Source: an uncultured delta proteobacterium
Lineage (GTDB): Bacteria > Myxococcota_A > Polyangia > Fen-1088
Direction of reading: 5' to 3'
Assembly (NCBI GenBank): GCA_963737265.1
Contig: CAVTRY010000018.1
Coordinates: forward strand, 224,001-288,000
Length of the DNA stretch: 64,000 nucleotides
Below are positions 1 through 64,000 of this stretch, in pieces (within the stretch, counting starts at the first letter, position 1; each line of letters begins with the position of its first letter). Below the pieces are notes generated by a model that had not been told where the DNA came from, did no database searches, and saw only the letters and a program-made list of their open reading frames with translations. The translations under genes were made by a program, and so were the position numbers.

Positions 1-528
1 TTGCTGCGCCATCTCGCGATCATTCGGCCCAATCAGGTGTGGGCCTCGGATATCACGTACATCCCGACGAGACAGGGGCATTGCTACCTGGTCGCCGTGA
101 TGGATTGGTACACGCGCCGGGTTCTGTCCTGGCGCATTTCAAACACGATGGACAGCCGTTTTTGCATCGAGGTCGTGGAAGAAGCTCTTGCGAACTTCGG
201 CTTGCCGGAGATCTTCAACACCGACCAGGGGTCGCAGTTTACCGACGACAACTTCACATCGGTTTTGCTGGACAAGGGCGTAAAGGTCAGCATGGACGGT
301 CGCGGCCGATTCATGGACAACATCTTCGTCGAGCGTCTATGGCGGTCTGTCAAATGCGAGGAGGTCTACTTGAACGACTACCGAGACGTGGCCGACGCCC
401 GCAGTGGCATCGCGATCTACCTGGACAAGTACAACCACAGGCGGCCTCACCAAACCCTTGGATTTCAGACACCCGTAGCGTTTTACGAATTCGAACTAAA
501 GAAGTCGGCGATGAAAGAGGCCGCCTAA
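1..528 (+). CDS. IS3-family transposase OrfB, integrase core (5' end outside the window)
   Basis: W-x-x-D-I-T-Y (VWASDITY), NTDQGSQFT, DNIFVERLWRS and YNHRRPHQTLG: the DDE core motifs of IS3 transposases. Confidence 0.95.
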   Translation: MLRHLAIIRPNQVWASDITYIPTRQGHCYLVAVMDWYTRRVLSWRISNTMDSRFCIEVVEEALANFGLPEIFNTDQGSQFTDDNFTSVLLDKGVKVSMDGRGRFMDNIFVERLWRSVKCEEVYLNDYRDVADARSGIAIYLDKYNHRRPHQTLGFQTPVAFYEFELKKSAMKEAA

Positions 529-751
529 ATCGCCGCTGCATCATGCTGATGGCACGCTGCCCACAACTGCAACGCGTTCACCTGCTTCTGTGGGGCCGTG
601 CGCGCATTGCATCCGTGGACAGCAGCCATCAGCATGCCTCCGCTCTCAACAATTTCCTTGCCGGCGAGGCTCACCCGGATCTACAAACAAACCCACGCGG
701 ACTCTCTCTTAGCTCGGGCCATTTCTGGTCCTACCAAAGGGGTCCACTTCA
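1..751 (+). mobile_element. IS3-family insertion sequence, right part including the right terminal inverted repeat
   Basis: Ends ...CTGGTCCTACCAAAGGGGTCCACTTCA at 751 (IS3-type TG...CA end). Host coding sequence begins immediately at 752. Confidence 0.8.
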
Positions 752-900
752 GTCTTCCCATCTGCGGGATTCAAGGCCGACGCCACCAGGCGCACCCGAA
801 CTTCTCCTTCCCCCGGTTCAGGAAGCGGCACAGACATCTCCCGAAGATTCTCAATTGGGCCACAAGAAGCAGCCGCCATCACTCGCATCGTATTCGCCAT
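752..900 (-). pseudogene. N-terminal fragment of an MDR/quinone oxidoreductase-like gene interrupted by the IS3
   Basis: MANTMRVMAAASCGPIENLREMSVPLPEPGEGEVRVRLVASALNPADGKT runs directly into the IS end. PxPGxGEVRVRxxASALNPAD is typical of MDR N-termini. Confidence 0.8.
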
Positions 901-956
901 GGTCGAAGAGTCTTGCAAGCGAAAGGCGGCTTGTCGAAGGACTTGGCGAGCTCGCG

Positions 957-1944
957 CTATCCCACCTTGACGACCGCTGCCCCCTGCAGTGAGCCTGCTC
1001 GCAAATCGTCGAGCGCCCGATTGGTTCTCTCGAGCGGGTAGATCGTCGTTGCGGGTTGAATCGCCATCGCGCGTGCAATGGCCAGGAATTCCTCGCCGTC
1101 GGTGCGGGTCAGATTGGCCACGGAACGCAGGACGCGCTCGCCCCACAAGGCAGAGTAGGGAAAGCTCGGAATGTCGCTCATGTGGATTCCAGCGCAAACA
1201 ACCGTGCCGCCCTTGCGGACGGCTTTGAGTGCGAGAGGAACCAGATCCCCGACCGGTGCGAAGATCACGGCGCCGTCGAGCTCGAACGGGCGGCCGCTCC
1301 GCCGAAGCGCCGGCCCAAACGGCGCCGAGTTGCAGGGCAAAGCTCTGGCTTGCCCGATCCGGTGCGCGGGTGAAGGCGTACACCTTGCGTTCTTGATGGT
1401 GGGCGACCTGGGCCATGAGGTGCGCCGCCGACCCAAAACCGTAGAACCCGATGCGTTGCGCGTCCCCGACCATGCGCAGTGCTCGGTAACCGATGAGCCC
1501 CGCGCATAGCAGCGGGGCCACGGCGGTATCGCTGAGGTCCTGCGCGAGGTGAAAGCAGAAGCGCGCGTCGGCCACGCAGAATTCCGCAAGGCCTCCGTCA
1601 ATCTGATAGCCGGTGTAGCTGGCATGGTCACACAGGTTCTCTTGCCCGTCCTGACAATACCGGCACTCGCCGCAGGCTCCGCCCAGCCACGGCACGCCGA
1701 TGCGCTCGCCCGCGGTGAAACCAGTGACGTTCGACCCGAGACAATCGACAGTTCCCACTATCTGGTGTCCGGGCACGAGGGGAAGCTTGGGCTCCTTCAA
1801 ATCTCCGTCCACCACGTGCAAATCGGTGCGGCAGAGGCCGCAGGCTTTCACGCGCAACCGTACTTGCGTTGGGCTCAGGTCGGGGACGGGGATTTCCGCC
1901 AACCTGAGCGGTTCGCCCTGCCTATCAAGGATCATCGCGCGCAT
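957..1944 (-). CDS. Zinc-dependent alcohol dehydrogenase family protein (apparent +1 frameshift near 1287)
   Basis: CGLCRTDLH, PGHQIVG, CGECRYC..ENLC and GFGSAAH; C-terminus continues in the 957..1631 frame (ELDGAVIFAPVG...GAAVV). Confidence 0.9.
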
Positions 1945-2095
1945 GAGCTCGACCTTTGGCGGTGTCGTTGGTGCGGGCATAGCACAAGCCGGCTGCATTC
2001 GCATCGGCGGCACACGGCGTACTCACGCCCTCGCGCTCCAACGCGTTAGCTAGCAATGTCTTCGCAATGCGACGGAATTGCGACAGAATAGGGTC

Positions 2096-2449
2096 ATGCG
2101 CAGATTCTTTATCCACTGGCTTGTCACCGCGGCCGCGCTGGCTGTGACCGCACGAATCGTGTCGGGAATTCACGTCGCCTCACTGGCTACGCTTCTCTTC
2201 TCCGCGTTGGTCCTCGGCTTGGTCAATGCCGTCGTGCGACCCGTGTTGGTCATACTTACTCTCCCCATCACCCTCCTCACCTTGGGATTGTTCTATCTCG
2301 TGGTGAACGGCGTCGCCTTTGCTTTCGCCGCGGCGCTGGTGCCTGGCTTCACCGTCGCTTCCTTCGGTGCCGCGGTCGCCGGAGCGCTCGGGGTCGGGTT
2401 GGTGTCTTGGATCCTAGGTTGGCTGGTGAACCCGAACCCGCGCAACTGA
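2096..2449 (+). CDS. YvlD/DUF360 ('phage holin family') four-TM membrane protein
   Basis: ALVLGLVNAVVRPVLVILTLPITLLTLGLFYLVVNG signature. Confidence 0.9.
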   Translation: MRRFFIHWLVTAAALAVTARIVSGIHVASLATLLFSALVLGLVNAVVRPVLVILTLPITLLTLGLFYLVVNGVAFAFAAALVPGFTVASFGAAVAGALGVGLVSWILGWLVNPNPRN

Positions 2450-2492
2450 GCTCGCATACCTGGCCGATCGATAGCGCGCTGGAAGGACTGTC

Positions 2493-3506
2493 CTACTTCA
2501 CCCACTTCAGCTTGGGCGAAATGGTCACCTGCTCCTTGTTCAGCTTTTCGAGCGCGTCCTTGTAGGTCTTGCTCTTGAACTTCTCTTGCTCTTTTTCGGC
2601 CGCCTCGCTGGTCTTCTTGCCCATGCCGATGGTTTGGAAGGTGATGGCGGCGTGGGACGCGATGGTTTCCTGCAGGCGGGACAGGATGTTGTCGAACTGC
2701 TGGCGCGTGACGACGATCTTCACGACCTGCTCGTCCTTGTAGATGCCGACGAAGGTCATGGCCTTGAGCCCCTCGGTCTGGCTGAACATGCTGGTCATGA
2801 ACTCGGCCCAGGCACCCATCACCATGTTGATCTTCAGATTGGCGACGAACTCGTCCTTGCCCATCTCCAGGAACGGGTACGAGATCTCGACCGACTGATT
2901 GCCAGCGTCTAGCTTGTAAACGGTCTTGTGGGCGAATTTTTCATCGTAGCGCGCTTGCTTCTTCTTTTCACCGATGTGGCAGGTGTCGTTGAGATCTTCT
3001 TGCAGCTCTTGCTCGCCGCGCGTGCTGTGGATGAAGGCGCGCTCGACTTGCTCGGGGAAGTCGTACTTGACGAGGTTTTCGCACTTCGGGGCGCGGTCGC
3101 TCTGCTCGCGGACGACCTTGCCGATGACCTTGGTCTCGCCGCCCTCCTTGGCGTCGTATTCCGAGGCGTAGAACCAGCCTTCGAAGTGGATGGGCTCGAA
3201 GGCCGTGCGCTTCATGGCGTAGGCGTACAGAATCTTCATCGGCGCATACATCTGGTCGCGCTTGGTCGCCTGGAGCATGGCCAGCCTCATCATCACCTTC
3301 TGCCCGTCGGACGGGCCGGTGATGTCGTCAGCGACGACCTTGAATTTGGCCACGCCCGGCGGAATGTCAGGCTGCGTGCAGCAAGTCTTGGGGCCTTCGT
3401 CCTTCTTCTCGCAGGCCGGTGCCGCTAGCAGCGTCGCAAGAGTCGTCGCAAAAGTCATCAAGGTGATACCTGTTTTCGCAGGCATCGCGGTCGTCCCTGT
3501 CTTCAT
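2493..3506 (-). CDS. Hypothetical lipoprotein
   Basis: Hydrophobic N-terminus with lipobox-like LAAPAC; strong codon bias; no family recognised. Confidence 0.7.
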   Translation of the reverse strand: MKTGTTAMPAKTGITLMTFATTLATLLAAPACEKKDEGPKTCCTQPDIPPGVAKFKVVADDITGPSDGQKVMMRLAMLQATKRDQMYAPMKILYAYAMKRTAFEPIHFEGWFYASEYDAKEGGETKVIGKVVREQSDRAPKCENLVKYDFPEQVERAFIHSTRGEQELQEDLNDTCHIGEKKKQARYDEKFAHKTVYKLDAGNQSVEISYPFLEMGKDEFVANLKINMVMGAWAEFMTSMFSQTEGLKAMTFVGIYKDEQVVKIVVTRQQFDNILSRLQETIASHAAITFQTIGMGKKTSEAAEKEQEKFKSKTYKDALEKLNKEQVTISPKLKWVK

Positions 3507-3608
3507 GGTGGGGCCCTCCGGTTCGGGAAAAATGAAGCAGCGGGCAGCATACACACAGCGAGGCCGCGCGGAAACGGTGAAAGCTTGGCTGGATACGTTG
3601 CATGTTCG

Positions 3609-4790
3609 CTATTCCTTCTCCACCGCGCGCCGGTGCAGGGCCATGTGGCCGCGTTGGATGCCTTCGCCGGCCAAGGCTTTGAGCGCGGCGAGGTTTTGCG
3701 CGAGGCCGACGCTGCCGATGATTTCGGCGAGCTCGCGTGAGCTGGTGGCGCCGACGATGCGCAGGACGAGGCGGGCGAGGGGATGGACTTGCAAGGTGCC
3801 ACCGACGGTGCCGAGAGCGAGGGGCATTTCCAGGCGGCCTGCAAGGGCGTCGCCATCTACTCGCCAGGTGGCGAGCGGGCGATAGCGGCCGTCGCTGGCG
3901 GCGTAGGCGTGGGCGCCGGCTTCGATGCCGCGCCAGTCGTTGCCGGTGGCGATGACCACCGGATCCACGCCATTCATGATGCCCTTGTTGTGAGTGGCCG
4001 CGCGGTAGACGTCGTCCTCGGCGAAACGCGAGGCGGCTTCGATGTCGCGCGCCAGGGTTTCGCCTGCGTCGCCCGCAGCTTCGGCTTTGTCGGCGAGCGC
4101 GGCGAAGGGCACGCGGCAGGACACGCGCACCATGCGCCGGTCGGAAAGATTGGTGAGGATGCACAGGCCGACGCGGGCCGAGGCGATATCGGCGAGGCGC
4201 GCGGCCACGGCCTCGGCCACCGTGTTGACCATGTTGGCGCCCATGGCATCGCGACAGTCGATGTGCAAGTGAACGACCAAGCGCCGGTCGGGCAGGGTGC
4301 GCACGTCCAGGTCGCGACAGCCGCCGCCACGTTCGCGCAGACGGGGCAGGGCAGCGTCGGCCATGGCCATGATGTCGGCTCGGCAGGCTTTGATGAGCCC
4401 GGTCGCTCGGGCGCTGTCGGCCACCTCGCGCAGCTCCACCTGCGCGGTCATGATCGCTTCGTCCGCCACGGCGAGAAAACCGCCGCCCTGGCGCACCATG
4501 CGCGCGGCATTGGAGGCCGCCGCGATCACCGACGGCTCTTCGACGGCCATCGGAACCAGACGATCCACGCCGTTGACGACGAAGTTGAGTCCGAGGCCGA
4601 GCGGCAAGGCATAGATGCCGATGGCGTTCTCGACCATGCGGTCGGCGCCGGCGGCGGCGATTCCGCCGGATTCAAGCAGCGCGAGATCGTCGGGCGAAAG
4701 GCCCGCTTGCACGGCGAGCTCGGCTTGGCGTTCGGCGAGAGGCAGGCGGTAGAAACCGGGCAGGCGCGAATTCGGCGGCGAATCAGGCAT
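3609..4790 (-). CDS. mvaA: Class II hydroxymethylglutaryl-CoA reductase
   Basis: ENAIG, PMAVEEPSVIAAAS, DAMGANMVN, ATHNKGIMNG and GIQRGHM motifs. Confidence 0.95.
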   Translation of the reverse strand: MPDSPPNSRLPGFYRLPLAERQAELAVQAGLSPDDLALLESGGIAAAGADRMVENAIGIYALPLGLGLNFVVNGVDRLVPMAVEEPSVIAAASNAARMVRQGGGFLAVADEAIMTAQVELREVADSARATGLIKACRADIMAMADAALPRLRERGGGCRDLDVRTLPDRRLVVHLHIDCRDAMGANMVNTVAEAVAARLADIASARVGLCILTNLSDRRMVRVSCRVPFAALADKAEAAGDAGETLARDIEAASRFAEDDVYRAATHNKGIMNGVDPVVIATGNDWRGIEAGAHAYAASDGRYRPLATWRVDGDALAGRLEMPLALGTVGGTLQVHPLARLVLRIVGATSSRELAEIIGSVGLAQNLAALKALAGEGIQRGHMALHRRAVEKE

Positions 4791-5796
4791 GGAAGAGTCC
4801 GGCATTTTCGAGGTTTTCCTCGTCGGGCAAACGGCGGCGCACGCCCAAGCGGTCGAGGTCGACGTCGAGCGGGACCAGTGGCTTGGGTAGAGCGCGGGCG
4901 AACAGGCGCGCCGATTCGGGGGTGGCGAACATGGCGACGCCGATATCGCCGCCGCCTGCGCCCGAGGGCTTGGCGATACCGCCGAGCTCCCTGGCGAGAT
5001 CCGAGGCGCGCGTGAAGGCGCTGGTAACGATGGGAACCCGTGCGGCGGTACCGAGCACGGCCAATTGCTGGCCGTAGCGCCCGGCGGCGGTGACCGCGCC
5101 AGTGGCGCTGCCTGCGCGCAGCTCGGCGACGAAACGGTCGGCGATGTCGCGCAAAGTGGCGATGACCCGCCGATAGGAGGCGGCATCCTTGCGCGCGAAC
5201 GTCTCGACGCCTTCGATCATGGACTTGGTGGCGACGGGTTGGCCGGTCCAGAACACGACCAGGTGTAGTCCCGCCGGCGGCTCCAGCGAATCGACGACCG
5301 GCGCCGAGTCCTTGCGCCGTTCGACCTTGATGAGCCCGCCGTAGGTCGCGGCGGCGATGTCGGCGCCCGAGCCCGCGCCGCCCTGGGCTGCCCGATGCGC
5401 GGCGTCCGCGATGGCGAGAATTTGCGACCGGCGCGATGCAATGGGCACGCCCGCCGATTCGAACAGCGCGCCCACCGAAGCCACTGCGGTGGCGGCGCTG
5501 GAGCCGAGGCCAAGCTTCTGATTGCCTTGGTGGAAGTCGTCGGTGTTCACCAGCACCGAACCGGGCGGCAGAGCGGCCGAGGCGTCGCCGAGCTCGGCGC
5601 GGGCGCGTTTGACTGCCTCCGCCACCACCTGTGACATGGCATCCATGCCGGGAATGTACTGGGCAACTGCGTGGCGCGTGACGGCCGCCAGAACGGCGAC
5701 GCCTTCTTCGAGCACGGCGTACTCGCCGACCAAGAAGATTTTTCCGGGCGCGATGACGACCGGGGTTCCGACCAGGGTGCTGCGTTCGCCGCTCAT
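4783..5796 (-). CDS. Phosphomevalonate kinase (GHMP family)
   Basis: APGKIFLVGEYAVL, KLGLGSSAA, GSGADIAA and KPSGAGGGD; lies within the mevalonate operon. Confidence 0.85.
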   Translation of the reverse strand: MSGERSTLVGTPVVIAPGKIFLVGEYAVLEEGVAVLAAVTRHAVAQYIPGMDAMSQVVAEAVKRARAELGDASAALPPGSVLVNTDDFHQGNQKLGLGSSAATAVASVGALFESAGVPIASRRSQILAIADAAHRAAQGGAGSGADIAAATYGGLIKVERRKDSAPVVDSLEPPAGLHLVVFWTGQPVATKSMIEGVETFARKDAASYRRVIATLRDIADRFVAELRAGSATGAVTAAGRYGQQLAVLGTAARVPIVTSAFTRASDLARELGGIAKPSGAGGGDIGVAMFATPESARLFARALPKPLVPLDVDLDRLGVRRRLPDEENLENAGLFHA

Positions 5797-6827
5797 GTGG
5801 GATTTCGCCGGGGTTCTTCGTTAACGATGTGCGCGCCTGGGCCAGGAGCAAGCGATAAAACTCTCATGACGCCGGGGGTGGTGTCTAGCGCCTGTGCTAC
5901 GAGATGAGCATCGGCAGAAGCACACAAGACTTTGACGTGGGGACCGGCGTCGATGGTGAAATAGGCCGCCGTTCCCGAGGCGCGCAGTTGTTTGACCGTG
6001 GCGATGGCGGCGAGCGTGGCCGGGTTCCAATAAAGGACATATGGATCGGCTGCCATCGCGCAGGCGTGCATGCGCAGGGCGCTGCGCTCGGCCACCGCGC
6101 CGAGACCGGCGAGATCGCGCGCCACAACCGCCGCGCGCGCCTGGGCGAGATCGGTCGGCACCGAGGCTAGCCAGCCCTGGTAATAGGGCGATGTTTGCGC
6201 CGTACGTTCCATGGCGGCGGTGGAGCCGATGGCCTTTGCACCCTCGGCGGTGATGGCCACGCACAGGCGAATGTTCCAGGCGCTTTCGCCGAGCAAGTCT
6301 CGGGCAACGGCGTCGCTGCCGTCGGCGCGCGTACCGGCCGACATTTCGGCGAAACCGCCGAAAATCGATCGCGCCGCCGAGCCGGAACCGCGGCGGGCAA
6401 GCTCGGATAGCTCGGCTGGCGATAGCTGCAAGCCGGCCGCCCGGGAAGCGGCGAGCGCCAGCGCCGCGAAGCCAGCCGCCGACGACGCCAGACCAGCTGC
6501 GGTGGGCACGGTATTCGACGTGACGACCTCGGCGGGCAGAGCGAGCTCAGCGCGGGCCCGCACCAAATCGAGAAAGACGCGCACGCGTTCGGCGAATTTG
6601 CGATCGGCTGCGCGGTCACCGAAGACGACGCGATCGCTTCCGTCGCTTTCGCCCGCGTCGCCGGCGAAGCGCACAGTGGTTTCGCTGCCGAGATCGGCGA
6701 GGGTGAGCGACAAGCTGCCGGTGGCGGGCAGGTTGAGCGCCTTGTCGCGCTTGCCCCAGTATTTGACGAGGGCGATGTTGGTACCCGCGCGGGCGGTAAC
6801 GAATTTGGGCAACGAGGAATCAGTCAT
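5793..6827 (-). CDS. mvaD: Diphosphomevalonate decarboxylase
   Basis: NIALVKYWGK, PTAAGLASSA, RRGSGSAARS and FTIDAGPHVK. Confidence 0.95.
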   Translation of the reverse strand: MTDSSLPKFVTARAGTNIALVKYWGKRDKALNLPATGSLSLTLADLGSETTVRFAGDAGESDGSDRVVFGDRAADRKFAERVRVFLDLVRARAELALPAEVVTSNTVPTAAGLASSAAGFAALALAASRAAGLQLSPAELSELARRGSGSAARSIFGGFAEMSAGTRADGSDAVARDLLGESAWNIRLCVAITAEGAKAIGSTAAMERTAQTSPYYQGWLASVPTDLAQARAAVVARDLAGLGAVAERSALRMHACAMAADPYVLYWNPATLAAIATVKQLRASGTAAYFTIDAGPHVKVLCASADAHLVAQALDTTPGVMRVLSLAPGPGAHIVNEEPRRNPT

Positions 6828-7734
6828 GGCCGATGGTGGTGACAAAGCCGTAGTAACCCTTGGCGCGCCAGCGGCGCAAGACCTCGTCGCTGTTTTCGGC
6901 GGCAAGAGCGATCACGGCGCCGCCGCCGCCCGCGCCGGTCAGCTTGGCCCCGGCGGAGCCGGCCGCGCGCGCGGTGTGGATCATGTCGTCGATTTCGGGC
7001 GACGAGACGCCCACGCCGGCAAGCAGACCGTGGGCGAGGTTGAGAAGGCGGGCCAGGGCGGCGAGGTCTCCGCCCGCTAGCGCTTCTATGCCGGCGCGCG
7101 AGACGTCGCCCAGGGTGTCGATTGCTTTCCGCGCGACGGGGGTCGTGTCGCAGAGCTCCTTCACGGCGGCCACCAAGGCGCCAGTGTCGTGACTCTTGCC
7201 GGTGATCCCGATGCACAGATCGAAGGATTTCTTGAGCGGCAGATCGCGCCAGCCGCTTTGCTTGTCGAAACTGCCCAGGCAACCGCGGCTGGCGGCGGCA
7301 GCGTCGATGCCGGAAGGCGTGCGGTGAAATACCGATTCCGACGCTGCTGCGGCGGCGAGCACGTCGGTCTCGCTTGCCCCGGTGCGGGCGGCCACGGCGC
7401 GCGCCACGGCCACGGCCATGGCGGCCGAGCTTCCCAGCCCGGCGCGCGCGGGCACGTCGGACTCCAGCCAGAAGTCCAGGCTGTTGGCGCCGACGTTCAG
7501 CTTTTCCAGCAGTCGGGCAATCGCCTGGCCGGGAAGCGAATCGTCGCCGATTTGCACGTCGAGGCTCCAGGCCGGCGCAGCAAGACTGCCGTGGCCAGGG
7601 CTGGCGTAGGCGCGCACGCCGCTGGGAATGCCGGCGGCCACCGCGGGCTGGCCGTGCACGACGGCGTGCTCGCCGAACAGGATGACCTTGCCGTGACCAA
7701 AGCCGGTGGTGCTGTCGGACGAACCAGCCATCAC
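6820..7734 (-). CDS. mvk: Mevalonate kinase
   Basis: [30 protein letters not shown] and [10 protein letters not shown]. Confidence 0.95.
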
Positions 7735-8795
7735 GGTCTCTGCGCCAGCCAGTCACGCAGCTCACCGGTGATTACCCGCGGCGCCCGGGCCAAATCCGCG
7801 GCACGGGCGACGCCCGCAAGCATGCAGGCGGTGCGAAGCCCATCCATGACCGCGGCGAGAAAGTCGATCGCGCCTTTTGCACCGTCTTTGCTGGCGGCGG
7901 CCAACACGGGCTGGGCCAGTCCCACGACGCGAGCGCCGAGGGCCATGGCGCGCGCGACGTCGAGGCCGGTGCGGATGCCGCCCGATGCGATGACTTGGGC
8001 GCGCAGATCGAGATCGCCCAGCCAACCCACGCAGGCCGCGGTGGGAATGCCCCACTCATGGAAGAGCTGCCCGCGCGCGGCTTGCGGGCCCGTGGCGCGC
8101 AGGGCTTCGATGGCGATCCACGACGTCCCGCCCGCGCCGGAAACGTCGATGGCGGCAACACCGAGGTTGTCGAGTGCCCGCGCGGCCGTGGGTGCGATGC
8201 CACAGCCGGTTTCCTTAACCAGGACGGGCCGGCCGAGCTCGTCGACGACGCGCTGGATGGTGGCGAGGCCCTGGCGAAAGTCGTTGTCACCACCGGGCTG
8301 GGCCAGCTCTTGGCCGACGTTGAGATGAATGGCCAGCGCGTCCGCGCCCACTCGATCCATCGCGGCGACAACGGCATCGGTCTTCATCCCGGCAAGCTGG
8401 ACAACGCCGAAGTTGGAAAGCAGGAGGACATCCGGGGCCACGTCGCGCACTTGGTAGGTCGAAGCCAGCTCGGGCTTGATCAGCATGGGGCGCTGGCTGC
8501 CGAGGCCAAAGGCGATGCCGAGAGCTTGCGCCGCGCTGGCCAGGTCGCGGTTGAGCGTGCGCCCCTCGGGTGTGCCGCCGGTCATGCCCGTGATGAGCAG
8601 GGGCGCCGCGAGCTTGTGGCCGAGCAGCGTGGTGCCAAGATCGATGTCGTCAAAGGCGAGCCCAGGCAGCGCGGAGTGCACCAGCTGCACGTTTTCGAGC
8701 AAGGTCGAGCGCGCGAACGCGCCCGCGCCCGAACGCGCGAGGTGAATGTGATCGGCCTTGCGCTTGGCGATATCGGTGGAGGGGGTGCGTGGCAT
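7731..8795 (-). CDS. fni: Type 2 (FMN-dependent) isopentenyl-diphosphate delta-isomerase
   Basis: RKADHI, ITGMTGG, LGSQR, HLNVGQE, VKETGCG, GAGGTSW and ASGGIR. Confidence 0.95.
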
Positions 8796-8873
8796 GCGAG
8801 AGGTGGAACATTTGAGCACGCACCCGCCTGTCCGTCGAGGGCTACGGTCCGTGCCGACGCGAATCGAGGCGAG

Positions 8874-10352
8874 TCAGTACAGGGTGATCGCCGACAGGCA
8901 GATCCCAAACGCGACCGGAGTTTCCTGGGACGTGACTTGCAAGGCGAATTGATCGACGGCGGCAAAGTCGGTCAGGGAGGAACCGCCTTTCGACCGACAA
9001 CTGGACGAAAAGTCCGACGGCTTCACTGTCCGTCCCGACCGGTAGTCTTGCACGCAGTACCAGCGCTCGTCGGGATCGCCGTGGCGATGGGCGACTAGCT
9101 GGTAGATTCCCGACTTGCCGCGGAATTCGATGGCGATCTTCGAGGCGGCGTGGCTACCCCACGCCTTGCGGTCGGGGCGCGGGAACCACTCCATGTGGAC
9201 GCCCCAGTTGGTGTCCCAATCGCACTTGCGCGGCTGGTCTTCGGTGTCCACGCACGTGATCTCGGCAATTCGGCCGTGCGTGCATAGCAACCCGCCATCG
9301 CTAACCCAATGGCCAGGCGCTTTGCTGGCGGCGGCCGAAAACCTCGTTCCCGAACCGCCGACAGCGCGGACGAAGCCTGGGTTATCTCCGGTTGGATTGC
9401 CATTGTCGCCGATGGTGGTTTGGCCCGAACCAGTGGTGGCGTCGTCGTCCGCCGCGGCGGAGGCGCGCCAATCCCGGAATACCGCCTCGGGCAGGATCGA
9501 CGCAGTGTCGGCCTGCGGCCCCGGCGTCACCCCGAGTGGCATGGTTCGACTTGCGACTCTTCCGGTTGACGAGCTTCGCTTGCGCTGCGGGCGGTGGCCG
9601 GTGGAGCTTTCCGTCGCGGCCCTGTCGCCCGCTACAGCCGACGCGATCTGTGCCGGGGCGGTCCGTTCGGGCAGGATGGGTGTTGCTTCGAGGCTGTCCA
9701 GGACTAAGCAGGCGGTGGTGCCGTTGGCTTCCAGCCGCTGTCCAGAACGAACAGGCATGCGATCGCTTTGCGAGCAGCCGCCCACGTCCACTTCGCCCTG
9801 GAGCACGCTCAGCTTGAAATGGTTGCCGTTGGGCGCCCAATCCACCGCGAAGCGCGTGCCGGTCACGTGAACGGCGAAGGGGCCGGCGTTCACCTCCCAC
9901 CGGCCGATCCAGCGATGAACAACGGCAAGCTCGGCGTGGCCGCTAGCAATCAGCAGTTCGGCACCACGCCGGAAGCCTAGCGCGCGCAGATTGCCGCGCG
10001 TGGCTTGCGCCAGAGTGATGCTCGTGCCGTCGGCGAACGCCACGGTTCCCGCACCAGTATCCGGAACCGACAGGTTGCCGTTCACAGCCAGAAAGCAGTC
10101 ACGCTCCTGGTGGCCGAGGGTGAGACGCGCGCCGATGCCGAAAGCCAGTCCCAACGCTGCCAGTGCGGGTATGACTAGGACCCATCGCTGTCGTCGGCGA
10201 AAGCCTCGTGCGCCCACGAGCGCGCTCTCAATTTCGGCCCATTGCCTGAGGTCAGGCCGCCGCTCCCGCCCTTCCGCGGCACGCGCCGCCAAGTCACCCA
10301 GAAAGTGACAGCAAGCCTCGCTTGAGCCTGCCAGTTCTCGTTCGCTTGTCAA
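8874..10352 (-). CDS. FecR-domain anti-sigma factor with a C-terminal Cys-rich extracytoplasmic domain
   Basis: Single TM segment, FecR motif (AGPFAVHVTGTRFAVDW...LSVLQGEVDV), a linker, then a ~170-aa Cys/Trp-rich domain. Its start overlaps the stop codon of the ECF sigma gene. Confidence 0.85.
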   Translation of the reverse strand: MTSERELAGSSEACCHFLGDLAARAAEGRERRPDLRQWAEIESALVGARGFRRRQRWVLVIPALAALGLAFGIGARLTLGHQERDCFLAVNGNLSVPDTGAGTVAFADGTSITLAQATRGNLRALGFRRGAELLIASGHAELAVVHRWIGRWEVNAGPFAVHVTGTRFAVDWAPNGNHFKLSVLQGEVDVGGCSQSDRMPVRSGQRLEANGTTACLVLDSLEATPILPERTAPAQIASAVAGDRAATESSTGHRPQRKRSSSTGRVASRTMPLGVTPGPQADTASILPEAVFRDWRASAAADDDATTGSGQTTIGDNGNPTGDNPGFVRAVGGSGTRFSAAASKAPGHWVSDGGLLCTHGRIAEITCVDTEDQPRKCDWDTNWGVHMEWFPRPDRKAWGSHAASKIAIEFRGKSGIYQLVAHRHGDPDERWYCVQDYRSGRTVKPSDFSSSCRSKGGSSLTDFAAVDQFALQVTSQETPVAFGICLSAITLY

Positions 10353-10996
10353 ACCGATCCTCCCTGGCCAAGCAGGCCCACGTAGTCCGCGAGCGCTGGC
10401 TCGGATTTCATGCGCGAGTCGACCCGCAGGGCGAGCCGAGCGATGCGCCGCTTGACGGTGGACAGACTCACCCCGTGGGCTGCGGCCACGTCGATGACTT
10501 CCATTTTTTCGATGTAGCGGGCAACGAACAACGAGCGATCCTCGGCACCCAGGCCGTCAAGCAGGCGGTAAAGCGCTCGCACCGCCTCGCGTGCCTCGTC
10601 GCGCTCGCCGGGAACGACGGTTTCTGGCAATTCCTCGCTCGAGGTCAACCCCACAATGGAGCGGATGCGACGGCGGCGCGCCTCGTTGCGCGAGACGCCG
10701 AGGGTGACGCCGATGATGAAGCCTGACAGGGCGCCCGGCTCGCGCAATTCGTCGAGACGCCTGAAAATTCGCAGGAACGCCTCCTGACACACGTCCGAAA
10801 GATCCGGACCCGGCCCGAAAAATCGCCTGACCAGTCGTTGCACCAGCGACGCGTATTTCTCCCAGATGGCCTGGCACGCGCGCCGGTCGCCGCCACGAGC
10901 GGCCCACACAAGCGGCCCATCTCCGCCGTCCGGACTGCCGGATCCGTACTGCGGCGGGGAGGGTAAGGGTAGCATGAGACGAAGTGCCGATTGCAT
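10349..10996 (-). CDS. ECF RNA polymerase sigma factor (start uncertain; alternatives at 11041 and 11059)
   Basis: Region 2 DVCQEAFLRIFRRLDELREP; region 4 VAAAHGVSLSTVKRRIAR. Confidence 0.92.
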   Translation of the reverse strand: MQSALRLMLPLPSPPQYGSGSPDGGDGPLVWAARGGDRRACQAIWEKYASLVQRLVRRFFGPGPDLSDVCQEAFLRIFRRLDELREPGALSGFIIGVTLGVSRNEARRRRIRSIVGLTSSEELPETVVPGERDEAREAVRALYRLLDGLGAEDRSLFVARYIEKMEVIDVAAAHGVSLSTVKRRIARLALRVDSRMKSEPALADYVGLLGQGGSV

Positions 10997-11222
10997 GGGC
11001 AGGCTACCAAGGACGATCTGTAAACGCAACGCTCTCGCCATGACGACCATGACGACCATGACGAATCATTTCGCGGGGAGATTGATGCACGGTCTCTCTT
11101 AACCGGGAGAGTCTCGAAGCGTCCGCCACAGCTCAGATCAAAGCTGACCCGCCCGGGCCGGCCCGCGACTCATAGCTGGTTGACGCCGTCTACTGTCAAC
11201 AAGCACAGATCGGGGGATTCCA

Positions 11223-12095
11223 ATGACTAATACCTATTTTACCAAGGTGTCCATTCCGTCGGCTATGGCGATTGTCGTTTGCATCATAGTCTTAGGTTGT
11301 AGCACGTCGCGTTCTGGCCTTCTCGTCAGCAAGGATGCGGGCAGCGCTGGCGGCAGCCCGGGAGGCACCGGTGGCGCGACGACCGGCGCGGGCGGCACGA
11401 TCGGCGGCATGGCCGGCGCGGGCCGCACCGGAGTGACGAGCGTGGCCGGCGCAGGCGGCAGCACTATTGCGGCCGTGAGCGGAGATGGCGGTGGCCTGGG
11501 AACGATCTCGACCGGAGCGGGCGGGAGCACGACCGGTGGCGCGGCGACAGGTGGAACCACGCCGCCCGGTGCCCCAACGGTGACAGACAGCGGCTATCTC
11601 ACCGTGTCCGCGGGTACGACCGTGCTGGTCGGGTACGTTTCATCGTTTGAGGGCGGATCCGGATCGTCGATTACGCTGACCTATACGTCGACATCCTTTT
11701 GTGCCTCGGGCACGGTAGGCGCAAATAGTGCCTACGATTCATGGGCCGGGGCTGGGTTCAATGTCAAGCAAGGGCAATCAGGATCGAGCGGATCCGCCAG
11801 CTCGTTGGTCCTTTCTGGAACGACGATTTCCATCAGCTACGTGAACCACGCCGGTTCCACGCTTGAATTTCAGCTCTACGACGGCAGTGATTACTGGTGC
11901 TACGAGCTGCCGCCTTCCGCCACCCCGACCACGAAGACAATCCAATTTTCGAGCCTCAACACGCAATGCTGGGATAACGGTGGAACACCATTTGTTTCTG
12001 GCACGCCTATCACGGTGGTTGAGCTGGTAGCGCCCGGCAGCGGCACCGTCGCCACGCCCTTCGATTTCTGCTTTCTGGGCTTGACGGTCCAGTGA
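11223..12095 (+). CDS. Lipoprotein with a Gly/Thr-rich linker and a C-terminal Cys-containing beta-rich (putative carbohydrate-binding) domain
   Basis: Lipobox VLGC, a GGT/GAG low-complexity linker, and a ~170-aa domain ending FDFCFLGLTVQ. Confidence 0.75.
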   Translation: MTNTYFTKVSIPSAMAIVVCIIVLGCSTSRSGLLVSKDAGSAGGSPGGTGGATTGAGGTIGGMAGAGRTGVTSVAGAGGSTIAAVSGDGGGLGTISTGAGGSTTGGAATGGTTPPGAPTVTDSGYLTVSAGTTVLVGYVSSFEGGSGSSITLTYTSTSFCASGTVGANSAYDSWAGAGFNVKQGQSGSSGSASSLVLSGTTISISYVNHAGSTLEFQLYDGSDYWCYELPPSATPTTKTIQFSSLNTQCWDNGGTPFVSGTPITVVELVAPGSGTVATPFDFCFLGLTVQ

Positions 12096-12145
12096 GCGTG
12101 GCGCGGTCTCAAGTCGTGTCGCGATGGCAACCTGGAGGAACACCG

Positions 12146-13339
12146 ATGAAATTGTGCTATTTCGGCTTCACGATGGCGCTCCTGGCGGGGGCGACGTGCG
12201 GTGGAAACCTGAGGAAGAATGGCCATGCGGACGAGCTTACCCAGGACACCGTGGTCAGCGAGACCACCGGCAAGAATCCCTTCAAGAATGTTCGCTTCTT
12301 TATCAATCCGGACTATGTCGAGGAGGTCGAATCGACGGTGCGAAAACTCCCCGACCAAGCCGCCCTGATTCGCAAAGTCGAAGCACAGCCAACCGCGGTC
12401 TGGCTTGACACCATTGCCGAGGTGTCGAAGTTGCCCCACTTTCTCGACGAAGCGAAGAAGCAGCAGGTTGCGAGCGGCCAGCCCACGCTCGCGGTGTTCG
12501 TGCTGTGCGATTTGCCCAACCGCGATTGTGCCGCCAAGGCGTCGGCGGGCGAGCTGGCGGTCGAGGCCGGAGGCGAAGCTCGCTACAAGTCCGAGTTCGT
12601 CGATCCCATTGCGGCGCAATTCGAAGCCCACGCGGACCAGCCTATCGTTGCCATTATCGAACCCGACTCACTGGCGAACATGGCCACCAACATGCACATT
12701 CCCAAGTGCGCCGCCTCGGCCGCGGCTTACAGGAATTCCATCGTCTATGCCATCAAACGACTGGCCTTGCCCAATGTCAGCATCTACCTCGACGCCGCCC
12801 ACGCCGGCTGGCTCGGCTGGGACCACAACCGAATCAAGATCACCAATATCTTCAAACGCGTGCTGCAAGAAGCCGGCGGTATCGACATGATTCGCGGCTT
12901 TGCCACCAACGTGTCGAATTACACGCATCTGCGCAATCGCGACGGCGCCGCACTGGCCTTGACCAATCCCTGTCCCAACGAAATCACCTACGTAAAAATG
13001 CTGGCAGAAACATTAAGCATGTACGGCATTCCAGGCAAAGGCTTCATCATCGATACATCGAGGAACGGCAAGGGCGGCATCAGGCACCAATGGGGAAATT
13101 GGTGCAATGTCAAGAACGCGGGCCTCGGCGAGCGACCCCGTGCAGAGCCGATGCCTGGAATCGATGCCTACTTTTGGATCAAGCCGCCGGGCGAATCCGA
13201 CGGCGTCTCCGATCCAGCACAGCCACGCTTCGACGAAATGTGCGCCATTCCCGACGCTGTTCAGGGCGCCCCCCAGGCCGGCAAGTGGTTCGAATCCTAC
13301 TTTCTGGACCTCATTCGCAACGCCAACCCGCCGCTTTAG
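12146..13339 (+). CDS. Glycoside hydrolase family 6 cellulase/cellobiohydrolase
   Basis: DLPNRDC, IIEPDSLAN, DAAHAGWLGW, GFATNVSNY, IDTSRNG, WCN, WIKPPGESDG and APQAGKWF; GGAGG RBS upstream. Confidence 0.95.
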   Translation: MKLCYFGFTMALLAGATCGGNLRKNGHADELTQDTVVSETTGKNPFKNVRFFINPDYVEEVESTVRKLPDQAALIRKVEAQPTAVWLDTIAEVSKLPHFLDEAKKQQVASGQPTLAVFVLCDLPNRDCAAKASAGELAVEAGGEARYKSEFVDPIAAQFEAHADQPIVAIIEPDSLANMATNMHIPKCAASAAAYRNSIVYAIKRLALPNVSIYLDAAHAGWLGWDHNRIKITNIFKRVLQEAGGIDMIRGFATNVSNYTHLRNRDGAALALTNPCPNEITYVKMLAETLSMYGIPGKGFIIDTSRNGKGGIRHQWGNWCNVKNAGLGERPRAEPMPGIDAYFWIKPPGESDGVSDPAQPRFDEMCAIPDAVQGAPQAGKWFESYFLDLIRNANPPL

Positions 13340-13404
13340 CTCGACTTCCCTGGTGATGCCGAGTTCATCGCGCATGAAGCTAAAATTGTTGTGGGCGTGG
13401 CGCG

Positions 13405-13470
13405 GGACCGAGACAGGACCGAGAACAATCCAGGACCGAGACAGGACCGAGACAGGACCGAGAACAATCC
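13405..13470. repeat. Short tandem repeat: five (CA)GGACCGAGA units, two followed by ACAATCC
   Basis: Read directly from the intergenic sequence. Confidence 0.85.
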
Positions 13471-13579
13471 TTCCCCAGCCGGTGTCCCGTGGGATACAAT
13501 CGCCCCGCGGCTTGGCTTGGCGATGGATCATGTTCGAAGGTGCGCCCGATAGACCCTTTTTCCCCGCGGGAGCTCCCCG

Positions 13580-14878
13580 GTGAGCGAATCCGAGCCGCGG
13601 GCCGCGCACCTGGTCGGCGCGGTCCTGGAAAACGCGTACCGAATTATCCGGCTTATCGGCGAGGGCGGCATGGGCGCGGTGTACGAGGCGGTGCAACTGC
13701 GCCTGAACAAGCGCGTGGCGGTGAAGGTGATGGCGCGCGACCTTTCCGCCAACCGCGAAGCCCTGGCCCGCTTTCATCGCGAGGCCGAAATCACCTCGCG
13801 CCTCGGTCATCCCCACCTTGTGACCGTCATCGACTTTGGCACCGCCGCTTCTGGCGAGCCCTACCTGGTGATGGAATACCTCGACGGCACCGATCTCGAC
13901 TACCGCATTCGTCAGCAGGGTCGCCTCCCGCTCGAAACCGCCCTCCACATCACCAAGCAAGTCGCCTCGGCCCTGTCCGCCGCCCACGACCAGGGCATCG
14001 TCCACCGCGATCTCAAGCCCGCGAACGTCTTTCTTCTGCAGGCGACCGGCGAGTCCGACTTCGTGAAGATCCTCGACTTCGGCATCTCGAAAATGAAGGC
14101 CGCGCGAACGCAGCTCACCAACGTTTTGGCCGTCATGGGCACGCCCAACTACATGGCGCCCGAACAGGCCACCGGCGCCGTCGACGACATCGATCCGCGC
14201 ACGGACGAGTGGTCGCTCGCGTGCATCGTATGGGAAATGCTGTCGGGCCGCGGTCCCTTCGCCGCCGCCGACGTGTCCGCGCTTCTGTACCAGGTCATCC
14301 ACCTCGACCCGCAGCCCCTGGCCAAGCGCGCGCCCAACCTTCCGCCCGGCGTAGAGCCCGTGCTTCGCCGGGCGCTGTCGAAGCGCATGGCGGACCGGTA
14401 TCCATCGATCGCGGATTTCACAAAGGCATTCGAGGCCGCCGCGCTCGGACGTGCGGTTGAGGTGACGCGATTTCGAGCAGGACACGGCGATCCTCGGCCG
14501 TTCCGGGTGAACCGTAGACTGGATGCCCACGTTCATCGACATCAATGGCGCCTATCTGGCGCGGAGGCTGTTTCGCGAATAGCTCGTGAACTTCCCAACA
14601 AGGGTTGGCACTGGCAGCGGGGGCAATGTCGGTGGCAGAGAAGCTGCCCTGTGCCGTCTCGACGAAGAGGTCGTGTTTCCAAACATCCTGGGGTGGAATC
14701 CACATGGGGTGGAAGTCTTCGATCATGGGCAGATGGTCGACTTGCGAGACCGCGGCGAACCGCAGCACGGCGGTGTCCCAGTGGTCGGAGGACTCGAAAA
14801 CTATTGTCGTGGTTCCATCGGGCAACTGGAGGCTCACCGCCAGGGACGACCTTTGCTTGCGGCTGTATTGGTAGCTGA
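13580..14878 (+). CDS. Hanks-type Ser/Thr protein kinase; credible to about 14460, probably C-terminally truncated
   Basis: GEGGMGAVY, VAVK, HRDLKPAN, DFG and GTPNYMAPEQ. The tail beyond about 14460 is antisense to another ORF. Confidence 0.88.
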   Translation: MSESEPRAAHLVGAVLENAYRIIRLIGEGGMGAVYEAVQLRLNKRVAVKVMARDLSANREALARFHREAEITSRLGHPHLVTVIDFGTAASGEPYLVMEYLDGTDLDYRIRQQGRLPLETALHITKQVASALSAAHDQGIVHRDLKPANVFLLQATGESDFVKILDFGISKMKAARTQLTNVLAVMGTPNYMAPEQATGAVDDIDPRTDEWSLACIVWEMLSGRGPFAAADVSALLYQVIHLDPQPLAKRAPNLPPGVEPVLRRALSKRMADRYPSIADFTKAFEAAALGRAVEVTRFRAGHGDPRPFRVNRRLDAHVHRHQWRLSGAEAVSRIARELPNKGWHWQRGQCRWQRSCPVPSRRRGRVSKHPGVESTWGGSLRSWADGRLARPRRTAARRCPSGRRTRKLLSWFHRATGGSPPGTTFACGCIGS

Positions 14879-15196
14879 GGCTGCGAATTTGGGAACCCAG
14901 CAGCGTCATCCACACCATGACGAGCATTTCTGGCGAACAGCGGAAGGCGACGGCCTGAAGAAGCATGCGCACTCGGTGCGGGTTGCGATCGTGCTCGGCC
15001 AATACATCGTCCAAGGAAGCTGTGGCCGGGAGAAGACTCGGTGGAACGTTCACCATGTGTCGGGCGTAGGCTTCGTCGAAGTCGTCGAGCCTTTGGAGTA
15101 GCGCGGCCCAGGAGCCAGGTGCAGAAAGAAAATCGAGGCGACTGTCTTTCAGGATGCCAACCAGCAGTTTCTGCGCTGCTCTTTGGTCGTGTTCAC
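14418..15196 (-). CDS. Hypothetical protein (both ends uncertain)
   Basis: Protein-like ORF (QKLLVGILKDSRLDFL...FESSDHWDTAVLRF); no family recognised. Confidence 0.45.
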
Positions 15197-15269
15197 GCCG
15201 CCGCCCTTTGCGAATACCCAAACGGGTCGAGCACGCATCTGGCTTCATCGACAATCGATTCCATGGTCG

Positions 15270-15583
15270 CTTCATTGGGGTCGTCGACCACGATGGTCAG
15301 CTCGGACCGAGCCCCGCAGAGCCGATGCGAGTACCTGAGTTTCACCTGGGTCGAGTCGCCAAGCGCGAACTGCTTCGGGCACCTCGATGTCGGGCTCGAT
15401 TTGCAAGCGCGATGAACGCCTAACCGTGGGTGCCGCGGCGTCGCGCGCACTGCCTGCCTCGATTTAGCGAAGGACTGTGGCCGGAACGACAATTGTAGTG
15501 GCCAGCGATTCGATTAGGTCGAGGCGTCCGATGCGCGCCAGGGAGATGAGCGGGGAACTATTGCAGACCCAGACGTCAACCAC
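15270..15583 (-). pseudogene. DUF3368-like PIN-domain toxin pseudogene
   Basis: VVDVWVCNSSPLISLARIGRLDLIESLATTIVVPATVLR*IEAG...WRLDPGETQVLA, with an in-frame TAA at 15464-15466; the expected VVDD segment is in another frame. Confidence 0.75.
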
Positions 15584-15695
15584 GTCGCAGACTCTCCTGA
15601 AGCTCGTCGAGCGTCTCTTGAAAGGGCGAGACGCCAGCATCGCTCAGGGTCCGCATGAAGTCGGTACGGCTCATGCGCGCGATCTCCGCACCCAA
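15576..15695 (-). pseudogene. UPF0175-family antitoxin, C-terminal fragment
   Basis: GAEIARMSRTDFMRTLSDAGVSPFQETLDELQESLRRG; stop overlaps the start of the DUF3368-like gene. Confidence 0.7.
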
Positions 15696-16082
15696 CACGG
15701 CGATGGCGGGGACGGCGCGAAAGAATTGCTGGTGCCGTGGCGGAGCGGCGGGTGGTGCCACGACGACGCCAACGTGCCAACCAATCGAGATCAGCCGAAA
15801 GCCTGTGGCCAAGCCGCACGGCAAGTCCGACCACCGGCGAGGAAGAAGCCTTCATCGCGTGCGAGATCCGCTTGCAAGCGGATTGCGCGCGCTTTATCGG
15901 GATCGATGATCTGCAAGCTCAGGCGCGACTTGGCCATTCGAAACCAAGGTAGGGACGGTTGCGCCATGGAAAACCAACGATGATCTTCCAGCCGCTCCGG
16001 GCAGCGCGGGCCGCTCGCATCGGCCAAAAGTTGGCCATTTCCCGCAAAGCCTGATAGGGGCAATCGGGCAAGGAGAAATCTC

Positions 16083-16697
16083 ATGAAAAACATCTTGTCG
16101 AGCGCTTCGTGTCTGGGTCTTCTTATTCTGTTCTCCCCGGTGGTCCGTGGGCAGGACGTGCTCACACCCCCGCGCGTCGCGGGCGTCCCGGCGGTTTCCG
16201 CGGATCCTGCGACGCCCGTGGCGCCCGCGGCCAAGGACACGGTCGTGTATTCCGGCTTGGTCAACTCGCCGCTGAGATTCGGCCTCGGACTCAACGTGGG
16301 CAACTTGGTCACCGGCGTGACGGCGAAGCTGTGGGCCTCCTCGGCGGTCGCGTTCCAGACGGCGCTCGGTGAAGGGCCCGACGGCAACAACATCCGCTGG
16401 CACCTGGACATGGTCTTCAGCGCCGGCACCTGGACGTCGTCCGACAGCCAGTACGTGTTGCCGTTCTATATCGGTGTCGGCGGCGTCTTCGATCACCAAT
16501 TCGCCGCTGGCCAAAACGTGAGCTACTCCGGCGGAGGATTTCGCGTGCCCATGGGCATGTCCGTGCTCGTGCACGGAAACCCCATCGAGCTGTTCTTCGA
16601 GATCGCGCCCGAGTTCACGGTGCGCGGCAACTCGAACCAGATCGGAAAGTACGTATTGAATATCGACGGCAGCATTGGGGCCCGCTACTTCTTCTGA
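16083..16697 (+). CDS. Small outer-membrane beta-barrel protein
   Basis: Signal peptide, amphipathic strands (FGLGLNVG, PFYIGVGG, ELFFEIAP), C-terminal GARYFF; AGGAG RBS. Confidence 0.8.
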   Translation: MKNILSSASCLGLLILFSPVVRGQDVLTPPRVAGVPAVSADPATPVAPAAKDTVVYSGLVNSPLRFGLGLNVGNLVTGVTAKLWASSAVAFQTALGEGPDGNNIRWHLDMVFSAGTWTSSDSQYVLPFYIGVGGVFDHQFAAGQNVSYSGGGFRVPMGMSVLVHGNPIELFFEIAPEFTVRGNSNQIGKYVLNIDGSIGARYFF

Positions 16698-16703
16698 CGC
16701 ATT

Positions 16704-17225
16704 TCAGCCCTTGTCCGCTCTCGGATCCGGGTGCTTCCCTGAAATGGGGGCTGGGGCTTCACCTCGCCCCGCGCAGGTGGGATCGGAGGGAAAAACAGGG
16801 AGGAACGGAGGACCAGAGGGATCACGGGTTGGGTTGACGAGGCGGCGGAGACCCTCGCGAAGTACGGGGACGTGGAAATTGACGAGCAGGCCCACCGGCA
16901 GTCGTAGGAGCTTGAGATAGGTAATGACCTGTGCCAAGTGGACAGGAAGCAACTGCTCTACCGCCTTGACTTCGACGACCAAACGGCCTTCCACCATGAG
17001 GTCGAGGCGATAGCCGCAGTCGAGGTCAATGCCTTTGTACTGCAGAGGAATCGCGACCTGACGTTGCGTGCGAAATCCACGCAGGCCTAGCTCGCGCGCC
17101 AGGCAGTGCTCGTAGGCCGACTCAAGCAGCCCGGGACCGAGGTGACGGTGGACTTCGATGCAGGCGGCGATAATTTGCCCAGTAAAGTCATCCTGTCTCT
17201 GTTTCTCCGTTCCTCGCTGTTCCAT
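16704..17225 (-). CDS. GxxExxY family protein (PD-(D/E)XK-like)
   Basis: EVHRHLGPGLLESAYEHCL, YRLDLMVE, VEVKAVE and GLLVNF. Confidence 0.93.
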   Translation of the reverse strand: MEQRGTEKQRQDDFTGQIIAACIEVHRHLGPGLLESAYEHCLARELGLRGFRTQRQVAIPLQYKGIDLDCGYRLDLMVEGRLVVEVKAVEQLLPVHLAQVITYLKLLRLPVGLLVNFHVPVLREGLRRLVNPTRDPSGPPFLPVFPSDPTCAGRGEAPAPISGKHPDPRADKG

Positions 17226-17264
17226 ATCTGCGTTTTCGGCGGCACTCCGCCAGAAGTTGCTACC

Positions 17265-17747
17265 TCACCGAGCCCCCGGCTGGGGCCCCCGTTTCAGGGA
17301 GGCACCCCTCGGATCCTTCACCGGCGCGGTTTCCGATGCCCGCTCCAGGGCATCGCGCATCGCGTGCGGATCGACGGCCTCTTGCATGGCATCGGCTTCG
17401 CGATCGACGCGGTTGCGCACCATGGGTAGATCGCGACGAAGCTCTTCGACGAGCCCGACGAGATTGGCCACCTTGCGCTCGGCGAGCAGGTTCACCTGCA
17501 AGTCGAGGTGCGAGCGCTCTTCGGCGTTGCGCGTCTGCCGGTTGGCCGTAATGAGGACGAGCGTGGTCATCAATAGCGCGGACAGCGCGACCATTCCTTG
17601 CAGCCAGAAGAAAGGAGGCGGGTCGATGCTGTGCCAACCGAACAGCTTGGCCCCGACGCCGTTGAGCGCGACCCATGCGACGACGACGGACAAGGTCAGA
17701 TAGACAGTGCGCGGCTTCCCCAGCGCGGCGGTCAGCACCTCTATCAT
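17265..17747 (-). CDS. DUF1003 membrane protein
   Basis: DPPPFFWL, LITANRQ and HLDLQVNLLAE. Confidence 0.85.
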   Translation of the reverse strand: MIEVLTAALGKPRTVYLTLSVVVAWVALNGVGAKLFGWHSIDPPPFFWLQGMVALSALLMTTLVLITANRQTRNAEERSHLDLQVNLLAERKVANLVGLVEELRRDLPMVRNRVDREADAMQEAVDPHAMRDALERASETAPVKDPRGASLKRGPQPGAR

Positions 17748-17910
17748 CCGCTGGTGTTTGTCCAGGCGTTGTACCGGACACCTGACCCAACCCCCACCAA
17801 CCTTCTGACACCGCGCTCTGCCCCGGTCAAGGCGAGAGGGGGTTCGATTTCCGCGTCGACATCGCGTACCTTACGCGCGCGGCTCGGCCGCAACCCCGAA
17901 CCATGGAACC

Positions 17911-19861
17911 ATGATCGCCACTACGAATCTCGCCAAGGAATACGGCGCCCGCGTGCTGTTCGCGGACGTGTCGCTGCAGCTTGGCGCCGGTGCTCGCTAC
18001 GGCCTCGTGGGCGCGAATGGCTCGGGCAAGACGACCTTCTTGAAGGTTCTGGCCGGAGACGAGGAGGCCTCGGCGGGAACGGTGTCCATCCCCGCGTGCG
18101 CCCGCATCGGCGTGCTCAGGCAGGATCGCTTCCTCGACGACGGCGAAATCATCCTGGATCTGGCCATGCGTGGCGATGGGGTGGTGTGGAACGCGCTCAC
18201 CGAGCAGCGGCGCATGGTGGCTGCGGGTGGCGACGTGGACGCCGGACGCATGGCGGATCTTGAAGATCTCATCGCCGCGCACGACGGCTACACCCTGGAG
18301 GCGCGCGCCAGCGAGGTGCTGGAAGGCCTGGCAATCGCGACGCGCTACCATCGCGCGCCGCTGTCCACGTTGTCGGGCGGTTTCAAGCTGCGCGTGTTGC
18401 TGGCCCAGGTGCTGGTGGGCGGCGTGGACGTGTTGCTGCTCGAACGAGCCGACCAACCATCTCGACATCCTCACCATCCGCTGGCTGGAAAAGTTTCTCG
18501 CCGGCTACACCGGCTGCGCGGTGATCATCTCGCACGACCAGCGCTTCCTCGACAACGTCACCAGCCACACCCTCGACGTGGACTACCAGACCATCACGCT
18601 CTACAAGGGCAACTACTCGAAGGCGATGGTGGAAAAGGCCGGCGTGCGCCAACGGGCCGAAACGGGCGTGGTGCGCGCGCAGGAGGAGATTGCGCGCAAA
18701 CGGGCCTTCGTCGAGCGCTTCGGCGCCAAGAACACCAAGGCCACGCAGGCGCAAAGCCGACTCAAGCAGATCGAGAAGATCGAAGTCGCCACCCTGGTCG
18801 AAAGCTCGCGGCGCACGCCACGCTTTCACGTTGTGCCCGAGCGGCCGAGCGGGCGCGAGGTGCTGGAGCTGCAAGGGGTGAGCAAGGCCTACGGCGACAA
18901 GCGCGTGCTGATTGACGTATCGCTGACGGTGAGGCGGGGCGAGCGGGTGGGCATCATCGGACCCAACGGCCTCGGCAAGTCGACCCTGTTGCGGATCGTC
19001 GTGGAACGCTTGGCGGCGGACGTGGGACGGGTCAAATGGGGGCACGAGACGAGGTTCGGCTATTTTCCGCAGGATCACCGCGAGGTCTTGGATGACGCCG
19101 AGGTCACGCCGCTGCAGTCGATGGAAGCCCTGTGCCCGGGGGAAAGCCCTACCTTCGTGCGCTCGCAGCTTGGGCGGGTTCTATTTTCGGGCGAGGATGT
19201 GGACAAGCGCGTGGGCCTGCTCTCGGGCGGCGAGGCGGCGCGCCTGATCTTCGCGTTGCTGGCCGTGCGCAAGCCCAACGTGCTGGTGCTGGACGAGCCG
19301 ACCAACCACCTCGATTTGGAGGCCATCCACGCCCTGGTGGAGGCGCTCAAGGCGTACACCGGTACGGTTGTCTTCGTCTCGCACGACCGCTGGTTCGTGA
19401 GCGAGCTGGCGACCCGGATCGTGGAAATCACCGGCGCCGGGCCGCGCGACTTTCCCGGGACGTACGCGGAGTACCTGGCCAAGCTTGGCGACGACCACCT
19501 CGACGGGGAAGCGGTGGCGCTCAAGGCAAGGGCGGCCAAGGCCGAGCCGTCACCGGCGAAGGAAAGCGCGGCGGGCGAGGGAAAGATCGACTCCTGGGAA
19601 GAGCAGAAAAGACGGCGCAATCGCGCGAGCCAGTTGCCCAAGCTGCGCGACAAGGTGTTGGCGGACATTGCGGCGGTGGAGGCACGCAAGGCCGAGATTC
19701 AGGCGATCTACGCCGATTCGACCTTCTTTCAGCGCGCGAGCCCCGACGAGATCGACGCGCTGGTGAAGGAGCACGATTCGCTGGCGCCGCGGATCGACAG
19801 CCTGATGAGCGCATGGGAAGAGATCGAGCGCGAGATCGAAGCGGCGGGTAGTCCATCATGA
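17911..19861 (+). CDS. ABC-F family ATP-binding protein (apparent +1 frameshift at 18443-18444)
   Basis: Two ABC domains (GANGSGKT and GPNGLGKST; LSGG; DEPTNHLD). Removing one A restores LLLDEPTNH. Confidence 0.92.
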
Positions 19862-19863
19862 GA

Positions 19864-19997
19864 AGGGATCCGAACACCGTCATCTGGACCATCGACGGCA
19901 GCGAGCGCTTCCGCCACACCGGCCGGCGGGTGTCCCGCAGGTGGAGATGTGCGTCATCGCGAACCTGGCCATCGGCGGCACTTGGCCGGGCGCGCCC
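19864..19997 (+). pseudogene. C-terminal remnant of a GH16 beta-glucanase-like gene
   Basis: DPNTVIWTIDGSERFR, then in a shifted frame VPQVEMCVIANLAIGGTWPGAP, matching the GH16 pattern WxxDG...NLAxGGxWPG. Confidence 0.65.
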
Positions 19998-20188
19998 TTT
20001 CGGCCGAAGCAAACGAAGCAAACAGGGCGTCTTGTCACCGGCGAGACTCTCAGGTACTGTTTGCGCCAGTATTCCACATGTGAATCGGACCCAACCACCG
20101 CGCAGGTGTGGTCGCCACCTGCCATTGCGCTCAGCGAAGGGTCGGACGCTGATCGGAACCGTTCACCAATCCTGCAAGGAGTGTCGGC

Positions 20189-23100
20189 ATGCAAAGGTTT
20201 CCCGGATGGGCAATTTTGATAGTGGGCGCTTCCGGTTGGCTGGTTTCGTGCAGCGGCACGAAGGCTGGGGGAAACGTGCCCGGCACTGGCGGGAGCGGCG
20301 ACGCGGCCGTGGTCGCCACTGGCGGTGCTACCAGCTCGGGCGGACAAACCGGTGCCATGTCCAGCGGTGGAGGCAATAGCAGCGGGGGGAATGGCGGCGG
20401 TGGTGCGTCTTCCGCTGGTGGAAGCTCGGGCAGCGGAGGTACTTCGAGCCTGAGCGGCGGAGGCGCTTCTCCAAGCGGCGGAACCACAGGTGCGGGCGGA
20501 AACGGTGCGGGCGGAAACAGTGCGGGCGGCGGCGGTAGCGGCGGCGCAACCGGCGGCGCAGCTGGTGGCGGAAGTGGCGGCGGAAACGGTGGGGCCAAAG
20601 ACGGTGGCGCCACGACGTCGGCTGGCGTCACCCTAAGCGTGGGAGGCGGCACCTTGAAGATCGAGCTGTGCGCGGACAACGTGATTCGCGTGGCCTTTGC
20701 CAAGAGTGCAGACTTCTTCACCCGGGCCAGCTTGATCACGGCGGCGAAGCAGTGCGTGCCAACCTTGGCCACCGCCACGACCGTCGGCAACCTGACCCAG
20801 ATCGCCACCGACAAGCTGACCGTGCAGGTCGATACAACGACCGGCCAAGTGACCTTCCTCGATCCCACCGGCCAAACCATTTTGGCCGAAAATACTGCCG
20901 GCGGCCGCACCCTGACCGCCGCGACGGTGCAGGGTGAGGCCACCACCAGCGTTCGCCAGGAATGGGCGCCCAACGCCAGCGAGTCGCTCTACGGACTAGG
21001 TCAGCACCAGCACGGTCTTATCGACATCAAGGGTACCGATCTGGATCTGCACCAGTACAACACCGAGGTCTACATTCCCTACCTGGTGTCGAGCAACGGC
21101 TACGGCATCCTGTGGGACAATACCTCGTTCACACGCTTCGGCGATCTGACCGACGCTGTGCCCTTGCCTGGAGCCACCGGTCTCTACGCGACGACCGGCG
21201 TCCCCGGCGATGTCAACCCCGGCAACGGCAATGTGAACTGGACGGGCACGATCACGCCCACGGTGACGGGCGATTACACCTTCCGCACCTACTCGACGAG
21301 CACTGTCCAGCTTAGCGTGAACAACCAAATGGTGATCAATCACTGGCGGCAAAGCTGGCTGCCTAACGAGGACATCGCCCACGTGACCCTCACCGCCGGG
21401 CAAGCGGTGAAAGTGCAGCTGCAATGGATCGGTGAGGGCGTTAACATCATTCGCCTGCTGTGGAAGCCGCCCGTCGCCAACCGCACCACCTCGTTCTGGT
21501 CCCAGGTGGCCGACGGCACCGACTATTACTTCGTGTACGGACCGGAGATCGACGATGTGGTCGCGGGCTACCGGCAGCTGACCGGAAAGGCGACCATGCT
21601 GCCCCGGTGGGCCTACGGGTTCTGGCAATCCCGCGACCACTACCAAACAGCGCAGGATATCACAGGCGTGCTCGATGGCTATCGCAGTCGCAACGCCCCC
21701 ATCGACAACATCGTGCAGGACTGGCAGTACTGGGTGGCCAATCAGTGGGGCTCGCACCAGTTCGATCCGAGCCGTTATCCAGATCCGGCTGGCCTGGTCA
21801 AAACCGTCCACAACACGTACAACGCCCATCTCATGATTTCGGTATGGCCCAAGTTCTACCCCACCACCCAGAACTACAAAGATCTGAACGCCAAGGGCTA
21901 TGTCTACACACCGAACATCACCCAGGGCATCAAGGACTTCCTGGGCAATAATTTCACTTTCTACGATGCATTTAGTTCCGGCGCGCGGACCATGTACTGG
22001 TCGCAGATCAATACGTCGCTGTTCTCTCTGGGCATGGACGCCTGGTGGCTGGACGCAACCGAGCCGGAGGTCGTCGAAGGCCCCTTCACCAGCATCAGCT
22101 CGCAGGTGACGACCAACCAGACCCACATGAATCCGACCGCTCTCGGCTCGGGTTCGCGCATGCTCGACGCATTCGCCCTGGTCAACAGCCAAGCGGTGTA
22201 CGAAGGCCAGCGCTCCACTACCGCCAACCAGCGCGTTTTCACCTTGACCCGAAACGGCTTTGCAGGGCAGCAGCGCTACTCGGCTACGACCTGGTCGGGC
22301 GACATCTCATCGACCTGGACGGCGATGAAGAAGCAGATCCCGGCGGGCCTCGGCTTCGCGGTATCGGGCATGCCGTACTGGACGTTCGATAGTGGCGGGT
22401 ACGCGGTGCCGGCCCGCTTCGCCAATCCTTCCGCAGCAGACACTACCGAATGGCAGGAACTGAACGCCCGCTGGTTCGAGTTTGCGACCTTCCTGCCCAT
22501 CATGCGCGTGCACGGCCAGGCGCCCTACCGCGAGATATGGCAGTTCGGCGGCAACACCAGCTCAGCTTATGCGGCGATGCTCAAGTTCGATAAGCTGCGC
22601 TACAACATGCTTCCCTATGTGTATTCGCTGGCCGGGGCGGTCACCCAGCACGCGGGAACCATGATGCGCCCCCTGGTCATGGACTTCCGCACCGACACCA
22701 CCGCGCGAGAGATCGGGGACGAATACATGTTCGGTCCCGCGTTCCTGGTTGCGCCGGTCACCACCTACCAGGCGACCTCGCGGTCGGTGTATCTGCCAAG
22801 CGCCCCAGGCGGCTGGTACCTCTTCTGGACCGGCGCGACTGCCGCGGGCGGCGCGAGCATCTCCGCCCCAGCCCCGTTCGACGCCATGCCGGTCTACGTG
22901 CGCGCGGGATCGATCGTGCCGCTCGGCCCGGATCTGCAGTACACCGCGGAGAAGCCCGCGGATCCCATTACCTTGTATGTCTACGGCGGTGCCGACGGGG
23001 CCTTCACGCTGTACGAGGATCAGGGGACGACCAATGACTACGAAACCTCGGCATTCACCGAGATAGCTCTCAAGTGGACCGATGCCACCAAGACGCTCAC

Positions 23101-23260
23101 CATCGGGGCGCGCTCGGGTTCATTTACCGGGATGCTCGCCTCGCGCACCTTCCAGGTCGTTCGCATCGCCTCGGGCAAGGCCGTGGGGTACCCCTCAAGC
23201 GCAACGCCGGACAAGACGGTGACCTACACGGGCGCGGCGGTGGACGTCGTGCTGAACTAG
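20189..23260 (+). CDS. GH31 glycosidase (alpha-xylosidase-like) with a PA14 insertion; lipoprotein
   Basis: Lipobox LVSC, Gly-rich linker, LYGLGQHQ, PA14-like insert, IVQDWQYW, nucleophile motif WWLDATEPE, WSGDI and WTFDSGG. Confidence 0.93.
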   Translation: MQRFPGWAILIVGASGWLVSCSGTKAGGNVPGTGGSGDAAVVATGGATSSGGQTGAMSSGGGNSSGGNGGGGASSAGGSSGSGGTSSLSGGGASPSGGTTGAGGNGAGGNSAGGGGSGGATGGAAGGGSGGGNGGAKDGGATTSAGVTLSVGGGTLKIELCADNVIRVAFAKSADFFTRASLITAAKQCVPTLATATTVGNLTQIATDKLTVQVDTTTGQVTFLDPTGQTILAENTAGGRTLTAATVQGEATTSVRQEWAPNASESLYGLGQHQHGLIDIKGTDLDLHQYNTEVYIPYLVSSNGYGILWDNTSFTRFGDLTDAVPLPGATGLYATTGVPGDVNPGNGNVNWTGTITPTVTGDYTFRTYSTSTVQLSVNNQMVINHWRQSWLPNEDIAHVTLTAGQAVKVQLQWIGEGVNIIRLLWKPPVANRTTSFWSQVADGTDYYFVYGPEIDDVVAGYRQLTGKATMLPRWAYGFWQSRDHYQTAQDITGVLDGYRSRNAPIDNIVQDWQYWVANQWGSHQFDPSRYPDPAGLVKTVHNTYNAHLMISVWPKFYPTTQNYKDLNAKGYVYTPNITQGIKDFLGNNFTFYDAFSSGARTMYWSQINTSLFSLGMDAWWLDATEPEVVEGPFTSISSQVTTNQTHMNPTALGSGSRMLDAFALVNSQAVYEGQRSTTANQRVFTLTRNGFAGQQRYSATTWSGDISSTWTAMKKQIPAGLGFAVSGMPYWTFDSGGYAVPARFANPSAADTTEWQELNARWFEFATFLPIMRVHGQAPYREIWQFGGNTSSAYAAMLKFDKLRYNMLPYVYSLAGAVTQHAGTMMRPLVMDFRTDTTAREIGDEYMFGPAFLVAPVTTYQATSRSVYLPSAPGGWYLFWTGATAAGGASISAPAPFDAMPVYVRAGSIVPLGPDLQYTAEKPADPITLYVYGGADGAFTLYEDQGTTNDYETSAFTEIALKWTDATKTLTIGARSGSFTGMLASRTFQVVRIASGKAVGYPSSATPDKTVTYTGAAVDVVLN

Positions 23261-23279
23261 CCCGGATTTCCAGACGGCA

Positions 23280-24572
23280 CTAAATATGCGTGCGAATCAG
23301 CGACTGCACGCCGACCACGACGGCGAGGGCTCGGATCTCGCCGACGGCCTTTTGGAAATCGGATTCGGTGACTTCGTGGGTGAAGATGACCAGCTCGACG
23401 GAGGCGCCGGTCGCTTCTTGCTGCGTGACCGCGCTGATGCTGACGCCGCAATCCCCGAAGATCTTCGTGATGGATGCGAGCACGCCGGGCTGATCCTTGA
23501 CGTCGAGGCGCAGGTAGAACTGGGTTTTGACCTGGCCCATGGGAACTACGGCCTTTTTGCGCGAGCCGAAGTTCATGCGCGGACTGGTGCCGCCGCCGGC
23601 CTGGTGCATGGCCAAATCGATGATGTCGCCCACGATGGCGGACGCCGTCGGCAATTGGCCAGCGCCGCGGCCGTAGAACATGACGTCACCCACGTAGTTG
23701 CCGCGCGCGAAGACGGCGTTGAAGGAATCGCTGACGGCGGCGAGGGGATGGCTTTTCGGGACCATCACGGGATGCACGCGCAGCTCGACATGATCGTTGC
23801 CGTGCGCGGCGCCGATGGCGAGCAACTTGATGACGTAGCCGTAGCTCTTGGCGATGGCGATGTCGCGCGCTGAAATGTTGCGAATGCCCTCGGTGTGGAT
23901 TTCGCGGTAGTCGAAGTAGCTGTCGAAGGCCAGCGACGCGAGGATGGACAGCTTGTAGGCGGCATCGTGGCCGTCCACGTCGGCGGTTGGATCGGCCTCG
24001 GCGTAGCCCAAACGCTGCGCCTCGGCCAGCACGTCGGCGAATTCGGCGCCCTCGCGATCCATCTTGGTCAGGATGAAGTTGGTCGTGCCGTTGACGATGC
24101 CGAGGATCTTCTCGAAACGGTTGGCGGCCAGCGATTGACCGAAGGCGTGAATCACTGGAATGCCACCACACGAGCTGGCCTCGAAATGAAGCGTGACGTT
24201 GTGCTTGCGCGCCAGGGCGAACAGGTGCGGTCCCTGCTTGGCGATGAGCTCTTTGTTGGCCGTCACCACGTGCCTGCCGGAGATAAGAGCAGCCTCGATG
24301 AAGGACTGCGCCGGCTTGGTCCCGCCGATGACTTCCACCACGACGTTGATGTCAGGGTCGGCCAGAAGACTCTTGGCGTCATTCGTCAGCAGCGCTTCGG
24401 GCAGGCCGGTCGACGCACGTTTCGTCGGGTCCAAATCCGCGGCCTTGACGAGCTCGATGGCAACGCCCGTCTTGCGGAACAGATATTCCTTTTCCGCAAC
24501 GAGCAATTTCACGACGCCACTCCCGACGGTTCCGCAGCCGATGACTCCAACCCCTAATTTTGCGTTGGCCAT
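23280..24572 (-). CDS. hom: Homoserine dehydrogenase with a C-terminal ACT domain
   Basis: GCGTVGSG, VVTANK, GIVNGTTNFIL, GYAEADPTADVDG and GRGAG; ACT domain DQPGVLA. Confidence 0.96.
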   Translation of the reverse strand: MANAKLGVGVIGCGTVGSGVVKLLVAEKEYLFRKTGVAIELVKAADLDPTKRASTGLPEALLTNDAKSLLADPDINVVVEVIGGTKPAQSFIEAALISGRHVVTANKELIAKQGPHLFALARKHNVTLHFEASSCGGIPVIHAFGQSLAANRFEKILGIVNGTTNFILTKMDREGAEFADVLAEAQRLGYAEADPTADVDGHDAAYKLSILASLAFDSYFDYREIHTEGIRNISARDIAIAKSYGYVIKLLAIGAAHGNDHVELRVHPVMVPKSHPLAAVSDSFNAVFARGNYVGDVMFYGRGAGQLPTASAIVGDIIDLAMHQAGGGTSPRMNFGSRKKAVVPMGQVKTQFYLRLDVKDQPGVLASITKIFGDCGVSISAVTQQEATGASVELVIFTHEVTESDFQKAVGEIRALAVVVGVQSLIRTHI

Positions 24573-24759
24573 TCCGATTCTCCTAGTTTTGCCCATCGTG
24601 CGGCAGTTTGGGCGCGCCCGCGGCGAGCCAAGACCTATCGCTCTTTTCGCTCAAGTTCAACCGTTCCGACTAGGTTAGCGCGGCGGGCTGGCCAGTGATT
24701 GCGTAAGAAACTCGGTCGTGCTAAGAAGCCCGAACAGTATAAGGCACACCCAAACGCAG

Positions 24760-24787
24760 GGCGGGCCATCGAGCCCGCCTTTTTTTT
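24760..24787 (+). terminator. Intrinsic terminator-like hairpin in the rimP leader
   Basis: GGCGGGC-CATCGA-GCCCGCC followed by T8, about 60 nt before the rimP ATG. Confidence 0.75.
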
Positions 24788-24846
24788 GTCCAAAAACACC
24801 CGACAGCATCCAAAACAAGCAGAGAAACCGGTCAGGTACGAAAAGA

Positions 24847-25446
24847 ATGCGCAAAGAAATCGACGAGCTCTGGAGGCTGCTTGAGCCCCCCATCCAGGGA
24901 GCCGGCCTGGAGCTTGTCGAGCTGCAATGGAACCGCGAAGTCGAAGGCTGGGTGATGCGCGTATTTATCGACCGACCCGAAGGTCCGCAGGTGCCCGGCG
25001 CCGACGACACGGACGCGTCGGTTTTCGGCGCCATGCTGGTAAGCCATGAGGACTGCGAGCGCGTCAGCCACGATCTTTCGGCCACGCTCGACGTGGCGGA
25101 TTGTATACATCACACCTATCGATTGGAGGTCAGTTCACCCGGCATCGACAGACCTTTGCGCCGACAGAGCGATTTTGCGCGATTCGCCGGCGAGAAGGCA
25201 AGAATTAGAACATTAGATCCGGTGGAAGGACGGCGGAACTTTTCCGGCGTTCTTGCCGGCGCCAAGGACGGACAGGTGCAGATTGACTGTGACGGCAGGT
25301 CGTACCAACTGCCCATCACGGCCATCGTGCGTGCCAACCTGATTCCGGACTGGGACGCCGAATTTCACCGGCCAGCAGGGGCTGTCCCCACGGCCCCGAA
25401 AGGCCGCAACCGAGGCCCCCACACGACACCGAGGAGTGCGTCATGA
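24847..25446 (+). CDS. rimP: Ribosome maturation factor RimP
   Basis: [27 protein letters not shown] and GRRNFSG; directly upstream of nusA. Confidence 0.95.
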
Positions 25447-26855
25447 GCGACGGTACAAGTCTGAGCCTGGTCCTCGATCAGGTTTCCAAAGATAAGAACA
25501 TCGAACGCAAGATTCTGGTTGAAGCCCTCGAACAGGCCATCCTGACCGCGGCCAAGAAAACCTTCGGCGAAGACCGCGAGATGGAAGCGAAATTCAACGA
25601 GGCGACCGGGCGAGTCGATCTGTCCCAGATCATCGTCGTTGCCGATCCGGTCACCTCGCCGGCGAAGGAGATTACGCTCGAAGAGGCGAACCAGTTCAAC
25701 TTGCAGGCCGATGTCGGCGACGAGTTGCTGTTTCAGATCTTCTACGACGACAAGGATCAGGCCAGGGCCGAGGAGCAAGACGGCAAATACGGGGCGCTGC
25801 TCAAGCTCAACCGAGCGTGGAAGACGTTCGGCCGATTTGCCGCCCAGACCGCAAAGCAGGTCATCTTGCAAAGGGTGCGCGAAGCCGAGCGCGACAATGT
25901 ATTCAACCAGTATCGCGACAAGAAGGGCGAGCTGATCTCGGGCATCGTGCGCCGCTTCGAGCGCGGCAATATCGTGGTCGATCTCGGTGGCCCCGAGGCG
26001 ATCCTGCCGGTGCGCGAGCAGGTGCAGCGGGAATCCTACCGGGCCGGCGACCGCATCGTGGCCTACGTCGTCGACATCGACAAGTCGGCGCGCGGGCCGC
26101 AGATCATCATCTCGCGCGCGCACAAGGGCCTGCTCGAAAAGCTCTTCGAGATGGAGGTCCCGGAAATTTACGACAAGATCGTGCGCGTCGAGGCGTCGGC
26201 GCGTGAAGCCGGGGCGCGCTCGAAGATCGCGGTTCAGTCGCGCGACCGCGACGTGGATCCCGTGGGCGCCTGCGTGGGCATGAAGGGCTCGCGCGTGCAG
26301 GCGGTGGTGCAGGAGCTACGCGGCGAAAAGATCGACATCGTTCCCTACGATCCCGATCCCGCGCGTTTCGTGTGCAACGCCATCGCGCCCGCCGAGGTGT
26401 CACGCGTGCTCATCGACGCCGCCAACCACACCATGCAGCTCATCGTGCCCGACGACAAGCTGTCGCTCGCTATCGGCAAGAAGGGGCAAAACGTTCGGCT
26501 TGCCTCGCAGCTCACCGGCTGGCGAATCGATATCCACTCGGAAAGCAAGGTGCGCGAGATGGAGGATCGGGCGCGCGCCTCGTTGGCGGCGATTCCCGGT
26601 GTGTCCGCCGAATTGGCCGAAACCCTGTTCCGCGCCGATTGGCGTTCGGCGGCCGAGGTGGCCAGAACTGCGCCCGCCGAGCTGGCCGCGATTCCGGGCG
26701 TGGGCTCGGAAGCGGCCGCAGCTCGAATCATCGAGGCTGCCGCTGGCGCCGCCGAGGAGGAGAAGGTCCGCGCCCAGGCCGAGCGTGACGCAGCCGCGGT
26801 GACCGCAGCCGAGGTCGCGGCTGCCGCAGCCGCCCCCATCGAGGAACACGCATGA
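25443..26855 (+). CDS. nusA: Transcription termination factor NusA
   Basis: [10 protein letters not shown]1/KH domains, [15 protein letters not shown] and [12 protein letters not shown]. Confidence 0.98.
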
Positions 26856-26870
26856 CAGAAGGCGAACCTC

Positions 26871-27182
26871 ATGGGGCGCGCGCCCGAACGGACGTGCATC
26901 GGATGCCGGACGGTTTGTCCGGCTTCCGAGCTGGTCCGTCTGATCGCGCCCGATGGCAGGGTTTGCGTGGCACGATTTGGGCCGGGGCAGACCCTTGCGA
27001 ATGGACGCACAGAGAAGCGCGGGCGCGGCGCCTGGGTTCATCCTCGCTGTATGGCCGCCGCCTTGAAGGCCATGGGCCGGGCTTTTCGCCGGCAGGTCGA
27101 GGTTTTGGATCAAAAGACTCTCTTGGCTCAGGTGCATTCTGCATCCGGGCAGTCGATCAACGCGCAGGGTGACTTACGATGA
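26871..27182 (+). CDS. ylxR: YlxR/DUF448 RNA-binding protein
   Basis: PERTCIGCR...GRGAWV; lies between nusA and infB. Confidence 0.88.
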
Positions 27183-29951
27183 TTGGAAGCGGATTTGATC
27201 GAAGAGATTCCGGCGCCGACGGGGCCGGCTCCTCCAGCGCGGGCGCGAAGGTTCGCGTCTACGAGTTGGCCAAGGACTGCAATCTGGCACCCAAGGACCT
27301 CGTGGCGAAGATTCGCACGCTCGGCATCGACGTGGCCAACCACATGTCCCATCTCGATGTTGCCGACGCGGATCGCGTCCGGCGCACAATTGAGCGCGAG
27401 CGGCAGGAATCCCTGGTGGAGACGCGTATCAACGACACCGTGATTCGTCGCCGTTCGCGTTTGCCTGCTGGCGCGCCCGCGGTGCGGCCGCAACCGGTCG
27501 CGGTTTCTTCGCCGAGACCCGCCGGACTCCCGCCTTCGCCCACGCCCACGCCTACGCCCGAACCGGCGGTTCCCGCGACGCGCGTCGTGTTCGCGGTGCC
27601 CGAGCCGGATGAACCGGCTCCTCCGGCGGTGGAGCCACCATGTCCCGAGGTCGAGCCAGCCGCACCGGCAGTGGAACCGGTTGTCGTCGCGCCCGCGCCG
27701 GTCGAACCGCTTGCGGCCGAGGCGGTCGCTGCGGAATCGCCCAAGGAAATACCGCCAGAGCGCGCTCCGGCGCCCGTCGCTCCGGCGCCCGCCGCGCCGG
27801 CGCCCGCCGCGCCGGCGTCCGTATTGCCTCCCGTCCAGTACGCCAGGCCGGCAGCGACTCTGCCAGCCGTCACCAAGATCCCCCAGCCGGTCGTCACGGG
27901 CTCGGCTGCCACCGGACAGTTCATCCAGCTTCCGGGCATGCCCGGTCGAGACGGCTCGGTTCCCAAAATCGAAATCACGAATCGCGACGAGGAACTGCGC
28001 CGGCTCGGACGCAGCGGACTGGTTTCGCGCGGTCCGGGCGGGCGCGACTGGCGCACGCCCGGTGGAGCGCCAGGGCAGCGTCCAGGCGGCCCGCCCAGGA
28101 AGAGAGTCGCGGCGGCCGGAAAGAAGACGAAGCAGACCCAGATTACGACGCCAGCCGAACACAAGCGCGTGATTCGCATGGGCGAAACCATTGCGGTGTC
28201 CGACCTCGCGCAAAAGATGGGCGTGAAGAGCAACGAGGTCATCAAGAAGCTGTGGGCGCTCGGTATGATGGGCGTCAACATCAACCAGAGCGTCGACCAG
28301 GACACCGCTGGTTTGATTGCCGGTGAATTCGGCTACCAAATCGAATCGACGGCCTTCCGCGAGGATGAGTTCATCTCCGAGGGACAGACCGACAACCCCG
28401 AGGACTTGGTGCCGCGTGCGCCCGTCATCACGGTCATGGGCCACGTCGATCACGGCAAGACATCGCTGCTCGATGCCATCCGCAAGGCCAACGTCGCCGC
28501 GGGCGAGGCGGGCGGCATCACCCAGCACATCGGCGCCTACAAGGTCCACACCGCGACCGGCGATGTCGTCTTCTTGGATACGCCCGGCCACGAGGCCTTC
28601 ACCGCTATGCGCGCACGCGGCGCCCAGATGACCGACATCGTGGTCATCGTGGTGGCGGCCGAGGAAGGCCCCATGCCGCAAACCATCGAGGCCATCAAGC
28701 ACGCGCAGGCCGCCGAGGTTCCCATCCTGGTGGCCATCAACAAGGTCGACAAGCCCGGCGCCAATCCGGCCGGCGTGCGCACCAAGCTGATGGAGTACGG
28801 ACTCGTGGCCGAGGAGCTGGGCGGCGAAACTATCTACGTCGACGTCTCGGCCAAGACCAAGGTCGGCATCGACAAGCTGCTCGAAATGCTGGCCTTGCAG
28901 GCCGAGGTGCTCGAGCTCAAGGCCAATCCCAACAAGCCGGCGCGCGGCAACGTGGTCGAGGCCCGTCTCGACAGGTCGCGCGGGGCCATCGCCTCAGTGC
29001 TGGTCAAGGAAGGTACCCTGCGGCTCGGCGACCTGGTAGTCGCGGGCGAGGCCTACGGAAAGTTGCGCGCCATGCTCGGCGACAAGGGCCAGATCATCAC
29101 GGAGGCGGGACCGTCGACGCCGGTGGAATTGCTGGGCCTCGAAGGCGTGCCCGACGCGGGCGAGCTGTTCAACGTCGTGACCGATGAGAAGTCGGCCAAG
29201 GCATTGGTCGAACACCGCCGCGAGCAGCGCAAGCGCAAGGAAGCCAGCGCCAACACGCGCGTCTCGCTCGAGAACATCCTCGACCGAATCAAGGAAGGCG
29301 CGGTCAAAGAGGTGCGCATCGTGCTCAAGGCCGATGTGCAGGGATCGGTCGAAGCCATTGCGAATGCGCTTCGTAACCTGTCCACGCCCACCGTCGGCGT
29401 CAGCGTCATTTCGTCCGGGGTCGGTGGCATCACCGAATCGGACGTGACCTTGGCCAAGGCATCGTCGGCCATCGTGATCGGCTTCAACGTTCGTCCCGCC
29501 GGCAAGTCGCGCGCCCTCGCCGATCAAGAAGGCGTGGACATCAAGCTCTACCAAATCATCTACGACGCCATCGACGACGTGAAAAAAGCGATGGTCGGTA
29601 TGCTCGCGCCGGTCATGCGCGAGAAGGTCATCGGCAAGGCCGAGATCCGCCAGGTCTTCCACATCGCCAAGGCCGGCACGGTCGCCGGCTGCACAGTGGT
29701 GGACGGCAAGCTCACGCGCAAGGCCCAGGTTCGCTTGGTGCGAGATTCGGTCGTTGTCTTCACCGGCAAGCTGGCTTCGCTGCGACGATTCAAAGAAGAC
29801 GCCAGCGAGGTTACCAATGGTTACGAGTGTGGCATCACCATCGACGGCTACGGCGACGTGAAGGAACACGACATCATCGAAGCCTTCGAGGTGGAGACCC
29901 TAGCTGCGGTCGCTCGACGCCGCCATCACGGATAAGTCCGGCCGCCGCTAG
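27179..29951 (+). CDS. infB: Translation initiation factor IF-2 (the ORF as given ends at 29935; removing one G near 29908 gives [15 protein letters not shown] ending 29951)
   Basis: [37 protein letters not shown] and KADVQGS. Confidence 0.97.
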
Positions 29952-29980
29952 TATGCGGCGGTCGCGCACCGTCTCCTTCC

Positions 29981-30304
29981 ATGACCGTCGGAATTGCGCG
30001 CCTGACGCTGTTCTTGCCCAACTCGCATTCGCTCAAAGAAAAGCGCATGGTTCTTCGCCGGATCAAGGACCGCGCGCGGCAGAAATTCAACCTCAGCATC
30101 GCCGAGGTTGGCGACAACGACCTGTGGCAGCGCGTGGTTCTGGGCGTGGCGCTCGTGGGCAATGACCGGCGCTTCGTCGAGTCGGCGCTGGACGAGATCG
30201 TCCGTTTCGTGCGTGACGAGGCCGAGGTAACCAATGTCGAACGCGAGCTACAGACCTTCAACGACGCTTTGGCCGAAAACGATCTAGGATTCACCCCACG
30301 ATGA
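29981..30304 (+). CDS. DUF503 (YlxP) protein
   Basis: HSLKEKR...FNLSIAEV..DLWQR. Confidence 0.92.
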   Translation: MTVGIARLTLFLPNSHSLKEKRMVLRRIKDRARQKFNLSIAEVGDNDLWQRVVLGVALVGNDRRFVESALDEIVRFVRDEAEVTNVERELQTFNDALAENDLGFTPR

Positions 30305-30695
30305 CCCAACGAACCGAACGCGTGGCTGGCGAAATCCGGGAAATCCTGGGCGAGATCGTCGTGCACCAGGAAATCAAGGATCCACGCGTGCGCAGCGCCG
30401 GAATCATTACCTTCACCCATGTTCGCGTGTCGGGCGACTTGCGCCAGGCCAGGGCGTTTTTCACCGCTCACGGCCTCGACGACGAAAGCCTCGGGCGCGT
30501 ACGCCAGGGCCTGACCAGCGCCGCCGGCTACATGCGGCGGCGAATCGCGGAACGGTTGCGCCTGAAGAGCACGCCGGCGCCTGACCTTCGAGGTGGACCA
30601 GCGTGTTCGAGCAGGAGGCGCACATCGACGCTCTTTTGCGCCAAGTGGCCACGACCGAGCCGAGTGAAAGCGACTCGGGCAAGAAGAGCGATTGA
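30301..30695 (+). CDS. rbfA: Ribosome-binding factor A (two apparent single-base insertions near 30580 and 30602)
   Basis: RTERVAGEI, IKDPR and VRVSGDLRQA; corrected tail TPALTFEVD-VFEQEAHIDALL...*. Confidence 0.9.
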
Positions 30696-31597
30696 GTATC
30701 ATCGTCATCGACAAGCCGACCGGGCCGAGCTCGTTTTCCGTGGTTTGGCGCGTGCGTTCGCTGCTGGGCAGGCCGCGCGAGAAGGTGGGACACGGCGGAA
30801 CGCTCGATCCGTTCGCGAGTGGGGTTTTGCCCATCTGCTTCGGCGAGGCAACCAAGATCCTCACCTTTCTGCTCGACGCGGACAAGTCCTACGAGGCGGT
30901 GGTGCGTTTTGGCGTCGAGACCGATACCCTCGACGTCACAGGGCAGACCGTCGCGGAGCATGCGACGGCTGGCCTGTCGACGGCGGCGATCGAAGCCGCC
31001 GTGGAGCCGTTCTGCGGCCCCATCGAACAGGTGCCGCCCATGTATTCGGCGCTGAAACGCGACGGCCGGCCACTTTATGCCTACGCCCGCGCGGGACAGA
31101 CGGTGGAGCGCAAGGCGCGCAAGGTGACGATTCATGAGCTTACGTTGCTGGACTTTGAAGCACCCGACCGCGCCCGCCTGCGCATTCGCTGCTCCAAGGG
31201 CACGTACATTCGGTCGCTGGCTGCCGACTTGGGACAGCGATTGGGCGTCGGGGCACACCTTGTCGAGCTTCGCCGGACGGCCTCGGGCCCGTTCAGCTTG
31301 GAGCGAGCCATCACGCTCGATGATCTAGATGCGCGCATTTCCGACAAACAGCCGCTGCCGCTGTTGTCGCTGCTGGAGGCACTGGCCCACCTCCCGACCG
31401 CGCCCGTCGACCAGAGCCAGGCCCTCGTGCTTGAGCGCGGACAGCGCATGGACTGGGCGGCGCTCTGCCAAGGGCGCGATCTCAGCGGGCCGGTGTGCGC
31501 GGTTTACCAGGGAGAAAACGGGCCGTCGCTGGTCGCCGTGGTCGCGCAAGGACGCGAAGGCAACGTGAAGATCCTGCGTGGCTTCAGTAAGGCGTAG
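30692..31597 (+). CDS. truB: tRNA pseudouridine(55) synthase
   Basis: DKPTG, KVGHGGTLDPFASGVL, QVPPMYSALK and CSKGTYIRSL. Confidence 0.97.
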   Translation: MSIIVIDKPTGPSSFSVVWRVRSLLGRPREKVGHGGTLDPFASGVLPICFGEATKILTFLLDADKSYEAVVRFGVETDTLDVTGQTVAEHATAGLSTAAIEAAVEPFCGPIEQVPPMYSALKRDGRPLYAYARAGQTVERKARKVTIHELTLLDFEAPDRARLRIRCSKGTYIRSLAADLGQRLGVGAHLVELRRTASGPFSLERAITLDDLDARISDKQPLPLLSLLEALAHLPTAPVDQSQALVLERGQRMDWAALCQGRDLSGPVCAVYQGENGPSLVAVVAQGREGNVKILRGFSKA

Positions 31598-31716
31598 CCA
31601 CGCGCCCCGCGTTCGCTCGCGAAGTGCAGCCCGACGAAGACCTTGGCCGCGATAATCAGACAGACACTTTTGCTCCGACCTCGTAGCCAGTCACGGACGC
31701 GAGAACTGCGAGCATG

Positions 31717-32124
31717 CTACTTCGCTACCATCTCGGGGGAGCTGTTGCGGGCAGCGTCGCCCACGATGCGACGAACTGCTCCGACGAGAAGATCGGCCTG
31801 GAAGGGTTTGACGATCCATCCACGGGCGCCCGCGCGCTTCGCCCGTGCGATGAGATCTGGGGTGCCATCGGTCGTCAACATAACCACGGGTACCGAGGGA
31901 GCGCGATGTTCGCCCTTGAACTTTTCGAGAAACTCGATGCCGTCCATGCGCGGCATGTTCACATCGCAGAGGATCATCGAGATTTCTGCGTGTGCGCCTA
32001 CGGCATCGAGTCCCGCCAGCCCATCACCAGCTTGAATAACATCGTAGCCGGCGGCGATCAAAACCGCCGATACCTGTTGGCGAACCGTCAGAGAGTCATC
32101 AATAACAAGGACGCTTGCTTTCAT
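31717..32124 (-). CDS. Single-domain CheY-like response regulator
   Basis: VIDDS, CDVNMPRMDG, MLTT and WIVKPF. Confidence 0.93.
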   Translation of the reverse strand: MKASVLVIDDSLTVRQQVSAVLIAAGYDVIQAGDGLAGLDAVGAHAEISMILCDVNMPRMDGIEFLEKFKGEHRAPSVPVVMLTTDGTPDLIARAKRAGARGWIVKPFQADLLVGAVRRIVGDAARNSSPEMVAK

Positions 32125-32140
32125 GGTGGATCACTCGCTC

Positions 32141-32680
32141 CTAGAACACGACGATGCTACCCTCGGAGAGCGCCGCCTCGGACGAGGAGCCTGGTTGGTC
32201 GGCGAGGCTGAAGCCCGCTCGGACGTCCAGCTCCAGCCAAGTTTCGATATGCATGTCGTCTATCCCGATAACGATCGGCGTTGGGATCTGCTTCTGCGTC
32301 TTGGTGATCCGCACCTGTTCCGCAACCATGCTTTGCGGCGAACCGACTGCAATCGCAAGGCCATATGCGAGCACGCGATTCTTGAAACGCCCGACTGCTT
32401 GGTTGGCTAATTCCCGTGCCCAATCCGCCAGGTCCCTATTGTTTCCTTCCGCCGGAATGGGGTGCAGTCGTGCGAACACGCGCGGTGGACCAAGCAGGGT
32501 AAATGAGCCGCGCACATCGTCGCTGCCGAATCCGACGAAGGCCGCCAGAACCTCACCCAACCCAACCTCGGACTCGCGCCCGGGCAAGAGAATCGGCTGG
32601 GCGCCGAGGTCGCGCACAAGCTCCGTCAGACAGACGGCGAGAATTTCGTTGAGGCGTTGTTCGGTGAATTTCCCAGACAT
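32141..32680 (-). CDS. CheX-like phosphatase domain protein
   Basis: AFVGFGSDDVRG...DWARELANQAVGRFK...GSP (E-x-x-N motif); adjacent to the CheY-like gene. Confidence 0.75.
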   Translation of the reverse strand: MSGKFTEQRLNEILAVCLTELVRDLGAQPILLPGRESEVGLGEVLAAFVGFGSDDVRGSFTLLGPPRVFARLHPIPAEGNNRDLADWARELANQAVGRFKNRVLAYGLAIAVGSPQSMVAEQVRITKTQKQIPTPIVIGIDDMHIETWLELDVRAGFSLADQPGSSSEAALSEGSIVVF

Positions 32681-32728
32681 CATAACTCTCGCCTTCGTAT
32701 TTCGACTTGTTGCCCCTGAACCTGTAGC

Positions 32729-34198
32729 TCAAGCGATCCCCTTTTTTTTGGTTCCGTCTTCCCCTGCAATCGGCAGTGTGAGAGTCCTGCGCATGGACTC
32801 GCCGGGCCGCGGCCGCGCGCCCATCACGACTCGATTTCTCCCGCCTGCTTTTGCCTGATACATGGCTTGATCGGCTCGGTCGAGCAATTGGTCCGCACTT
32901 TCCCCCGCAGTCATGCTGCAGGCGCCAATGGAAATCGTCACCCGAACCTCTTGGCCATCTTCGTCTTCCATGACCATTCCTTGCACGGCGGCCCGAATCC
33001 GCTCGGCGGCCATCTGGGCTCCTGCCTCCTCTGCGCCCGACAGGGCGACGACAAACTCTTCACCACCCCAGCGCCCAACGATATCCACCTTGCGCGCTTG
33101 GTGCTGAAGCAAACGCGCCAACGCGGACAGAACGCTGTCGCCGGCGGCGTGGCCGAGTCTGTCGTTGATCGACTTGAAATGGTCAACGTCGAGTAGCAGC
33201 AGCGAGAGGGCGTAGGCATGACGAATGCTGCGCGCGCGCTCCAGGTCAAGCGCGTTCAGGAACGCCCGTCGATTCATAAGACCGGTCAAGGGATCGGTGG
33301 TCGCCGCGCGCTGCGCTTCTTCCACCAGGGAGGTGATTCGCAAAGGTCCGCCCAATTCGCGCGAGATGATGTCGATGATGCGCGGGTCTTGAGGAGCGCC
33401 GTGGTCATTCTCGCAAAGCGCAATGCGAGCGATCGTGGCCGGGCCGAAGTTGATGCCGCGGACGAGCGATGGAAAGCAGCGTTCGTTCGACGCTGCGTCC
33501 TCGTCCACGATACGAAGAACGCTGTGGCCGGGTGGAATTTCCAATACCTTGCGCGCCTCGTTTTCGCTCTCTTCGGCAACAGCCGGGTGGCAATGCAATC
33601 CGATATGAGAAGGCGTGCCCACGGCAAGGGCCAGCCAGCGGTACGACACGACTTGGGAAACGAACTGGACCAACGCGTCGAAAAGATGGGCGAAGTCACC
33701 ACACGTCGACAGTGCGCGTACCTCGGACGACAGCACGGACTCAAACAGGGCGGCATCGAGATGCGCCGCAATGCGATCGCGAATATCGGAATCGGCGCCC
33801 TGCAGTTGCGTAAAAAAGGCGTCGTCGTCGACTGGACCAATGCACTTGGTGAGCGCCAGGACCAGGTTTCGCATCTGCCCTTTGACGACGTACGCCGCCG
33901 CGCCGGCGCGTTCGGCCCAGAAGCGATTGCGTGGATTGTCAGGCCCGCGCAAGATGACCGGGACGCGTTCGGTGGCGGCCTCGCCGCCCAGCAGGCGAGT
34001 CAGTTGTACGCCGGAAATCCCGTTCATCCACAAATCCGCGACGACGGCGGAAGGCGGGCTATTGAGTGCCGCGTGAGCGCCGTCGATGGGCCCCACGAAT
34101 GCCGTGACCCTGTACCCCTGCATGGATAGCCGCTCGACCAACACGTCGCGCTCCTCATCGTCGGGATCGATGATAAGGATGGGCTGACCGCTCGTCAT
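32729..34198 (-). CDS. Diguanylate cyclase with an N-terminal receiver domain
   Basis: REC domain (VVADLWMNGISG); TDPLTGLMNRR, DVDHFKSIND, RxxD I-site (RKVD) and RWGGEEF. Confidence 0.93.
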   Translation of the reverse strand: MTSGQPILIIDPDDEERDVLVERLSMQGYRVTAFVGPIDGAHAALNSPPSAVVADLWMNGISGVQLTRLLGGEAATERVPVILRGPDNPRNRFWAERAGAAAYVVKGQMRNLVLALTKCIGPVDDDAFFTQLQGADSDIRDRIAAHLDAALFESVLSSEVRALSTCGDFAHLFDALVQFVSQVVSYRWLALAVGTPSHIGLHCHPAVAEESENEARKVLEIPPGHSVLRIVDEDAASNERCFPSLVRGINFGPATIARIALCENDHGAPQDPRIIDIISRELGGPLRITSLVEEAQRAATTDPLTGLMNRRAFLNALDLERARSIRHAYALSLLLLDVDHFKSINDRLGHAAGDSVLSALARLLQHQARKVDIVGRWGGEEFVVALSGAEEAGAQMAAERIRAAVQGMVMEDEDGQEVRVTISIGACSMTAGESADQLLDRADQAMYQAKAGGRNRVVMGARPRPGESMRRTLTLPIAGEDGTKKKGIA

Positions 34199-34358
34199 GG
34201 CATTCTGATCGGTAGGAACCTCGGAGCCGTTAAGGACACACAGCCACCGACAAGGGAGCGGATTGACGTCGCATCGGGGTAGCCTAGTAAGAGCTTGTCG
34301 GTAAATTGCATGCCGCCCGAAGGGCCGGCACGCGGCTGGCGGTTCGCGGGCCGCGCGA

Positions 34359-34545
34359 GCGAGGGCGTGAGCGAGTTCGTGGGCGGCAAGCGACAGGCGG
34401 AAAGCGTGGGCGAGGGCGTGAGCGCTCCGCGAGTCGCGGACCGCACACGTCACCCATGTTCCCGCTTGCACAGCTTGCACAGCACGCAAGACGCGCACGC
34501 GAGCCGCGACACGCAGGTCGCTCTTGCTACCGCGACCGCTCACGC
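34359..34545. repeat. Intergenic repeats: GCGAGGGCGTGAGCG twice (34359 and 34410), an inverted CGCTCACGC at 34537, and tandem GCTTGCACA
   Basis: Read directly; function unknown. Confidence 0.5.
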
Positions 34546-34760
34546 TGGCCGATCTGCGCTGAACCGGAAGGCCCTCCCGCCCATGTGGGCCAGCCGTGTG
34601 AGCATCCCCTACGGGGGAAATCGGGAAGTTGGCCGCGCTGGCAGCGTGGCATGACCTGGCATCGCGATCTGCTCCCTGAATTCCCCGACAGACTCAAGCT
34701 AATCCCTGGCCGCGCGCCGCAAGCGCGCTAGGATTCGATCGTAAAGGAAGGATTTTCTAG

Positions 34761-36185
34761 ATGTTGCCCCTCTCGCCCAAGCTCAGCCAGCATTCCGAGG
34801 ACTTTATCGACGACGCCCATCTCGAAAAGCTGGCAGGCGGCGTCGGCCTGGTCGATGTGGCGCGCCTGCGCGACGTGATCGCCAAGGCGCTCGACAAGCA
34901 GGCGCTTTCGGTCGACGAGGCGGCGGTGCTGCTACATGCGCGCGATCCGGAGCTGCGCGAAGAGGTTTTCTCGGCGGCGCGCGAGCTCAAGCAGCGCGTG
35001 TACGGCAACCGCATCGTGCTGTTCGCGCCGCTCTACCTCGGCAATATGTGCGTGAACAACTGCGCCTATTGCGGCTTTCAGAACAAGAACAAGGACATGG
35101 TCCGCCGCACGCTTGGTATCGACGAGATCCGCGAGCAAGTGGTGGCGATGGAGAAGCAGGGGCACAAGCGCCTCATCGTCGTGTTTGGCGAGCATCCGCG
35201 CTACGACGCCGACTTCATCGCGACCTGCATTCGCGATATCTACGATGTCCACACCGGGCACGGCGAAATCCGCCGCGTGAACGTCAACGCCGCACCCTTC
35301 GATCACGCGGGCTTTAGGACCATCAAGGCCGCCGGCATCGGCACCTACCAGATCTTCATGGAAACCTACCACCACAAGACCTACGCGCGCGTGCACCCGG
35401 CCGGCACGCCCAAGGGCGACTACCAGTGGCGGCTCGATGCCTTGAGCCGCGCCTTCGAGGTGGGACAGGACGACCTTGGCATCGGCGCGCTTTTTGGTTT
35501 GGCGGACTGGCGCTTCGACGTGCTGGGTCTCGTCAACCACGCCGTCTTTCTGAAAGATCGCTACGGCTGCGGCCCGCACACCATCAGTTTCCCGCGGCTG
35601 CGCCCAGCCTCGGGCGTCGATCTCGGCGACGGCAATCTGGTCAACGACGAAGACTTCAAGTTTCTCATCGCCGTGCTGCGCCTAGCGGTGCCTTACACGG
35701 GCCTCATCCTCACCGCGCGCGAGACGGCCGAGCTGCGCAAGACCGCCATGGAATTCGGCGTCTCGCAAATCGATGCCGGCTCGTGCGTGGAGCTCGGCGG
35801 CTACACCGAACAGACCTGCGGTCAGCGCATGGAGCGCGAGCAATTCACCCTGGGCGACACACGCACGCTCGATAAGGTCATCGGCGAGCTGACGGAACAA
35901 GGCCATGTGCCCAGCTTCTGCACCGCTTGCTATCGCCTCGGCCGCACCGGCGAACATTTTATGGAATTCGCCATTCCCGGCTTCATCAAGCGCTTCTGTG
36001 CTCCCAACGCGCTGACCACGTTCATGGAATATCTCGTCGACTACGCCTCGCCGGAAACCGCCAAGTCGGGCCTGGCGCAGATCCAGGCCGAGCTCGACAA
36101 GATGGCGGACTCGCCGATGAAGCAGCAGGTCCTCGATCGCTTGGCCCGCATCCGCGAGACCAACGAACGGGACATGGTGTTCTAA
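34761..36185 (+). CDS. hydG: [FeFe]-hydrogenase H-cluster radical SAM maturase HydG
   Basis: Radical SAM motif CVNNCAYC, GIGTYQIFMETYH, GPHTISFPR, and the C-terminal C-x2-C-x22-C (FCTACYR...RFC) that separates HydG from ThiH. Confidence 0.93.
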   Translation: MLPLSPKLSQHSEDFIDDAHLEKLAGGVGLVDVARLRDVIAKALDKQALSVDEAAVLLHARDPELREEVFSAARELKQRVYGNRIVLFAPLYLGNMCVNNCAYCGFQNKNKDMVRRTLGIDEIREQVVAMEKQGHKRLIVVFGEHPRYDADFIATCIRDIYDVHTGHGEIRRVNVNAAPFDHAGFRTIKAAGIGTYQIFMETYHHKTYARVHPAGTPKGDYQWRLDALSRAFEVGQDDLGIGALFGLADWRFDVLGLVNHAVFLKDRYGCGPHTISFPRLRPASGVDLGDGNLVNDEDFKFLIAVLRLAVPYTGLILTARETAELRKTAMEFGVSQIDAGSCVELGGYTEQTCGQRMEREQFTLGDTRTLDKVIGELTEQGHVPSFCTACYRLGRTGEHFMEFAIPGFIKRFCAPNALTTFMEYLVDYASPETAKSGLAQIQAELDKMADSPMKQQVLDRLARIRETNERDMVF

Positions 36186-36400
36186 GCGCGGCTCTCGTGC
36201 GCGTGGTCGGTGCGCGCAACGCACCTAGCTTGGATTCGGCTGTTCACCTGCCGTTCCAGCTCGCATTTTTGCGGCGCCCGGGGCCTTGGGAAAAAACGCA
36301 GGCGGGCCGTGGGTTTCCCGATTCCGCCGGGGCGTTCGGAGCTATAGTCCTGGCCCTGTCTGACCCTCACCAAGCAGGCTCGGAGGATGGGATATCCGAC

Positions 36401-47637
<11,237 letters not shown>

Positions 47638-47679
47638 CGAGTTGGACGAGGTCGCGCGCCCGGCTTCACTCGTCCGGAT

Positions 47680-48895
47680 TCACTCGATCGTTCGGCGGGA
47701 TACGGCATCGACGTGTTCGACGACGGCGCGTGCGTTCATTGTCCGGGCGTAGACGTAGAGGGCCGCGGACGAGTCGTCGCCGAGGGCCTCCTCGCTGACT
47801 CGCAACGCTTTGCTGACCGCGAATACCATTCGTTCAGGCAGACCCGCGTTGGTCATCTCGACGCGCTTCCAAACCGCGTCGCGACTCCAAAAGCCGAGCA
47901 CTTCCAGAAACACGCGCTGGCCGTGCTCGCGGTGGACGAATTGCAAGTCAGGCACGCACACGCCGAGGCCCGGCAGATCCAAGATCGCGTCGGCCAACGA
48001 TACCTCCCAAGGCGACGGGTGCTTGCGCAGGTCGCCGAGCAGGGTTACCACCTCGTCGGGCAGGGCGGCCGGATTGCCAATTGGCTCGCCCGGCAGCGCG
48101 GGGGCATTTCCCCGCAGCTGGCAGCGCAGCGGGCGGCGCTCTCGACCCCAGCGCACGTTGGACGTTACACTCCATCGATCGCAGGCCATGATCGCGGGCA
48201 GGGCCAGCGCGAGCTTGAGGCCATACTTGGTGGTCTGCTCAAATAGGCTGAAGGGTCCGTCGATGTCGATGGCATAGCCTGCCCCTCCATCGAGCTTGGT
48301 CACGGTGTAGAGAAGTCGATGAAACTTGAGCTTGCGAAAGAGCGCACGGTAGCCGGCGGGCGTGCTGCTTTGCACGCGGGCCTGCATGCGGACGGCACGC
48401 AGGAGAACTGCTTGATGCTGGGCCAACTCGAAATTCGCAAGCAGATCGTCGGCGGTTGGCAGGGCGGCCCGACGGAGGACGTGGGCGCTCGGAAGATCGG
48501 CGTACAGCGCCTGTTCGAGGGCATCGACTTCCACGCCGCGGTGGTGGGCGATCTCTTGCAGCACGGTGTCTCGTGCGAAATCGCGCTCGCTTCCGCAACG
48601 CACGGTGGCCGCTCGCGCGAAGACCTCACGGCGTAACTCAGTCGGATCCACCGCGGAGCCGTCGTCGAATTCGCACGTATCCAGGGCGAGCTTGAATAGG
48701 GCGCGCGCCAGGCGGTTTTCCGTCGGTGCGACCGCCACTTGGCTCCAAGCTTCGAGGAGCGCCCCGCGCGGTTGCCCAAGATGAGCGCGGACTAGGGCGA
48801 GCGCGGTGGATGCCAGCTCGTTGGCGCGCGGTCGCTCGGCATCGGCCAGCGGCACGACATGTAGCAGATCGCCCCGGCGGCGAACGTGGACCAGG

Positions 48896-48909
<14 letters not shown>
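47680..48909 (-). CDS. DUF790 family (Bax1-like) nuclease
   Basis: MLTADL, LYADL, QAVLLRA, DGPFSLF..TTKYG and PD...EVLGFW. Confidence 0.9.
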
Positions 48910-50341
<1,432 letters not shown>

Positions 50342-50344
50342 CGA

Positions 50345-50914
50345 TTAGGGTCTGGCGCTAACGTCGGCCTGGCCCACGATGGCGATTAAGTCGTCGACCG
50401 CGACGAAGAGTAGGCTGGGGCGCTCAATCTTGTGGGCGGTCAAGCTTTCGGAAAACTCGAAACTCACATGAAAGTGGACGCCGTCTTTGGTCTCAAGCGT
50501 GAGGTCGATGGGATGGCTGACCGACACGCCGTGAAGCTCCACCGACGCCTGGACGTTGATTTTGGTTGTGCCGGCAGTGGTTGGCAATTTGAAGCCGGGA
50601 AGAGCCGCACGCACAGAGGCCCAAGGGTATTTCTCGCCCTCGACGACTTCCATCATGTGCGCGTCGCGATTGGTGTTGCCGCTGTCGAAGGTGCCGACTT
50701 GGGCACGCGCCATGACCTTCAATCCCGACGCATCCACGCTTCCGCGGACCGCCATGGCCTTGCTTACGCCAGCGAATTTGTGGAATTTGTGCACCATCTG
50801 GAATTCGACTGAACCGCTTCCGGAAAGCTGGGTCGTCTGCGCAGCGGCGGGCGTTGGCCGTGCTAGGGCTGCGGCCACTAGCAGTAGGAGGGGAAAGTAG
50901 CGCTTGCAAACCAT
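50345..50914 (-). CDS. YceI-like secreted lipid/polyisoprenoid-binding protein
   Basis: Signal peptide, FDSGNTNRDAHM, ELHGVS and HKIERPS. Confidence 0.88.
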   Translation of the reverse strand: MVCKRYFPLLLLVAAALARPTPAAAQTTQLSGSGSVEFQMVHKFHKFAGVSKAMAVRGSVDASGLKVMARAQVGTFDSGNTNRDAHMMEVVEGEKYPWASVRAALPGFKLPTTAGTTKINVQASVELHGVSVSHPIDLTLETKDGVHFHVSFEFSESLTAHKIERPSLLFVAVDDLIAIVGQADVSARP

Positions 50915-51137
50915 GATCTTGATTCCTTTCGGTGCGGTCAAAATTCCAGCCCCGCCCAATTGTCCGCCAAGAGGAATGTACCCTGTGATGGGATCCATCA
51001 GGCTCACGATCGACTTTAGGGCCCGTTCCACTTGAACTATGATGATTCACCCTGGTGATGCGTTTCATGTTTGGCATGCGTCGGTTAGCGAAAACTCGAG
51101 GATCTTCTAATTCGGAGAGCGTCTTCCGCATTTCCTT

Positions 51138-52631
51138 ATGAAGTCTCTCGGGTGGGGTCTTATCGCTGGTCTGTTGTTTTCGCTCGTCGCGTGGGACTTT
51201 GCCGTCGCGACGACCTTTCTCGGCGACGACTACATCTTTCGCGCCTTCGCTCGTTTTGAGCCGAGCCCGCTCGCCGCCTTCGTGGCCGACAAGCACGGCG
51301 GCGAGTACTATCGACCGATCGCCATGCTGCTCTGGTGGGTCGTCGAGCGGAGCTCGGGCGGCGGCGTCTGGGCGTACGCGCTCACCGCGCTTCTTCTCCA
51401 CACTCTGTGTGCCGTTCTTCTCGGGGTGGTTGGCCATGGCCTGGGATTTTCGCGACCGGCTGCGCTTTTCGCAGGCGTCCTGTTCTTCGCCGCGCCGGCC
51501 GAACGCGAAGCCGCGCTGTGGTTTTCCGCCAGTGCCGATCTGCTTTCCTCGGCCTGCATGTTGGGCGCCATTGCGTGCTGGCTTTCGGGCCAGCGATGGC
51601 GGCGTGCTGCTTCGGCTGTGCTGACGGCGATCGCGTTGCTTTGCAAGGAAACGGCCTTGGTCCTTCCCTTGCTGCTTGCCTCGGCCAGCTTGTTTTCCGC
51701 CCGACACCAGGGCAGGGCGCTTGCGCTTCGACGACTGCTGGCCGCGATCGCCCCTCACGCCGCCATCGTGATTGTGTACCTCGTCGCGCGCTCGCTGGTC
51801 TTGCGTGGGATCGGCGGCGCCAACGATCCTGTTGCACCCTGGTGGGGACGGTGCGTGCAGCTCGTGGGCGGGTTGGTTCACGCCGTAACCGCCTACGCGC
51901 CTCTGCCCGAGTGGGTGGCGTGGCTGGCGGGTGTCTCGATAATCGGTTGGGCGGCGACGGTGGCGTTGCGCAAGAGCCCGTGGGCCGGATTCGCCGTCAC
52001 TTGGGTGATCGCCACTCTCCTGCCGTTGCCTGCGGCGGGATGGGTCGTAGGGGCTCGCTACTACTATCTGCCGGCTGCTGGCCTCGTGCTCCTGCTTGCC
52101 ATGGCACTCCAGGCTACGAGCCGTCTTGCTGCGGCGTTTGCCCTGGCCTTCTTTCTCGGGCTCGGCCTTCTGTCGGGGCATCAGCGAGCGGGTGAGGTGG
52201 CCCTGTACCGTCAGGCCGTCGCTGCGGCACAAGCCGCGGTTGCTGATGGGATAACCAAGGGACACCGGCTGTTCCTGGTGCGAGGCGCGGTGAAGGACCT
52301 GGACCTCGCCATCAAGCTCGATTCACGCAGTCCGTCCGCGGTTCAGACGACCGTCTCGATACCCGATGTCCCAGCATCTTTCGTCTGGATGCCGCCCGAC
52401 CTTGCCGATCGCCTGGACTTTCTCCTCGCGTGTCCCGCTCTGCCGCCGTCGGGCGCCTATCGCTTTGGCGGCGAGAAAATCGTGGGTCTGGCACGCAGGG
52501 ACGAAGCACCAGACCTGGATGACGTGCTTGCCCGCCTGCCCGAGCTGCGAATGATTCAGATACTCCCCGACCGCGGGCGCTTTACCTGGCAGGATCGAAC
52601 GGAAGCCTTCAGGCGCGCGGAACAAGAGTAG
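51138..52631 (+). CDS. Multi-pass membrane protein, GT-C glycosyltransferase-like
   Basis: FLGDDY and YYRP in the first loop, LLCKETA, RYYYLP, many TM helices. Confidence 0.65.
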   Translation: MKSLGWGLIAGLLFSLVAWDFAVATTFLGDDYIFRAFARFEPSPLAAFVADKHGGEYYRPIAMLLWWVVERSSGGGVWAYALTALLLHTLCAVLLGVVGHGLGFSRPAALFAGVLFFAAPAEREAALWFSASADLLSSACMLGAIACWLSGQRWRRAASAVLTAIALLCKETALVLPLLLASASLFSARHQGRALALRRLLAAIAPHAAIVIVYLVARSLVLRGIGGANDPVAPWWGRCVQLVGGLVHAVTAYAPLPEWVAWLAGVSIIGWAATVALRKSPWAGFAVTWVIATLLPLPAAGWVVGARYYYLPAAGLVLLLAMALQATSRLAAAFALAFFLGLGLLSGHQRAGEVALYRQAVAAAQAAVADGITKGHRLFLVRGAVKDLDLAIKLDSRSPSAVQTTVSIPDVPASFVWMPPDLADRLDFLLACPALPPSGAYRFGGEKIVGLARRDEAPDLDDVLARLPELRMIQILPDRGRFTWQDRTEAFRRAEQE

Positions 52632-52693
52632 ATGTTGTCTTCTCGTCGCTCGCGGCTTGGCGTACCATGATTGTGCCGCTGCGGGCGCACACC

Positions 52694-53578
52694 ATGGCAA
52701 AAGCACAAACCAATCATATTGAACTGACCAAGGCAGCCATCGCTCTCGCATCGAAGCGAACCTTCGACCACCTGCTCTACGTCGGCGATCTGCTGCTGCC
52801 CGAGGAGGTTTTTCGTGGCAAGCCGGGCGCGCGCAAGAAGCTCGTGCAAGCCGTGGTCAGCGAAGCCCAGCGCGCCGTGGTCGAGGCCGCGGGTGTCCCA
52901 GTCATCCCCTTGCCGCAGTACGATCTCGGCCGCACCGAAAAACTCAAGCTGGCGCTGGTGAGCGGTATCGCGCGCGGGATCTATTCCGAAGGCGATGTCG
53001 TGGTGGCGCTTCTGTCCGCGCGGCCCGTGGGCAAGCCCGATTCCATCCTCGTCGTCAACGTCGGTCCGGATGAAGAGGACGTGGGCTTTGGCTTTTTGCA
53101 CACCGAAGGCGTTTCGCCCGAAATCCTGGAGGCGCTCATCGACCTGGCGGTCACCATCGGCGTGGAAGGGTGGGAAGGCCGCCCGGTGGGCTCGCTGTTC
53201 GTCATCGGCGACTCCAACAAAGTCATGGAGCAGTCGCGGCCACTCAGTCTCAATCCATTCCAGGGCTACTCCGAAGACGAGCGCAACATGCTGAACCCGG
53301 AAGTGAAACGTGCGTTGCGCGCGTTCGCCGTTCTCGATGGCGCCTTCGTGCTGCGCGAAGACGGCGTGGTGCTGGCCGCGGGTCGCTACCTCAACTTCGA
53401 AGAGAAGGACGTGCGCATTCCGCTTGGGCTCGGTTCGCGCCACATGGCGGCCGCTGGCATCACCCACGAAACCGAGGCCATCGCGGTCGTGATCTCGCAG
53501 ACCTCGGGCGCGGTTCGCGTGTTCCGCCACGGGCGCGCAGTGCTTGAGCTGGCGTCCCGAATTCGACGGTCGTCCTAG
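52694..53578 (+). CDS. Diadenylate cyclase (DisA_N/DAC domain, DacZ-like architecture)
   Basis: EGWEGRPVGSLF, LDGAFV, GLGSRHMAAAGIT and VISQTSG; soluble N-terminal domain, no TM segment. Confidence 0.85.
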   Translation: MAKAQTNHIELTKAAIALASKRTFDHLLYVGDLLLPEEVFRGKPGARKKLVQAVVSEAQRAVVEAAGVPVIPLPQYDLGRTEKLKLALVSGIARGIYSEGDVVVALLSARPVGKPDSILVVNVGPDEEDVGFGFLHTEGVSPEILEALIDLAVTIGVEGWEGRPVGSLFVIGDSNKVMEQSRPLSLNPFQGYSEDERNMLNPEVKRALRAFAVLDGAFVLREDGVVLAAGRYLNFEEKDVRIPLGLGSRHMAAAGITHETEAIAVVISQTSGAVRVFRHGRAVLELASRIRRSS

Positions 53579-54850
53579 TCCATCGCTTGACGGATCTTCG
53601 TCTCCAGCTCGGCCGGGGTGAGCTCGGATTGCTGGCGCGTCGTTAGATCGCGCAGGATGAGCTTGCCGGTTGCGAGCTCGTTGTCGCCCACGATGAGCGC
53701 CAGTCGGGCGCGCAGGGCATCGGCGCGCTTGAGCTGCGCCTTGAGGCCGACCTCGCGGTGTTCGATTTCGACTCGGATGCCGGCCAGACGTAGCCTTTGC
53801 GCGATGGGCAGGGCGAAAGCACGCGCTTTTTCGCCCAGGGTAGCGATGAAAAGTGTCAGGCCCGGATCGAAGCTTTCGGCGGGCGCCGTCATGGCGAGCA
53901 GGATGCGCTCGACGCCCATGCCGAACCCCATCGCCGGGACTTCCGGTCCACCGAGCGACGAGACGAGCTTGTCGTAGCGCCCGCCACCGCATACCGTATT
54001 TTGCGCGCCGAGGTCGCCGACCTTGGCTTTGATTTCGAAGATCGTGCCGGTGTAGTAGTCGAGGCCGCGCACGAGACGCGGATCGAGAACGCTCGCGACG
54101 CCCAGGGCGGCGAGGTGGCCGCGCACGGCTTCGAAGTGCTGCTTGGAAGCTTCGCCGAGAACATCGAGCAAAATGGGCGCGTTTTGCGCCAAGGCTTGCA
54201 CGTCCGGATCCTTCGAAATCGAGGATGCGCAGCGGGTTGGTGGTGAGGCGTTGGCGCGAAAACTCGTCGAGCTTGTCTGCATGCTGGGAAAAATAGCCGC
54301 GCAGGGCTTCGCGATAGGCGATGCGCTCGTCGGGTGCGCCCAGACTGTTGATCGCGACTTCGATGTCGTCCGGCTTGATGCCCAAGTCCGCGAGCAGGGC
54401 CACCAGCATGGCGATCATTTCGGCGTCGATGGCTGGTCCGGGCAGGCCGAAGACCTCCGCACCGATTTGGTGAAACTGGCGCAAGCGGCCGCGCTGGGCG
54501 CGTTCGTGTCTGAACATCGGTCCGACGTAGTACCAGCGCGTGACCGGCTCGCGGTTCCATTGCGAGCGGGAAATATAGGCGCGCACCGCCGACGCGGTTC
54601 CCTCCGGCCGCATGCTGACCGAGCTGCCGTCGCGGTCGTCGAAGGTGTACATCTGCTTTTCCACCACCTCGGTGGCCTCGCCCACCGAGCGCAGGAAGAG
54701 CGGCGTGTATTCCAAAATCGGCGTGCGCAGCTCGCGGTAGGAAAACGCGTCGAGCAGCGAGCGCGCCTTTTCTTCGACGTACTGCCACTTCGCCACCTCG
54801 GGTGGCAAGATGTCGTTCATTCCCTTGACGTTGGCCGGTAGCTCGGACAC
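53575..54850 (-). CDS. hisS: Histidine--tRNA ligase (apparent extra A at 54216-54218)
   Basis: GMNDILP, RPEGTAS, GPMFRHER, RQFHQ, VRGLDYY and GGGRYD. Correction restores NPLRILDSKD. Confidence 0.96.
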
Positions 54851-54995
54851 CGGGGCTTTATAGCATTTCGCCCGAGCTCGCGATCTACTCGACGCGGACG
54901 ACCGCCGCGCCCCACATGATCGCCACATCTGCGCGCCGAGTGCCTGGTTTGACGTGTTCCGCGCGAACCGTCATTCGGGTGTACACTGGTGCGGC

Positions 54996-56018
54996 ATGAC
55001 CGCTGACAGATCTGTCCATCGAGGTGCACAGTTCGTCCGGCAGTGGCGTCTGCTGCGCACATTAGAGAGGGCGACGCGCGGAATGACCGTCGCCCAGCTT
55101 AAGGAAGCGATCGAAGAGAAGCAGTCCACGCGCACCCTGTATCGCGACCTCGAAGTCCTGCAGCAGGCAGGCTTTCCCCTGACCAACGAAGACGGGCGCT
55201 GGCGACTGCTCGAAACCAGCGAGAGCTCGTGGGCCATACCCGTGAATCCCACCGAAGTCGTGGCCCTGATGCTGACCGAAGATCTGCTGGCCCCCGTCGA
55301 GGGAAGCTGGCTGGCCGAGCCCCTGGCTAACCTGCGCGCCCGCCTTTCGGCCACCTTAACCCCGACCGGCCGCCGCTACTGCGCCGAGCTTCGCAAAGCC
55401 AACGTCGCCACGGTCTTCGGCAGCGGCCACTACGGCGAAAAGCGCGCCGAGCTGGAATCTATCCACGAAGCCATCGAAAAACAACAGCGCGTGCGCATCA
55501 CCTACGCCACCCCCGGCAAGCGCCCCGAAGAACGCACCATCGATCCCTACTGCACTTGGTTCGCCGCCGGCCGCGTGTACGTCGTCGCCTACTGCCACAA
55601 AGCCGAAGACACCCGCACCTTCGCCGTCCAGCGCATCAGTCACGCCCAAGTCCTCGACGAATCCTTCGATCCCGATCCCGCCTTCGATCCCGCCGCCTTC
55701 ACCCGCAAAGGCTTCGGCGTCTACCACGGCCCCGTCTACCGCGTGACCATCGACTTCGCCCCCCGCGTCGCCCACCTCATCCGCGAGCGCCGCTTCCACG
55801 TCAGCCAGCAAGTGACCGACGTTGGCCGTGGCGTGCGCCTCAAAATGGAAGCAGCCGGCCTACCCGAAATCGCCGCCTGGGTCGCGGGATTCGGCGGCGA
55901 CGCGCGCGTCGTGGCGCCCAACGAATTGGTCGAGGCGGTCAAGGGCATGCACCGGCGAGGGTTGGAAGTTGGCGTGACGGGGAAGGACGTGACCTCGGAT
56001 GACACGAGGGAGAGGTAG
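54996..56018 (+). CDS. WYL-domain transcriptional regulator (HTH-WYL-WCX)
   Basis: wHTH RTLYRDLEVL; WYL-like RTIDPY...YVVAYC...RTFAVQRI; C-terminal WVAGFG...VVAP. Confidence 0.93.
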   Translation: MTADRSVHRGAQFVRQWRLLRTLERATRGMTVAQLKEAIEEKQSTRTLYRDLEVLQQAGFPLTNEDGRWRLLETSESSWAIPVNPTEVVALMLTEDLLAPVEGSWLAEPLANLRARLSATLTPTGRRYCAELRKANVATVFGSGHYGEKRAELESIHEAIEKQQRVRITYATPGKRPEERTIDPYCTWFAAGRVYVVAYCHKAEDTRTFAVQRISHAQVLDESFDPDPAFDPAAFTRKGFGVYHGPVYRVTIDFAPRVAHLIRERRFHVSQQVTDVGRGVRLKMEAAGLPEIAAWVAGFGGDARVVAPNELVEAVKGMHRRGLEVGVTGKDVTSDDTRER

Positions 56019-56036
56019 CTTGAGGGAAGAGACCTG

Positions 56037-56340
56037 ATGAAGAAGCCCACGGTCCAAACGAACACCCGAACCAAGGCCACAACGAATCCACCTAGGGATG
56101 CCCGGATGGTCCGCGGACGCTCGCGCGAGGAGGCACTGTTCCCAGTGGCCCCGATGCGATCGGATCTTCCCAAGGACTACGCCGCGGCCCTGGCTGAAAT
56201 CAAAGACCGCGTTCGGCAAGAACGCCTGCGTGTCGTTCTGGCCGCGAATTCGGCCATGGTCTTACTTTATTGGGACATCGGACGGGTGATTCTCGATCGA
56301 CAGGCACGCGAGGGCTGGGGCGCGCGCGTCATCGATCGTC
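56037..56340 (+). pseudogene. DUF1016 (YhcG-like) N-terminal fragment
   Basis: YAAALAEIKDRVRQERLRVVLAANSAMVLLYWDIGRVILDRQAREGWGARVIDR, after which the similarity stops. Confidence 0.85.
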
Positions 56341-56628
56341 GGTTCGGACGCAGGGATGCGCAGACAGGCCGAGCTGAACCTTGTCGACTGGTCGAAGCCG
56401 TACATCGAATCGAACTACCCTGGCGAGGTCGATGAGCGCATCATGACCCGACTGGGTGAAGGCGACCGCCGAGTCGCATTTGACCCGGCCTTCATAGGCC
56501 CCTTCGGCCTGCCCGTATCCGAATTGAACCTCAAAGCTTTCTGGGCGCGAGGAGTCCCGAGCGAAGAAGACCAGGCATCATCCGTGACATCGCACGATAG
56601 CGAGACCCGTTTCCGCTTCGGGGGTTGA
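56341..56628 (+). pseudogene. cas3: C-terminal remnant of type I-E Cas3
   Basis: QAELNLVDWSKPY...IMTRLGEGDRRVAF...GPFG...FRFG resembles I-E Cas3 C-termini; HD and helicase motifs absent; expected position in the locus. Confidence 0.65.
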
Positions 56629-56848
56629 GCAAACCGACGACGAGGCCCGCATCGCGTGGGAGCAGACCGTCCAGGACATCGCCTCGGCGGAACTACAATG
56701 TGCCATCGAACGATCCTGTGTGCCGGCTGTCCGACGGTACAAAGCCATCAGCGATGCCGAACGGAAGTTTCGCGGCTGTCTCAGGCTTCATTTTCCAGAC
56801 CTAGTAACCGCTACTAGCAGCGGCGACGACAAGGAGGCAACACCATGA
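56624..56848 (+). pseudogene. cas8e: C-terminal remnant of Cas8e (CasA/Cse1)
   Basis: VEQTDDEARIAWEQTVQDIASAELQCAIERSCVPAVRRYKAISDAERKFRGCLRLHFPDL...*; no start codon; stop overlaps the cse2 start (ATGA). Confidence 0.65.
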
Positions 56849-57381
56849 CGACGGATAGCACCCAAGATGGGAACGGCGGAATCGATGGTCTCGTACATCG
56901 AATAGCAACCCTGCTAAAGCACGGGGGCAATGTGCTAACGACCGGGGACGTGGCGCTGCTACGCCGGATGGACCCTCGGCATCCGCCGTCGGCGTTCTTC
57001 AAACTGGAAGGCACAGTGCTGGATGCGGTGCTGCCCGGGGAAGTCCATGCGCGAGAGGAGCGCGAGACGCGCTGGGCGGCGGTGGTGGTCGGACTCGCCC
57101 ATCTCGGAGATCTGCACCGACCGGAGCGACGTCTCGGCGAAGCGCTTGCCGACGCCCACTTTTCCGAGCGGCGCTTCGCGCAGCTGCTCCGAGCAGACGC
57201 AGAACAACTCATCGACGAGATACCAATGGTCGCGCGCTACCTAGCTGCCAAGGGTGTGCCAGCTAATTTTTCCGCGGCCGCTTGGCTGATCCTGTCAGCC
57301 GGTCAGACCAACGAAGAGAGGGAGAGACGCAACATCGCCCGAGACTATTACGGTGCGATTGCACGCCAGACAAACGACTGA
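56845..57381 (+). CDS. cse2: Cas11e (CasB/Cse2)
   Basis: GDVALLRRM, LGEALA, FSERRFAQLLRA and RNIARDYY; AGGAGG RBS. Confidence 0.88.
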   Translation: MTTDSTQDGNGGIDGLVHRIATLLKHGGNVLTTGDVALLRRMDPRHPPSAFFKLEGTVLDAVLPGEVHAREERETRWAAVVVGLAHLGDLHRPERRLGEALADAHFSERRFAQLLRADAEQLIDEIPMVARYLAAKGVPANFSAAAWLILSAGQTNEERERRNIARDYYGAIARQTND

Positions 57382-57407
57382 CTCAACACGAACGGAGGAG
57401 GCAACCG

Positions 57408-58700
57408 ATGTCCGCACAATTTCTACAAATCCACACGCTCACCAGTTATCCCGCGTCACTTCTGAACCGCGATGATGCGGGCTTTGCGAAGCGCATGCCG
57501 TTCGGCGGCGCAGTCCGCACCCGGATCTCTTCACAGTGTTTGAAAAGCCACTGGCGGGCCTTTGATGGCGAGAACAGTCTAGACGCCATTCAAGCGCCGG
57601 AATCCGTCCGATCGCGGGTGTCGTTTGAAGTGCATATCGTCAAGCCGCTCGTCAAGGACGGCGTTCCCGAGAACATCGCGCTCGCGGCAGCTGAAAAGCT
57701 CATAGGCAAGGTCTTTGGTGGCGAGGCAAAGAAGGAAAAAGCGGACAAGAACAAGGGCAGGAAGAAGACTCAGAGTGCGCCCGCAACGGTCCAGGTTGGC
57801 AGCGGTGACACAGCGGTGCCAGCGGCGGCCACCCCGGACGACTCCTCCACACCAGCAGAGCCTCTCACCAGCGATGCGGCCAAGACCGCCCAGGTCACGG
57901 TCCTTGGACAGCCAGAACTCGACTACTTGCTCCAAATCGCTCGCGAGGCGATCAAGACCACAGGAAACGACGTCGCAAGAATGGAGAAGGCGATCGACGA
58001 TCGACTCGGCGACAAGGACATGAAGAAGAACATCAAGGCCCTCAAGCCAGGCTCCCTGTCGGCAGGCCTTGGGGCAGCCCTTTTTGGGCGAATGGTGACA
58101 GGCGATATCCTTACGCGCACAGACGCTGCGATCCATGTTGCCCACGCATTGACCGTTCACTCGCAGATGACGGAGAGCGACTACTTCTCGGCTATCGATG
58201 ACCTCATTCGGGAAGATGGAGAACAGGAATCCGGCCACATCAACGCCAGCGAGTTGACTAGCGGACTCTTCTACGGATACGTGGTTGTGGACATAAACGG
58301 ACTCGTCCAGAATCTCGGAGGAGATCACAAGCTTGCTGCCGATGTTGTCGAGAAGCTGATACACATCGTCGCCAAGGTCAGCCCGGGCGCAAAGTTGGGC
58401 TCGACTGCGCCCTACGCCTATAGCCATTTTGTCCTGGGCGAGAGTGGAAATGCCCAGCCACGCACTCTTCAGAATGCCTTCCTCGATCCGGTTCGCACGC
58501 AAGGAAATGTCGTCCAGAATGCCGAACAGGCGATGGCCAAGCACTTGCGCGAATTGGACGAAATGTATGGGAAGAGCGAGGTGCGCGCGCACGCGGGCCT
58601 GGGAGAAACGGACAAGCTCTTCGAGGGCAAGACCAACCTGGTGAAACTGGCTGAGTGGGCCAAGCAACAAATCACAGGCAAGAACCAGCCGGGGATCTGA
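57408..58700 (+). CDS. cas7: Cas7e (CasC/Cse4)
   Basis: FLQIHTLTSYPASLLNRDDAG, RISSQCLK, ALFGRM, HVAHA and ESDYFSAIDDL. Confidence 0.97.
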   Translation: MSAQFLQIHTLTSYPASLLNRDDAGFAKRMPFGGAVRTRISSQCLKSHWRAFDGENSLDAIQAPESVRSRVSFEVHIVKPLVKDGVPENIALAAAEKLIGKVFGGEAKKEKADKNKGRKKTQSAPATVQVGSGDTAVPAAATPDDSSTPAEPLTSDAAKTAQVTVLGQPELDYLLQIAREAIKTTGNDVARMEKAIDDRLGDKDMKKNIKALKPGSLSAGLGAALFGRMVTGDILTRTDAAIHVAHALTVHSQMTESDYFSAIDDLIREDGEQESGHINASELTSGLFYGYVVVDINGLVQNLGGDHKLAADVVEKLIHIVAKVSPGAKLGSTAPYAYSHFVLGESGNAQPRTLQNAFLDPVRTQGNVVQNAEQAMAKHLRELDEMYGKSEVRAHAGLGETDKLFEGKTNLVKLAEWAKQQITGKNQPGI

Positions 58701-59431
58701 TGCAAGTACTCGTACTTCGCCTCGACGCACCCCTCGTCAGTTTCGGCGCCCCGATGGTCGACCAGAACGGTGTGGTCCAAGCCTTTCCACCGCTCTCGCT
58801 TTTGACAGGCATGATAGGCAACGCCCTCGGATGGGGCCATCGAGATGTCGACAAGCTGACCGCCATGCAGAGCCGTCTTCGGTTCGCTTCGCGTATCGAC
58901 AGGCGCGGCGAGGCGCTGATCGACTATCAGATCGTCGATCTTGGTCATGAATGGATGAAACCCGAAAATGCTGGTTGGACAACCCGAGGAACGATCGCCA
59001 GCCGCACTAGTGGCAGCAAGGAGAAATCGCATATCCGATATCGCCACTACCGTGCCGACAGCCTGCACACCGTGACGCTAACCCTTGTTGGCGAAGAAAG
59101 CCCAACTGTCGACGAGGTCGCGCGAGCCCTCACCGAACCCGCACGGCCGCTGTTCATCGGAAGGAAATGTTGCATTCCCGCATCTCGCCTCCTGCTGGAC
59201 ACTATCGATGCGCCCTCCCTGGTGGCAGCACTGGCTGGCGTTCCGCGATCGGCTCGTGCCGATAGCGGCCCGTTGTCGGCTTGCTGGTGGGAAGGGGATG
59301 ACCCAACCGGTACGGTGGGAGACTCGCGAGTTGTCCCGGTGACGGACGAGCGAGACTGGAAGAATCAGATTCACACCGGGCGACGCCTCATGCGCGAGGG
59401 GCGCGTCGATCCGCCGGAGGCCCAACCGTGA
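58700..59431 (+). CDS. cas5: Cas5e (CasD)
   Basis: LRLDAPLVSFG, GMIGNALG, RHYRAD and PARPLFIGRK. Confidence 0.96.
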   Translation: MQVLVLRLDAPLVSFGAPMVDQNGVVQAFPPLSLLTGMIGNALGWGHRDVDKLTAMQSRLRFASRIDRRGEALIDYQIVDLGHEWMKPENAGWTTRGTIASRTSGSKEKSHIRYRHYRADSLHTVTLTLVGEESPTVDEVARALTEPARPLFIGRKCCIPASRLLLDTIDAPSLVAALAGVPRSARADSGPLSACWWEGDDPTGTVGDSRVVPVTDERDWKNQIHTGRRLMREGRVDPPEAQP

Positions 59432-60180
59432 CTGAAGAAGAGGTCCATCTCGTAAAGGTTCCCCTGCGCGCCGATCGCGTCGCGGCCATCGCCCGAAGAC
59501 GTCAGGTGCCAGTTCGGGATCTCGATGCCGACTACCTGGCTCACTGCCTGCTTCGTGAGTTGTGGCAAGAAGCGGCCCCGGCGCCGTTCGTCCTGAAGGG
59601 AAATGGCCGTGTTATCGACGTTCTTGGCTACTCCCGGGCAGGGCGCGAGGCCCTCATCGACCGGGCGAGGACATTCGGCGATCCGGCAGTCCTCGACGCC
59701 ATCGACGATCTCGATGCAGTTGCTGCGAAGGAAATGCCGCGCCTAGAGCCTGGACGCCGGGTCGGATTCCGGGTGCGTGCGTGTCCAGTGGTACGTTTGG
59801 CGAAAGGGCGTTGTGACCATCGGGCGGGTGCCGAGATTGACGCCTTTCTCGCTCGATGCTTCAAGCTCGGGCCGAGTCAGAAGGTTGATCGACAGGAGGT
59901 CTACCGGGCGTGGCTGGCCAAGCGCTTCGAGAACCAGGAAGTGACCGGGGTCGAATTGGTGAACAGCCGGATAATCGGGATTGCCAGAGAACGGTTCATC
60001 CGTCGCACACACGGAGAGCAACGTGAGGCTCGCCGGATTGAGCGTCCAGATGTAACCTTTGGAGGTGATTTCATCGTCACCAATGGCGAAACGCTTCTGC
60101 GATTCCTCGCCCACGGCCTTGGCAGACACCGTGCCTTCGGGTTCGGTGCCATCATGCTCGTGCCGCCGGGCGAACAATAG
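59428..60180 (+). CDS. cas6: Cas6e (CasE/Cse3)
   Basis: DADYLAH, FRVRACP and the Gly-rich loop GLGRHRAFGFG. Confidence 0.95.
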   Translation: MTEEEVHLVKVPLRADRVAAIARRRQVPVRDLDADYLAHCLLRELWQEAAPAPFVLKGNGRVIDVLGYSRAGREALIDRARTFGDPAVLDAIDDLDAVAAKEMPRLEPGRRVGFRVRACPVVRLAKGRCDHRAGAEIDAFLARCFKLGPSQKVDRQEVYRAWLAKRFENQEVTGVELVNSRIIGIARERFIRRTHGEQREARRIERPDVTFGGDFIVTNGETLLRFLAHGLGRHRAFGFGAIMLVPPGEQ

Positions 60181-60201
60181 GCGAAGCATCGACGGGGGAT
60201 T

Positions 60202-61158
60202 GTGCTCAAAGGCCGCCTCGGTTTAGAGACCGCGCGCATTCCCCATGCCGATCGCCACGGGTGCATCTGGCTTGGACGGGGCGTTCTTTCAGTCGAAGAC
60301 GGAACCCTGCGGTTTGTAACGGCAGGGGGAGCGGGTCTTGCGGCAGGTTCTTACGGAATTCCATTTCAAACAGTCAGCGCCATCTTCCTTGAGCCCGGCA
60401 CCACAATCAGTCACGACGCCCTCAGACTGCTAGCCAGAAACGGAACGGGCCTGGTTTTCACGGGTGAAGACGGCGTTCGTTTCTATGCATCGCTGCCCTT
60501 CGGCCGCGATGAAAGCGCCCTGGCTCGCGCGCAGGTCCGGCTGTGGACCGACGAGGAGAAGCGCCGAACTGTAGCCCGGAAAATGTACGCAAGGCGGCTG
60601 GGCGAGATCCTCCCATCGGCCGACCTGAATGTTCTACGAGGCATCGAGGGGGCACGGGTACGAGTGCTGTACCGGACGCTTGCGCGCCAGTTCGACGTTC
60701 AATGGGCAGGTCGGAACTACGACCGCGACGATCCGGACGCTACCGATCTGGTCAACCAAGCCGTCAACCACGCCTCGGCTGCCATACGCGCTGCTGCGAT
60801 GATCGCCGTAGCGGCAACGTCCACGATTCCCCAGCTCGGCTTCATCCATGAAGACTCCGCCAATGCCTTCTCCCTCGATATCGCTGATCTATTCCGCGAG
60901 TCCGTCTGCCTGCCCGCCGCCTTTCGGGCCGTGAAGCAATTCGAGAGCGACCCGGCCCAGCCTCTTGAGCGCCACGCGCGCCGATGGGCTGGACGCAGCC
61001 TGCGCGATGACAAGGTGATCCCGTCGATGATAGACGCGATCAAGGCAGTGCTGGTTGATGATGGATGCCCCTCGTCAACAACCGCAAAGCCGGGGGTCTC
61101 GACGCCAACAGAGCCAGAAGGATCGAACAAAGACTCTGAGCCGAGTCCAGCGCCATGA
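60202..61158 (+). CDS. cas1: Type I-E Cas1
   Basis: LEPGTTISHDA, GEDGVRFY, LRGIEGARV, LGFIHE and DIADLF. Confidence 0.97.
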   Translation: MLKGRLGLETARIPHADRHGCIWLGRGVLSVEDGTLRFVTAGGAGLAAGSYGIPFQTVSAIFLEPGTTISHDALRLLARNGTGLVFTGEDGVRFYASLPFGRDESALARAQVRLWTDEEKRRTVARKMYARRLGEILPSADLNVLRGIEGARVRVLYRTLARQFDVQWAGRNYDRDDPDATDLVNQAVNHASAAIRAAAMIAVAATSTIPQLGFIHEDSANAFSLDIADLFRESVCLPAAFRAVKQFESDPAQPLERHARRWAGRSLRDDKVIPSMIDAIKAVLVDDGCPSSTTAKPGVSTPTEPEGSNKDSEPSPAP

Positions 61159-61466
61159 CGATCGTCGTGACCCGGAACGCGCCCGACAGGTACCGGGGCT
61201 TCTTGGCGAGTTGCATGCTCGAGCTTGCCCCTGGCGTCTACGCGAGTCCGGAGATGTCCCGTGCAGTTCGCGACCGAATCTGGACCGTTTGTTGCGAGTG
61301 GGCTGGGTTACTGCCCAAGGACGGAGGCGTACTTATGACCTTTCGTGACAGGGAGAGCCCCAGTGGCCTCGCCGTCCTAACTCTCGGCTGGCCGAAAAAG
61401 GAACTCGTCGAGTTGGACGGCATCTGGATTGACCGCTCCCCTCCGGGATCTCTGAAAATCGAATAG
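61155..61466 (+). CDS. cas2: Type I-E Cas2 (no DnaQ fusion)
   Basis: RYRGFLASCMLELAPGVY, VRDRIW and ELDGIW. Confidence 0.96.
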   Translation: MTIVVTRNAPDRYRGFLASCMLELAPGVYASPEMSRAVRDRIWTVCCEWAGLLPKDGGVLMTFRDRESPSGLAVLTLGWPKKELVELDGIWIDRSPPGSLKIE

Positions 61467-61555
61467 TTCATCGAGACGCATACGTCATCCACGGTCCAGC
61501 GCCGTCCGATCTGTCGCCAGAGTGTTCAGACTGGGCTATCCTGAACACTCTTACA
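61467..61555 (+). promoter_or_regulatory. CRISPR leader containing an 11-bp perfect inverted repeat
   Basis: AGAGTGTTCAG (61519-61529), 11 nt, CTGAACACTCT (61541-61551); first repeat starts at 61556. Confidence 0.75.
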
Positions 61556-63719
61556 GGTTCCCCCGCGTCCGCGGGGATGGTCCCTTAACCTGGCAATCGT
61601 GAACCTTCGTCGCGATGGTTCCCCCGCGTCCGCGGGGATGGTCCCGCGAGGAGGATTCGATTGCTTGATCACCGTGAGGTTCCCCCGCGTCCGCGGGGAT
61701 GGTCCCATCTTTCTCGGCGTTACGGTTCGAGTCCGTTCGGTTCCCCCGCGTCCGCGGGGATGGTCCCTATATACGCCAGACGCGTTAGATGAAGGTCGTG
61801 GTTCCCCCGCGTCCGCGGGGATGGTCCCATGTAGCGCAAGCAGCGACGTGGCAGGGGATTGGTTCCCCCGCGTCCGCGGGGATGGTCCCTTTGCGGGGCC
61901 TGGGCAGGCGCACTGGGCGTCGGTTCCCCCGCGTCCGCGGGGATGGTCCAGCCAAGCAGCTCGTCGACGAGATGCTGCGCGAGGTTCCCCCGCGTCCGCG
62001 GGGATGGTCCCTATCCAGCGCTGGCGGCCGCGGTTCCGATCCAGGTTCCCCCGCGTCCGCGGGGATGGTCCCTTAAGGCTCGCCTGCCAGAGCGCGATTC
62101 CCCCGGTTCCCCCGCGTCCGCGGGGATGGTCCCATCGAGCTAAATCCGCGCGAGCTGGCCGACCTGGTTCCCCCGCGTCCGCGGGGATGGTCCCTCGGCG
62201 TACTGCGCCTTGTTCATCTTGCTGACGGTTCCCCCGCGTCCGCGGGGATGGTCCTTGTAGGTGGTTTAAGAGAGATGTTTTGGCTAAGGTTCCCCCGCGT
62301 CCGCGGGGATGGTCCCTGCACCGCCGCGGCTTCTTCCCCCTTTGCCACGGTTCCCCCGCGTCCGCGGGGATGGTCCTATTGACCAAGATCCTTGCCGCGC
62401 ATCGTAGCGGGTTCCCCCGCGTCCGCGGGGATGGTCCCTTCCCGCGAGTCGGCGGCCTGGCTATTGTGGCGGTTCCCCCGCGTCCGCGGGGATGGTCCCC
62501 CCAATTGCACGTAGCCCCAGGGGCGCAGCTTGGTTCCCCCGCGTCCGCGGGGATGGTCCCCATCGTAGCGGACCCGAAGATACTGCACCGAAGGTTCCCC
62601 CGCGTCCGCGGGGATGGTCCCCCCCAAGCTGCCCGCATCCTGGCAGCCAGCGAGGTTCCCCCGCGTCCGCGGGGATGGTCCCACACGAAAGTCAGGTCGC
62701 GGGCGATATCGTGCGGTTCCCCCGCGTCCGCGGGGATGGTCCCGTCATCGGATTGCCCAAGCCCAGCGCATGGCCGGTTCCCCCGCGTCCGCGGGGATGG
62801 TCCCTCTTCCCTGTGTGTTGCCATGACTAGACCTCCGGTTCCCCCGCGTCCGCGGGGATGGTCCCTCGCTATCGACCATGTGGTCATAAAGAAAATCGGT
62901 TCCCCCGCGTCCGCGGGGATGGTCCCTCACCGCGTGCCCCTTTTTGCGACACCACCTTGGTTCCCCCGCGTCCGCGGGGATGGTCCCCCAAGTCCTCGAA
63001 GGTCCACAAAGACTACGTTGGTTCCCCCGCGTCCGCGGGGATGGTCCCGCTGATGTTCGCCGAGGACAGAGCGGGCAGGCGGTTCCCCCGCGTCCGCGGG
63101 GATGGTCCACAGCCCGCCGCCATCGCACGCCCCTTTGCTTTGGTTCCCCCGCGTCCGCGGGGATGGTCCCACGAATTCGGCGAGCGCGCTATGGCACGAC
63201 ACGGTTCCCCCGCGTCCGCGGGGATGGTCCCCGGATATGCATGTTCTTTTCCATGAGTATGGCGGTTCCCCCGCGTCCGCGGGGATGGTCCCTCGATAGC
63301 CATCGGCGCCGGGATGGATGTCGTGGTTCCCCCGCGTCCGCGGGGATGGTCCTTCGAGGCGTTTGTCAAAAGAGGACTCGCCAAGGGTTCCCCCGCGTCC
63401 GCGGGGATGGTCCCAAAAAGGCGGCATCGTTACGGTAGCTAGCCCGGGTTCCCCCGCGTCCGCGGGGATGGTCCCAAGCACATTGCCATCGAGAGTGGCC
63501 AGAAAATGGTTCCCCCGCGTCCGCGGGGATGGTCCTGAGTGCCGCATAAGCACATTTGTTCAGTGGTTGGTTCCCCCGCGTCCGCGGGGATGGTCCCTCG
63601 ATGAAGGAACAGCGCGTAGCGGGACAAGTGGTTCCCCCGCGTCCGCGGGGATGGTCCCGGTCGCTCGCGATACTAGGTCGTGAGGGTCTTGGTTCCCCCG
63701 CGTCCGCGGGGATGGTCCC
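61556..63719 (+). CRISPR. Type I-E CRISPR array: 36 repeats GGTTCCCCCGCGTCCGCGGGGATGGTCC(C), 35 complete spacers, 61-bp period
   Basis: Repeats start at 61556+61n up to 63691; hairpin CCCCGCG-TC-CGCGGGG; follows cas2. Confidence 0.99.
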
Positions 63720-63721
63720 CC

Positions 63722-64000
63722 CAGGGTCATCGCATCATCCCACATCGGGTTGGGCCATGAGGACTTGCAGAATGAAGTCCTGATCCCATGCCGCGCGCAT
63801 TCGGCGAAGCCTGATGCTGAGCTTGCAGTCTTTGACTGATTTGAGGAGGTTGAGTGAGATGTGGCGCATCACTGCAAAGTTCTGGGCGGCGTTGCCGGCG
63901 CGAACACGGCATTCGTCCTCACGGAAAGTGACGTCGAGAACCCAGTGCAATTCATTTTCGATTCCCCAGTGCTTCCGAGCGGCGTCGAGAGCGGCATCTG
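63722..64000 (-). mobile_element. ISAs1-family insertion sequence, 3' end, abutting the array
   Basis: Terminus CAGGGTCATCGCATCA at 63722; the transposase stop codon lies just inside it. Confidence 0.85.
63735..64000 (-). CDS. ISAs1-family transposase, C-terminal part (continues beyond the window)
   Basis: RKHWGIENELHWVLDVTFREDECR..GNAAQNF signature. Confidence 0.95.
   Translation of the reverse strand, partial: DAALDAARKHWGIENELHWVLDVTFREDECRVRAGNAAQNFAVMRHISLNLLKSVKDCKLSIRLRRMRAAWDQDFILQVLMAQPDVG

Follow-up and report, generated by a model that had tools for sequence, protein, structure and literature searches.

A candidate polysaccharide-sensing ECF circuit in Polyangia, in which a FecR-type anti-sigma factor and a neighbouring lipoprotein carry domains of one family

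How might a FecR-type anti-sigma factor respond to a polysaccharide when no TonB-dependent transducer is encoded beside it? The question is raised by a locus located in a stretch of 64,000 nucleotides (the window) from a soil myxobacterium of Polyangia (Myxococcota). ORF listing and Pfam matches place four genes, for an anti-sigma factor, a sigma factor, a lipoprotein and a GH6 protein, where the original prediction had put them. The absence of a TonB-dependent receptor from the window, also predicted, is borne out: no such receptor or Plug family is found at E <= 1e-5 among the 44 ORFs scanned. The same holds at E <= 1e-6 for TonB-dependent receptors in the related cluster loci L004, L010 and L014. 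A receptor gene might nonetheless lie in another part of the genome. The features of the locus are as follows.

8874..10352, (-) strand: FecR-type transmembrane anti-sigma factor, 492 aa (ORF and Pfam FecR)
8877..9395, (-) strand: C-terminal candidate sensor domain of the anti-sigma factor, called asC, ~residues 320-492 (family profile, hhalign)
9789..10061, (-) strand: predicted periplasmic FecR domain of the anti-sigma factor, residues 98-188 (Pfam match)
10122..10184, (-) strand: single predicted transmembrane helix of the anti-sigma factor, ~residues 57-77 (strongest Kyte-Doolittle peak, starting at residue 57)
10349..10996, (-) strand: ECF sigma factor, 215 aa from ATG 10996 (ORF open from 11059)
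11108..11138, (-) strand: ECF-type promoter motif oriented towards the sigma gene (found by regular expression; 14 sites of related loci align with it in register)
11141..11172, (+) strand: ECF-type promoter motif oriented towards the lipoprotein-GH6 unit (found by regular expression)
11223..12095, (+) strand: lipoprotein, 290 aa (signal peptide, lipobox, Gly-rich linker, C-terminal domain)
11565..12092, (+) strand: C-terminal domain of the lipoprotein, called lipC, residues 115-290 (CBM-like four-cysteine beta-sandwich, AF2 and Foldseek)
12146..13339, (+) strand: GH6 glycoside hydrolase (Pfam GH6; ORF open from 12092)

The true start of the sigma factor is put at ATG 10996 by conservation across seven homologous loci. 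Pfam recognises regions 2 and 4 only (Sigma70_r2, E 2.5e-11; Sigma70_r4_2, E 1.9e-7), and the generic ECF superfamily model is the only NCBIfam sigma model to pass its cut-off (TIGR02937, E 1.2e-20, 73.8 bits, cut-off 42.9). The anti-sigma gene starts with a TTG that overlaps the sigma stop codon, and the N-terminus so defined is kept across homologues. With a single transmembrane helix, the N-terminal ~55 residues would be cytoplasmic and the remainder would lie beyond the membrane. Residues 98-188 match FecR (PF04773; E 2.6e-8, 34.6 bits against a cut-off of 24), a domain present in 43 of the 48 clusters of anti-sigma relatives. Within it, a Gly-Thr pair at residues 165-166 is invariant in the alignment (8/8 homologues covering that region). 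A long low-complexity linker separates the FecR domain from asC.

On the opposite strand, the lipoprotein has a Leu-Gly lipobox preceding Cys26, after the signal peptide, and a Gly-rich linker of ~85 residues leads to lipC. The GH6 match that follows is nearly full-length (PF01341, E 6.8e-103, profile positions 12-304 of 305). Its start is probably ATG 12146, 50 nt past the lipoprotein stop codon; homologues align only from residue 14-57 on, and the N-terminus is hydrophobic and contains a Cys. The GH6 protein itself bears no CBM. Neither a terminator-like site nor a promoter motif was found in the gap between the lipoprotein and GH6 genes.

The two C-terminal domains had been predicted to align motif by motif. 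Such a likeness could arise by chance, or by convergence of two beta-rich domains that contain cysteines but are unrelated. This would agree with a non-significant BLASTP of asC against lipC (best colinear piece, E = 17), with a Smith-Waterman local score equalled by 118 of 1000 shuffles, and with first hhalign runs on narrow profiles that gave probabilities of just 11% and 23%. The semi-global score was equalled by 4 of 500 shuffles. A lipC profile (120 sequences) recognises 6 of 16 asC domains at 10 bits or more (best 18.8; shuffles 0/1600), and the reverse, asC profile recognises 106 of 120 lipC sequences at 5 bits or more (shuffles 6/2400). A wider-family profile, made of 185 domain copies from 145 representatives, matches 16/16 asC domains with 15.1-40.2 bits; none of 1600 shuffles attains 10 bits, the highest being 7.9. 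The asC of the window obtains 30.9 bits (P 1e-11), and the alignment of the asC from L014 spans profile positions 5-174. Comparison of the C-termini by HHpred-type alignment, suggested as a check, gives an hhalign probability of 95.5% (E 1.3e-8) for asC against the wider family. In the other direction, the asC profile recovers 184 of 186 domain sequences at the reporting threshold of E <= 10; the best match has 31 bits (E 1.9e-9), and two copies linked to GH12 have E 4e-6 and 1e-5. The motifs occur in the same order, and the alignment is colinear and stops a few residues short of both C-termini. The four shared cysteines that had been pointed out all pair (asC/lipC: C357/C160, C433/C226, C452/C249 and C485/C283) and are kept in 183-185 of 186 domain sequences (the 185 family copies and the window's own). 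Set against these results, chance or convergence appears extremely improbable; homology of the two C-termini, detected by profile methods only, is confirmed at the level of sequence.

Their relationship is nevertheless distant. As judged from sequence comparison, asC and lipC belong to one family and are not recent copies of each other: their identity is ~15-19%. The prediction of a shared domain is therefore upheld as to the family, but asC is a divergent member of a large one (894 representative proteins) and not a close copy. Moreover, asC contains an insertion with two extra conserved cysteines, making six invariant cysteines in the alignment of its homologues. In view of the low identity and of this insertion, the ligand of asC may differ from that of lipC. 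In the ESM Atlas, the first match is alike for both domains, a 187-aa cluster of 66 members, most commonly Myxococcota (0.96 and 0.97), followed by CIA30, CBM30 and galactose-binding-like clusters.

What may such a domain do? The family is characterized by ~170 residues and four conserved cysteines, and no Pfam, NCBIfam or PDB sequence match was obtained for the asC and lipC of the window. Among 69 lipoprotein-family and 8 anti-sigma-family members, CBM models gave a single weak CBM65_1 (E 0.041) and a SusG_CBM58 (E 0.084), in a comparison made with Pfam models, so that CAZy families without one lie outside it. The AF2 model of lipC is all-beta (pLDDT 93.3), and Foldseek returns 35 PDB matches at E <= 1e-3, the top one being CBM11 (1v0a, E 3e-6, TM 0.54), then CBM4 and CBM29. 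The CBM-like beta-sandwich envisaged beforehand is thus found for lipC. The asC model, derived from a 10-sequence alignment, is also all-beta, with low confidence (pLDDT 64.2); its sole PDB match at E <= 1e-3 is a chain of a complex I assembly intermediate, and CBMs are reached only at E ~1e-2. The general beta-jelly-roll fold is common to lipC and to CBM11, CBM4 and CBM29 (Foldseek E 3e-6 to 5e-4, TM 0.4-0.55), and the family resembles these modules in being appended to beta-glucanases. In contrast, the window domains have no detectable sequence similarity to Pfam CBM models or PDB chains and their family is marked out by its four conserved cysteines, while a TM-score of only ~0.5 argues against membership in the CBM11, CBM4 or CBM29 families.

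The co-occurrence with CAZymes that was expected of the family is observed. Eleven of the 49 long members scanned are fused to a glycoside hydrolase (GH12 in 8, GH5 in 2, GH30 in 1), one carries CBM96, and tandem arrays comprise up to 5 copies of the domain per protein. By these GH fusions the family behaves like a carbohydrate-binding module. The attachment to CAZymes is not exclusive, because 27/49 have no Pfam domain at all and 5/49 have ZU5. Judging from its model and from sequence, lipC would fit the general CAZy sense of a CBM, by its discrete beta-sandwich and by the catalytic domains appended to its family.

The intergenic region between the sigma and lipoprotein genes contains two back-to-back motifs (11108-11172), 2 nt apart. 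The -10-like element of the sigma-facing motif ends 112 nt upstream of ATG 10996, and the lipoprotein-facing motif ends 51 nt upstream of ATG 11223. The pattern TGRCCC-N16-GACTCW has 16 sites, compared with 3.4 +/- 1.8 expected (maximum 8 in 100 shuffles), an enrichment that is partly circular since the pattern came from these same loci. Fifteen of the 16 sites immediately precede a sigma, GH6 or lipoprotein gene and are aligned in register. The variant TGACCC ... GACTCA precedes the lipoprotein genes of the window, L008, L009 and L016, and in L008 and L009 the promoter motif is found before GH6 as well. The pattern is absent upstream of GH6 in L016 and L025 and absent altogether from the cluster loci L010 and L014, and the single site of L004 precedes a second sigma gene. 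One ECF-type motif is common to the sigma, lipoprotein and GH6 transcription units, whose dependence on the sigma factor we infer. Having its own promoter motif, the lipoprotein gene seems to be under the control of the sigma factor.

Is this arrangement conserved? Among 25 related Polyangia loci, the sigma and anti-sigma genes adjoin a lipC gene in 7, and GH6 is present in 5 of those 7; 3 others, truncated at the locus edge, show GH6 or sigma fragments. Conversely, a lipC gene or its remnant adjoins the anti-sigma gene in the window and in 7/7 related loci having that anti-sigma factor, in agreement with the predicted co-occurrence with ECF/FecR. Across the 25 loci, lipoprotein copies lie mostly away from any sigma gene, and paralogues elsewhere adjoin GH43 (2 loci) and GH3-PA14 (1 locus). 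The predicted order, lipoprotein then GH6, holds for the window; however, in most related genomes GH6 is located between the sigma and lipoprotein genes, on the other strand and with its own copy of the promoter.

With these elements, it seems reasonably probable that a FecR-type anti-sigma factor without a TonB-dependent partner senses beta-glucan oligosaccharides in the periplasm and controls the lipoprotein and the GH6 cellulase. The module would consist of the ECF sigma factor, of a co-translated single-pass FecR-type anti-sigma factor and of a small regulon, namely the sigma/anti-sigma operon itself, the lipoprotein and the cellulase. In the anti-sigma factor, the C-terminal region with which FecR normally contacts the TonB-dependent transducer would have given way to the ~170-residue four-cysteine beta-sandwich. 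As cellulose is insoluble, a sensor in the periplasm could be reached by its fragments only. Soluble pieces of beta-glucan, for example cello-oligosaccharides, would enter the periplasm and bind the CBM-like domain of the anti-sigma factor, and binding would trigger the normal proteolytic release of sigma, of the FecR/RseP type. The sigma factor would then transcribe from the TGRCCC-N16-GACTCW promoters before its own operon, the lipoprotein gene and GH6. Finally, the related module tethered by the lipoprotein, possibly at the cell surface, would keep substrate or products at the envelope beside the cellulase.

It may also be imagined that sensing falls to the lipoprotein, either primarily or jointly with the anti-sigma factor. 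In this case the lipoprotein, anchored in the outer membrane, would bind the glycan and relay the signal through contact between lipC and the homologous asC, standing in for the TonB-dependent transducer of classical cell-surface signalling; in a variant of this mechanism, the induced lipoprotein would compete with the anti-sigma factor for the ligand, resulting in negative feedback. The constant proximity of lipoprotein and anti-sigma genes, the flexibility of the ~85-residue linker and the lack of a TonB-dependent receptor in the window and in the three cluster loci searched would suit such a role, as would the account, in excerpts of PMC9249621, of canonical FecR receiving its signal through the C-terminus of the regulator. 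Yet a contact between asC and lipC is assumed here, the promoter motif of the lipoprotein better suits an output or a feedback element than an upstream sensor, and the lipoprotein family is far larger than that of the anti-sigma factor (141 clusters vs 48), with most copies away from any sigma gene. We consider this mechanism unlikely. Still less is to be expected of an ordinary ECF/anti-sigma pair answering a non-glycan cue, such as the state of the envelope, a protein, or a component of prey or host surfaces, in which the beta-sandwich would bind proteins in a generic way or have a structural function, and the GH6 and lipoprotein neighbours would have another role. Fusion to glycoside hydrolases or CBM96 in long members, linkage of GH6 in 5/7 complete cluster loci with the same motif in L008 and L009, paralogues beside GH43 and GH3, and glucan-binding CBMs as best structural matches of lipC all disfavour it, even if many long members have no recognisable CAZyme domain (27/49, and 5 with ZU5), CIA30-like and galactose-binding-like folds serve many purposes, and asC is divergent and bears an insertion.

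We therefore return to direct sensing by the anti-sigma factor as the preferred reading. The switch may be how these myxobacteria sense plant fibre. More tentatively, it may be proposed that an unrecognised four-cysteine CBM family of ~170 residues came to provide FecR-type anti-sigma factors with their sensor head. A diderm would thereby possess a periplasmic glycan sensor independent of any transporter, a counterpart of clostridial RsgI. Sensor and induced lipoprotein would then carry related modules, and the output could titrate the inducer or hand it over and build feedback into cellulose sensing.

How does the locus compare with known systems? In FecI/FecR/FecA signalling, as here, an ECF sigma factor is paired with a single-pass anti-sigma factor having a periplasmic FecR domain, and sequential proteolysis is the expected route of release. 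As a lead only, the conserved Gly-Thr pair resembles the Gly-Thr self-cleavage site of FecR and FoxR described in excerpts of PMC9249621. In contrast to that system, no TonB-dependent transducer was found nearby, in the window or in the three cluster loci, the sigma factor of the window is not of the FecI type (37.9 and 36.7 bits with the NCBIfam FecI models, vs cut-offs of 260 and 185), the anti-sigma factor ends, after a long linker, in a CBM-like domain, and, instead of a transporter, the predicted regulon comprises a lipoprotein and a cellulase. In the ECF pairs of Bacteroidota PULs (original group ECF10), FecR-like anti-sigma factors also control glycan-degrading genes in a diderm and carbohydrate-binding proteins are encoded nearby (PMC7826278 and PMC10766802, in part). 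There, a SusC-like TonB-dependent transporter relays the signal and the binding domain resides on separate proteins; in the window, the anti-sigma factor itself bears the binding-type domain, and no transporter is linked. Actinobacterial ECF52 and ECF53 share the association of ECF signalling proteins with predicted carbohydrate-binding domains. These are one-component sigma factors of monoderm Actinobacteria, with glycosyl hydrolase or carbohydrate-binding extensions predicted computationally (PMC10766802, in part), whereas the window has a separate FecR-type anti-sigma factor, in Myxococcota.

Another parallel is SigI/RsgI of Clostridium thermocellum, in which polysaccharide sensing, autoproteolysis and RseP-dependent release are described (PMC10328401 and PMC10766802, in part). 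As in SigI/RsgI, a membrane anti-sigma factor of the window would control genes for cellulolytic proteins; its extracytoplasmic C-terminal domain may likewise be a module of carbohydrate-binding type, being homologous to a CBM-like family, but its own model has low confidence. The window sigma factor is of the ECF type and not SigI; the anti-sigma factor matches FecR and nothing else in Pfam, so that no RsgI-type family is detected; and the binding-type module belongs to an unannotated four-cysteine family. Since the host is a diderm, unlike in SigI/RsgI, the sensor would be periplasmic and meet only soluble fragments. Overall, the original idea of an RsgI-analogous system built on FecR in a Gram-negative bacterium is supported.

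The locus comprises four genes in two divergent units, the sigma factor and anti-sigma factor genes on the minus strand, the lipoprotein and glycoside hydrolase genes on the plus strand:

8874-10352 (-), FecR-type transmembrane anti-sigma factor
10349-10996 (-), ECF sigma factor
11223-12095 (+), lipoprotein
12146-13339 (+), GH6 glycoside hydrolase

The sigma factor contains the Pfam domains Sigma70_r2 and r4_2 and matches TIGR02937 (E 1.2e-20). By conservation across seven homologous loci, its start is the ATG at 10996 and not position 11059. The anti-sigma gene overlaps the sigma stop codon. Its product of 492 residues has a sole strong hydrophobic segment (residues 57-77) and a Pfam FecR domain (residues 98-188, E 2.6e-8), within which the pair Gly165-Thr166 is invariant; beyond this domain come a low-complexity linker and then a domain resembling carbohydrate-binding modules (CBMs). 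The entry for this protein in the public collection (P0124) has 426 residues, 66 fewer than the ORF; the longer form is probably correct because homologues conserve the longer N-terminus. In the lipoprotein (290 residues), a signal peptide and a lipobox (Cys26) precede a Gly-rich linker of some 85 residues, which leads to the C-terminal domain (residues 115-290). The GH6 gene (Pfam E 6.8e-103) begins 50 nt 3' of the lipoprotein stop codon. Immediately upstream of the anti-sigma gene, a row of mevalonate-pathway genes occupies 3609-8819 (-):

3609-5186 (-), HMG-CoA reductase
4783-5796 (-), GHMP kinase
5793-6905 (-), diphosphomevalonate decarboxylase
6820-7734 (-), GHMP kinase, probably mevalonate kinase
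7731-8819 (-), FMN-dependent dehydrogenase-family protein, possibly type 2 IPP isomerase

According to the original prediction, the C-termini of the anti-sigma factor and of the lipoprotein are similar. Pairwise detection of this similarity was dropped: the best colinear BLASTP segment had E = 17, and the Smith-Waterman local score of the two proteins was matched by 118 of 1000 shuffles, the semi-global score by 4 of 500. Profile methods replaced it. The lipoprotein domain has 141 relatives, among which the 119 listed besides the window's own are 57-79% identical. A single-sequence search gave 10 relatives for the anti-sigma domain, a profile search 48 (the window's own counted in both); all 48 are 320-509 residues long and 43 carry PF04773. 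A narrow profile of the lipoprotein domain gave at least 10 bits for 6 of 16 anti-sigma domains, against none of 1600 shuffles, and a narrow anti-sigma profile gave at least 5 bits for 106 of 120 lipoprotein domains, against 6 of 2400 shuffles. Thus, the similarity exceeds chance already with narrow family profiles, for which the hhalign probabilities were 11% and 23%. A broad profile was then derived from 185 domain copies in 145 matches of the lipoprotein-domain profile to 1.84 billion representative proteins. It matches all 16 anti-sigma domains with 15.1-40.2 bits (P 8e-7 to 1.6e-14), that of the window with 30.9 bits, and none of 1600 shuffles at 10 bits; with the widened family profile, hhalign returned a probability of 95.5% (E 1.3e-8). 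At the level of sequence, profile-profile comparison is therefore decisive only once the family profile has been widened. The anti-sigma domain of one related locus (L014) spans positions 5-174, nearly the whole profile, and the reverse search with the anti-sigma profile reached up to 31 bits, its matches including domain copies of GH12 enzymes.

The alignments are colinear and stop a few residues short of both C-termini; the motif pairs that had been predicted to follow one another up to the C-termini are reproduced in them. The four common cysteines, also predicted, are paired and kept in 183-185 of 186 aligned domain sequences, and an insertion in the anti-sigma domain holds two more invariant cysteines. 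By the profile and hhalign matches, the colinear alignments and the paired cysteines, both proteins share one domain family. Within it, the copy in the anti-sigma factor has diverged strongly and is not a recent duplicate, the window's two domains being about 15-19% identical. The predicted similarity is thus borne out by profiles, and not by BLASTP or Smith-Waterman.

No Pfam or NCBIfam model matches either domain copy of the window. Profiles of both domains gave no meaningful match to PDB sequences, the weak rows (E 0.28-0.62) being attributable to chance. As had been proposed, the lipoprotein domain is modelled, with high confidence, as a CBM-like, all-beta sandwich (pLDDT 93.3, pTM 0.89). 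Against the PDB, Foldseek found 35 matches at E <= 1e-3. The best is CBM11 of Clostridium thermocellum (1v0a, E 3e-6, TM 0.54); CBM4, CBM29 and further modules that bind glycans come next. The anti-sigma domain, modelled from an alignment of 10 sequences, gave a low-confidence structure (pLDDT 64.2), so that its Foldseek list, which also contains CBM65 and CBM22, carries little weight. Matches common to both domains are 7zkq_A and 7zkp_A (complex I assembly-intermediate), CBM11 (1v0a) and CBM4-2 (1k42), found at E of about 1e-3 to 1e-2 with the low-confidence anti-sigma model. In the ESM Atlas, the first match of each domain is a 187-aa cluster of 66 members, most commonly from Myxococcota (scores 0.96 and 0.97); from these matching descriptors, compared without a cluster identifier, it looks like one and the same cluster. 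The next clusters for both domains are CIA30, CBM30 and galactose-binding-like.

The family is large: the profile search with the lipoprotein domain retrieved 894 representatives at E <= 1e-3, of which 494 remain at E <= 1e-10, and a single protein may have as many as five copies. Related loci and ESM Atlas clusters give Myxococcota as the taxonomic lead.

Pfam matches among the 49 family members of at least 417 residues that were scanned

GH12: 8/49
GH5: 2/49
GH30: 1/49
CBM96: 1/49
Weak, sub-threshold esterase-like match: 1/49
ZU5: 5/49
Stig1-like Cys-rich repeats: 3/49
No Pfam domain: 27/49

Carbohydrate-binding modules are classically recognised by being appended to beta-glucanases, often in tandem. 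Since the family decorates GH12, GH5 and GH30 enzymes, it is a candidate for a new family of CBMs, and by comparison with Pfam, NCBIfam and PDB sequences it is probably new. As such, it would interest those looking for enzymes of carbon turnover in peat and soil. In the ZU5 members (P0136, P0165, P0173, P0236 and P0243), the ZU5 domain is N-terminal and accompanied by 3-5 four-cysteine domains in tandem, an architecture having no obvious connection to glycan degradation.

In species-representative genomes, 25 related loci were found, all in Myxococcales, Polyangiaceae or unclassified-proteobacterial MAGs. In seven of them (L004, L008, L009, L010, L014, L016 and L025), genes for the sigma factor and for such an anti-sigma factor lie at most about 3.3 kb from the lipoprotein gene, and in five of these seven (L008, L009, L010, L016 and L025) GH6 stands between sigma and lipoprotein genes, on the sigma strand. 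The window departs from this common arrangement: its GH6 gene is 3' of the lipoprotein gene, on the same strand and without its own promoter motif. Three more loci are cut off by the end of a contig or locus, leaving fragments of GH6 (L001, L006) or sigma (L012). In L025, the GH6-sigma-anti-sigma cluster is flanked only by a lipoprotein-gene remnant of 42 residues (7965-8090). The same MAG has an intact copy on another contig (L002, 7467-8531); this copy has an N-terminus like that of cluster-linked lipoproteins, and a TonB-dependent receptor and a histidine kinase are encoded 4 kb away from it. In L004, the GH6 position is taken by a second ECF sigma gene (6613-7269, minus strand), 26% identical to the first and preceded by the promoter motif (7309-7278). 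Most other lipoprotein genes look like dispersed paralogues, some of which lie beside GH43 genes (L013, L018) or a GH3-PA14 gene (L017). In L024, an open frame of 935 codons (5310-8114, plus strand) ends in a match to the lipoprotein domain that is limited to its final 37 residues; this may be a fusion or a remnant, or else a spurious ORF of high-GC DNA. Directly downstream of GH6 in the window is a Ser/Thr protein kinase gene (13580-14878, plus strand), not conserved beside the cluster in the related loci examined.

The promoter motif was first seen as a conserved element upstream of sigma genes across homologous loci. Its regular expression, derived from the same loci in which the sites were counted, finds 16 sites in 396 kb on both strands, where block shuffling gives 3.4 +/- 1.8 (maximum 8 in 100 shuffles). 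Fifteen of the 16 sites immediately precede sigma, GH6 or lipoprotein genes, and their in-register alignment shows an A-rich stretch, TGRCCC, 16 nt and GACTCW. L008 and L009 have three copies each, before the lipoprotein, GH6 and sigma genes. In the window, two copies found with the regular expression stand back to back:

11108-11138 (-), sigma-facing motif, 112 nt from the sigma ATG
11141-11172 (+), lipoprotein-facing motif, 51 nt from the lipoprotein ATG

The regular expression found no match in the cluster loci L010 and L014, nor before GH6 in L016 and L025, and a sigma-70 promoter scan of 8700-13700 found nothing. The motif distribution fits an autoregulated ECF sigma factor with a small regulon, the reach of which rests on the regular-expression scan and the shuffle control. 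The sixteenth site (20733-20703, minus strand) is antisense within a GH31 gene and was treated as probably due to chance. This gene (20189-23260, plus strand) encodes a second glycoside hydrolase, of 1023 residues, with an inserted PA14 domain.

Farther along the window, 35927-47637 (+) encodes two very large TPR-repeat proteins (1952 and 1542 residues), whose genes are overlapped by spurious opposite-strand ORFs. At 47680-50341 (-), a DUF790 protein adjoins an XPB/ERCC3-type helicase with a damage-recognition domain, a pair resembling archaeal-type nuclease-helicase partners. A WYL/WCX-domain regulator (54954-56018, plus strand) is followed, up to 61158, by type I-E-like cas genes, namely those for Cse2, Cas7 (CT1975-like), Cas5, CRISPR_assoc (Cas6e-like) and Cas1.

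How may the switch work? TonB-dependent receptor families matched none of the 44 window ORFs scanned, in agreement with the original prediction, and none in three cluster loci scanned; moreover, the sigma factor is not of the FecI type. Together with the CBM-like head, these observations favour direct glycan sensing by the anti-sigma factor. In such a model, soluble beta-glucan fragments in the periplasm would bind the CBM-like module of the anti-sigma factor, regulated proteolysis would then release the sigma factor, and the freed sigma factor would raise expression of its own gene, of the tethered lipoprotein and of the GH6 enzyme. Single chains and oligosaccharides are the ligands of type-B CBMs, for example CBM11 and CBM4, a preference in keeping with sensing in the periplasm. 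As the main alternative, the lipoprotein would be a co-sensor or a feedback titrator, working through the common module. Complex prediction for the anti-sigma and lipoprotein domains scored 0.00 (mark 0.32), which is uninformative on binding either way. Direct sensing by the anti-sigma factor remains the favoured reading. The shared domain is confirmed as an observation, and the interpretation as an RsgI-analogous circuit built on FecR is supported as far as computation reaches, the ligand, the sensing mode and the sigma dependence lying outside that support.

Up to and including its periplasmic FecR domain, the anti-sigma factor is built like FecR, from which it departs beyond that point, and by domain content it is a FecR-family member. 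However, the system differs from FecR systems in two system-level features, the TonB-dependent transducer and the FecI-type sigma factor. Gly181-Thr182 of FecR and Gly191-Thr192 of FoxR are described as self-cleavage sites (PMC9249621); Gly165-Thr166 of the anti-sigma factor recalls them, a lead from likeness alone. RsgI/SigI of C. thermocellum is described as having an anti-sigma factor with a CBM sensor head (PMC10328401, PMC10766802). In its predicted function, the system in the window resembles RsgI/SigI; it is not a member of that family, only FecR and ECF-type domains having been found. In Bacteroidota PUL regulators, the signal is reported to be relayed by a SusC-like transporter (PMC7826278), a feature of theirs unlike the window system, which also differs from the predicted fusions of actinobacterial ECF52/53 (PMC10766802). 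In the full-text literature, most subscription journals aside, no description was found of a FecR-type anti-sigma factor fused to a carbohydrate-binding module. Described models of cellulose sensing are, for Firmicutes, sensors of the RsgI-CBM type and, for Bacteroidota, either TonB-transducer systems or hybrid two-component systems (PMC10766802). How Gram-negative cellulose degraders other than Bacteroidota sense insoluble substrates is poorly understood. In this context, the locus would represent a compact third design, in which an ECF sigma factor and a FecR-type anti-sigma factor with a CBM-like head are joined to a defined promoter motif and two output genes.
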